Source: Geosiphon pyriformis uo1
Taxonomy: Eukaryota > Fungi > Glomeromycota
DNA: 64,000 nucleotides
Assembly: GCA_016748015.1 (NCBI GenBank)
Contig: JAAOMT010000294.1
Location: 164,541-228,540, forward strand
Direction of reading: 5' to 3'
The notes under the pieces were generated by a model. That model searched no databases. It was not told the DNA's origin and was given only the letters and a program-made list of their open reading frames with translations. Positions 1 to 64,000 of the stretch are shown here, piece after piece. Numbering within the stretch: the first letter of the stretch is position 1; each line of letters opens with the position of its first letter. Both the position numbers and the translations under genes were made by a program.

Positions 1-629
1 TTGTCAAGCATTCTGTTTATCTCTTGACGAATAATCTTGTGGCTGGCTGGCGGCACTCTGTATGCTTTTTGTTTAATTGGCATTGCATCTCCAGTCTTGA
101 TCTGATGCTGGATGATGTCAGTTCGGCCAAACTCATTTTCACTGGCAAAGATGTCATTGAAATTGTTGAGTAACATCTTGAGCTGCATACATTGGAGTGG
201 ATCTAAGTTTTCCATGTTCATTTGTTCCAATTGTTCTGATTGGAGCAAATAACATTTGTCTCATCCATAGATTGTTTGTGATGTGATGTCAACATATCCA
301 CAAAGTTGTGGAAAGTCTGGAATGGGATTTGGTGGTTGGTCTTCTATTTCTGTGGTTAAATATCCGATGGTGGTTTCTTCTAGTATGTTGATGACATTGC
401 CAGTGTTATTGTAGATGGGAATTTTTATGCTGCTATAGCTTTTGGCTGGTATGTAGAGATTGATCAACCCAATCTCTCCTGATTCACAAAGGGTTGCTTC
501 TGCTTCAAAAATTTGTTTTTGCTTCTTTTCCTTTCTTTCTATTGCTAACATATACTGGCTATATGGTGGAATGAAAATAGCTTGACCAGTTGAGATAATT
601 TTTCCTTGGCCAACAATTTCTTCCTCTGC

Positions 630-1079
630 CATATTAACTGGTATATTTGTTCTACCTGTTGATTCAAATCCTTGTATTTCTCTTGCTGTTATTCCTAATT
701 TCTCCCTCTTTCCCACTGACACTAACTGAGCTACTCTAATCAGAGGCAGGAATATTGTCTGTGCTATCTTTTTGTTGGGCTCTATTATATAAACTTTTTT
801 TGAGTCATTTTGTAACATGGTGATAATATTTCTTACATATCCCGTGTCAATTATTTCTCCTCTTATATTGATCACTTTTTTCGCTAAACTACTCCTAGAT
901 GCTAATTGAACCATTGTTGTTGCCGGAATTTCTAGTGCTATTTTCAAATCAATGCAGATGCGTGAATGCGGTTCCAATTTGATGGCATCTTTTCCTGGAT
1001 ATCTCAGATCAAACTCTGCATCTGTATCATGCACACGTTCTAGCATAATGCCTTCCCCATTGTCACTATACCATTTCAA
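630..1079 (-). pseudogene. dut: dUTPase domain of E1 Gag-Pol
   Basis: ORF 261..1079 shows degenerate dUTPase motifs 1-5: AEFDL, ASRSSLA, GEIIDTGY, KIAQ, QGFESTG. Confidence 0.9.
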
Positions 1080-2327
1080 CTCTTGTTTCTTGGAGAGATC
1101 TGGTAGTGCAATGTATTGTTCATAATTTAAATTGGGTTTTGAATCTAAGTCTGAATCATTTTCGTTATTATTGCCATTTTAAATGGAGCTGAAACTGGTG
1201 TTTTTATCATCATTGTCGGAGTCTGGATCACGATTAATCAGCGATTCTGATTCTGATGCACAGCTGCTGATTGGTTCTTCTTCTTCAGGGATCGAGTAGA
1301 TCATGTGTGGTGGTAGATTGTAAATGAAGTCACAATCATCACAATATTCAAAGTCATTGGGAATTAAACAATGGCGACACAGTTTTGTATTTAACTGTGC
1401 TAGCCATTGTTCTTGCTCTTCTCTAGTGAGTGCCAAGTTTTGATAGTGTTCATGGAACTCTTCTGGTTCTAGAAAATTTATAACTGGCTCTGCGTCTCAG
1501 TCAAGCTCGATGGGTTTTGGTGGGTTGTTTTTAATTGTCCAGATTTCTTCTGGTGATGCGCCTTCAATTTTGGCAGTTGCCATTCTCCAAATTTTGTCGT
1601 CATCATGTGGACAACTGTCTAATTATCGCACTGCTCTTTACCAAACAGCTTTGATTGGTGTCCTCTTTTTAACCCAGTCACTGATCAGAATCGTGTATTA
1701 ACACTCTACGTCATATGTTCCTCCACATCCAGGAATGTCATGCCATATTCCTTTGTCCAAGAGAGTCTCTCCACAAGCTAAGCATGGCTGATTGTCCCAT
1801 TTCCCTACTCATTTTGGTCTTCCAAAGTGTTCAAGGATGCATGGGTGGCAATAGAACTTAGTTGCCATTGAATATTCCTCATCGTTCCCACAGCATGTGC
1901 CTATTGATGACAATTTCTTGCCACAATTAACGCATATAAGCTTAGGTCGATGATAGGTAGATTATTGTGGTATAGTGTAGGTGTTATAAGTGGTGATGGT
2001 TTGAGTGGTCTCTTCTTCTTTCCCTTTTCCTTTATTTTCTTTGTCCTTTTCTCATTTCCAGCTTGAAATCGGTTCGCTCTCGTCATTGTCGGTCCATGTC
2101 AGGTCATCAGTTTTCCAGATAAGTTCTTCTTTTTGTTTCTCTTTTCCCTTGTTGCTGTCATCTTAGGAGAGTATTGGCAGTAGTTTGTTGTGCTCTTCGT
2201 CCACCCATGACACTTGGTAGGCTTCCCAAGTAGGCTTTTCTTTCTTCTTCTCCAGTTTGATCAATAGTTTCTCTCTTGGAGGAGTTTTGAAGTAACCACA
2301 TGTGGCTGGAACACATATGTGTTGGCC

Positions 2328-2670
2328 CTAATATGTTAGCTGGAGTTCTTGGGTGTTCCAGTCTAACATCGTGTTGACTTTGGATAACCAGTTATTACCA
2401 ACAAGAGCTTGGTATTGAGTGGCTTCCATCACTAGAACTTTAATGAAAGTCACAATGTCATTAACTTCAAAAGAAAAGTCATCAATTTTGCTGATTGGAG
2501 TTTTGGTCACTCCATCAGCTGTGATAATTCTGGTGCTGGCAGCTTGATCAACTTGGCAACCTAATTGATCCATGAGTTGTCTTGTGATTATGCTGCCTGC
2601 AGAACCACTGTCCAGGATCAATTTAATGGATTGCCCTTTGACTTTGGTGTCAGTGTACATCGCAGTGATT
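2328..2670 (-). pseudogene. pol: Aspartic protease domain of E1
   Basis: LILDSGSAGSII catalytic motif and ALVGNNWL flap/C-terminal motif. Confidence 0.9.
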
Positions 2671-3249
2671 GGTTTGGCTTCAAGAGCAGCTCCACTAAAT
2701 AATAGCGTTGCAGCTGTTTCCTCAAATTCAAATGAGAAGATAGTGGCCAATGACTCGTCTTTGGTGATGGTAACAGATGGGATATTACTGGTGAGTGGTT
2801 GTTTTTGGGTAAATGCCGAGTTATTGGTTGAAGCGTCTTTTGGGGTAACCAGGAGACTTAAATAGTTCTGGGAATTTGGGTTCTGGGGTTGACCGGTACC
2901 TGAATTCCACTGGCGTAATCCAGATGGTTGCTGTGAAGAACTGGAGATCAGTTGATGAACTACTATTGCCAATCTTCAGCTCTGTTGAGTCATTCTCAGT
3001 CTTTGGGTTCCATTGGATGGTAAGCTTTGGGGCAGTGTTTGGATCTGTTAGGGTTGATAGATTATTTGTGGCTGCGGTTAATATATTACTTGTGGCTGCG
3101 GCTGATAAATCGGAGGTTGATATACTGGGGACTAATAGACTGATGACTGCGTCACTGGTAGGTAAGTAGGTGGGTTTTGATTTGGGTACTGATTCGGAGT
3201 TTGGAACTGGCAATTGGGGTTTTGATATGGATTTCCCGATTGTTGGTTA

Positions 3250-5027
3250 TTTAAATGCTAGTGACAGTCAATTTAGATATGTTCTTGTTTACCACAATAG
3301 TGGCAGATACGCATTTCCTGTTGCCACTGTTGATTGGTTGATGAAGATGGATGTGATTGATTTTGGGCATGATTAGAGTTTCCTTGATTATTGCGTCGTT
3401 GTGAAGGCTAATAAATGACGTAATTGTCAGCTAAGTATCCTTTCAATCTCTTATTGATTAATTCACTGAACTTCTCCAATTTGGAATCCAATTCAGATGA
3501 TCCGTTCATTATTAGATTAATGGCTTGGGCATGGTTAGCCTCTGATTCAGTGGATTCAAAATCTCTGGCACATGTGACTGCATCTTAAAGGGTGCCTGGA
3601 TGCAATGGACGTACATGTTGCAAGATGCTACTGCATAGGCCACAGATAAACTGATTAAGTATCTGTGGTATTGTGAAATAGTTGGTGTCAATTGCTTGAA
3701 TTTGGCGTAGGTTTTGATGAAAGCATCCCAGGTAAGTGGTGACTGCTTCAGTTTCTCCTTGTTTTATGGTGGTGAATGCATTGACTAGGCAATTGATGCT
3801 GTTATTGTTGCTGAAGTATCTTAGGAATTCTGCTTTGAAGGCATTAAAATCTTGTGGTTTATTAATCAAGCTCTGGTACCATAAATTGGTGGTATTCTTG
3901 AGAAAGTAGAGAATGGCTTGCATTGCTCGAGCGTCATTCTATCCATTGGCTGTGATGGTCTTTTCTACATCATTCAGCCATATTTGAGCGTCATCCTCTT
4001 CACCCATAAAGTTGTCAAGTTTTGCGATTGGTGTGTAGGCCATTGGATCTAAGTTAAGTGGTTGTGGTGGCTGTTGAAGTAGTTGTTATTGTCCTGGCTA
4101 TTGGGGTAGTAGCTGAAGTGGCTGCTGTATGGGTTTGGCTATGGGATTAATCAACAGTTGATCGATGACAATTACTGGAGGTAAGTTTTGCTGATTAATT
4201 AATTCAGGATTTTGATTTCTTTGATTTGGCGGCATTCGAATATTCGGAGTTTCAATTTCTAGATTTTTTAACTGTTGCTGAGTTTGAATGTTCGGGGTTT
4301 CAACTTCTGGGTTTTCAGTAATTGGGTGCAGGTAAGTGAATTCTTGATTCTCTGATTCTTCTTTCTTCTTTTCTGTTTTTGCTGCTTCCTATAGATCAGA
4401 GATTCTGAAATCTGGTAGAGGTGGTGGTGATCGAAGTCCTGATGGGGTTGATGATCATGAATTAAATCCCTCAAAGTATTTGCCATATGGTCCTAACAAT
4501 TCTGTTTTCTTTTGTCTACTTTGGAATAAGAATCGTCCAAATGCTGATGTTACAGTTGATGGAAATGCATTGGTTGATGATATGTTGATGGTGCTTCCAG
4601 GTGTATAGTGGTATGATGAGTTGCTTGGGGATTCAACTCTGTTTTTTTTCCAAGCAGATGGCTGTATTTTTCAGAGTGTTACTGCTGGTGTTTGTAATTT
4701 TCCCTTGTTTTTACTAGCATATATATTTGGATATCTTTGTTGAGTGTGGTGTTCAATTTCTTTGTTGATCTCAGTGATGATGAATGCAAAATTATGATTT
4801 GTTGGTAGGTTGGTGTTTTGAATTAATTTCTTATAGAAAGTTTTTCTTGCTGATTCAGTATTCACTGGTGTTCCTAATAAAGAGAAAATTTTTTTATTGA
4901 TGTAGAAATTGAAGACTGATTCAGCAGATATATGATTGTGGTTTAATCCCAAGTATTGACAATAGTGTTAAAATAAGAATTTTGCGAATTCTAAATGGTT
5001 TGCTCTTATAATTTCTAATTCTGTCAC
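3250..5027 (-). pseudogene. gag: gag of E1 (N-terminal extension, capsid, CCHC knuckle)
   Basis: MAYTPIAKLDNF capsid start, IKQGETEAVTTY motif, CHYCGKQEH knuckle; many stops. Confidence 0.85.
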
Positions 5028-5071
5028 TTTTGGTTTGGTGTTGTCAGTGCTGGTTCTCTGTAAGATTATAT

Positions 5072-5087
5072 CTCACAGGAAGCACCA
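5072..5087 (-). promoter_or_regulatory. Primer-binding site TGGTGCTTCCTGTGAG (E1)
   Basis: Starts with TGG 2 nt after the LTR end; same motif at E3, E4 and E5. Confidence 0.85.
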
Positions 5088-5089
5088 AA

Positions 5090-5968
5090 TATTACAGGTG
5101 ATTATTTCTGTTGTTGAATTGAATAACAAACCCGTAACTTGGTACTCAAAAGCTATTTTTGTGGATGATGTGTGGAAGGTATGGTATCTGAAAGTTTTGG
5201 TTGATCTGAAAGTTTTGTTGTAGAGTTCTTTGTATAATAGACAGAGATTCAGTGGTGATAGTAGTAGTTTTTTTGAAGTCACAATTATGCCCAATTTCTT
5301 TCTCAGCTTGGCAGCCAAATTTATTCTGGCAGTCATGCCCTTCTGGTAAGCTATCTATTAATATATATAATTCTACCCTTATTTCTGGGTTTTTTACCAG
5401 GCTATCCTTGACATCAATAACTCAGTGCTTAATCTTTTTACTCAATTAGTATACAACAACAAAATCAAAGAAAAAAAAAAAAATAAAAATAAAGAAAATA
5501 AATTTAAAGAAAATAAAGAAAATAAGCCAAGGCAATTTGGTACATTAATATCTCATCAATAGCCATGATCAAGAGCTATTGTTCCAGCATGGTTAAGTAT
5601 TAATTATTATCAACATGAAGTGTTGATAGTGGAGAGTGGATTGAGATATGAAATAATTATTTATTTGATGATTGGTTTTTTGGCTAAGGATTCTGTGGTA
5701 TCAATTCTGTTTTTTCTGTTTCTAATACTACTGCTATATATACATAATTGGGATTCCTCAATTTCTTGATTTTTTATAACAGGAATCCTGCAATTCCTTT
5801 GAGAGGAATTTTGGAATTCTGGAATCCTGCAATTCCTCATCGGGGAATCCTGAAATTCCTGGAATCTTGCAATTTCTGAGAGGAATCCTGGAATTTCACA
5901 TTTACTACACTTATTTCTGATTGGCTAATAATTATGCTAATATATTTCCTATATTTCTATGAGTAACA
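5090..5968 (-). repeat. 5' LTR of E1 (GGAAT-N6-ATTCC repeat type)
   Basis: Ends t(a)ttaca...gagtaaca; homologous to E2/E3 LTRs; TATA-like TATATATA; repeat array ~5750-5900. Confidence 0.9.
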
Positions 5969-6252
5969 CCAGGAACATTAATCATCTTATACACATATTT
6001 TGCCAAAAAATTGTTCATGATAATTGTGACACCAGAACCCAAATAACCAGAGCCCAAACCAGAAATGAAAACCCAGACATCATCAAACTTATTCATAATC
6101 CATAAGTGGACCCTATCTCTTAACTTAGTCTCAGTAACAATAGAAATCAAATTGTTTATTTTGTTATGCCAACAAATTATATCATCCTGTTTTGTAAGAT
6201 TGTTCATACCCCTAACATTACATGTGGCAATTTTCCAAACCAGATCACTCAT
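5969..6252 (-). pseudogene. LINE ORF2 N-terminus, AP-like endonuclease (truncated by E1 insertion)
   Basis: IATCNVRG, ETKL and GSGVTII motifs of L1-type APE domains. Confidence 0.88.
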
Positions 6253-8195
6253 TGAGGATTAGTAAAAGCTGACAAATCCAAGCCAGAGCACAAACAATCC
6301 AATCTCTCCAAAACCAAATTAACTGATACATCTAATGCCATTATTTTAGACTCTAAGCTACCCACTTTGGTGGTCAAAACCTTGGAACTACTAGAGCTAA
6401 AACCAGATACATCAAAATTAACACCAGTGAGAAAAGAAACAAGTGGCATAAACACACTATCCACAGTTATATCCAAATTCAAACACAAATTCAAAGGTGC
6501 AGAAGCAATAGAAGGGGAAATAAGAGATGAAGGCACCAAAGATACCAACCCAACAAAGCTCAACTTTTTCAAGATACCAGAAATTTGGTCTGACAAGAGC
6601 TTCACAGAATGTTTCAGAAAGGTCAAATGGTCATGTAAGCCAGAATTACCAAAGGGAGCAAGAATCGCAGAAGAGATCTCAGTACCAGAAAATAAACCAG
6701 TACCAGAAGAGAATGAAAGAACCACATGTAAAAGAGAGCCACTAGTAACTTGGACCTAAGTTTTATTACCAAAAGAGACTGGGCAGGCAATCGGAGTCTA
6801 CTTCTTCTTATATATATTAGTTAAATAAACCTGATTTCAAGAAAATACTACCCACCTACCATGAATTCCAGAATTCCTACCAACTGAATACATATCAGAA
6901 ATATGACCAAAATGTTTACACTTAAAACAACAAGCCAAAAAAAGACCAGCCCAATACAAATTCACATCCTTAAACACAAGAACAAAACCAATAGCAGCCA
7001 ATTTAGATGCTTCATTAGCAAAACACACAACTGCACATTTATTATGCACATATAAGCTGGAATTACAGCCAATAAAGCAAGTTTTCTCACCATATGATTT
7101 CATCAAACCAGAAAAATTATGCACCATAGTTCTAACTAGAAGAGTATAGAGCAAAGCCTGATGTTAATTCTTGGATACTTATGTTTGTTTATCACCAACA
7201 GCTTTTGCCACATAAACAGAATCTTTTTCCATGAAAACAAATCATCTAGCTACGACCAAATCAGCTATCTCAGATGACTCATACTCCACTAAAGCTTTTT
7301 GCCACAAACCAATCAATTGCATCTTGATTGATACAATTTTTTCAAACTTAGAAAAAACAGATTCCACAGCCAATTTGGGAAGATCAACTGGAACCTCCTT
7401 GATAATCACTTCCCAATCCAATTGGCTGTTTATCTCTCTGAGATTATTATTAACAAGAATTTTTTTACAGACTGCCAATTCTTTTGCCTTATTCAGACTA
7501 AATTCAAATGTAAATAATGACTTAATAATTCCAGGAAATTTTGAGGGAGTGAAGGCTCTTCCAAAACCATCAATTTGATAAAAAATTTTTTTGATTGCAA
7601 TTAACTTATCATTATTTGTTTTTCTAGCCACAGCAGACAACTTAATATCCAAAGCAAATAACTTGACTGGTTTGAAGCTACATTTTTTCAGAACACATGA
7701 CTTGACAGATAGAAGCTGATTGGATCCAACAAATTTAGGCACTGAAAGCACCAACTCAGTATTGTTGTTACTTATATGTTCGAATAAAGGCTGCTTTGGT
7801 GGATTGTTCAGCATGTACATCTGCATGTGAGTCTTTTTAGATGTTGCTTTATCTATATTATTGTTCTTACCAGATTTTGTGTACCTGGTTTCTTCGGCAA
7901 CTGTGTTTTTTATATTTTTGACATCCAAAAAACTGCTTACACTACTAGAAACACTGCTAACTTTGCTTTTTTAAGACACCACAAACTTAACACCAGCATC
8001 ACCAATATCTACCAAGCTCAAAGGGCCAGTAGACAAATCAACCACATCATTGGCTACAGATATCTTTGGCTTCTTAAATAATGAACCACAAGAGTACACA
8101 CTATCTACATGAGTTTTTTTCTTTTCATTAGACTGAATCCTCAATCCAGCTAAACCAAAACCAGAACCACCAGCAGAAGCACCCACTGGATTCAT
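6249..8195 (-). pseudogene. LINE ORF1 (RRM-like x2, CCHC knuckle, C-terminal coiled coil)
   Basis: Joined ORF-track fragments 7971..8195, 7242..7928, 6837..7154, 6249..6725; VIIKEVPVDL...ALVEY RRM-like pattern. Confidence 0.8.
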
Positions 8196-8320
8196 TGTAA
8201 CAAAAGGAGGAAAGTCAGAAAAAATAATTAAAAAAAAAACAAGGGAAAAGAAAAAAGACTAATTAAAACTTCAATAAAATTTTACTCTTGTCATAGTTAG
8301 GAGATCGACAAGAGAAAAAG

Positions 8321-10212
8321 TTTTTTTTTAATTTTGTTATACGTATTTTAAATTAATATTAATTATAATATTTATTTTTATTATTAAAATTTTAGTTCTG
8401 TTTAAATTTAATTTAAATATAAACATAAATCTAATAATTTTTTAAAATTTTAAGAAAATAAATGTTTTTTTAAAACTATTTAATTAATAAACCAATTTTT
8501 TAATAAAAACTTTTTTTTTTCTTATGTTTAAAATTCTTCAAAGAGCATTTTTTGAAAAAAAAGTTTTAGTTTTATTTCTACTTTTGTCTTTTTTGTATTA
8601 TTATTTTTAATATTTCTTAAGTAAATAATTTTTTTGTAATAAACCTAATGATTGCTTTTGATAACAATATTTTTAAAAAAAAAGCATCTAAAAGGCTCTT
8701 TATAAACCAGTTAGAAGTTTTTTTTCAAAAGAAGAAAATTCTTATAGATAATATTAAGCACTCCAGTAATAAAAAAAATATTTCTTTGATTAAATCTGGT
8801 TTTAATAGAGATATGTATTTGAACATAGATAGTAAATTTGATAATAAGAAAAATAATAATGTTTTAATAAATATTAATAGAAATTTCTTTTTTAGTTTAG
8901 CAGTAATAACCTTTAAAGCTATAAAAGTTAATATTAGTTTAAAGTATAACTCTTCTTTTAATAAAATCAACTTTGACATAAATAAAAATAAAAAACTATT
9001 TTTTTTTTCTCTTAACATATCTTTGAAAAAAAAGTAAATTAATTCTAAAATAGTAAAAATTTAAGTAGAAATAACTATCAAAAAATCTTTTACTTTAAAC
9101 ATTAATTTTTTAGCAATAGAAAACAAATTAGTAAAGACAAAAACTTAATTAATTAGAAAATTTTTTTTAGTAATCAATAGTTTTGAAGAAGCCACTACTC
9201 TTTTAAAATTTGAAAAAATTATCAAATTGACATTTACATCAGAGAAAAGCATGAAAAAGACTGTATTATTGGTTGAGAAAAAAAGAATTATCATAAACAA
9301 CAATGTCAAAAGACAAGAATTTTGTTTAAATTGAACTTTGATAATCAAAAAAATTCTCATAAATATGCCAAAAAAATGATTATCATTGCAGTAATCAAAT
9401 ATAATCTGATAGTATTAATCAGATTATAATTAATTGGACTATAACAAAAAGCTGTGATGAAATTTGTTGAATTGGCTTAAACAAATCAGTTAGCAATTAA
9501 ATAATTATTCTTAATTGGAAAGATTTAGTGCATGTGACAAAAACTATAAGAAATTATAATGTTTAGATATTAAAAAATTAGTTTAAGACATTTTTGTTTA
9601 CTTTGTCTGTAAGAACAACTGCTTATAATCTTAATGATTTATTAGAAAAAACTAATAAGAAAACTTATATTATTAACTAATTATTTAAAACTGGCAATAG
9701 AATTTGCTGTACAGTAATTGGCTTTGAATTAGAAAAAAAATTGAAGTTAGCTTTTTACATAGAATTTATTTTGAGTGATATTAAGTTTTTTTGAATTAAG
9801 ATGAACCTGATTTGTTGTAAAAAATATGGGTATTTCAGTTATTTATCTCTTAAATATAATTTTTAAATCTATTTGTCTTTATCTCAAAAAAATTTATAAA
9901 AAGAATATGTTAGATAAAAATTACTTTTAGCTGGTCTATTATTACACAAAAAAAATGTTCTTATTACCTAATCTGCTGTCTTTGATAGCAAGTTTTGAGT
10001 ACAAATAATATTATTAACAGTTTTATTTGCCACTTTTTCTAATATTATTTATTCTGGTTTTGGTTTTGGGTTATTTTTTTTTGGTGCTCTATATATTAGT
10101 AAAGCTTTTTTTGTCATTCTGAATGATATATTTACTAATGCTTATTTGATCTTATTAAAACATTTCTTAGAACTTTTGGCTAATCAAGTGTTTAATATTA
10201 TATATAAACTAA
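8321..10212 (-). mobile_element. LINE-b: highly decayed 3' part of a LINE ORF2 (RT C-terminus to 3' end)
   Basis: Faint minus-strand remnants: VNNIIC (~10001-10018, transition-decayed VDDTIW), LKY..IFFTT, KPITVQQI, ANSTNFITAFCYSPINYNL in the expected order; short A-run at 8321-8329. Confidence 0.5.
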
Positions 10213-10397
10213 TATTATAAATGATTATTTAAAATATTAAAACAAATAACAAACCCATAATTTGGTGCTTAATAGTTAATAATATTGGTAATATCTGAAA
10301 ATTTTTGGAGTTTGAAGGTTTTGGTAGTCTTTTGTATAATAAACAGAAATTTAATTGATAGTTTCTTCTGTGAATTTTTTTTTAGCATGATAGCTGG
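10213..10397 (-). repeat. E0: U5 end of an old family-A LTR (3' or solo), interrupted by E2
   Basis: tattataaatgattattt...acaaataacaaacccataatttggtgct matches the family-A LTR end; no PBS on the left. Confidence 0.75.
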
Positions 10398-11236
10398 TGT
10401 TACAGGTAATTATTTGAAGTGTTAATACAAATAACAAATCCATAACTTGGTGCTTAATAGCTTAATAATATTAGTAATATTTGAAGATTTTAAAGTCTGA
10501 AGGTTTTGGTTGAGTTTTTTGTATAATGAACAGAGATTTAATAGTTGTTTCAGTACTCTTTTGAAAACTTATTCTGTGAATTTTTTTCTCAGTTTAATGG
10601 CTGGTTTTTCCTGGTAAGCTATCCTTAATTTTTGAGTGTCTACTTTTATTTTACAGGTTTTTTATTAGTTCTTCTTTAATATTAATAACTCAGTGCTTAA
10701 TTTCTTTAATTAGTTAATAAAACAACAAAACAAAATAAAAAAAATAAAAAAATAAAAAAAAATAAGAAATTAGTATTCTATCAATAGCTATAATTAAGAG
10801 TTATTGTTTTAATATAGATAAGTATTGGATTCTATCAACATAGAATGTTAATAGTGGCAAAAATAATTACTATTTTTAATCAAGTAATAATAACATAAAT
10901 TTGATGATAATAGATAATTTTATTAATATAAAAATGATTTCACTTTAAGTTATAAAAAACAATCTTTTAAAAGAAGAGTATTGTTTTAAATTAATTTAGA
11001 ACTTCTATTGAATTTTTCTGAAATTGTTTTTTCTGTTTTTAATACTTTCATTATATATATAATTTATATTATACAAAATTCCTTAGATTTTTTTGATTTT
11101 TCTAATCAAAAATTCTGAAATTCTTGAAATCTTGTAATTTCTTGAAAAAAATCCTGAAATTTCTCTTTTACTATGCCTATTTCTAATTGGCTATTTTATA
11201 TTCTTATTAAAAATTTTTAAATTTTTATAAGTAATA
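10398..11236 (-). repeat. 3' LTR of E2
   Basis: tgttacagg...aagtaata followed by the PPT complement ttatttcctttttt. Confidence 0.85.
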
Positions 11237-11526
11237 TTATTTCCTTTTTTTAATATTGAACTCTATTAAAATCTTCTAAATTTTTTAACTTTATACTAAT
11301 ATACAAATAATGTTTTAATCTGATAACAGTTTTTTTGAATATCTGAGTTTAAATCTTTTGTTGGTATTATGTATGTATTCTGGCATAATACTCTTATTAT
11401 TATTGCTAAATCTTTTAAGTTTCTATTTTGGTAAAAGATCTGGAAGTACATTATATTGTTTGAAGTTTTTATTAGAATTTGAATTATTATTATTATTATT
11501 AACATTGTGGACAGAGTTAAAACCAT

Positions 11527-12382
11527 TGTTACAAATGATTATTTGGGGTCTCAAAACAAATAACAAATTCGTAACTTGGTGCTTAATGAATTGATATGAT
11601 TATGTTGGTTTCCAAAAGGGTTGTAGATCTTTGTATAATGAACAGAGATTCTCTAGAGTTGGTTTTGGTTGCTTTCCTCAGTTGTTTTCCCAATTTCTGT
11701 CTTCAGTGTAGTGGCCAGTTTAATCTGTCAGTTGTGCCCTTCTGGTAAGCTATCCATTAATATATGTATAATTTTACCCTTATTTCTGGGTCTTTTACCA
11801 GGCTATTCATGACATCAGTAACTCAGTGCTTTAATTTTTAAGTAATTAGTAAATCCAAAAGAAATAACAAAAGAAATAAAAGAAATAAAAGAAGATAATG
11901 AAATAAGTAGAAGCAATTGCAAGTTAGAATCCCATCAATAGCCATGATCAAGAGCTATTGTTTCAGTGTGGTTAAGTATTAATTACTATCAACATAAAGT
12001 GTTGATAGTGAAGAGTAGATTGAAATAGTGAATAATTATTTATTAAATAGAAGGTTGCTTAGATCAAATCTAAACTGAGAGATCTCTAATTAAAGAATTC
12101 TGTCTTTTCTACTTTTAATGCTACCACTATATATACATAATTAAGATTCCTCAATTCCTCAATTTTTTATACCAGGAATTTTGGAATTTCTAGAATCTTG
12201 CAATTCCTTTTAAGAAGAATTCTGGAATTCTGGAATCCTGTGATTTCTTTGTACAAGAATCCTGAAATTTCTGGAATCCTGCAATTCCTCTTGAGAGGAA
12301 TTCTGGAATTCCACCTTTACTGTGCCTACTTCTAATTGGCTAATTTATATGCTACTATACTTCCTATATTCTATGAGTAACA
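11527..12382 (-). repeat. 3' LTR of E3
   Basis: tgttacaaatg...gagtaaca; matches 60791-61666. Confidence 0.95.
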
Positions 12383-12396
12383 TTATTCCTTTTTTT

Positions 12397-13034
12397 TTAA
12401 TATTGAGCTCCATTAAGATCTCCTAAATCTCCTAGCTCTACTTTTTTGTCATTGAGTATTTCTTGAACTTCTTTTTCGAGAATCACTTGGGTTATCTTGT
12501 TTTGTAATTCTTTAAATTGGGTGTTGGTTATTTTTCCCATTTGGTTAACTATAATAGAATCCAATTCTGGATTAAGTAAGATTTCTGTTTATCTTGAAAT
12601 TCAATATGTAGCCAATAGATGACTCTTGCTTGTGTAGTCAAGTTGTTTTTTTCCACAAATTGTTTCAGTTGTTGTAGTATTGTTGTGTTAAATAATTGTT
12701 TTGTTTTATTTGTGTATAAGTTCTGAATATTCAAGTGTCATCCCAAATGAAAATAGCAAAAGTTTCTTGGAAATTTGTGTATTCATCATTTCCAAGTTTT
12801 TTTGGTTAATTCTTGATATGTAGTAATATTTGTTGGCTTTTCCACTGCTAATTTTATTTTCTGTACCATTTTGTCAATAGTGTTTTCTGTTTTTTTTTGA
12901 CTTTTGTATTTGGGTATTTTTCTGGTATTTCAGTATCGAATGGTTTGTTGATTGATAGTAATTTCTATATTCTGTTGTTGAATTAGTTGGAAAAGTTGTT
13001 GTGTTAGTGAATGGTTATTGTCAGTAATTTCCAT
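12397..13034 (-). pseudogene. ORF3 of E3 (accessory ORF, variant 1)
   Basis: MEITDNNHSLTQQLFQL...CYFHLG.HLNIQ...NQMGKITNTQF...GAQY*; homologous to ORF3 of E4-E7. Confidence 0.75.
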
Positions 13035-13089
13035 TTTTCTGAAGTCTTCTGTCACGTTTACCATGACTTTATCTCTCTTTTATTGTTCA

Positions 13090-13489
13090 ATTTTACGTGT
13101 TTGGTTCAATAATTATAATTGGTTTCAGATCTCATGGAATCTCATCTGGTTGGACTAGTATTCTTTGTACTTCTAATTATAGAATATTATTGGTGGATGG
13201 TGATATTATATAGTAATATGGTTTCAGTCAATTACCATGTGCTGCTTTGGCTAAGATTTTGTTGTTCTATCTTAATTTATAAGCTCTATTTCCAAGAATT
13301 TCTTTTGTGTGAAATGGTCTATTTTATTTGGGGTCAAATTTTCTACTTTATTGTTTTTCTACTTTGGTACGATATAAAAGTACTTTGTCTCCAATTTTGA
13401 ATTCAACTGGTTTATCTGGTAGTTGATTATTATGTCTTTTTTTTTGTTTTTCTTGTGACTTTTGGATGTTATCAGCTGTTTTTTGCTGC
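13090..13489 (-). pseudogene. pol: E3 integrase C-terminus (GPY/F region)
   Basis: KFDPK..RPF, AYKLR, DLKPIIIIEPNT*. Confidence 0.8.
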
Positions 13490-14351
13490 TGTTACAGATG
13501 ATTATTTGGGGTCTCAAGTCAAATAACAAATCTGTAACTTGGTGCTTAGTTAGTATTCTGGTGTTGATATCTGAAGGTGTAGTTTATTTAAAGGTTTTGT
13601 TGTGGAGTTTTTTGTATAATAGACAGAGATATAATTAATGTTTTTATTTGTAGCTTTCTGAAACCACAGTTTTGTCAAATTTTTTTCTCAGTGTAGTGGC
13701 CAGTAATTTTCCTAGTAAGCTATTCTCAAATTTATGAGTGTTTTATCCTTGTTTTATGGGTCTTTTACCAGTTCCTATGACATTTGTAACTTAGTGCTTA
13801 ATCCTTAATCAATTTAGCAAAACCAAAAAAATAACAAAAGAAATAAAAGAAAATAAAAGAAGATAAAAAATAAACAAAAACAATTGCAAGTTAGTATCCT
13901 GTCAATAGCCATAATCAAGAGCTATTGTTCTAGCATAGTTAAGTATCAATTACTATTAACATAAAGTGTTGATAGTGGAGAGTAGATTGAGATAGTGAAT
14001 AATTATTTATTAATATTTTTGTGAATTGGAAGGTCACTTAGATGAACTCTAAACTGGAAGATCTCTAACTAAAAGATTCTGTTTTTTTATTTCTAATGCT
14101 ACCACTATATATACATAATTTGGGTTCTATGAGATTACTCACATTCTTGAGTGATGTGCTATAATTTCTCAAGCAATGCTCATATTGTTGAACAATGTGC
14201 TATATTTTCTTGACATCGCTCCACATTGCTAAGCAATGTGCCATGATTTCTAATATTGCTCCACATTGCTGAGCAATGTGCTCATGTGCTCACTATTACT
14301 CTCTTATTGGTCTACTATTTTTCTATATCTGTTTTCTTTTTATGAATAACA
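13490..14351 (-). repeat. 3' LTR of E4 (CACATTGCT-N-AGCAATGTG repeat type)
   Basis: tgttacagatg...aataaca; palindromes at 14222-14240 and 14262-14280. Confidence 0.95.
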
Positions 14352-14365
14352 TTATCTCCTCTTTT

Positions 14366-15002
14366 TTAATATTGAGCTCCGTCAAAATCTTTGTTTTGAA
14401 TTAATTCTAATACTTTTTTTTTCAAGTATTGTTTGTTTAACTCTGTTCCTTATGTCTTCTACTTGTGTATTGTTTATTCTTCCCCATTGGTTAATGGTTA
14501 TGGTTTTCATGTCAGAGTATAACAGTATTTCTGGATAGTTCCAAAATATGTTGTATAGTCGGTACATTGTTTTAACATGTAGTATTGAATTTGTTTTCTT
14601 TCTGATAAATTTTTAAATTTGTTGTATTATGTCTTGATTGAATATTTTCTTGGATTTGTCGATATACAACTCCTGAATATTCAACTTTTGACTTAACTGG
14701 TAGTAGCAATATGATATTAGAAGTTATTCTGTCCATTGTTTCCAATTTTTTTTTGTAAGCTCTTCTGTTGGTGCCATGATAGGTATTTTCCCAAAAGTGT
14801 TTTTTACTTTTTCTATTACATTATCTGTCCAGTTTTTATCATTCTTTAGTAGTCACTAATATGGTGTATTTTTTGTCTTTCTTTTGGTGTTTCGATAGCA
14901 AATTGTTTGGTTGTTAATAATAATTTTTATGTCTAACTGTTGTTGACTTAAGGCTTGGAACAATTGTTGAGTTATAGTATAAATATGATCTGGTATTTTC
15001 AT
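14366..15002 (-). pseudogene. ORF3 of E4 (variant 2)
   Basis: MKIPDHI...CYYQL...MYRLYNIF...NQWGRINNTQV...DGAQY*. Confidence 0.8.
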
Positions 15003-15062
15003 TTTTTTTGGTTGCTTTTGTCACATGTATTGTGTCTTTATATACTCTTTTGGTTGTTTACT

Positions 15063-18000
15063 TCTACGTGTTTGGTTCAATAATTATGATTGGTTTCAGA
15101 TCTCATAGAATCTTATCTGGTTGAACTAGTTTTCTTTGTACTCTCAATTGTGGAATGTTATTGGTGAATGATGATGCTATCTGGTGATATGGTTTCAGTC
15201 GATTATCATGTGCTGTTTTGGCTAAGATTTTGTTGTCCTATCTTAATTTATAAGCTTCATTCCTTAGAATTTCTTCTATGTAAAATGCTCCATCCTATTT
15301 GGGGTCAAATTTTCCACTCCATTGTTTTTCCACTTTGGTACAATGTAATAGTACTTTGTCTCCAATCTTGAATTCAACTGGTTTGTCTTGTAGTTGGTTA
15401 TCATGTTATTTTTTTTGCTTTTCTTGTGACTTTTGGATGTTGTCAACTGCTTTTTGTTGTCTGTTTTCTAGTGTTTCCATTAAGTCATATGTTCTTCTTA
15501 ACAATGTTTCTTGGAAATTATCTTCTGTTATTGTTTCAGTTGGATATGTATTGACCTCTATCTCAACTGGTAATGTTGCTGTTCTACTGTATACCAATTC
15601 AAATGGTATTGCTTGTGTGGTATCTTGCTTTATTGTCCAATAAGCAAATAATACTAATGGTATAAACAAATTCTATTCATTTTGATTTTCCTGGCTGATT
15701 TTGGCTATAGCTTCACACAATGTTCTGTTGAATTTTTCAACTAATTCATTTGTTTGTAAATAGTATGATAATGATAGTGGTCTTTTTATTCCAAATTTTT
15801 GGCTTAATTCTGCTAATGTTCTGTTTACAAAGTGAGTTCCTTGATCTGATAATAATTCTTTTGGACATTCATGTCAACAGATCAAATCTTGATGAACAAA
15901 TTTGGCAACAGATTTTACATCTACTCTTTGAATTGCTTTTGCTTTTGGCCATTTAGTGAGATAGTCCATGGCTACTGCAATATATCAGTTGCATCTGCTG
16001 GTAATTGTTAATGGTCTGACTAAGTCAATTCCAATGTGATCAAATGGTTGTTCCACTTTGATTGGTCTTAATGGTTCATTGGGTTTTGTTCCTCCTCTTT
16101 GTTGACATGCATTACAATTTTGAATGTATTGGATGATGTCTGGATACATTGATGGCCAATAATATCTTTTTCTGGTTCTTTTCATTGTTGCTTCTTTATG
16201 AAAATGTCTTGCTGTTGGATCTGAATGCATGTTGAATAATATTGTTTCTTTCTCTGGCTCTGTGATTACTCTGGTTGGTTGATCTGGATTCTTTCTGTTT
16301 TTCTGGTAAAGTATATTTTCGTGGTTAATAAAATATTTTGATTGTTGTTTTATGTTGTTTTGTTCCTTTTGAGATAATTTTTCTTTGAACTGTTGGGTAT
16401 TAATATAATATTGTAGTTGTTAATATTTTTGGGTGTTTATCTTTTGTTATATTTTCATTGTGTTTGTTTTGGTTTTGTTATATTTTTGGGTTGAAATGTT
16501 TTTAGATTTGTCTCATTTGTAACAACCCATCAGCATTTCTATTATCTTTTTCTTTTTTATAATGTATAGTATAAGTATATAGTGATAGTGCTATTTTCTA
16601 TCTTGATTGTCTTCTATCTTCAAATTTTTGTTTATGAAGTGCTGTTAATCCCTTGTAATCTGTGTATACATCAAACTTCTGGCTTAAGTATTTACTCCAT
16701 TTTATGACTGCCCAATAAATTGCCAAGTATTCTAATTCTGGTTTTTCATAATTTCTTTCAGCTGGAGTTAAACCTCAGCTGGCATATGCAACTGGATGTT
16801 CTCTTCCATCCAGTCTTTTCTGTGATAGTACTGCTCTTAATGCTTGGTCTAATACATTAGTGATAATGATGAATGGTTTGTTGTGATCCGAATAGATCAG
16901 TACCAGAGCTTGTATAAGCTTTCTTCTTAGAATATTAAAAGCTTCTTGTTGTGCTTCCATCCATTTGTATTTCACATTCTTGGTTTGGAGATGATTGAGT
17001 GGTTGGGCTATCTTAAAAAATTTTTTGATGAAGCATTGATAATAGTCTGCAAATCCCAAGAATGATTTTAACTCTGTTACATTGGTTGGTACTGGAAAGT
17101 TCTTGACTATTTCTATCTTTTCTGGATTTGTTTTAATCCCATCTTGGCTGACTACATGTTCCAAAAATTTTAGCTCTGTCTTGTTGAAGTAATACTTAGT
17201 AGCATTTAGTTTTAATCTTGCTTGTCTAAGTCTTTTGAACACTTGCTATAGATAATAGAGATAATCATCAAATGTCTTTGAAAATATGTTGGTGTTATTT
17301 AAGTAAACTACTACTGATTTCCATAGTAAGCCTGTGTATACTATTTCCATTAGCTATTGGAATGTTGCTGGTGCATTGGTCAAGCCAAATAGCATGACTT
17401 CAAACTCAAAATTTTCTTTTTTTGTGGTAAATACTGTTTTTTCTTTGTTGGCTGGATCCATGGCTACTTGTCAGTAACCACTATCTAAATCTAGTGTTAA
17501 AAACCATTTATTTTCTCCAAAAGCATCAAATAATTCTTGGATTTTTGGAGTTGGATAGCTGTCTCCTTTGGTGACTCTATTTAGTTTCCGGTAATCTACA
17601 CAAAAGTGAATTTTCTCATTTTTCTTTTGGACTAGTACCACTGGTGATAACCATGGACTCATTGATAGCTGAATTAGCCCATTGTCAAGCATCTAATTGA
17701 TTTCTTAATGAATGATTTTATGACTAGCTGGTAGTACTCTGTACACTCTTTGTTTAATTAAAATTGCATCTCCAGTCTTAATCTGATGTTAGATGATATT
17801 GGTGCGGCCAAATTCATTTTCACTAGCAAAGATATTATTGAAATTGCTGAGTAATATCTTTAGTTGCATCTGTTGGAGTGGATCTAGATTTCCCATGTTT
17901 ATCTGTTTCAATTGTTTCAGTTGGAGCAGATAACATTTACTTTGGCCATAGATGGTTTGTGATGTAATGTTCACATATCTGCAAAGCTGTGAAAAATCTG

Positions 18001-21000
18001 GAATATGGTCTGGTGGTTGATTCTTAACTTCAGTGATTAAATATTTAATGATAGTTCCCTTTGGTATTTCAATAACATTTTCCATTGTGTTGTAGATGAA
18101 AATTTTAATGTTTTTGGGGCTTTTAGCTAATATGTAAAAATTAGTGAGTCCAATCTTTCTTGATTCGCAAATGGTGGCTTCTGCTTTAAACAACTGAGCT
18201 TGATTCTTTACTTCTCTTTTTATGGCTAACATATACTGGTCATATGGTAGAATGAAAATTGATTAATGAGTTGAGATAATTTCTTCTTTGTCAATAACCT
18301 CTTCCTCTGTTATATTAACTGGTACATCTATTTTACTTATTGATCTGAATCCTTGTATTCCTTTTGCTGTTATCCTTAATTTTTCCCTGTTTCCCACTGA
18401 TACTAACTGAGCTATTTTCACCAGAGATAGAAATGTTGCCTGTGCTATCTTTTCATTTGGCTCTATAATATATGCCTTTTCTGAATTATTTTGTAGCATA
18501 GCAATAATATTTCTTATGTATCTTGCATCAATTATTCCTTTTCTGATGTTGATTTTCTTTTTTGCTAGGCTACTTCTAGATGCTAACTGAACCATTGTTG
18601 TTGCTAGAATTTCCAATGTTATCTTAAGATCAATACATGTACATGAATATAGTTCCAATTTAATGACATCCTTCCCTAGATATCTCAAATTAAACTCTGT
18701 ATTAATATCATGCACACATTCTGGCATAATGCCTTCATTATTGTCACTATACCATTTGAGTTCCTGCTCCTTGGAGAGATCAAAAAGTGCAATGTATATT
18801 TCAGGGTTTAAATCAGAGTTTGAATTGTTGATATTTTTGTTGCCATTTTGAATGGAGCTAGAACTGTTATTTTCATTATCATTATTGTCAGAGTTTGAAT
18901 CGGAATTAAAATTTGATTCTGATTCTGATGCACAGCTGCTCATTGGCTTATTTTTTTCTGGGATTGTGTAGATCATACATGGTGGTGGATTGTAAATGAG
19001 GTTACACTCATTACAATATTGGAAGTCATAGGAAATTAAGCAATGTTAACATAATCGAGTATTCAACTGTTTTAGGCATTGCTCTTGCTCTTCCCTTGTG
19101 GGTGCTAGTTCCTGGTAGTGTTCATAGAATTGTTCTGGATCTAAAAAATTTATGACTGGTTCTGAGTCCCAGTCAAGTTCTATGGGTTCTGGTGAGTTGT
19201 TTTTGATTTCTCTGATTTTTTCAGGTGATGCTCCTTCTATCTTGGCTATTGCCATTCTCCATAACTTGTCATTATTGTGTGAACAACTGTTTAATCACTG
19301 TACAGCTCTTCTCCAGATGACTTCTATTGGTGTCCCTTTTTTAACCCAGTCACTGATGAAGATTATGTATTGGCACAAAGTGTCACACATCCTTCCTTAT
19401 CCTGGAATGTCATTCCATATTCCTTCATTGAGTAAGATTTCTCCACAAGTTAAACAAAGTTTGTTGTCCCATTTTCCTTGTCATTTTGGTCATTCAAAGC
19501 ATTTTATAACGCATGCATGGCAGTAAAATTTGGTTGCTGTTTGGTATTCCTTATTGTTGCCATAGTATGTGCCCATTGATGACAATTTCTTGCTGCAATT
19601 GACACATATCAGCTTTGGTCGACAATAGCTCAATTGTTGTATTGGTGTATATGTGTAAGGGGTGTAAATGGCAGTTGGTAGTGGCTTTACTTCTTTCGCT
19701 TTTCCTTTCCCTTTCTCCTTCTCATCTCATTCCCAAGTTGTCAGTTCTTCTGAATCATAGTTGGTTTCCCAGTCTTGGTCAGTGCTTTAGGTAAGTTCTT
19801 TTTTCTGCTTTCCTTTGCTGTTGTCATTCCATAAAGGTACTGATAGCAGCTCATTGTGTTCTGTGTTGGCCCAAGAAACTTGGTAGACTTCCCAGATAAG
19901 TTTCTTCTCTTCTTTCTCAAATTTGATAAGTGGGGCTGGTGGTGTGGTGGTGGGCTTGAAGTGTCCACACATGGCAGGTACATGTATGTGTCATCCATTC
20001 TGGCTAAGTTGAAGCTCTTATGTGTTCCAATCAAGTGTTACATTGATCTTATACAGTCAATTGTTACCAACAAGTGCTTGGTATTGGGTGGCTTTCATAA
20101 CTAGTACTTTGATTAGTACAATTATGCCATTGACTTCAATGGAGAAGTCATTAATCTCATCAATGGGAGTTTTAGTTGCTCCATCAGTGGTTATGATCCT
20201 GGGGCTAGCAGCACAATCAATTTGGTGACCTAATTGGTCCATGAATTGTCTTGTGATAATGCTGCCAGCTGATTTGCTGTCTAGTATCAGTTTAATAGCA
20301 TAACCATCAATCTTCACATCAGTGTACATGATAGTAATCAGTTTGATGTCAAGGGCAGTCCTACTGAATAATAGAACTGGTGTGGTTTCCTTGAATTCAA
20401 ATGGAAAAATAGCTGTTAAGAACTTATTATTGGAGATAGTTGCTGGTGGGATATTGCTGATAAGTGGCTGTTTCTGGTTGGGTTCTGGATGATTGGATGT
20501 GGCATCTTCTAGGGTTATCAAGAGACTTAAATAGTTCTGAGAATTCAGGTTTTGGGTGTACCTGGTGCCCAAATTCTATTGTCAAGATCCTGATAGTTGT
20601 GCTGTGAAACTGGAGATTGGTTAATGGACCAACATTGACAATCTCCAGCTTTGCTATATCAGTCTTGGCCTTTAAGTTCTGTTTTGAGGTAAGTTCTATA
20701 GCAGTGTTTGAATTTGTTGGGGCTAATAAATTACCTAAGGCTGCAGCTGATAAATGGGTTGGGAGTGCAGGTGATAAATGACAGATGCTGTTGGCTGATA
20801 AATTTGTGGCTGCATCATAGGTATGTAATTTGGTTAATATATTTCTGTATTTAATTAATAACTCAAAGTTAAAAACCTGTAATTGGGTTTTCAATATTGA
20901 TTTTCCGATTGTTGGTTTTCTATTCTTAACCGACAATTGATTCTCAAATGTCCTTGTTTACCACAGTAGTAGCAGATATGCATCTCTTGCTGCCATAATT

Positions 21001-22666
21001 GATTGGATGATGATGAGGAACACAACTGATTTTATGGGTAATTTGTGATTCCTAAATTATTGTATCATTGAGGTGGTTAATAAATTGCATGATTGTCAGC
21101 TAAGTACTCTTCAAGCTTTTGGTTAATGGAATCACTAAATTGTTTCAATTTGGAATCCAATTCAGATAATCTATTCATTACTAGATTTACAGCTTGGACA
21201 TAGTTAGCTTCAAGTTCAGCTGCTTCAAAATCTCTGGTGTTGGTAACTGCAGCTTGAAAGTCTGTTGGATGTATTGGGCATATGCGTTAGAGGATGCTGC
21301 TATGCAGACCTCTAATAAATTGGTTTAGGATTTGTGGTGCTGTAAAATAGTCAGTCTAAATTGCTTGAATTTGGTGCAAATTCTTATGGAAGCATCTTAG
21401 GTAAGTAGTGACTGCTTCATTTTCCCCTTGTTTGATAGTGGTGAAAGTGTTTGCTAGCCAATTAATACTATTATTATTGCTAAAGTACTGTAAGAATGCA
21501 AGCTTGAATATATTGAAATCTTGGAGTTTGTTAACCAAGCTTTAATACCATAAATTGGCAGTATTTTAGAGAAAATATGGAATGGCCTGCATGGCTCTGG
21601 CATCATTCCAGCCATTGACTGCGATGGCTTTCTCTATATCATTTAGCCATGCTTGGGCATCATCTTTTTCACTGGTGTATTTTTCAAGTTTGACAATAAG
21701 AGCATATGCCATTGGCATTATGATTTGTTGTTGTGGTGGTTGTTGAAGTTGTTGTTGTGGCGATGTAAGTGGCTGTTGTAGTTGTTGGGGTGGTTGAAGT
21801 GGCTACTGTTGAATTGGTTCAATAATTGGTTCAATTGGTGGTTGATTGATGACAATTACTGAAGATAAGTTTTGCTGATTAATTGTTTTAGGGTTTTAAT
21901 TGTCCTGATTGTGCTGTGTTTGAAAATTCAAAGTTTCAATTTCTGGGTTTTCAGTAATCAAGTTCTGGTAAGTAAATTCTTAATCTTCAAATTCTTCTTT
22001 TTCTTTTTCTTCTGATTCCATTATCTCCTAAGAACTCGTATTTCCAAAATCTGGTTGAGGTAGCAATGATCAGAATCCTAATGGTGTTGGCAATCATGAT
22101 TTAAATCCTTTAAAATAATTGCCATAGGTTTCTAGTAATTCTGCTTTCTTTTGTTTACTTTGAAATGGTAGTCATCCAAATATTGATGTTGTATGTAATG
22201 TAAATGCGTCTGTTGATGAAATGTTGATAGCGCTTTTAGGTATATAGTGGTATGACAGGTTTGTTGGTAATTCAACTCTGGTTTTCTTTTAAGTAGGTGG
22301 TTGTATTTGTTTTAGTGTTACTACTGGTGTTTGCAGTCTTCTTTTGCCTTTGTCTGCATAAGTAATAGGGAATTGTTGTTGTGTATATCTTTCAATGGTT
22401 TGATTAATTTCCCTAATAATTGGTGCGAAATTGTAGTTTCTTGGTAAACTGGTATGTTGAAATAATTTTGTATAGAAATTTTCTCTTGTGGATTCAATGT
22501 TAACTGTTCCTCCTAAGCAGTCTGTAATTTTATCATTAACGTAGAAGTTAAAGGCAAATTCTACTGGAAAGTGGTTATTGTTTAGTCCTAATTGTTGGCT
22601 GTACTGTTGAAACAAGAATTTGGTGAATCCTAAATGGTTTGCTTCTATGTTTTCTGATTCTGCCAC
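15063..22666 (-). pseudogene. pol: E4 single-frame Gag-Pol: gag ~20950-22666, PR ~20000-20340, Cys-rich ~19000-19640, dUTPase ~18320-18750, RT ~16950-17700, RNase H ~16520-16900, IN ~15063-16430
   Basis: SPVVLVQKK, FCVDYRKLN, LDLDSGY, YLNN (decayed YLDD), HPVAYAS, HSDPTARH..CNAC, IGIDLV; many stops. Confidence 0.93.
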
Positions 22667-22728
22667 TTTTGGATGATTGCTGTTGGTGCTGGTTCTTTAT
22701 AGAATTATACTTCACAGAAAGCACCAAA

Positions 22729-23551
22729 TGTTACAGATGATTATTTGGAGTCTCAAAACAAATAACAAATCCATAACTTAGTGCTTGGTTAGTATTCTGA
22801 TGTTAATATCTGAAGATGTGGTTTATTTGAAGATTTTGTTGTGGAGTTTTTTGTATAATGGACAGAAATATAATTGATGTTTTTATCTGTAGCTTCCCAA
22901 AACCACAGTTTCATCAAATTTTTTTTTTAGCATAATGGCTAGTAATCCTCCTGGTAAGCTATTCTTAAATCTATGAGTGTTCTATCCTTGTTTTATGGGT
23001 CTTTTACTATTCCCTATGATGTCTGTAACTCAGCACTTAATTTTTAATCAATTTAACAAAACCAAAAAAATAACAAAAGAAATAAAAAAAAATAAAAGAA
23101 AATAAAGAATAAACAAAAGCAATTGCAAGTTAATATTCTATCAATAGCCATAATCAAGAGCTATTGTTCTAGTATGGTTAAGTATTAATTACTATCAACA
23201 TGGAGTGTTGATAGTGGAGAGTGGATTGAAATAGTGAATAATTATTTATTGATATTTTTGTGAATTGGAAGGTTGCTTAAATGAACTCTAAACTAGGAGG
23301 TCTCTAACTGAAGGATTCTGTCTTTTCTACTTCTAACACTACCATTATATATACATAATTTGGGTTCTATGAGATTGCTCACATTTTCGAGCAATGTGCT
23401 ATAATTTCTTAAGCAATGCTTACATTGTTGAGCAATGTACTATATTTTTTTGACATCGCTCCATATTGCTGAGCAATGTGCTTATGTGTTTACTACTACT
23501 CTCTTATTGGTCTATTATTTTTCTATATCTGTTTTCTTTTTATGAGTAACA
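22729..23551 (-). repeat. 5' LTR of E4
   Basis: Matches 13490-14351 minus one ~40-bp repeat unit. Confidence 0.95.
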
Positions 23552-24066
23552 CCACTTGTTTTCTAGTGTTTCCATCAAGTTATATGTTTTTTTTAGCAAT
23601 GTTTCTTAAAAATTGTCTTCAGTTATTGGTTCTGTTGGATAAGTGTTGATTTCTATCTCAACTGGTAATGTTGCTATTCTATCATATATTAATTCAAATA
23701 ATGTTGCTTGTGTAGTGTCTTGTTTTATTGTTTGATAAGCAAATAATACTGATGATATAAACAAATCCCATTCATTCTGGTTTTTTTGACTAATCTTGGC
23801 GATTGTTTTATACAATGTTCTGTTAAATCTTTCAACTAACCCATTTGTTTGTGAATAGTATGGTAATGATAATGGTCTTTTTATCTCAAATCTTTGACTT
23901 AATTCTGTCAATGTTCTATTCACAAAGTGAGTTCCTTGATCAGATAGTAGTTCTTTTGGACATTTATGTCAACAGATCAAGTCTTAATATACAAATTCAG
24001 TAATAGATTCTGCATCTGCTCTTTGAATGGCTTTTGCTTCTGGCCATTTTGTAAGATAGTTCATGG
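23552..24066 (-). pseudogene. pol: Middle of E3 integrase core (between E4 and E5)
   Basis: YLTKWPEAKA, LLSDQGTHF, QTNGLVERFN. Confidence 0.9.
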
Positions 24067-24990
24067 TGTTACTCATAAAAAGAAAACAGATAGAGAAAAA
24101 TAGTAGACCAATAGGAGAATAGTAGTTAGCACGTGAGCACATGTGAAACAATATTAAAAATCACAGCATATTGCTTAGCAATGTAGAGCAATATCAGAAA
24201 TCATAGCACATTGCTTAGCAATGTGGAGCAATGTCAAAAAACATGGCACATCATTCAGCAATGTGAAGTAATGTTAGAAAATGAGAGCACATTGCTTAGC
24301 AATGTGAGCATTGCTCAAGAAATCATAGCACATCACTCAAAAATGTGAGTGATCTTGTAGAACATCAATTATGTATATATAGCAGTAGCGTTAGAAGTAG
24401 AAAGAACAGAATTCTTAGGTTAGAAACCATTCTGTTTAGATTTACTTTACACAACTTTCCACATCACAAATTATCAATAAATAATTATTCACTATTTCAA
24501 TTCATTCTCTATTATCAACACTTTATGTTGATAGTTATTGATACTTAACCACACTGGACCAATAGCTCTTAATCACAGCTATTGATAGGATACTAACTTG
24601 TTCATTGTCTTGGCTTATTTCTTTATGTTATTTTTTTTATTTTCTTGTCTTAATTGTTGTTATTACTAACTCTATTGAGGATTAATGCACAGGGTACTGA
24701 CATCAGAATATAGCACTGGTAAAAAACCCAGAAATAAGAGTAGGACACTCAATTGAAGTTAGCTTACCAGGAAAAACACCAGCCATTATGCTAAGAAAAA
24801 AATTGATGAAACTGCGGTTTCAGGAAGCTACAGATAAAACTATTACTACTGAATCTCTGTCTATTATATAAAGAACTCAACCAAAACCTTCAAATAAACA
24901 CACCTTCAGATTTCCATCATCAACAACCACCTTGAGCACCAAGTTATGGGTTTGTTATTTATTCCAATACCCAAATAATCACCTGTAACA
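24067..24990 (+). repeat. 5' LTR of E5
   Basis: TGTTACTC...TGTAACA; CCAAT at ~24109, palindromic repeats ~24130-24350, TATATATA at ~24375, AATAAA at ~24476. Confidence 0.95.
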
Positions 24991-24992
24991 TT

Positions 24993-25008
24993 TGGTGCTC
25001 CCTATGAG
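24993..25008 (+). promoter_or_regulatory. Primer-binding site TGGTGCTCCCTATGAG (E5)
   Basis: 2 nt after the LTR end CA. Confidence 0.85.
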
Positions 25009-25050
25009 ATATAATCCTACAGAGAACCAGTACCAACAAATAAATTAACA

Positions 25051-25338
25051 GTGGTAGAATCAGAAAGTATAGGAGCAAACTATTTAAGATTCGCAAAATT
25101 CTTATTTCAACACTACTGTCAACACTTGAGATTGAACCACAATCAGATATCAGCAGAATCAGACTTCAATTTCTACATCAATAAAAGAATTGCCTATTTG
25201 TTAAGAACACCAGTAAACACTAAATCAGTGAGAGAAACTTTTTACTATGAATTAATTCAAAACACCAGCTTACCAACAAATTATAACTTTGCATCCATTA
25301 TTACTGAGATTAATAAGAAAATTGAACATTATACACAA
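25051..25338 (+). pseudogene. gag: E5 gag N-terminal extension (continues at 35098)
   Basis: ...KIEHYTQ continues as QRYPIT after E6. Confidence 0.85.
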
Positions 25339-26353
25339 TGTTACTAGAGGTTTTTGGTCTCTTTTCTTAAATGTTGGTAATGTTGATTTGCTGTGAATTC
25401 ACATTTTCAGGAAGTAGTTGAACCTCCAATAACTGAATTTATCTTCAAATTATCTCCTATAATTTGAACTGCTGGACTTATAAGTGGAATGGCCAATTCC
25501 TTGCCAGTTACTTTATGTAGTTATATTGTAGTAAATGTCAACTCTTTCCCAGGAATTGCTCGTTTGGAAGCTCACTAAAAATGTGTAGTTACTTTGCTGT
25601 AAAAGTCAACTCTTCTACAGGAATCTTGTTTGTAGGCTACCCTAATGATTATAGTAAGAAAAATAAAAGAAAATAAAAGAAATGTAAAAGAAATAGAATT
25701 TTTGTCAAGAGAAACGTTTTCTATCCAGACCTGGAGTCACTAACAGTTTACTGAAATTGGTAGCTAATCAATTTCGAAATGTTAGTTGGTTTTTGGGGAT
25801 TTTCTAAGGGCAATAATTAAAGAATTTGGTTTTTCAAATTATTTGGTATTTATTTCTTTTTGTGTGTGTAAAATTGGTTCTAAGTAATAAATCTAAAGTA
25901 AAATACATTTTTCAGAAGAGAAAAGCTCTTCTTTTATACAACTTGTTGTAGTACTAGTTTATAAACTTGCACTTTTTTTCTCTTTGCCCAAATTCCGGCA
26001 AACTAAAGATATATTTTGATGAACTACAAGTTATTTCACTGAACTATTGATTAATTTGGGTGAACTATTCATAATTTCGGTAAATTTCTGTAAATTTCGG
26101 CAAATTTCTTATAAATTTCAGCGAATTTCTGTAAATTTCAGCAAATTTTTGAATGTTACAAAGTTCAGAGTATTGTGTAATTTGATTATCTTACTTTCTG
26201 TTATACTAATTAGATTATTTTAATTGAATCGTGATATGTGATAATTGATTAAATAATAAATGATAATTTAAAATGATATTAATATACTAATGAATTATAG
26301 GAATTATAAGAGTAATTTTATGCTAATTAATAACTAAAATTCTACTGGTAACA
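25339..26353 (-). repeat. 3' LTR of E6 (family B)
   Basis: tgttacta...ctggtaaca; 20-bp AATTTCGGCGAATTTCTGTA repeats at 26073-26150; TATAAAAG at 25931-25938. Confidence 0.95.
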
Positions 26354-27041
26354 TAATCTCCTCCTCAAAACTGAGCTCCATCAAAGTCCAAGCACTATCT
26401 GTAATATTGAGATAGTGATCTAAAATGATTGAAGTAATCTGGTCTGAAAATTGTTGAAATTTCAGTTCTGTGAGTTTGCCAATGTATTGGACTTTCATTG
26501 ATTGCAGTATTGGATTTTGTAGAACATTTTCACAAGTATTAAACAAATCATAGAGTCTAAAAGCTGCTCTAAGTTTGTAGCGAGTGTTTGTTGATCCAGC
26601 TGCTGTTTTGAATTCATTGTAGATTTGTTTTTATATAACTTCAGGAGTGAGATTTGTTGCTTCAAGTTCCAGTTTTTGTTCATAAAGTGTTTTTCCAATT
26701 TAAAAGTATTTATAGATAGAGGTGTGTTCATTGTTCTGTTCATTAAGAAGTAGTAGTAGTTTTTGTTGCATTGTAGCATTTGGTGGAATGTCAATAGGGG
26801 CAATTAGCAGATTTTCTTCTAGTGCCTGCTTCAAAAGTCTTGGTAATCTATTCTCAGAGTGACTTTTTGTTTCTCTTCTATAGGGGTAATAGTTCTGTAA
26901 ATGATTTGCTACTGGAGCTGTGGTTTCTTTCTGAATGTATTTAATTTGACTTCCATTAATCGTTATAGATAAGTTAGGGAGTGTTTTCAAGGCTAACATT
27001 AATTTTTGGAATATTTGTTAAATATTTCGGGAAATAATCAT
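26334..27041 (-). pseudogene. ORF3 of E6 (variant 3)
   Basis: MIISRNI.QIFQKLMLALK...YKYF.IGKTL...AFRLYDLF...IMLPVEF*; stop lies inside the 3' LTR. Confidence 0.82.
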
Positions 27042-27212
27042 GATAAAATTGATTAATTATAAAAAGAGAAAATAAAGAAAATTATTTTTATTTTATTTTA
27101 TTTTATTTTATTTTTTTTTGATATGGGGTTTTTATTTGTTTTTGTGTTTGGGTGTTTTGTAATTATTTACTATTTTTGTCTTTGTGTTTTTAGTAGAAAA
27201 TTATTGTAAAAT

Positions 27213-30200
27213 TTAAGTGTTCAAGTTTGGTTGTTGTTCTATTATAATTATTGGTTCTAAATTTCGGGGAATATCTTCAGGATTAATTAAAAGGGAATGT
27301 GTACCAATTTGTGGAATTAATGGTTCAGGATTGTTTCTGGAATAATAGTGTTTCAGTCTGTCTCCATGTGCAACTTTTGCCAATATTTTGTTATCAAGTC
27401 TTAACTTATATGATTCATTGCCTAGAATTTCATGAATATAAAATAGTCCATCCCATTTGTTTTCAAATTTCTCACTCCATTGTTTTTCAGCCTTAGTTCT
27501 GTGTAAGAGAACTTTATTTTCAACTTTAAATTTGTTGGTAATAAATGGTAATTTGTTGTCATGTCTTTCTTTTTGTTGAGCTTGGGAATGTTCAATATGA
27601 GCTGCTGCTATTCTTCTTTTTTCTTCCAGTGTACTAAGAAGAGTGTAGGCTCTTCTTTAGAGTGTCTCTTGAAAGTTTTCTTCATTGATTGGTTGCACTG
27701 GATATGTTTCCACTGTGAAATTAATTGGTAATGTTGCTGTCCTTCCATAAGTAAGATCAAATGATATGTGTTTCATAGTATCTTGTTTTAGTGTTCTGTA
27801 TGCTAGTAACACTGATGGAATAAAGATATTCCATTTCTGTTCAAAGTCTGTTGAGACTTTGGCTAAAGATTCACACAATGTTCTGTTGAAATGTTCTACA
27901 AGTCCATTTGTTTAAGGGTGATAAGGTGATGATAAAGGTCTTTTGACATTGAACCATTCACAAATTTCTTGTATCAAGTTGTTCACAAAATGTGTTCCTT
28001 GATCAGATAAAAATTCAATTGAACATTCATGTCTACAAATAATGTCTTCATAGATGAAATTTGCTATTGATTTTGCATCTGCTCTTTGGATAGCTCTAGC
28101 TTCTGGCCATTTGGTAAGATAATCTACTGCTACTGCAATATAGCAATTTCCTTGGGTTGTGATAGATAATGGTCCGATTAAATCAATTCCAACTCTGTCA
28201 AAAGGTTGTCCAATTTTAATTGGATTTAAAGGTTCTGTGGGGTGAGTTCCTCCTTTTCTTTGGCAGTTATTACAAGATTCTACATATTGTTGAATGTCTT
28301 TTTGCATGTGAGGCCAAAAATAATGTTCAAGGGTTCTTTGAATTGTTCCCTCTTTTCCCAAGTGTGCTGAAGACAGATCTGTGTGCATGTTGTATAAAAT
28401 TGTTTCTTTTTTATTCTCTTGTACTAATATGAGTGGCTGGTTTGGTTTTCTGTAATTTTTATAATAAATTTTGTTCTGATGTATGAAATATTGTTTTGAT
28501 TGGTGTTGTAAGTGGTGTTTTCACTTGGAGACCAGTTTTCTGGCATGGTAAGGATCTCCAAATAATTTTTAAGATTGCTGTAGTTTCTGGGATCCATTCT
28601 TGTTTGGTTATTTTGTTGGTAAGTTGGTAAGTTGTAGTGGAATTGTTGTTGGTATTAATCTTGTCTCATTCTTGAGAGGCTATCAACATTGGTATGTAGT
28701 TTTCCTGGTTTGTGGTGTACAATATATCTGTAGTCTGCTAGGAAGTTATTCCATCGAGACTGTTTGGCACTTTGTTCAGTTTTTTTTTTATTGAGCTATT
28801 TGAGGCCAATGTTGTCCGTTATTATGTCAAATTCTTTTCCATTTTTCAGATATTGTTGAAAATGTTTAAGAGCCCAAATAACTGCAGCAGCTTCTAATTC
28901 AGTTGAGCCATATTTGAGTTCTGTTGGCTTGAGTGTTCTGCTGGCATAGGCAATAACTTGTTCTTGGCCATTTTCATCCAATTGTGATAAAATGGCACCA
29001 AATGCTATGTATGAGGCATCAGTGGCTAATTGGAATCGTTTGTTGAAGTCTGGATAAGCAAGAACTGGGGCTGTTGTCAATTTTGTTTTGAGAATTTCAA
29101 AAGCTTTTTGTTGTTCTTCAGTCTATTTGTATGGTATGTTTTTGTTGATAAGATAATTGAGTGGTTTGGCAATTTCTGAGAATTTTTTTATGAATTTTCG
29201 ATAGTAAGAGGCTAATCCCACAAATCTTCTTAGTTCTGTAGTATTTCTGGGGATTTAAAAGTTTTTGACAGCATTGATTGTTCCTGGATTTGGTTTGATT
29301 CCATCTTTACTAACTATGTGTCCAAGAAAGATTAAACTTGTTTTTCCAAAGTGATATTTCTCAATATTTAACTTTAATCCTGCTTTCTGTAATCATTGAA
29401 AAACTTCTTGTAGGTGAATGAAATGGGCTTCAAAGCTTGGTAAGTATACATCAGTATCATCAAGATAAACAACTACTGATTGCCACAAGAGCCCTTCATA
29501 GACAACATTCATGAGCTGCTGAAATGTTGCTGGTGCATTGCAGAGTCCAAAAGGCATAACATTAAACTCATAATTTCCTCATTGAATGGTGAATGCTGTT
29601 TTGGGTCTATCTTTTGGGTCCATTTCGACTTGCTAGTATCCACTTTCCAGGTCTAAAGTTGAAAAGAACTTGGCTTTTCCCAGAGCATCTAGCATGTCAT
29701 CAATTCTTGGAAGAGAGTAGGCATCTCTAATTGTAACACTATTCAGTTGTCTATAATCAACACAGAATCTAATTTTTCCGTTTTTCTTTTTAACTAAAAC
29801 TACTGGTGAGGCCCAAAGACTTCTTGATGGTTGAATCAATTCGTTATTGAGCATTCTTTGGACCTCTTCTCTGATAAATTGGTGGCTGGCAGGTGGCACT
29901 CGATAAGCTTGTTGATGTTTTGGTAGAGCATTTCCTGTATGAATCTGATGTTGAACAATGTCTGTTTTTCCCAAGTCATTGTTGTCTTTTGCAAATATAT
30001 TTGCAAATTCAGCTATCAATTGTTTCAATTGTCTTTGTTGTTGAGGTTCTAAGGGACCCATATTGATTCGAGAGAGTTTTTCTTCCAACAAGTGGTAGTT
30101 TTCAGTAGTGGGAATGATATTTGGATTTGGGAGTAGAGTGTGCTTTATAATTTCGATGAAATTAGAGACAATTTGAGGGTTTTCATCTTAAAAGATATTG

Positions 30201-33200
30201 CTGTGTATGATTCCAATTTCTAATTTGTTTAATAAAACAATAGGGTAATTATTGGGGTTGTAGAATGTAACTCAAAATTTTTTCATTCCTTTGGGAATAT
30301 AAACATTTGGAATTGATATTTCATGCTTCAAACAGATTTGTTCATTGGATTCAAAGATTTGTTGGGTAGTAGTGAGTTTTGAGCAAGTGTAAATTTCGTG
30401 ATGTTCTCCAAAAAATGAAATGGTAATTGGCTGAGAAAGTTGAAGAATCTGGTGAGATTTATTTTGTGTATTAAGAACTATGTTTACTGGAACTGTAAAT
30501 CGTCCAGTTGAACCAAAACCTTGAGTTCCTCTTTTACTTTTTCCCAATTGTTCTCTGTTGTTTACTGATTGTAAACCCGAAATGTTGATTAAGGGTAAGT
30601 AAATTGCTTGAGCAATTTTTTCAGCATGTTCAATTTTGAATGGTTTGTCTGTCTCATTCTGTAACATGATGGTAATGTCTCCAGTGTATTCTGCATCTAT
30701 AACTCCTCCTCTAATATTGATTCCTTTGCTTGCCAATAATGATCTGAAGACAATTTGAACCATTGCTCCTGGTAGAATTTCAAGAGCAATTTTTAGATTG
30801 ATTTTTGTCAAGGACTTTGGTTGGAGAATCAAAGTATCTTTTCCTGGGTATCTCAAGTCATATCCAGCATCAATTTCGTGTGCTTTTTCTAGTCTGATTC
30901 TTTGGCCATGGTTGTCAAAATATTTAAGTTGTAAAGATGGTTGCTTTTCAAGAAGATAGATGGAGGTGGTTGGTAGTTCTTCTACTTGTTCAGATACTCC
31001 AAATTCGATTTCATTTTCATCATTCTTATCTGGCAGAGGAATGCTAAGAGCATAACATTCTAAACATCATTGGTTATCACAAGGCATAACACATTCTTCA
31101 CACAATTAAATGTTCATTTGCTCTAATTATTGAATTTGAGCTTCTTTGGTCGGATATGTGTGGCTTGCAATTTGGTGGTAGGTTTCTACTTTATCTTCAT
31201 AATCAAATCCAGCTAATTCCATAGTGTACTCAATATATTCAGCTTCTTTCATTTGGCAGACATCTTCTTGAATGGCTCCATTGATTAATGTCATTGCTAG
31301 GTCAAAAATCATTTCAGTATCATGAGGGTAGTGGTAAAGTTTATTGAGAGCACTGTTATATGCTGCATCAAATGGTGTTCCTCTTCTGACTTTTTTCGAA
31401 ATTGATAGAGCATATTGACAGGTTTGATCACATACTCCTCCTCTCATTGCTACATCAATCCAATTGCATTCTTCTGGTAGTATTTCTCCACATGTAAGAC
31501 AAGGTGTGTTGTCTCATTTTCCACTTCTTTTTGGAGATCCAAATCGTTCTCTATGGCATGCTTTGTAAAAGTAACAGGTATGAGTTTCATATTCCTCTTC
31601 TGAAGAAATACATGCTCCCATTGATGAAAGTTTTTTGTTGCAATCTTTGCATTTGAGTGGAATATAGAGTGGTTGTTTCTGTGGTTCTGGTATAGAATAT
31701 CTAACTTTCTTCCATCCCCTTGATTCTTCGAAAATCTCTTGTTCAGTTTCTTCAGCCCAATTGGATGTTGATCCAAGAGCCATGTAGGTTTCAATAAGTG
31801 GCATTTCTTTCTCCTCTTCAAATTCAAATACTGGAGCTTTTTCTGATCGTTTGTTAAAAGTACTACAGATTGCAGGTACTATGGTATATTGTCCTTGGTA
31901 TGAGATTTTAAGTTCTTGAGTTTCTCAGTTCAGGTTTGCATTGGCCTTGAGAAGCCAATCATTTCTGACTAGAGCTTGGTATTGGGGTGCATCTATAACA
32001 AGAACTTTAACTAGAATAGTGATTTCATCAATTGAAAAAGGGAAATCATTAATTTCTCCTACTGGAGTCTTCTTCATACCATCAGCTGTGACAATAACTG
32101 TTTGAGCTGGTCTGTTTACATTTCGTTTGAGTTGTTGCATCAGCTGGTAAGTGATGATACTTCCAGCTGATCTACTATCTAAGATTAACCGAATGAATTT
32201 TCCTTCCACTGTAGCTTCTGTGTACATGGCAGTAATTGCTTTCTGTTCATTGACTGCTGTATTACTAAGCAGAAATGGTGATTCATTTGCCTCAAATTCA
32301 AATGGAAATATATCTGACAGATTAGCATTTTGGGCAATTTGAGCTGAGAAAATGGTGTGGTTGGAAGAGTTCAATCTTGGTGCTGCAATTTCACTTTCAG
32401 AAAGTGCAGTTTGTTGAAAATCCGATTCCTCTGGTATTGTAAGATAACTGGGTTGAGTGTGATAGTGATTGGGTTTTTGCTGGCCCGAATTTTGGGGAAC
32501 CAACTGGTTATTTGGATTGATTCTGTTGTGGTTATTCTGCAATTGATTTTGGGGTGTGAATTGGTTATGTTGAACCAATCTTCTTGCTGGTACTTAATAT
32601 TGTTGAGTGGGTGGTGTCTGATATGGCTGAATTGGTAAAAGTTGCTGATATTGTTGCTGCATTGATTGTGGAGCTGGTGGATAGTAACTGTTTTGATTTT
32701 GTGGCCTTGGTGAATAATAAGTTGGTGGTGAAGATTGGTAATAGAATTGTTGTGGTAAAAGAGTAACGTTGATTACTCCTGTTTTGTTGGTCTTTTTGTA
32801 ATTTCCTACAATCTCGTTTCCAGTGTCTTGGAATTCCACAATAATGACAATTTTGAGATTGGTTGTTGGATGATGATTCAAAATTGTTTTGGTTGTGTCA
32901 TTGTGGGGGTTGATATCTTTGTGGTTGTTGTGGCTGTTGTTGTTGGTTTGTGAAGTAGCTTTCAACTTTTTTTGTGAGTTGGTCTATCTTCTTTTCAGCT
33001 GCTGAGCTGGTTTCTCCAATTGCAAGATTTACAAGCTTGGTGTGATTTGCTTCTTTCATTGCCATTTCATAGCTCTTTGCCTGTCTAATAGCAGTTGCTA
33101 AGTCTGCTGGAGCATATGGACAGACTTTCTTAATCAGTTTGTCTTTTAACCCTGCTATAAACTAATTCAGAATTTGAGCATCAGAATAGTAGTCATTGGT

Positions 33201-34055
33201 TTCCAATTGTTGGATTCATCTGAGAAGTTTGTTAAATCTTCCAAGATAGGTTATAACAGATTCAGATTTTTCTTGTTTGATATTGCGAAAGCAGTTTCTG
33301 AGAGTGATAGAGGTATTGTTGTCAGTGAATTGTTGTAGGAAAGCATCTTTGAATGCTTGCCAGTTTTCAAATGGTTCTTCTAAATTTTCAAACCATTCTC
33401 CTGTTGTTCTTTAGAGAAAGTAGAGAATTGCTTTGAGCATTCTTGCTGCAATCCAACCATTTGTATCTCCTGCTTTTTGAACTTTGTCAAGCCATTCTTG
33501 GGGACTGATATCATTGTCTTCACCAGTGAATTCTGGGATTTTTGCAATGTAAGCAGTTGCCATTTCTTCTTTGTTTTTTGGAATTTTTTTTGGTTCTGAT
33601 TCAGTTTCCTTACTTTCCAAGCTTTCTGAGTAATTACTTTCGTTTTTCTGTAAATAATCAATGATATTAGCACTTGTTGATATTGGTTCCTGCTGTTGAG
33701 TAGGATTTCTAAGTGACTGAAAATTTTCTGGTCTGGAGAAACAGCTAAGTAGTGAACTTGGTGTTTGTGGTTGAACAAGTAAAATTGGAAATAGTGTAAT
33801 AGAAAGTAGTAATTTGACACTGGTTCCTTGTTCAGGTGTTTGCAAGTGTTTGGCAGTTGTCTTTTGTAGTGTTGGAGTGTTTGGAGTGGTTCTTGAGTAT
33901 TGCTTTAATCTTTGTTTGCCTTTATTGCTTGTTTCTGTCTCTGATTCAAAGTCAAAAGAGTATTTAGACTGTACTGGGTATTTTTTTTCACAATACTTAA
34001 TAATATTAAAATTAAGTTCTTGGAAGTAGGTAGCAAGTGTTTCACTGTTCAGGTC
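27213..34055 (-). pseudogene. pol: E6 Gag-Pol: gag ~32780-34055, PR ~31900-32240, Cys-rich ~31040-31680, dUTPase ~30490-30930, RT ~29080-29860, RNase H ~28710-29070, IN ~27213-28598
   Basis: DAGYDL, GGVIDAEYTG, RGTQGFGSTG; WASPVVLV, CVDYRQLN, YLDD; LATDAS, ELEAAAV; VGIDLIGP, SDQGTHF. Confidence 0.94.
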
Positions 34056-34274
34056 NNNNNNNNNNNNNNNNNNNNNNNNNNNNNNNNNNNNNNNNNNNNN
34101 NNNNNNNNNNNNNNNNNNNNNNNNNNNNNNNNNNNNNNNNNNNNNNNNNNNNNNNNNNNNNNNNNNNNNNNNNNNNNNNNNNNNNNNNNNNNNNNNNNNN
34201 NNNNNNNNNNNNNNNNNNNNNNNNNNNNNNNNNNNNNNNNNNNNNNNNNNNNNNNNNNNNNNNNNNNNNNNNNN
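34056..34274. other. Assembly gap (219 N) covering E6 gag start, PBS and U5 end
   Basis: N run; both flanks match E7 (47619 and 48044). Confidence 0.99.
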
Positions 34275-35093
34275 CCAATTCCTTGCCAGTTACTTTATGT
34301 AGTTACGTTGTAGTAAACGTCAACTCTTTCCCAGGAATTGCTTGTCTGGAAGCTCACTAAAAATGTGTAGTTACTTTGCTGTAAAAGTCAACTCTTCTAC
34401 AGGAATTTTGTCTGTAGGCTACCCTAGTGATTATAGTAAGAAAAATAAAAGAAAATAAAAAAAATGTAAAAGAAATAGAATTTTTGTCAAGAGAAACGTT
34501 TTCTATCCAGGCCTGGAGTTACTAACAGTTTACTGAAATTGGTAGCTAATCAATTTCGAAATGTTAGTTGGTTTTTGGGGATTTTCCAAGGGCAATAATT
34601 AAAGAATTTGGTTTTTCAAATTATTTGGTATTTATTTCTTTTTGTGTGTGTAGAATTGGTTCTAAGTAATAAATCTAAAGTAAAATACATTTTCCAGAAA
34701 AGAAAAGCTCTTCTTTTATACAACTTGTTGTAGTACTAGTTTATGAACTTGCACTTTTTTCTTTTTGCCCAAATTCTGGCAAATTAAAGATACATTTTGA
34801 TGAATTACAAGTTATTTCACTGAACTATTGATTAATTTGGGTGAACTATTCATAATTTCGGCGAATTTCTGTAAATTTCGGTGAATTTTTGAATGTTACA
34901 TAGTTCAGGGTATTGTGTAATTTGATCATCTTACTTTTTGTTATACTAATTAGATTATTTTAATTGAATTGTGATATGTAATAATTGATTAAATAATAAA
35001 TGATAATTTGAAATGATATTAATATACTAATGAATTATAAGAATTATAAGGGTAATTTCATGCTAATTAATAGCTAAAATTCTACTGGTAACA
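34275..35093 (-). repeat. 5' LTR of E6 (U5 end in gap)
   Basis: Matches 25493-26353; ends ctggtaaca followed by TSD acaa. Confidence 0.93.
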
Positions 35094-35097
35094 ACAA

Positions 35098-38000
35098 CAA
35101 AGATACCCAATCACTTATGCAAGTAAAGGCAAAAGAAAATTACAAATACCAGCAGTAACACCTCAACGGATCCAATCACTCACTTGGAAAAAACACAGAA
35201 TTGAATCACCTACAAATCTATCATATCATTATACTTCTAGAAGCACCATCAATATTGCATCAGCAGGCACGTCTATATCAAATGCATTAACATTTGAACA
35301 ATTTCCATTCCAAAGTAAACAAAAAAAAGAAGATCTATTAGGACTATATGGTACATACTTCAAGAAATTCAAATCAAGATCACCAATGCCATCAGGAGTT
35401 TGATTACCACCATCTCAACCAGATTTTGGAATTATTGATTTGTGGGAACCAACTGAATCGGAAAAAGAACAAAAAGAAGAAGAGGAAGAAGAATCTAAAG
35501 ATTAAGAATTCACTTACCAAAACCTGATTACTGAGAATCCAGATATTAGAACTCTGAATTTTCAGACTCAGCAAGATCAAAATCTAGAAAATCCAGAAAT
35601 CGGAACTCCACCAAATCAGAATGACCAAAATCCTGACTTAATTAATCAACAAAACTTACCTCCAAATATTATCATTGATCAGTCACCAATTGAACTGATT
35701 CAACAGCAGCAAATACTTTTTTAATAGCCACCACTACAGCAACTTATCCAGCAACCAGTTTAGGAACTGCAACAACAGCTTCAACCACCAATATAACAAC
35801 AGCAACCAATTGAGCCAATGGTTTTTGCACCAATCACAAAACTTGAGAAGTTCACTGGTGAAGAGGATGATGCCTAAGCATGAATCAATGACATTGCCAA
35901 AGCCATCACTGCAAATAATTGAGATGACACAAGAACAATACAAGTCATTCTATATTTCCTAAAGGATACTGCCAACTCATGATATCATAGCTTGGCCCAG
36001 AAACCCCAAAATTTTGATGCATTTAAAATAGAATTCCTAAGATATTTTAGTGATAACAACAGCATCAACTGCCTGGCAAGTACTTTTACCACCCTAAAAC
36101 AAGAAGACACAGAAGCAATCATCACTTACTTGGGACACTTCCACAGAAATCTGCACCAAATTCAAGCTATCCAAGCTAATTACTTTACAGTGCCACAAAT
36201 CTTAAATCAGTTCATTAGAGGCTTACACAGCAGCATCCTCCAACGAGTACGTCCAATGCATCTGGTAGACCTTTCTACCACAGTCACTCATGCTAGAGAT
36301 TTTAAAGCTGCTGAGTTAAAAGCCAACCATGCCCAAGCTGTGAATTTGGTAATGAATAGATCATCTGACTTGGATTCTAAACTAAAACAATTCAGTGATT
36401 TCATTAATCAGAAATTAGAGAGATACTTAGCTGACAATTGCCCAATTTATCAGCCTCCTCAACAACATAATAATCAAGGAAATGCAAATTGTTTCCAAAA
36501 TCAGTTGTGTCCATTATTATCAACCAATCAACCATGACAACAAGAAATGTGAATCTGTCACAACTGTGGTAACCAAGGTCACCTTAGAGCCAATTGCCAT
36601 GCTTATAGTAATCCATGATCAGGAAATCAATATCGAAATCCTGATCACTGGTTCCCAACTCCGAATTATTACTCAAATCAAAATCAATATCAATCCGTTT
36701 ATCTGTCAATAACACAACAGCCAATATATCAACCACCTGTATATTAACCTCCAGTTTATCAACTGCAGCCACTGGTAATATATTAACTACTGCAGTCACA
36801 AATAATTTATCAGACACCTGCAGTTTAAACACCACCATCCAATCCAGCTCAAATAACATCAAAAAACCCCAGATCAAGAGTCACTTAAAACTGGAGATTG
36901 GCAATGATTGTCCATCAACTAATTTCCAGCTTCTCTCAACAACCAAGTGGATCACGTTCTTGGAATTTAGGCACCAGTCACACCCAAAACCCAAATTTCC
37001 AGAACTATTTAAGTCTTTTGGTTACCCCTGAAAATGCCCAATCTAACCAACAGGAACTCATTCAATGACAATTACTTATTAACAACATTCCATCTGTTAC
37101 AATCACCAAAAACAAATTATTGGACACTATTTTTTCCTTTGAACTCAAGAAACCATCAAATCTGCTATTATTTAGTGGAGCAGCCTTAGATACCAAACCA
37201 ATTACTGCCATGTACACTGATGCAAAAGTTGATGGCCATGCCATCAAACTCATCCTAGATAGCAGTTCGGCAGACAGCATTATTATGAAACAACTCATGG
37301 ATCAATTAGGTCACCAAGTTAATTGAGCTGCCAGTACAAGAATCATCACTGCTGATAGAACAACTAAAACTCCTATTGGTGAAATTAATAACTTTCCTAT
37401 AGAAGTTAATAGCATAATTATCCCAATCAAAGTACTAGTTATAGAAGCCACTCAGTACTAAGTATTAGTTAGTAATGACTGGCTTACCAAAACAAATGCC
37501 ATCCTCAATTAGACCACTCAGAAGTTGCAGCTCAACCAGAATGGCTGACACACAAGAGTACCAACAACGTGTGGCCATTTTAAACCCAGCAGCGTCAAGC
37601 CAGCTTTACTTATCAATTTTGAGGAAAAAAAGCCAAAACCAACATAGAAAACATATCAGGTCTTGTGGGCCAATATTGACCACAACAAACTGCCACCAAT
37701 ACTTACTTGGGACAACAATGACAATAGAAAGAAGAAACAAAGAAAAGAACATACCTGGGAAACCACCATCGATGCATGGACTGATGACAACTAAAGCGAG
37801 ATGTTACCAATTCTAGACTGAGAAGAAAAAGACAAAAAGAAAGAGAAAAAAGGGAAGAAGATATACTGAAAAACACCAACACCACAGAAGAATTAACTAG
37901 TGGCTGGGAAAAAGAATACTCACATAAACTGATCAAGGAACCACCATATATACCTCTTAAATGCAAAGACTGTCAAAAGAAATTGTCCTCCATGGGAGCC

Positions 38001-38911
38001 TAAGTTGTTCCTGACGAAGACTATGGGACAAAAACACACTATTATTGCAAGCCTTGCCACTGCGAATGCTATGGCTACCCAAAAAGACAAGGCAAGTGGG
38101 ACAATGAACCATGTCTTGTTTGTGGCAAACAACTACTGGATGAAGGAATGTGGAATAACATTCCTAGATGAGAAGAAACGTGTAACGCTTTGTGCCAATA
38201 CACGATACTCATTAGTGACTGGGTGAGTCATGGAATGCCTATTATTGCAGCCTGGCACTGAGCAATCAATCGCTTGAATGGGTATCCACATGATGAGAAC
38301 AAGATCTGGCAGATGACAAATGCCAAAATCGAAGGAGTTACACCTACTGAAATTCTGAAAATTAAGAACAACCCTCCAAAACCAGTCAACATTGTCTTAA
38401 TCCCAAACCTAAACACTTTCCTAGACATAGAAGCCAGTCCAAAGAAATTTCACAAGCATTACCAAAATTTGGCACCAACAAGAGAAGAGCAGAAACAACA
38501 CTTGGAAAAAATAAACACCCAATTATGTGACTACTGTTTGATCCCATGTGACTTTCAGTATTGTAATGAATGTGATCTTATTTACAATCCACCACCACGT
38601 ATGATCTACATGATCCCAAAAGAAGACAAACCAATGAGCAACTGTGCATCAGAATCGGAATCAACTTTTAATCCCAATTCAAACTTTAACAATAATGATG
38701 ATGAAAACAACGGTTTCAGCTCTACTCAATATGGCAATAAAAATAACAATAATTCAGACTCCAATTCAAACCCCAAAATATACATTGCACTTTCTAATCT
38801 CTCCAAAGAACAGGAACTCAAATGGTATAGTGACAATAATGAAGATATTATGCCAGAATGTGCCCATAATACCAATGCAGGGTTTGATCTGAGATATCCA
38901 AGAAAAAACAC
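35098..38911 (+). pseudogene. gag: E5 gag (capsid, CHNCGNQGHLRANC knuckle), protease, Cys-rich domain, dUTPase start
   Basis: MVFAPITKLEKFTGEEDD, LKQEDTEA, LILDSSSA, CKDC..YCKPC..CLVC, NAGFDLRYP. Confidence 0.9.
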
Positions 38912-39922
38912 TGTTACCGGAGGTTTTTGGTCTCTTTTCTTGAATATTATAACTGTCTGTTGGTTGCAAATTCATGTTTTTTAGAAGTAGTTGAACCTCC
39001 AATAACTGAATTTATCTTCAAATTATCTTCTATAATTTGAACTGCTGGACTTATAAGTAGAATGGCCAATTCTGTGCCAGTTGCTTTGTGTAGTTACATT
39101 GTAGTAAATGTCAACTCTCTCCCAAGAATTGCTCGTCTGGAAGCTCACTAAAAATGTGTAGTTACTTTACTGTGAAAGTCAACTTTTCTACAGAAATCTC
39201 ATCTGTAGGTTACCTTAATGATTATGATAAAAAAATAAAAGGAAATAAAAGAAATATAAAAGAAATAGAATTTTATCAAGGAAAACGTTTTCTATTCAGG
39301 CCTGGAGTCACTAACAAATCATTGAAATTGGTAGCTAATCAATTTCAAAACGTTAGTTGGGTTTTGGGAATTTTCCAAGTGCAATAATTAAAAATTTTGG
39401 TTTTTCAAATTATTTGATATTTATTTTTTTTTGTGTGTATAGAAATAATTCTAGTGATAAAATCTAAAGTAAGATACATTTTCTTGAAGAGAAAAGCTCT
39501 TCTTTTATACAACTTGCTGTAGTACTAGTCTATAAACTTGCACTTTTTCTCTTTGCTCAACTTTTGGTAAACTAAAGATACATTTTGATAAACTACAAGT
39601 TATTTCGCTGAACTATTGATTAATTTGGGTGAACTATTCATAATTTTGGCGAATTTCTATAAATTTTGGCAAATTTCTTATAAATTTCAGTGAATTTCTG
39701 TAAATTTTGGTGAATTTTAGAATGTTACAAAGTTCAGAGTATTGTGTAATTTGATCATCCTACTTTCTGTTATACTAATTGGATTATTTAATTAAATCGT
39801 AATATGTGATAATTGATTAAATAATAAATAATAATTTGAAATGATATTAATATATTAATTAATTATAGAAATTATAAGGGTAATTTTTCTGCTAATTAAT
39901 AGCTAAAATTCTACTGGTAACA
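38912..39922 (-). repeat. 3' LTR of E7
   Basis: tgttaccgg...ctggtaaca. Confidence 0.96.
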
Positions 39923-40610
39923 TAATTTCCTCCTCAAGACTGAGCTCTGTCGAAGTCCAAGCACTATCTGTGATATTGAGATAATGATCCAAAATAATTG
40001 AAGTAATTTGGTCTGAAAATTGTTGAAATTTCAGTTCTGTAAGTTTGCCAATATATTGGATTTTTATTGGTTGCAGTATGAGATTTTGTAGAACATTTTC
40101 ACAAGTATTAAACAAATTATAAAGTCTAAAAGCTGTTCTAAGTTTGTAGTGAGTGTTTGTTAGTCCAGCTGCTGTTTTAAATTCATTGTAAATTTTTTTT
40201 TGTATAGCTTCAGGAGTGAGATTTGTTGCTTCAAGTTCCAGTTTTCGTTTATAAAGTGTCTTTCCAATGTGAAAGTATTTATAGATAGGGGTGTGTTCAT
40301 TGTTCTGTTCATTAAGAAGTAGTAGAAGTTTTTGTTGCATTGTAGCATTTGGTGAAATGTCAATAGGAGCAATTAAAAAATTTTCTTCCAGTGTTTGCTT
40401 CAAAAGTCTTGGTAACCTATTTTCAAAGTAACTTCTTGTTTTTCTTCTATAAAAGTGATAGTTTTGTGCATGATTTACTACTGGAGCTGTGGTTTCTTTT
40501 TGAATGTAATTAATTTGACTTCTATTAATCGTTATGGATAAGTCAAGAAGTGTTTTTAAGGCTAACATTAACTTTTGGGATATTTGTTGAATATTTTAGA
40601 GAATAATTAT
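39903..40610 (-). pseudogene. ORF3 of E7 (variant 3; open for 221 aa from 40568, ancestral ATG at 40610 now ATA)
   Basis: Uninterrupted frame; no signal peptide or TM helix visible; homologous to E6 and family-A ORF3. Confidence 0.85.
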
Positions 40611-40784
40611 GGTAAAATTGACTAATTATGAAAAGAAAGAATAAAGAAAATTATTTTTGGGTATGGGGTTTTTATTATTATTTTTTTTTTTTGGTTTGGG
40701 TGCTTTTTTGTTTTTGTTTTTTTTTTTGTGTAATTATTTACTATTTTTGTTTTTGTGTTTTTTTATTAAAAAATTATTGTAAAA

Positions 40785-43700
40785 TTTAAGTGTTCAAATT
40801 TGGTTGTTGTTCTATTATAATTATTGGTTTTAAATTTCGGGAAATATCTTCAGAATTAATTAAAGGAAAATGTGTACCAATTTGTGGAATTAATAGTTCA
40901 GAATTGTTTCTGGAATAATAGTGTTTCAATCTGTCTCCATGTGCAACTTTTGCTAGTATTTTGTCATCAAGTCTTAACTTGTATGATCTATTGCCTAGAA
41001 TTTCGTGGATATAAAATGGTCCTTCCCATTTGTTTTCAAATTTCCCACTCCATTGTTTTTCAGCCTTAGTTCTGTGTAAAAGAACTTTATTTCCAACTTT
41101 AAATTCATTGGTAATGGGTGGTAATTTGTTGTCATGTCTTTCTTTTTGTTAAGCTTGAGAATGTTTGATATAAGTTGCTGCTATTTTTTTTTTTTCTTCC
41201 AGTGTACTAAGAAGAGTGTAGGCCCTTCTTTGGAGTGTTTCTTGAAAGTTCTCTTCATTAATTGGTTGCACAGGGTATGTTTCTACTGTGAAATTAATTG
41301 GTAATATTGCTGTCCTTTCATAAGTTAAATCAAATAGTGTGTGTTTCATGGTATTTTGTTTTAGTGTTCTGTATGCTAGTAACACTGATGGAATAAAGAT
41401 ATCCCATTCCTGCTCAAAGTCTGTTGAGACTTTGGCTAGAGATTCACACAATGTTCTGTTAAAACATTCTACAAGTCTATTTGTTTAAGGGTAATAAGGT
41501 AATAATAGAGATCTTTTGACATTGAATCATTCACAAATTTCTTGTATCAAGTTGTTCACAAAATGTGTTTCTTGATCAGATAAAAGTTCAATTGGACATC
41601 CATGTCTACAAATAATGTTTTCATAGATGAAATTTGCTACTGATTTTGCATCTGCTCTTTAGATGGCTCTAGTTTCAGGCCATTTAGTGAGATAATCTAC
41701 TACTACTGCAATATAGCAATTTCCTTAGGTTGTAATAGGTAATGGTCCGACTAAATCAATTTCAATTTTGTCAAAAGGTTGTCCAACTTTGATTGGATTT
41801 AAAGATTCTATGAGACGAATTTCTCCTCTTCTTTGACAACTATTACAAGATTCTACATATTGTCGAATGTCTTTTTGCATGTAAGGCCAAAAATATTGTT
41901 CAAGAGTTCTTTGAATTGTTCCATTTCTTTCCAAGTGTGCTAAAGACAGATCTGTGTGTATGTTATATAAAATTGTTTTTTTTTCATTCTCTTGTACTAA
42001 TCTGAGTAGTTGGTTTGGGTTTCTGTAATTTTTATAATAGATTTTGTTGTGGTGTATGAAATATTGCTTTAATTGGTGTTGTAAACGATGTTTTTCACTT
42101 GGAGACCAATTCTTTGGCATGGTAAGGGTCTTCAAATAGTTTTTAAGATTGCTGTAGTTTCTGGAATCCATTGTTGTTTGGTTATTTTGTTGGTAGGTTA
42201 GTAAGTTATGATGGAATTGTTGTTGGTGTTAGTCTTGTCTCATTTTTGAGAGACTATCAACATTGGTGTGTAGTTTTCCTGGTTTGTAATGTACAATATA
42301 TCTGTAGTCTGCTAGGAAGTCATTCCATCAAGACTGTTTGGCACTTTGTTCAGTTTTTTTTTTATTAAGCCATTTGAGACCAATATTGTCAGTTATTATG
42401 TTAAATTCTTTTCCATTCTTCAGGTATTGTTGAAAATGTTTAAGAGCCCAGATAACTGTAGTGGCTTCCAATTCAGTTAAGCCATATTTGAGTTTTGTTG
42501 GCTTGAGTGTTCTACTGGCATAGACAATGATTTGTTCCTGGCCATTTTTATTCAATTGTAATAAAATGGCACCAAATACTATGTGTGAAGCATCAGTGGC
42601 TAATTGGAACCGTTTGTTGAAGTCTGGGTAAGCAAAAACTGGGGCTGTTGTCAATTTTGTTTTGAGAGTTTCAAAAGCTTTTTGTTGTTCTTCAGTCCAT
42701 TTGTATGGCATGTTTTTGTTGGTAAGATAATTGAGTGGTTTGGCAATTTCTGAGAATCTTTTTATGAATTTTTAATAGTAAGAGACTAATCCTACAAATC
42801 CTCTTAGTTCTGTGGTATTTCTGGGGGTTTGAAAGTTTTTGACAGCACTGATTGTTCCTGGATTTGGTTTGACTCCATCTTTACTATCTATGTGTTCAAG
42901 AAAAATCAAACTTGTTTTTCCAAAGTGATATTTCTCAATATTTAACTTTAATCCTGGTTTTCGTAATCATTAAAAAACTTCTCATAAGTAAATGAGATGG
43001 CTTCAAAGCTTGGTGAATATACATCAGTATTATCAAAATAGACAACTACTGATTGCCACAAGAGCCCTTCATATACAACATCTATGAGTTGCTAAAATGT
43101 TGCTGGTGTATTGCAAAGTTCAAAAAGCATAACATTGAACTCATAGTTTTTTCCTTGAATAGTAAATACTGTTTTGGGTCTATCTTTTAGGTCTATTTCA
43201 ATTTGCCAGTATCCACTTTCCAGGTCTAAAGTTGAGAAGAACTTGGCTTTTCTTAGAACATCTAGCATGTTATCAATTCTTGGAAGAGGGTAGGCATCTC
43301 CAATTGTAACACTATTCAGTTGTCTATAATCAACACAGAATCTGATTTTTCTGTTTTTTTTTTTAACTAAAACTACTGGTGAGACCCAAGAACTTCTTGA
43401 TGGTTGAATCAATCCGTTATTGAGCATTCTTTGAACCTCTTCTTTGATGAATTGGTGACTGGCAGGTGGCACTCAATAAGCTTATTGATGTTTTGGTAGA
43501 GCATCTCCTATATGGATCTGAACAATGTCTGTTTTTCCCAAGTCATTGTTGTCTTTTGCAAATATATCTGCAAATTCAGCTATCAATTGTTTCAATTGTC
43601 TTTGTTGTTGAGGTTCTAAGAGACCCATGTTGATTTGAGAGAGTTTTTTTTCCAAAAAGTGGTAGTTTTCAGTAATGGGAATGATATTTGGATTTGGGAG

Positions 43701-46700
43701 TAGAGTGTGCTTTACAATTTCGATAAAATTAGAGACAATTTGAGGGTTTTTATCTTGAAAGATATTGCTGTGTATGATTCCAATTTCTAATTTGTTTAAT
43801 AAGACAATAGGGTAATTATTGGAGTTATAGAATATAACTTGAAATTTTTTCATTCCTTTGGGAATATAAACATTTGGGATTGAGATTTCATGCTTCAAAC
43901 AGATTTGTTTATTGGATTCAAAGATTTGTTGGGTAGTAGTGAGTTTTGAGCAAGTGTAAATTTCGTGATGTTCTCCAAAAAATGAAATGGTAATTGGTTG
44001 TAAAAGTTGAAAAATCTGGTGAGATTCATTTTGTGTATTAAGAGCTATGCTTACTGGAACTGTAAATTGTCCAGTTAAACCAAAACCTTGCATTCCTCTT
44101 TTACTTTTTCTTAATTGTTCTCTGTTGTTAACTGATTGTAGACCCGAAATATTAATTAAGGGTAGGTAAATTGCTTGAGCAATTTTTTCAGCATGTTTAA
44201 TCTTGAATGGTTTGTCTGTTTCATTCTGCAACATGATGGTAATGTCTCCAGTGTATCCTGCATCTATAACTCCTCCTCTAATATTGATTCCTTTGCTTGC
44301 CAATGATGATCTGGAGGCAATTTGAACCATTGCTCCTGGTGGTATTTTAAGAGCAATTTTGAGATTGATTTTTGTCAAGGACTTTGGTTGGAGAACCAAA
44401 GTATCTTTTTCTGGGTATCTTAAATCATATCCAGCATCAATTTCGTGTGCTTTTTCTAGTCTGATTCTTTGGCCATGGTTGTTGAAATATTTAAGTTGTA
44501 GAGGTGGTTGCTTTTCAAGAAGATAGATGGAGGTGGTTGGTAGTTCTTCTACTAGTTCAGATACTCCAAATTCGATTTCATTTTCATCATTCTCATCTGG
44601 CAGAAGAATGCTAAGAGCATAACATTCTAAACACCATTGGTCATTACAAGACATAACACATTCTTAACACAATTGAATGTTCATTTGCTCTAATCATTGA
44701 ATTTGAGCTTCTTTGGTCGGATATGTGGCTTGCAATTTGGTGGTAGGTTTCTACTTCATCTTCATAATCAAATCTAGCTAATTCCATGATATACTTAATG
44801 TATTTAGCTTTTTTCATTTGGTGGATATCTTCTTGGGTGGCTTCATTAATCAATGCCATTGTTAGATCAAAAATCATTTCAGCATTATGAAGGTAGTGGT
44901 AAAGTTTATTGAGAACACTGTTGTATGCTGCATCAAATAGTGTTCCTCTTCTGACTTTTTCCGAAATTAATAGAACATATTGACAAGTCTGATTACATAC
45001 TTTTCCTCTTATTGTTACATCAATCCAATTGTATTCTTCTGATAGCCTTTCTCCACAAGTAAGGCAAAGAGTTTTGTCCCATTTTCCACTTCTCTTTGAG
45101 AATCCAAATCGTTCTCTATGGCATGTCTTGCAGAAGTAGCAAGTGTGAGTTTCATATTTTTCTTCTGAGAAAATACAGGCTCCCATAGATAAAAGCTTTT
45201 TTTTGCAATCTTTGCATTTTAGTGAAATGTATGGTGGTTTTTTTTGTGGTTCTGGTGTGGAATATCTAACTTTCTTCCATCCTCTTGATTCTTCAAAAAT
45301 CTCTTGTTTTGTTTCCTCAGCCCAATTGGATGGTGATCTAAGAGCCATGTAGGTTTCAGTGAGTGGCATTTCCTTTTTTTCTTCAAATTCAAATACTGGA
45401 GCTTTTTCTGATCATTTGTTAAAAGTACCATAGATTGCAGGTACTATGGTATATTGTCCTTGGTATGAGATTTTAAGTTCTTGAGTTTCCCAGTTCAGGT
45501 TTGCATTGGCCTTGAAAAGTTAATTATTTTTGACTAGAGCTTGGTATTGGGGTGCATCTATAACAAAAATTTTAACTGGAATGGTGATTTCATCAATTGT
45601 AAAGAGAAAATCATCAATTTTTCTTATTGGAGTCTTCTTCATACCATCAGCTGTGACAATAACTGTTTGAGCTGGTCTGTCTATGTTTCGTTTGAGTTGT
45701 TGCATTAGCTGGTAAGTGATGATACTTCCAGCCGATCTACTATCTAAGATTAAACAAATAGGTTTTCCTTCCACTGTAACTTCTGTGTACATAGCAGTAA
45801 TTGCTTTTTGTTCATTAACTGCTGTATTACTAAGCAGAAATGGTAATTCATTTGCTTTAAATTCAAATGGAAATATATCTGACAAATTGGCATTTTGGGC
45901 AATTTAAGCTGGTGAAATGATGTGGTTGGAAGAGTTTGATTTTGGTGCTGCAACTTCACCTTCAGAAAGTGCAGTTTGTTAAAAATCCGATTCCTCTGGT
46001 ATTGTAAGATAACTGAGTTGAGTGTGATAGTAATTGGGTCTTTGCTAACCAGAATTTTGGAGAACCAACTGGTTATTTGAATTGATTTTGTTTTTGTTAC
46101 TCTGCAATTGATTTTGGGGTGTGAATTGGTTATGTTGAACCAATTTTCTTGCTGATACTTGATATTGTTGAGTGAGTGGTGTCTAATATGGCTGAATTGG
46201 TAAAGGTTGCTGATATTGTTGCTGCATTAGTTGTGAAGCTGGTGGATAGTAACTGTTTTGATTTTGTGGTTTTGGTAAATAATAGGTTGGTAATAGAGAT
46301 TGGTAATAAGATTATTGTGATAAAGAGTAACATTGATTACTTCTGTTTTGTTAGTCTCTTTTTAATTTCTTACAATCTCGTTTCCAGTGTCCTGGAATTC
46401 CACAATAATGACAATTTTGAGGTTGGTTGTTGAATGATGATCCAAAATTGTTTTGGTTGCATCATTGTGAGGGTTGATATCTTTGTGGTTGTTGTTGCTG
46501 TTATTGTTGGTTTGTGAAGTAGCTTTAAATCCTTTTTGTGAGTTGGTCTATCTTCTCTTCAGCTGCTAAGCTGGTTTCTCCAATTGCAAAGTTTACAAGC
46601 TTGGTGTGATTTGCTTTTTCTATTGCCATTCCATAGCTTTTTGCCTGTCTAATAGCAGTTGCTAAGTCTGCTGGAGCATGTGGATGGACTTTTTTAATCA

Positions 46701-47844
46701 GTTTGTCTTTTAACCCTGCTATAAACTGATTCAAAATTTGAGCATCAGAATAGTAGTCATTGGTTTTCAATTGTCAGATTCATCTGAAAAGTTTGTTAAA
46801 TCTTCCAAGATAAGTCATAACAGTTTTAGATGTTTCTTGTTTGATATTGCAAAAGCAGTTTCTAAAAGTGATAGAGGTATTGTTGTCAGTGAATTGTTGT
46901 AGAAAAGCATCTTTGAATGCTTGCCAGTTTTCAAATAGTTCTTCTAAATTTTCAAACCATTTTTTTGCTGTTCCTTGGAAAAAGTAGGAAATTGCTTTAA
47001 GCATTCTTGCTGCAATCCAACCATTTGCATTTTCTGCTTTTTGAACTTTGTCAAGTCATTCTTGAGGACTGGTATCATTGTTTTCACCAGTGAATTCTGG
47101 AATTTTTGCAATGTAAGCAGTTGCCATTTTTTCTTTGTTTCCTGTGATTTCTTTTGGTTCTAATTCAGTTTCTTCACTTTCCAAGCTTTTTGAATGATTA
47201 CTTTCGTTTTCCTGTAAGTAATCAATGATATTGGCACTTGTTGATATTGGTTCTTGTTGTTGAGTAGGATTTCTAGGTGACTGAAAATCTTCTGGTCTGA
47301 AGAAACAGTTAAGTAGTGAACTTGGTGTTTGTGGTTGTACAAGTGAAATTGGAAATAGTGTAATAGAAAGTGGTAATTTGACACTGGTTCCTTGTTCAGG
47401 TGTTTGCAAGTGTTTGGCAGTTGTCTTTGATAGTATTGGAGTGTTTGGAGTGGTTCTTGAGTATTGTTTTACTTTTTGTTTGCCTTTGTTGCTTGTCTCT
47501 GTTTCTGATTCAAAGTTAAAAGAATATTTGGGCTGTACTGGGTATTATTCTTCACAGTACTCAATAATATTAAAATTAAGTTCTTAGAAGTAGGTAGCAA
47601 GTGTTTCACTGTTCAGGTCTTCTGTTTTCAATTGTGAATAGTGCACTAAATTATTGTAGAGGTTGCTTCTAACTTCTGAAATATTGTAGTTTCCAAAAAG
47701 ATAATTGTTGATGCAATTTTCAATATATTGGTATACTAATTTCTTAACAACTTCAATTCCGTCTGGGATGTTGAATCTTTGCTTGCAGTGGGTGTAAATT
47801 GACTGATGATACTTTAGAGTTGTTGTGTCTGGTGTGGTCATCAC
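40785..47844 (-). pseudogene. pol: E7 Gag-Pol: gag ~46340-47844, PR ~45470-45800, Cys-rich ~44600-45240, dUTPase ~44060-44490, RT ~42650-43430, RNase H ~42280-42640, IN ~40785-42171
   Basis: MATAYIAKIPEFTGE, C.YCGIPGHWKRDC knuckle, LILDSRSAG, ORF 43482..44654 with all dUTPase motifs, RT/RH/IN motifs. Confidence 0.94.
44060..44490 (-). pseudogene. dut: dUTPase domain of E7
   Basis: DAGYDL, ASRSSLA, GGVIDAGYTGDI, EKIAQAI, RGMQGFGLTG (trimeric dUTPase motifs 1-5). Confidence 0.95.
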
Positions 47845-47889
47845 TTTGAATTTGTTGTTACTGTGTTATTTCTGTGGAAGAGCACCAAA

Positions 47890-48900
47890 TGTTACTGGAG
47901 GTTTTTGGTCTCTTTTCTTGAATGTTGTAACTGTCTGTTGGTTGCAAATTCACGTTTTCTAGAAGTAGTTGAACCTCCAATAACTGAATTTATCTTCAAA
48001 TTATCTTCTATAATTTGAACTGCTGGACTTATAAGTGGAATGGCCAATTCCGTGTCAGTTGCTTTGTGTAGTTACATTGTAGTAAACATCAACTCTTTCC
48101 CAGAAATTACTCGTCTAGAAGCTTACTAAAAATGTGTAGTTACTTTGCTGTAAAAGTCAACTTTTTTACAGGAATCTTGTCTGTAGATTATCTTAATGAT
48201 TATGATAAGAAAATAAAAGAAAATAAAAGAAATATAAAAGAAATAGAATTTTATCAAAGAAAACGTTTTCTATCCAGGCCTGGAGTCACTAACAAATCAC
48301 TGAAATTGGTAGCTAATCAATTTCAAAACGTTAGTTGGGTTTTGGGGATTTTCCAAGTGCAATAATTAAAAAATTTGGTTTTTCAAATTATTTGATATTT
48401 ATTTCTTTTTGTGTGTATAGAAATGGTTCTAGTGATAAAATCTAAAGTAAGATACATTTTTTTGAAGAGAAAAGCTCTTCTTTTATACAACTTGTTGTAG
48501 TACTAGTCTATGAACTTGTACTTTTTCTCTTTGCTCAACTTTTGGCAAACTAAAGATACATTTTGATGAACTACAAATTATTTTGCTGAACTATTAATTA
48601 ATTTGGGTGAACTATTCATAATTTCGGCGAATTTCTATAAATTTTGGCAAATTTCTTATAAATTTCAATGAATTTTTGTAAATTTTGGTGAATTTTAGAA
48701 TGTTACAAAGTTCAAAGTATTGTGTAATTTGATCATCCTACTTTCTGTTATACTAATTGAATTATTTAATTGAATCGTAATATGTAATAATTGATTAAAT
48801 AATAAATAATAATTTGAAATGATATTAATATATTAATTAATTATAGAAATTATAAGGGTAATTTTTCTGCTAATTAATAGCTAAAATTTTACTGGTAACA
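47890..48900 (-). repeat. 5' LTR of E7
   Basis: Colinear with 38912-39922. Confidence 0.96.
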
Positions 48901-48904
48901 ATGT

Positions 48905-51900
48905 CATCAAATTGGAACCATACTCATGCACATGCATTGATCTGAAAATAGCACTGGAAATTCCAGCAATCACAATGGTTCAACTAGCATCTAAAAGTAG
49001 TTTAGCAAAAAGAGGAATTAATATCAGAAGAGGAATAATTGATGCAGAATATGTGGAAAATATCATTGCTATACTACAAAATGATTCAGAAAAGGCCTAT
49101 ATAATAGAGCCAAACAAAAAGATAGCACAGACAATATTCCTGCCTCTGGTCAAAATAACTCAGTTAGTATCAGTGAGAAATAGGGAAGAATTAGGAATAA
49201 CAGTAAGAGAAATACAGAGATTTGGATCAACAGGTAGAATAGATATACCAGTTAATATGACAGAGAAAAAAATTGTTGACAAAGAAGAAATTATCTCAAC
49301 CCATCAAACAATTTCTATTCCACCATATGACTAGTATATGGTAGTTATAGAAAGGAAAGTAAAGGATCAGAACCAGATTTTTGAAGCAGAAGCAACACTT
49401 TGTGAATCAGAAGAAATTGGACTCATTAATCTTCACATACCAGCCAAGAACTATAGCTGCATAAAAATTCCTATCTACAACAACACCAGAAAGATTCTAA
49501 AAATACCAGAAGGAACCATCATAAAACATTTAACTACTGAAATAGAAAACCAACCACCAAACTCCATTCCAGACTTTTTACAGCTTTGTAGATATGTTGA
49601 CATCACATCACAAACAATATATGGATGAAACAAATATTATTTGCTCTAACCAGAACAATTGGAACAAATGAACATGGGAAATCTAGATCCACTTCAATGC
49701 ATACAGCTGAAGATGTTGTTCAACAAGTTCAATGACATTTTCGCCAGCAAGAATGAATTTGGCAAAACTGACATCATTCAACACCAGATCAAAACTGGAG
49801 ATGCTATGCCAATAAAACAATAAGCATACAGAGTACCATCTGCCAGCCATGAAATCATTTGTCAAGAAATCAACTAGATGCTTAACAATGGGTTGATTCA
49901 GCCATCAATAAGCCTATGGTCATTACCAGTAGTACTTGTCCAGAAAAAGAATGGGAAAATTTGCTTTTGTGTGGACTACAGAAAGCTTAATGGAGTCACA
50001 CGTGGAGACAGCTATCCAATTCCACGGATTCAGAAATTATTCAATGTTTTTGGGGGAAACAAATGGTTCTCAACATTGGATTTAGATAATGGTTACTGGC
50101 AAGTAACCATGGATTCAGTGGACAAAGAAAAGAATGCATTCACAACATAGGAGGGAAATTTTGAATTTGAAGTGATGCCATTTGGCTTAACAAATATACC
50201 AGCCACATTCCAATAGCTAATGGAAATAGTATATACTGGCTTATTGTGGAAATCAGTAGTCATTTATTTAGATAACACCAATGTGTTCTCCAAAACATTT
50301 GATGATTATTTGCATTATCTACAACAAATGTTTGAAAGGCTATGATGAGCAGAGCTAAAGTTAAATGCCAATAAGTGCTTTTTTGACAAGACAGAATTAA
50401 ATTTTTTAGAGCACATAGTAAGCAAAGATGGCATTAAAACAGATCCAAAAAAGATAGAGATAGTCAAGAACTTTCCAGTACCAACCAATATAACAGAGTT
50501 AAAATCATTCTTGAGATTCGCAGACTATTATCAATGCTTCATCAAAAACTTTTTTAAGATAGTCCAACCACTCAATCATTTCCAAACCAAAAATGTAAAA
50601 TACAAATGGACAGAAACACAACAAGAAGCTTTTAATATTTTAAGAAGAAAGCTTATACAAGTTCCAGTACTGATCTATCCAGATTACAACAAATCATTTA
50701 TTATTACCACCAATGCATTAGGCCAAGCATTGGGAGCAGTACTATCACAGAGAAGACCAAATAGAAGAGAACATCCAGTCACATATGCCAGCCAAAATTT
50801 AACTCCAGCTGTAAAAATTATAGAACACCAGAATTAGAACACTTAGCAATTTATTGGGCAGTCATGAAATGGAGCAAATACTTAAGCCAGAAGTTTGATA
50901 TATACACAGATTACAAGAGATTAACAGCACTTCATAAACAGGAATTTGGAGATGGAAGACAATCAAGATGGAAAATAGCACTATTACTATATACTTACAC
51001 TATACATTATAAAAAAAGAAAAGACAATGGAAATGCTGACAGTTTGTTGTAAATGAGACAAATCTAAAACATTTCAACACAAAAATATAACAAAACCAGA
51101 ACAAATTCAATGAAAATATAATAAAAGATGAACATACAAAAATATCAACAACTACAACATTATATAAATCCTCAACAGTTCAAGAAGAAATTATCTCAAA
51201 ATAAGTGAAATAATATCAAACAACAATCAAAACATTTTATCAATTATAAAAATATAATTTACTGAAAAAACAGAAGAAATTCAGATCAACCAATAAGAGT
51301 TGTCACAGAACCAAAGAAAGAGACAATATTATTCAACATGCATTCAAATCCAACAGCAGGACATTTTCATAAAGAAACAATCATGGAAAGAACAAAAAAA
51401 AGATACTATTGGTCATCAATGTATCCAGATATCATTCAATATGTTCAGAATTGTGATGTTTGTCAGAGAAGAGATGGAACAAAATCCAGTGAACTATTAA
51501 GATCAATCAAAGTGAGACAACCATTTAACCATATCAGAATTGACTTAGTCAGACCATTAACAATTACCAGTAGAGACAACAGATACATTGCAGTAGCCAT
51601 GAATTATCTTACTAAATGGCCAGAAGCAAAAGCCATTCAAAGAGCAGATACAGAACCTATTGCCAAATTCGTTTATCAAGATTTGATTTGTCAACATAGA
51701 TGTCCAAAAGAACTATTATCAGATCAAAGAACTCACTTTGTGAACAGAACATTAGCAGAATTAAGTCAGAGATTTGGAATCAAAAGACCATTATCATCAC
51801 TATACTATCCACAAACAAATGGGTTAGTTGAAAGGTTTAACAGAATATTGTGTGAAGTAATTACCAAGATCAGTCAAAAAAATCAGGACAAATGAGATTT

Positions 51901-52504
51901 GTTTATACTATCAGTATTATTTGCTTATTAGACAATAAAGCAAGACACTACACAAGCAACACCATTTGAATTAGTATATGATAGAACAGCAATATTACCA
52001 GTTAAGATGGAAGTCACCACTTATCTAACAAAACCAATAACTGAAGACAATTTTCAGAAAACGTTGCTAAAAAAAACATATAACTTAATAGAAACATTAG
52101 AAAATAAACAGCAAAGAACAGCTGATAACATCCAGAAGTCACAAGAAAAACAAAAAAAAAGACATAATAATTAACTACCAAACAAACCAGTTGAATTTAA
52201 GATTGAAGACAAAGTATTTCTACATCATACCAAAGCAGAAAAACAATAGAGTGGAAAATTTGACCCCAAATGGAACAGACCATTTCACATAGAAAAAATT
52301 CTTGGAAATAGAGCTTATAAATTAAGATGAAACAACAAAATCTTAACCAAAGCAGCACATGGTGATTGACTAAAATCATATTACCAAATAACATTATTAT
52401 CTACCAATAATATTTTACAATTAGAAGTACAACAAATACTAGTTCAACCAGATAAGATTCCACAAGATCTGGAACCAATCATAATCATTGGACCAAACAC
52501 ATAA
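48905..52504 (+). pseudogene. pol: E5 pol remainder: dUTPase, dUTPase-like linker, RT (~49870-50660), RNase H, integrase (~51130-52504)
   Basis: QRFGSTG, CVDYRKLN, YLDN, HPVTYAS, HSNPTAGH..CDVC, QTNGLVERFN, DLEPIIIIGPNT*. Confidence 0.93.
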
Positions 52505-52564
52505 AATCAAACAATAAAGAGTATATAAAGACACAGTATATGCGACAAAGGCAACTAAAAAAAA

Positions 52565-53200
52565 ATGGAAATACCAGATCATATTCATGCCATAGCTCAA
52601 CAATTATTCTAGGCTTTAAGTCAACAACCCTTAGACATGGAAATTATCATTAACAACCAAACAATTTGCTATCAAAACACTAAAAGAAAGACAAAGAATA
52701 TACCATATTAGTGGTTATCAAAGAATAATAAAAACTGGTCAGATAACATAATAGAAAAAGTAAAGAACACTTTTGAGAAAATACCTATTATGGCACCAAC
52801 AGAAGAGTTTACAAAAAAAAATTGAAAGCAATGGACAGAATGACTTCCAATATCATATTGCTACTACCAGTTAGGTCAAAAGTTGAATATTCAGGAGTTG
52901 TATATCGACAAATCCAAGAGAAAATTCAACCAAAACATAATACAACAAATTGAAGAATTTATTGGAAAGAAAACTAATTCAACACTACATGTTAAAACAA
53001 TGTACTGACTACACAACATATTTCAGAACTATCTAGAAATACTGTTACACTCTGACATAGAAACCATAACCATTAACCAATGGGGAAGAATAAACAATAC
53101 ACAAGTAAAAGATGTGAGAAACAGAGTTGAATAAACAATACTTGAAAAAGAAGTATTAGAATTAATTCAAAACAAAGATTTTGATGGAGCTCAATATTAA
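52565..53200 (+). pseudogene. ORF3 of E5 (variant 2)
   Basis: MEIPDHIHAIAQQLF.AL...CYYQLGQKLNIQ...DGAQY*; nearly the same protein as E4 ORF3. Confidence 0.82.
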
Positions 53201-53212
53201 AGGAGGAAATAA
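53199..53212 (+). promoter_or_regulatory. Polypurine tract of E5
   Basis: AAAGGAGGAAATAA immediately before the 3' LTR TGTTAC. Confidence 0.88.
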
Positions 53213-54096
53213 TGTTACTCATAAAAAAAAAACAGATAGAGAGAAATAGTAGACCAATAGAAGAATAGTAGTTAGCATGTAAACACATATGGAACAATGT
53301 CAGAAATCATGGCACATTGCTCAGCAATATGGAGCAATGTCAGAAAACATGGCACATTATTCAACAATGTGAAGCAATGTTAGAAAATAAGAGCACATCA
53401 CTCAGCAATGTGAGCATTGCTCAAGAAATCATAGCATATTGCTCGGGCATGTGAGCAATCTCATAGAACATTAATTATGTATATATAGCGGCAGTGTTAG
53501 AAGTAGAAAGAGCAGAATCCTTAGGTTAGAAACCATTCTGTTTAGATTTACTTTACACAACTTTCTACATCACAAATTATCAATAAATAATTATTTACTA
53601 TCTCAATCTATTCTCCATTATCAACATGAAGTGTTGATAGTCATTGATACTTAATCACACTGGACCAATAGCTCTTGATCACAGCTATTGATAGAATACT
53701 AACTTGCTTATTGCCTTGGCTTATTTCTTTATGTTATTTCTTTTATTTTCTTGTTTTAATTGTTGTTATTACTAACTCTATTAAGGATTAATGCACGGGG
53801 TACTGACATCAGGATATAGCACTGGTAAAAGACCCAAAAATAAGGGTAAGACACTTGATTAAGGTTAGCTTACCAGGAGAAACACTGGCCATTATGCTGA
53901 GAAAGAAATTGACAAAACTGTGGTTTCAGAAAACTATAGATAAAACTATTACCACTGAATCTCTGTCCATTATACAAAGGACTCAACCAAAACCTTCAGA
54001 TAAACACACCTTCAGATTTTCATCATCAACAACCACCTTGAGCACCAAGTTACAGGTTTGTTATTTACTCTAACATTTAAATAATTACTTGTAACA
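53213..54096 (+). repeat. 3' LTR of E5
   Basis: Matches 24067-24990 minus one 40-bp unit; followed by TSD atgg. Confidence 0.95.
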
Positions 54097-54100
54097 ATGG

Positions 54101-57100
54101 CTACTGCAATATATCTGTTGTCTTTACTGGTGATTGTTAATGGTCCAACTAAGTCAATTTTAATGTAATCAAATGGTTGTTCCACTTTGATTGGTTTCAA
54201 TGGTTCACTGGGTTTTGTTCCTTCTCTTCTCTGACAAGCATCACAATTTTGAACATATTAGATGATGTCTGAATACATTAATGGCCAATAATATCTTTTT
54301 CTGGTTCTTTCCATGGTTGTTTCTTTATAAAAATGTCCTATTGTTGGATCTGAGTACATGTTGAATAATATTGTCTCTTTTTCTGGTTCTGTGATTACTC
54401 TAGTTAGTTAATCTGAATTTCTTTTGTTCTTCTGGTAAAATATATTTTGATGGTTGATAAAATATTTTAATTGTTGTTTTATGTTTCTTTGTTTTTTTTA
54501 AGATAATTTCTTCTTGAACAATTGGGTATTTATATAATGTTGAAGTTGTTGGTATTTTTATATATTCATCTTTTGTTATATTTTTGGGTTGAAATGTTTT
54601 TAGATTTGTCTTATTTGTGACAAACCATTGGCATTTTTATTGTTTTTTTCTTTTTTATAATGTATTGTATAATTGAATAGTGAAGTTCTATTTTCCATCT
54701 GGCATGGCAGTCATTTCCAAATTTTTGCTTCTGAATTGAAGTCAATCTCTTGTAATCAGTGTATACCTCAAACTTTTGACTCAAGTATTTCTTCCACTTA
54801 ATGACAGCCCAATAGATGGCTAAGTATTCTAGTGCTGGAGTTCCATAGTTTTTTTCAGCTGGACTTAAGCTTCTACTGGTGTAAGCTATTGGGTGTTCTC
54901 GTCCATCAGGTTCTTTCTAAGATAATACTGCTCTCAATGCTTGACCAGATGCATCAGTTGTAATTATAAATAGCTTGCTATGATCCAGATAGATCAGTAC
55001 TGGGGCTTGAATAAGCTTTTTTCTTAATGTATCAAAAGCTTCTTGCTAGGTTTTTGTCTATTCATATTTGATGTTCTTTGTTTGGAGCTAGTATAGTGGT
55101 TGAGCTATTTTAGAAAAGTCTTTGATGAAGTGGCAGTAGTATCCAGCAAATACCAAGAATGCTCTTAATTCTGTGAGATTATTTGGTACTAAAAAGTTTT
55201 TGACAATCTTAATCTTGTCTGAATCCATTTTGATTCTATCTTTGCTTACAACATGTCCCAAAAACTTGAGTTTAGTTTTTCCAAAGAAATATTTGGTTGC
55301 ATTTAGCTTTAATCTGGCTTTTTGTAGTCTTTTAAACACTTATTGAAGGTGGTGTAAATGATCATTGAATGTTTTTGAGAACACATTGGTGTCATCCAAG
55401 TATATGACTATAGATTTTCATAGTAGTCTAGTATAAACAATTTTCATAAGTTGCTGGAAAGTGGCTGGAGCATTTATCAAACCAAATGGCATTACTTCAA
55501 ATTCAAAGTTTTCTTCTCTTGTGGTAAATGCTGTTTTCTTTTTGTCAGCTGGATTCATGGCTACTTGCCAGTAACCACTATCTAAATCCAGTGTTGAGAA
55601 CCATTTATTTCCTTCAAAAGCATCAAAAAGTTCTTGGATTTTTGAAGTTGGATAGCTATCTTCTTTGGTTACTCTATTCAATTTCCAATAATCCACACAA
55701 AAATGGATCTTTTCATTTTTCTTCTGAACTAGTACCACTGGTGATGATCATGGCCTCATTGATGGCTGAATTAGCCCATTGTCAAGCATTTGGTTAATTT
55801 CTTGATGAATGATCTCATGGCTGGTTGGTGGTACTCTATATGCTCTTTGTTTTATTGGCATTACATCTCCAGTCTTGATCTGGTATTGGATTATATTAGT
55901 TCTGCCAAATTCATTTTTACTGGCAAAGATGTCATTGAAATTGTTGAGTAACATCTTAAGTTGCATCTGTTGAAGTGGGTCTAAGTTTCTCAAATTCATT
56001 TGTTCCAATTGTTCTAGTTGGAGCAAATAACATTCCCTTTGTCCATAAATGGTTTGTAATATAATATTCACATATCCACAAAGCTAGGAAAAATTTGGAA
56101 TGTAGTTTGGTGATTGGTCCTTAACTTCAATGGTTAAGTATCCAATGATGGTTTCTTTTGGTATCTCAGTGACATTTTCAGTTGTGTTGTAAATAGGAAT
56201 TTTGATGTTTTTGGGGCTTTTGGCTGCTATGTAAAAATTAGTAAGTCCACTCTCTTCTGATTCACAAATGGTGGCTTCTGCTTCAAACAACTGAACTTGA
56301 TCTTTTATTTTCCTCTTTATAGCTAATATGTACTAGTTATATGGTGGAATAGAAATTAATTGATGGGTTGAGATAATTTCTCCTTTGTCAACAATTTTTT
56401 TCTCTGCCATATTAACTGGTACATTTATTCTACTTATTAATCTAAAACCTTGTATTCTTCTTGCTGTTATCCCTAATTCTTCTCTATTTTCTACTGGTAT
56501 TAACTAAGCTATTTTCACCAAAGGTAGGAATATTGCTTGTGCTATTTTTTTATTTGAATCTATAATATATGTCTTTTCCGAATCATTTTGTAGCATAACA
56601 ACAATATTTCTTATGTATTTTGCATTAATTATTTCTCCTCTGATGTTGATTCCCTGTTTGGCTAAGCTACTCCTAAATGCTAACTGAACCATTGTTGTTG
56701 CTGGAATTTCTAGTGCTATTTTGAAATCAATACATGTGTGTAAATGGGGTTCCAATTTAATAGGATTTTTTTCTGAATACCTTAGATCAAATTCTACATC
56801 AGTATCATGTGTGTATTCAGACATGATACCTTCATTATTGTCACTGAACCATCTTAGTTTCTGCTCCTTAATGAGGTCAGAAAGTGCGATAAATGTTTTG
56901 GGGTTTGAATCAGAGTCCAAATTGTTGTTATTTTCATTGTTGTTTTGAGTAGAGCTGGAACCATTGTTTTTATTATCGTTGTTATCAGAGTTTAAATCAG
57001 GATTGAACATTGATTCTGATTCTGACGCACAGTTGTTGATTGGCTTGTTTTCTTCTGGAATTGTATAGATCATGCATAGTGGTAGATTGTAGATAAGGTT

Positions 57101-60100
57101 ACACTCATTACAATACTGGAAGTTACATGGAATCAAACAGTGGTCACATAGTCAGGTGTTGATTTTTTTCAAGCACTATTCCTGTTTTTCTTTGGATGGT
57201 GCCAAATTTTGATAGTGCTCATAAAATTCTTCTGGGCCTGTTTCCAGATCCAAAAAAGCATTTGGGTTGGGAATCAGAACAATGTTGACTGGTTCTGGGT
57301 GGTTGTTCTTGATTTCCAATATTTTGCTAGGCATGGCACCTTCTATTTTGGCATTTGCCATTCGCCAAATTTTGTTTTCATCGTGTAAGTAACTGTCCAA
57401 ACAAGAGATTGCTCAGTGTCAGGTGGCAGTAATAGGCATTCTATAACTTATCCAGTCGTTGATAAGGATCATGTATTGGCATGAAGCATCACATGTTCTT
57501 TTTTATTCAGAAATGTTGTTCCATATTTTTTTATTAAGTAATTGTTTCCCACAAGTGAGACATAATTCATTGTCTCACTTGTCTTGTTATTTTGGATAGG
57601 CATATTGTTCTCGGTGGCATAGTTTGCAGTAATAATGTGTTCACATCTAGTAATCTTTGTTGGGCATGATTCAAGCTCTTATGAAAGAAAGTTTTTTGCC
57701 ATAATCTTGGCATTTGAGTGGAATATGTGGTGGTTGTTTTAGTGGCTCATGTGAGTAAAATCTCTCCCAGCCACTAGTTATTTCTTCAGTTGCTGTGTCT
57801 TCTTCCATTGTGTCCTTTTCTTTACCTTTCCCTTTATCATCTCAGAAAAGTACTGGCAGTAGCTCATTGTGTTCAGTGTTGGCCCAGAAGACTTGGTATG
57901 CTTCCCAGGTAGGTTTTCTTTCCTTTTCTTTTAACTTAATGAGTGGTTTGTCATTTAGAGTGGTTTTGAAGTGACCACAAGTGGCTGGCACATGTGTGTG
58001 GTGGCTATTTTGGCTAAGTTGCAGTTCTTGGGTGTTCTAGTTGAGCATGGTGTTGGCTTTTAATAGCCAGTTATTTCCAACAAGAGTCTGATACTGAGTT
58101 GCTTCTATCACTAATATCTTAATTGGTATTATGAGGTTGTTGACTTCAAATGAGAAGTTGTCTATTTCACCAATCAAAGTTTTGGTTGCTCTATCAGTGG
58201 TAATTATGCATATGCTGGCAGCATAATCAACTTGGCAACCTAATTGGTCTATGAGTTGTTATGTAATGATACTGTCAGCTAATCCACTGTCTAGAATCAG
58301 TTTAATGTGCTGCCCATTAACTTTAGCATCAGTATACATCGCAGTGATGAGTTTTGGTTCTAGGGTGGCTCCACTGAATAGTGGTGTTTTAACTGGTTCC
58401 TCGAGTTCAAAAAGGAAGATAGCAGTAAATGATTCATCTTCTGTAATAGTTGCTGGCAGAATATTGTTGGTAAGTGGTTTTTTGTTGGCTTCTGATTTGT
58501 TGGATGTGGTGTCTTCTGGGATAACCAGGAGACTTAAATAGTTCTGGGAATTTGGGTTTTGGGTGTACCTGGTGCTCAAGTTCTATTGTCAAGATTCTGA
58601 TGGTTGTGTAGAGGAACTGGGGATCAGTTAATGGACTATCATTGACAATCTCCAGCTTTGTTGTGTTAATCTTGGCCTTTGGGTTCCGTTTTAAGGTAAG
58701 TTCTGTGGTGGTGTTTGATTTTGTTGGGGCTGATAAATTACTTGAGACTGCGGCTAATAAATGGGCTGGGACTGCAGTTAATAAATTAATGCTGGAGACT
58801 AATAGACTGAAGGTAAGTATAATTGTTGTATTATTGGGGCTTGATAAATCAGCTGCATTATAGGTAGGTAATTTGGCTAATATAGAGCTGGATTTGATTG
58901 ATAATTCGGAATTTAAATCTGGTGATCAGGATTTCAATATTGATTTCCCAATTGTTGGCTATTTAAACATTGGTGGCAATTGATTTACAAGTGGCCTTGT
59001 TTACCACAATAGTGGCAAGCACATGTTTTCTGCTGCCACTGTTAATTTGTCACAGAAGATGCTGGACACAACTGGTTTTGGAAGTGATTTCCATTTCCCT
59101 GATTGTTGCATTGTTAGAAAGATTGATAAATAGGTTAATTGGTGTTAGTTAAGTATCTTTCTAATTTCTGATTAAGAGAGTCACTCAATTGCTTCAGTTT
59201 GGAATCCAAGTCAGATGATCCATTTATTACTAGGTTTATGGCTTGGACATGATTGGTTTCAAGTTCAGCTGCTTCAAAATCTCTGGCATTCATAATAGCA
59301 GCTTGAAGATCTGCTGGATGTATTGGATGTACACATTGGAGGATGCTACTGTGCAGGTCTCTAATGAATTGATTCAGTATTTGTGGTGCTGTAAAATAAT
59401 CAGCTTATATAACCTGAATTTAGTGCAGATTTCTGTGGAAGCATCCTAAGTAAGTAGTGACTGGTTTATTTTCTCTTTGCTTGATGGTAGTAAAAGTGTT
59501 TGCCAATCAGTTAATGCTATTATTATTACTGAAGTATCTGAAGAATGTGACTTTAAATTCCTGGAATGTTTGAGGTTTGGTGACTAAACTTTAATACTAC
59601 AAATTAGTGATATTTTGTAAGAAATAGAGAATGACTTGGAATGCTCTTTGGTCATTCTATCCGTTGGCTGTGATGACTTTTTCAATGTTGTTAAGCCATA
59701 TTTGGGTGTTATCTTTTTTGCCAGTAAATTTCTCAAGTTTTGCTATTGGAACATAGGTTATTGGATCCAAGTTTGGTTGTTGAAGTTGTTATTATGGCTG
59801 TTAAAGCAGCTGTTATAGTTGTTGGAATGATTGAAGTGGCTGCTATTGAATCAGTTCAATAATTGGTTCAATTGGGAGTTGATTGATGATGATTATTGGA
59901 GGTAAGTTTTGCTGATTAATTGTTTTGGGGTTTTAATCGTTCCGATTTTGCCGAGTTTGAAAATTCGGAGTTTCAATTTCTGGATTTTCTAAGTTTGGGG
60001 TTTCAATGATCAGATTTTCTGGAATTGGGTTCTAGTAAATAAATTTCTGATCTTTGGCTTCTTCTTCTTCTTTTGATTCCGTTATCTCCCAGAGACTCAT

Positions 60101-60727
60101 GTTTCCAAAATCTGGTTAAGGTGGCAGTGATCAGAATCCTGATGATGTTGGCAATTGTGATTTAAATCCTTTGAAATAATCACCATAGGTTCTCAGTAAT
60201 TCAGCTTTCTTTTGTTTACTTTGAAATAGAAGTTGTCTAAATGTTGATGTTACATGTAATGTGGACATGCCTGTTGATGAGATATTAATGGCACTTCCAG
60301 GTATATAGTGGTATGATGGATTTGTTGGTGATTCAACTCTAATTTTCTTTCAAATGGGTGGTTGTATTTGTTTTGGTGTTACTGCTAGTGTTTGCAACCT
60401 TTCTTTGTTTTTGTCTGTGTATGTGATTGGGAATTGTTGTTGTGTATACCTTTTAATAGTTTGATTGATTTTTTTAATAATTGGTGTGAAACTGTAGTTC
60501 CTTAGTAAGCTGGTATGTTGGAATAACTCTGTATAGAAATTTTTTCTTGCAGATTCAATGTTAACAGTTCCTCTTAAACAGTCTGTAATTTTGTTGTTAA
60601 CATAGAAGTTGAAGGCTGATTCTGCTAAAAAGTGGTTATTGTTTAATCTTAATTGTTGGCTGTACTGTTGAAACAAGAATTTGGCAAATCCTAAATGGTT
60701 TGCTTCTATGATTTCTGATTCTGCCAC
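54101..60727 (-). pseudogene. pol: E3 Gag-Pol: gag ~58980-60727, PR ~58020-58350, Cys-rich ~57090-57730, dUTPase ~56420-56850, RT ~55020-55790, RNase H ~54610-54990, IN N-terminus ~54101-54570
   Basis: LILDSG, LDLDSGYWQ, MPFGLINAPATFQ, YLDD, ITTDASG, IDLVGPL. Confidence 0.93.
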
Positions 60728-60790
60728 TTTTAAATAATTGTTGGTTGGTGCTGGTTCTCTGTAAGATTATACCTTACAAGAAGCACCAAA

Positions 60791-61666
60791 TGTTACAAAT
60801 GATTATTTGGGGTCTCAAAACAAATAACAAATCTGTAACTTGGTACTTAATAGATTGATATGATTATATTAGTTTCCAAAATGGTTGTGGATCTGAAGGT
60901 TTTGTTGTGGATCTTTGTATAATAGACAGAGATTTTCTAAGGTTGGTTTTGGTTGCTTTCTCCAGTTGTTTTCCCAATTTCTGTCTTTAGCATGGTGGTC
61001 AGTTTAATCTGGCAGTTGTGTCTTTCTGGTAAGCTATCCATTAATATATATATAATTCTATTCTTATTTCTGGGTTTTTTACCAGACTATCCATGACATC
61101 AGTAACTCAGTGCTTTAATCTTTAAGTAATTAGTAAATCCAAAAGAAATAACAAAAGAAATAAAAGAAATAAAAGAAGATAATGAAATAAGTAGAAGCAA
61201 TTACAAGTTAGTATCTCATCAATAACCATGATCAAGAGCTATTGTTCTAGTATAGTTAAGTATCAATTACTATCAACATAAAGTATTAATAGTAGAGAGT
61301 GGATTGAAATAGTGAATAATTATTTATTGAATAGAAGGTTGCTTAGATTAAATCTAAACTGGAAGATCTCTAACTAAAGAATTCTGCCTTTTCTACTTTT
61401 AATACTACTGCTATATATACATAATTGAGATTCCTCAATTCCTCAATTTTTCATACCAGAAATCCTGGAATTTCTGGAATTCTGCAATTCCTTTTGAGAG
61501 GAATCCTGCAATTCTGAAATTCTGCAATTTTTTTGTATGAGAATTCTGAAATTCCTGGAATCTTGCAATTCCTCTTGAGAGAAATCCTGGAATTCCATCT
61601 TTACTGTGCCTACTTCTGATTGGCTAATTTATATGCTACTATACTTCTTATATTCTATAAGTAATA
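60791..61666 (-). repeat. 5' LTR of E3
   Basis: Follows the PBS; matches 11527-12382; repeats at ~61425-61597. Confidence 0.95.
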
Positions 61667-61670
61667 TCAT

Positions 61671-64000
61671 TGTTGTTGTTATTATCAAAGTCTAAATTGA
61701 AATTAAATTTTGATTTTGATTTTGAAATACAGTTGCTGATTGGCTCTTTCTCTTTAGAAATTAAATCAATTAAGTATAGTAACAGATTGTAAATAAGATT
61801 ACAATCATTACAATATTTGAAGTCACTAAAAATTAAGCAATGTTTATAAAGTTTAGTGCTTAATTAAACTAAATACTGCTCTTGTTTTTCTTAAGTAGAT
61901 GCTAGATCTTAATAATAAAATAGTTTTTTTTTTGTTCTGATAAGTATAAAATGTGCCAATTATTATTTGTTTCTTCTGTAAAAGTGTTGGTTTACAGTTT
62001 ATTTTCTTTTTTTTCTTTTCTTTTGTTATCTCAAAAAAGTATTGATGGTAGTTTATTGTGCTTGTTTTCAGTCTATAAGACTTAATAAGCTTCCCAAATA
62101 AGTTTTTTTTTCTTTGAACTTGATTAGTAGTAATTGAATAGTGGTACTTATTTTGAAATGGCTGTAAATAGCAGATACCTGAGTTTGCAAACTATCTTGA
62201 TTGAACTGTAGCTCTTGGGTATTCTAGTTAAGCATAACATTGATTTTGAACAGTCAGTTATTATTAATTAGTATTTTGTACTGTATGGCTTTTATTACCA
62301 ACACTTTGATTGGTGCTATAATACTATTAATTTTAAACAAAAAATTGTCAATCTCACTAATAGGCATTTTTGTCATTCTATTGACAGTAATAATCCTAAT
62401 ACTAACAGTATAATTAACTTGGCAACCTAATTGGTTCATAAAATATCATATAATAATGCTGCTTACTAAACTACTATTAAGAATTAGCTTAATAGAATAG
62501 CTATTAACTTTAGTATTAGTATATATAATGGTGGCTAATTTGGTATTAAGAGCAGTTCTACTAAATAATGATATTTCTAATGGGATCTCTAATTTAAAGG
62601 AAAATATAATTACAAGTGATTTGTCTTCTGTGATAATTGCTAGTAGAATGTTGTTGGTAAGTATTTGGTTTTGGTTGGTTTTTTGTTGGTTGAATTGGGC
62701 ATTTTTTGGAGTAACTAGAAGACTTAAATAGTTTTGGAAATTCAGGTTCTGGGTGTATTCACTTCTTGAATTTCTGAGACATAATCTTGATGGTTAGTTT
62801 GGTAAATTAGAGATTGGCTGGTATATAATCATTGTTAATCTTCAATATTATTGAGTGTAGATAATCTTTGGTCTTTGGTTTTCAGTTGGTACTATATTTT
62901 GAGACAATGCTAAAATTTGTTGGAATTAATAGATTACTTGTAACTATAGAGTTTAATAAATTACTAGTATTGAAGTTTGATAGATTAAAGATAAATATAT
63001 TGGTTGTTGTATTATTGTTACATAAGATAAAAAACATTGTTCTAATAACAAAGTGTTGGTAGAGTTCAGAGTTTAAAACTTGCAATTAAGATTTTAATAT
63101 TGATTTCCCAATCATTAATTATTTTTTCTTAAGCAACAATCTATTTTTAAGTAGCTTTGTTTACCACAATAATAGCAATTATGCATTTTCTGTTGTTATA
63201 GTTGATTTAATAATGATAATAGACATAACTGTTGTTGAAAACAGTTGAAATTTTCTGAATTTTTATGATGTTGTGAAGGTTGATAAATTGCCTAATTGTT
63301 AGCTAAATATTTTTCTAACTTTTGATTAATTAAATCACTGAATTGTTTTAATTTGGTATTCAATTCAAATGATCTGTTTATTACTAAATTTATGGTTTGA
63401 GCATAGTTAGTTTTGAGCTCAGCCAATTCAAAATCTTTGGTATGAGTGACTGCATTTTGAAAAATATTTGAGTGTATTAGATATACTCATTGCAAAAGCT
63501 ACTGTATAATCTGTAAATAAATTGATTCAAGATTTGTAATACTGTGAAATAGTCAACTTTAATTGCCTGAATTTAACACAGATTTTAATAGAAATATCTT
63601 GAATATGTAATGACTGCTTCTGTATTCTCTTGTTTAATTGTAGTAAAACTAGTTAATAGGCAGTTGATGCTATTGTTGTTACTAAAATATTGCAAAAATG
63701 TGGTTTTGAATATGACAAAATCTTATGGTTTGTTTACAAGATTCTGATATCATGAATTGATAGTATTCTATAGAAAATATGAGATGGCTTGAAGTGCTTT
63801 GGCATTGTTTCATCTATTGGCTACAATGGCTTTTCTTATATTATTGAATTATGCTTGGGCATTGTCTTCTTTACTAATAAACTTTTCAAGTTTGGCAATT
63901 GGTATATATACTATTTGTATAAGATATTGCTATTGTTGTAGTTGTTGTAATATGACAATTAATGCAATTGGTAGTTGATTGATCAAATTTACCAGAGGTA
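61671..64000 (-). pseudogene. gag: E2 gag/protease remnants (very AT-decayed)
   Basis: Protease-like ORF 62254..62439; capsid-like remnants at 63300-63910. Confidence 0.8.

Follow-up and report, generated by a model that had tools for sequence, protein, structure and literature searches.

On sequence grounds, ORF3 of the fungus Geosiphon pyriformis is an accessory gene that is conserved among fungal Ty3/Gypsy retrotransposons and does not encode a membrane protein, and it is inherited as a single block together with a repeat array, specific to its type, in the U3 region of the same element. We propose that its product is a cognate LTR transactivator, which would bind its own U3 array and activate its own promoter, and we assign this reading a probability of roughly 45%. 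The window (i.e., the whole stretch of 64,000 nt of G. pyriformis DNA that was analyzed) holds several such elements, and their features are collected in Table 1.

The window is a nest of Ty3/Gypsy elements

The window consists of nested LTR retrotransposons, designated E1 to E7. Pfam searches returned protease, dUTPase, RNase H, and integrase domains in Ty3/Gypsy order, and the elements show the hallmarks of that group, namely, LTR ends of the form TG..CA, a polypurine tract (PPT), and the order protease-RT-RNase H-integrase. The 5′ LTR of E3 lies at 61671, and its 3′ LTR ends at 11527; the integrase of E3 is interrupted by E4 and E5, and E5 in turn contains E6 and E7. We assigned E3, E4, and E5 to family A, and E6 and E7, which carry ORF3 variant 3 (V3), to the wholly diverged family B. 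LTR pairs in the window are 89 to 96% identical with differences that are nearly all transitions, and the observed/expected CpG ratio of the window is 0.16.

Several other features of the elements were observed. The dUTPase sits between protease and RT in families A and B alike. RNase H is terminated by a stop codon in 6/6 elements (a metagenomic locus, L001, being counted), and in 5/6 the integrase has its own ATG 25 to 65 nt past that stop, in differing frames; since integrase is seemingly a separate ORF, "ORF3" may be a fourth ORF. Our literature search found no description of a separate-ORF integrase arrangement of this kind. TGGTGCT forms the first bases past the 5′ LTRs of E1, E3, E4, E5, and E7 and reads as a primer-binding site common to both families. 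E1 was inserted into a decayed non-LTR-like fragment (5980-8200, minus strand), which we take, by a familiar motif, to have an endonuclease-type start, and E6 has a 219-base N gap (34056-34274) between its 5′ LTR and gag.

Table 1. Positions of ORF3 copies, U3 arrays, and associated features in the window
Feature	Position	Strand	Remarks
ORF3 variant 3 of E7	39903..40610	-	Start codon lost, stop at codon 5
ORF3 variant 3 of E6	26334..27041	-	3 internal stops
ORF3 variant 2 of E4	14366..15002	-	Stops, late frameshift
ORF3 variant 2 of E5	52565..53200	+	6 internal stops
ORF3 variant 1 of E3	12397..13034	-	Stops, frameshift near 12589
Predicted all-helical ORF3 core (E7)	39978..40358	-	127 aa, pLDDT 92, pTM 0.84
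E7 polypurine tract, crossed by ORF3	39926..39935	-	Position taken from the sequence
E7 3′ LTR	38912..39922	-	95% identity to 5′ LTR
E7 5′ LTR	47888..48900	-	V3 array at 48619-48695
E7 integrase, broken	40843..42171	-	Own ATG after the stop terminating RNase H
V3 array, E7 3′ U3	39641..39717	-	4 units, 20-21 bp period, core TTCG-N-CGAA
V3 array, E6 3′ U3	26072..26148	-	5′ LTR copy 34853-34888
V2 palindrome array, E4 3′ U3	14181..14280	-	5′ LTR copy 23380-23480
V2 array, E5 3′ U3	53313..53453	+	40-41 bp period; 5′ LTR copy 24167-24306
V1 GGAAT-N6-ATTCC array, E3 3′ U3	12175..12312	-	5′ LTR copy 61476-61596
V1 array, E1 5′ LTR	5782..5897	-	E1 3′ end beyond window
Second 21-bp tandem unit	39602-39649, 26033-26081, 34814-34859, 48560-48631
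Lone V3-like site, integrase end	E7 40832..40847; E6 27259-27274	- (E7)	About 225 nt upstream of ORF3
GTATATAAAG	15035-15046; 52519-52530	-; +	Approximate
dUTPase regions	43485-44663, 30275-31066, 18266-19045, 261-1175, 56507-57151
RNase H stop/integrase start regions	E7 42228, E6 28640, E4 16500, E5 51065, E3 54600, L001:774-799

ORF3 is shared by the elements and shows purifying selection

The E7 frame picked out by an earlier sequence-only reading proved to be real, with 230 codons free of stops (40595-39906, minus strand). Its first codon is ATA, where E6 and the database copies have ATG, and its fifth codon is a stop; the next Met, at 40568, gives a 221-aa form, as in many database copies. 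The frame reads across the PPT and ends 20 nt into the 3′ LTR. It is a mutationally damaged version of an accessory gene that is conserved between integrase and the 3′ LTR of dUTPase-bearing Ty3/Gypsy elements, and the ORF3 copies in the window are all dead. Using intact database copies as tblastn queries, we found ORF3 in 5/5 elements with a 3′ end in the window, with E3 carrying V1, E4 and E5 V2, and E6 and E7 V3. The statement that every intact element has an ORF3 therefore stands as to presence but not as to intactness, since all of these copies have stops or a frameshift. The motifs said to be shared among the variants were recovered, i.e., KYFHIG, FRLY, and YIGKLT in V3 together with their V1 and V2 counterparts. 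At the amino acid level, V1 and V2 are 36 to 45% identical, and V2 and V3 are 21 to 26% identical, a match that is weak alone (E 7e-4 in the window) and is linked by bridging sequences.

Relatives of the E7 ORF numbered 196 among 647 candidates; of 120 listed, 119 are hypothetical proteins of Geosiphon pyriformis and 1 is the window's own, and the named close relatives are all G. pyriformis proteins among the matches listed. A search of 1.84 billion representatives yielded 38 matches, 5 of which have less than 40% identity and are true by alignment (P0151, P0155, P0156, P0157, and P0159); P0152, P0153, P0154, and P0158 were dropped as relatives, their matches being driven by repeats. The distant relatives (22 to 37% identity) include an intact metagenomic element, L001, in which P0151 is flanked by integrase and the PPT and is an intact ORF of 230 aa. 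A second metagenomic locus, L002, carries another relative. A V2 query returned 4 relatives; a mixed profile returned 17, with none beyond this group.

Public gene models often fuse ORF3 to integrase or to unrelated TE pieces (P0038, P0060, P0087, P0106, P0126, and P0156), and these look like annotation artefacts on dead copies; their integrase fragments were too noisy to gauge the exchange of backbones between V3a and V3b. In addition, an unnamed ESM Atlas cluster (98 proteins, 190 aa, commonest in Mucoromycota) scored 0.92 to 0.94 against E7 ORF3 and P0151 and may be a wider family.

The comparison of variants called for by the sequence-only reading, made on natural copies with the L002 rows left out, found pN far below pS. 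Between V1 and V2, pS was 0.75 to 0.81 and pN 0.31 to 0.32; pN and pS were 0.07 and 0.20 for E6/E7, 0.08 and 0.17 for E4/E5, and 0.45 and 0.63 for E7 versus L001. The V1 and V2 alleles, at 41 to 45% amino acid identity, are thus under purifying selection, with synonymous sites saturated.

Predicted anatomy of ORF3 and searches for related families

No hydrophobic segment was found in 8/8 ORF3 proteins by a plain hydropathy scan (best 19-residue Kyte-Doolittle mean at most 1.29), which agrees with the earlier view that ORF3 lacks a transmembrane helix; the same 8 proteins have 1 to 3 cysteines each. AlphaFold modeled the full-length protein with a mean pLDDT of 73, as a low-confidence N-terminal helix and hairpin (pLDDT about 60), a disordered linker (residues 35-57), then the helical core, and lastly a tail of low confidence. 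The core alone is confidently predicted as an all-helical, soluble domain (Table 1), as had been suggested. Neither an absence of purifying selection nor an env-like fold, both of which the sequence-only reading had named as fatal to its proposal, was observed.

Charge is distributed unevenly along the protein. Past a conserved G-x-T-N turn, helix 144-165 has a net charge of +2 to +5 in 11/11 rows, and its first residues vary by ORF3 type. The linker, with a PY-x-R/K motif, carries +2 to +6 in 9/11 rows (one row has 0 and one has no linker). The tail, a low-pLDDT region, carries -3 to -7 in 10/11 rows, the remaining row being trimmed, and is acidic even in types whose ORF terminates short of the PPT; the purine tract dictates part of it in V3 and the metagenomic copies. 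Overall, P0151, P0155, and P0159 are not basic (pI 5.4 to 6.9). The charge distribution as a whole fits an activator that binds DNA.

The window ORF had no match in Pfam, and neither Pfam nor profile comparison gave a significant sequence match between ORF3 and DNA-binding families. A likeness to YhcG-N/DUF1016 domains had been proposed, and here the motifs Y-x-x-IG, G-x-[TS]-N, and R-x-Y-x-x-F are in register with YhcG-N over about 60 columns, but the scores are not significant and come mainly from V3 rows. DUF1016_N (PF17761) was hit weakly in 12/70 V3 copies and 1/11 diverse rows, at best with E 0.0028 and 18.2 bits, below the Pfam cut-off of 32.8, and hhalign, with profiles that were shallow (13 YhcG N-termini), gave probabilities of 6.0% (E 0.006) and 0.3% (E 0.18). 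We regard this likeness as a lead and not as membership.

Structure searches against PDB, BFVD, and wide VIA returned nothing significant for the full-length model (best Z 5.2), and the core domain gave nothing significant against BFVD and wide VIA (best Z 5.8). Among helix-turn-helix DNA-binding proteins, the core aligned with Spo0J 1vz0 (Z 4.5, rmsd 4.1, 91 aligned) and ParB 6s6h (Z 4.4, rmsd 5.0, 93 aligned) at background level. The sole match in a PDB sequence search was at E 0.77, PHROGs gave unnamed families only (best recurring phrog_23683, 7/18), and nothing came from the A4 scan of viral contigs or from a tblastn search of phages and plasmids with P0051 as the query. The ESM Atlas feature matches (0.92 to 0.94, recognition below 2300) are leads only.

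Each ORF3 type is paired with one U3 array

Across 13 U3 stretches, each array motif is present in 2 to 6 copies in LTRs of its own type (shuffles, at most 0.07) and is absent from LTRs of the other types, and this diagonal motif-by-LTR table bears out the proposal of one array type per ORF3 type. The array sites of the window elements are confined to U3, just upstream of the TATA box. Dyad symmetry had been attributed to all three arrays; V1 and V2 are perfect dyads, but the V3 unit as originally written is self-complementary at 10/16 positions and has no exact copy, its dyad being a 9-bp core, TTCG-N-CGAA. The E2 tail had been credited with GGAAT-N6-ATTCC, which is not the case: its U3 is too decayed to match the V1 motif, of which no copy was found even with 1 mismatch allowed, and is V1-type by alignment only (75 to 76%). 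The family-A R/U5 regions were said to stay homologous while the array is swapped, and indeed the TATA/R region is homologous and U3 is at shuffle level.

Among 13 V2 units (14181-14280, 23380-23480, 24167-24306, and 53313-53412), one position carries either ATTGCT or ATCACT/ATCATT. Since this variation follows a decayed-CpG pattern, the operators may have been methylatable; V3 units contain CpG. In family B, the stretch of U3 that separates the V3 array from the TATA box also contains another tandem unit, of 21 bp.

Cassette exchange or linkage

Among E3, E4, and E5, integrase C-termini are 82 to 88% identical with 1 to 2% transversions. ORF3 DNA is 63 to 66% identical between V1 and V2, with 20% transversions, and 90% identical within V2 (E4/E5), and U3 is 57 to 64% identical between V1 and V2 (shuffle, 58 to 62%) and 83% identical for E4/E5. 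In the TATA+250 region, E3/E4 identity is 87% versus 78% for E4/E5, and E4 is a mosaic along gag-pol as well. Given that V1/V2 ORF3 and U3 lie between near-identical integrase ends and a homologous R, the block moves as a cassette, i.e., old ORF3 alleles and their arrays are transferred together in about 900 nt. A PPT block of 38 to 40 nt, 88 to 92% identical, is conserved between ORF3 and U3 and could permit crossing, and none of E3, E4, and E5 has crossed there. This support for a cassette is new but thin, with three family-A elements giving full pairs. A switch near R downstream is expected from strand transfer without selection.

ORF3 and U3 adjoin each other and, between types, are so diverged that templates could be switched only within the PPT block of 40 nt; linkage would therefore give the pattern observed. 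In this rival reading, which we hold somewhat less probable than the transactivator, ORF3 would be a real accessory protein with a different function (RNA handling, particle assembly, nuclear entry, or contact with a host protein), and the U3 arrays would be host transcription-factor sites, with the pairing reflecting plain linkage of neighbouring unalignable blocks. Linkage gains from the adjoining positions, from the shuffle-level identity of V1/V2 DNA in ORF3 and U3, and from tandem arrays being common in the U3 of LTRs. It also gains from the complete divergence of family B, which makes the V3 pairing uninformative on co-evolution. Indeed, V3 N-half, C-half, and LTR-encoded tail likewise stay together: 91 of 145 V3 proteins have a typed tail (49 a/PVEF, 42 b/PDEIRDII, and 0 crossed), the rest comprising 47 without a readable tail and 7 with another tail, and separate V3 lineages would yield the same uncrossed tails. 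Linkage leaves unexplained, however, why synonymous-saturated ORF3 alleles sit on backbones with such similar integrase ends, and why a U3 motif stands upstream of ORF3 in L001.

Contig joints were also inspected. Among 15 of 130 joints, 8 were E3-E4 joints (5 at the integrase end or spacer and 3 at R), none of them within ORF3 or at the PPT, and among 15 of 53 further joints none was at the PPT. In one ambiguous contig row, a PPT region of V2 is joined to an ORF3 tail of V1, and this row may represent a non-cognate pairing. The contigs are too truncated for such joints to be counted.

Putative internal sites upstream of ORF3

L001 has a fourth ORF3 type with a fourth U3 motif, TTGCCCT, which is not a dyad. 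The motif occurs five times (0.35 expected). U3 contains 3 of these copies, and the other 2 lie in the non-coding spacer between integrase and ORF3, where they stand ahead of TATAAA. Since TTGCCCT was chosen from the U3 copies, only the 2 spacer copies count as a test, and the signal comes from this single element with a motif chosen post hoc. In the window elements, the U3 motif upstream of ORF3 is not above chance: the lone V3-like site at the integrase end of E7 and E6 does not exceed it, V2 has no sites outside the LTRs, and a 9-mer matrix for internal operator copies in 6 elements gave no diagonal. In V2, the ORF3 ATG is preceded at a distance of about 40 nt by GTATATAAAG, a possible internal promoter that is not conserved in V1.

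A candidate mechanism and its alternatives

If ORF3 is a cognate transactivator, the operator would be read by residues 148-162, i.e., by the basic helix that follows the G-x-T-N turn and has type-specific N-terminal residues. The basic PY linker may serve for nuclear import or as a DNA arm, the disordered acidic tail may act as an activation domain, and an internal promoter upstream of ORF3 could provide positive feedback. Cassette swapping would allow families to share enzymes and keep private on-switches; lambdoid immunity regions offer an analogy for a specificity cassette that is swapped whole. The fuller version of this proposal, in which a Ty3/Gypsy element of early-diverging fungi encodes a new-fold transactivator whose allele and operator are exchanged as one cassette, with Tas-like feedback from an internal promoter, is one that we hold tentatively, at a slightly lower probability.

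ORF3 may instead bind its cognate array to counteract silencing in the manner of VANC, or to repress the element and so restrain its copy number, and not act as a classical activator; we consider this unlikely. The low CpG ratio, the LTR pairs that differ almost only by transitions, the CpG in V3 units, and the paired CpG-decay forms in V2 units would suit such a role. So would two reports, according to which a related fungus methylates TE CpGs (10.1101/2021.03.30.436303) and VANC acts on tandem motifs that evolve in concert with it (PMC5735166). The sites, however, lie only in U3 near the TATA box and not throughout non-coding regions, no Pfam match ties ORF3 to VANC or MAIN, and the acidic tail better suits activation. 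The view that ORF3 is env-like, a membrane protein, or a frame kept open without selection is very improbable and largely refuted: ORF3 does sit at the env position, and one ESM Atlas feature match is a closterovirus coat protein (0.93, low recognition), but the low hydropathy and few cysteines of all 8 proteins, pN far below pS, the soluble helical model, and conservation across 22 to 37% identity argue against it.

Comparison with known systems

The function of non-env extra ORFs in LTR retrotransposons is an open question. Sense additional ORFs between pol and the 3′ LTR (aORF-3S) are described as env-like with TM segments or as GDSL/DEDDy enzymes (PMC7264820), and bdelloid ORF3s are further sense additional ORFs past pol (PMC5408684). 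ORF3 resembles these in its sense orientation, its position between integrase and PPT, and its presence in all copies of the family under selection (5/5 window elements with a 3′ end, L001, and the 196 relatives). It differs in lacking both a TM segment and a Pfam family and in a type that tracks the U3 array. With the YhcG N-terminal domain, ORF3 shares three motifs in register, with scores far under the family cut-off.

VANC is a factor of a DNA transposon (VANDAL) with same-orientation motifs in introns and upstream regions (PMC5735166) and is MAIN-derived (PMC13547354). ORF3 is likewise TE-encoded, has a type that matches a tandem motif type, and has a host that is likely to methylate TEs, but it belongs to an LTR element, its sites are mostly dyads confined to U3, and the Pfam listings for ORF3 contain no VANC/MAIN family, so that no homology was seen.

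Sequence-specific transactivators are known from complex retroviruses. Foamy-virus Tas is an LTR transactivator with response elements and provides a precedent for the logic of self-activation (PMC3798896). ORF3 is similar to Tas in being an accessory ORF of 200 to 300 aa beside the 3′ LTR, divergent between lineages, with an acidic region and with sites in U3, plus sites upstream of the ORF in L001 alone. Unlike Tas, ORF3 belongs to a Ty3/Gypsy element without env, and internal sites are not evident in V1 or V2; the likeness is drawn from sequence and predicted structure, and no database search gave a sequence match between the two. In a literature search that covered main texts and few subscription journals, we found no account of this ORF family, which supplementary TE libraries could list, and no Ty3/Gypsy-encoded LTR transactivator.

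LTR elements make up 41% of the G. pyriformis genome (PMC11952901), so a self-activation cassette could help explain their expansion. The at least 4 natural protein/array pairs offer a ready test of cross-specificity and, if the proposal is true, an orthogonal set of eukaryotic activators and operators. Judging from sequence, we conclude that ORF3 represents a real and previously undescribed family of accessory proteins, linked to type-specific U3 arrays in the manner of a cassette, and that it may work like Tas.
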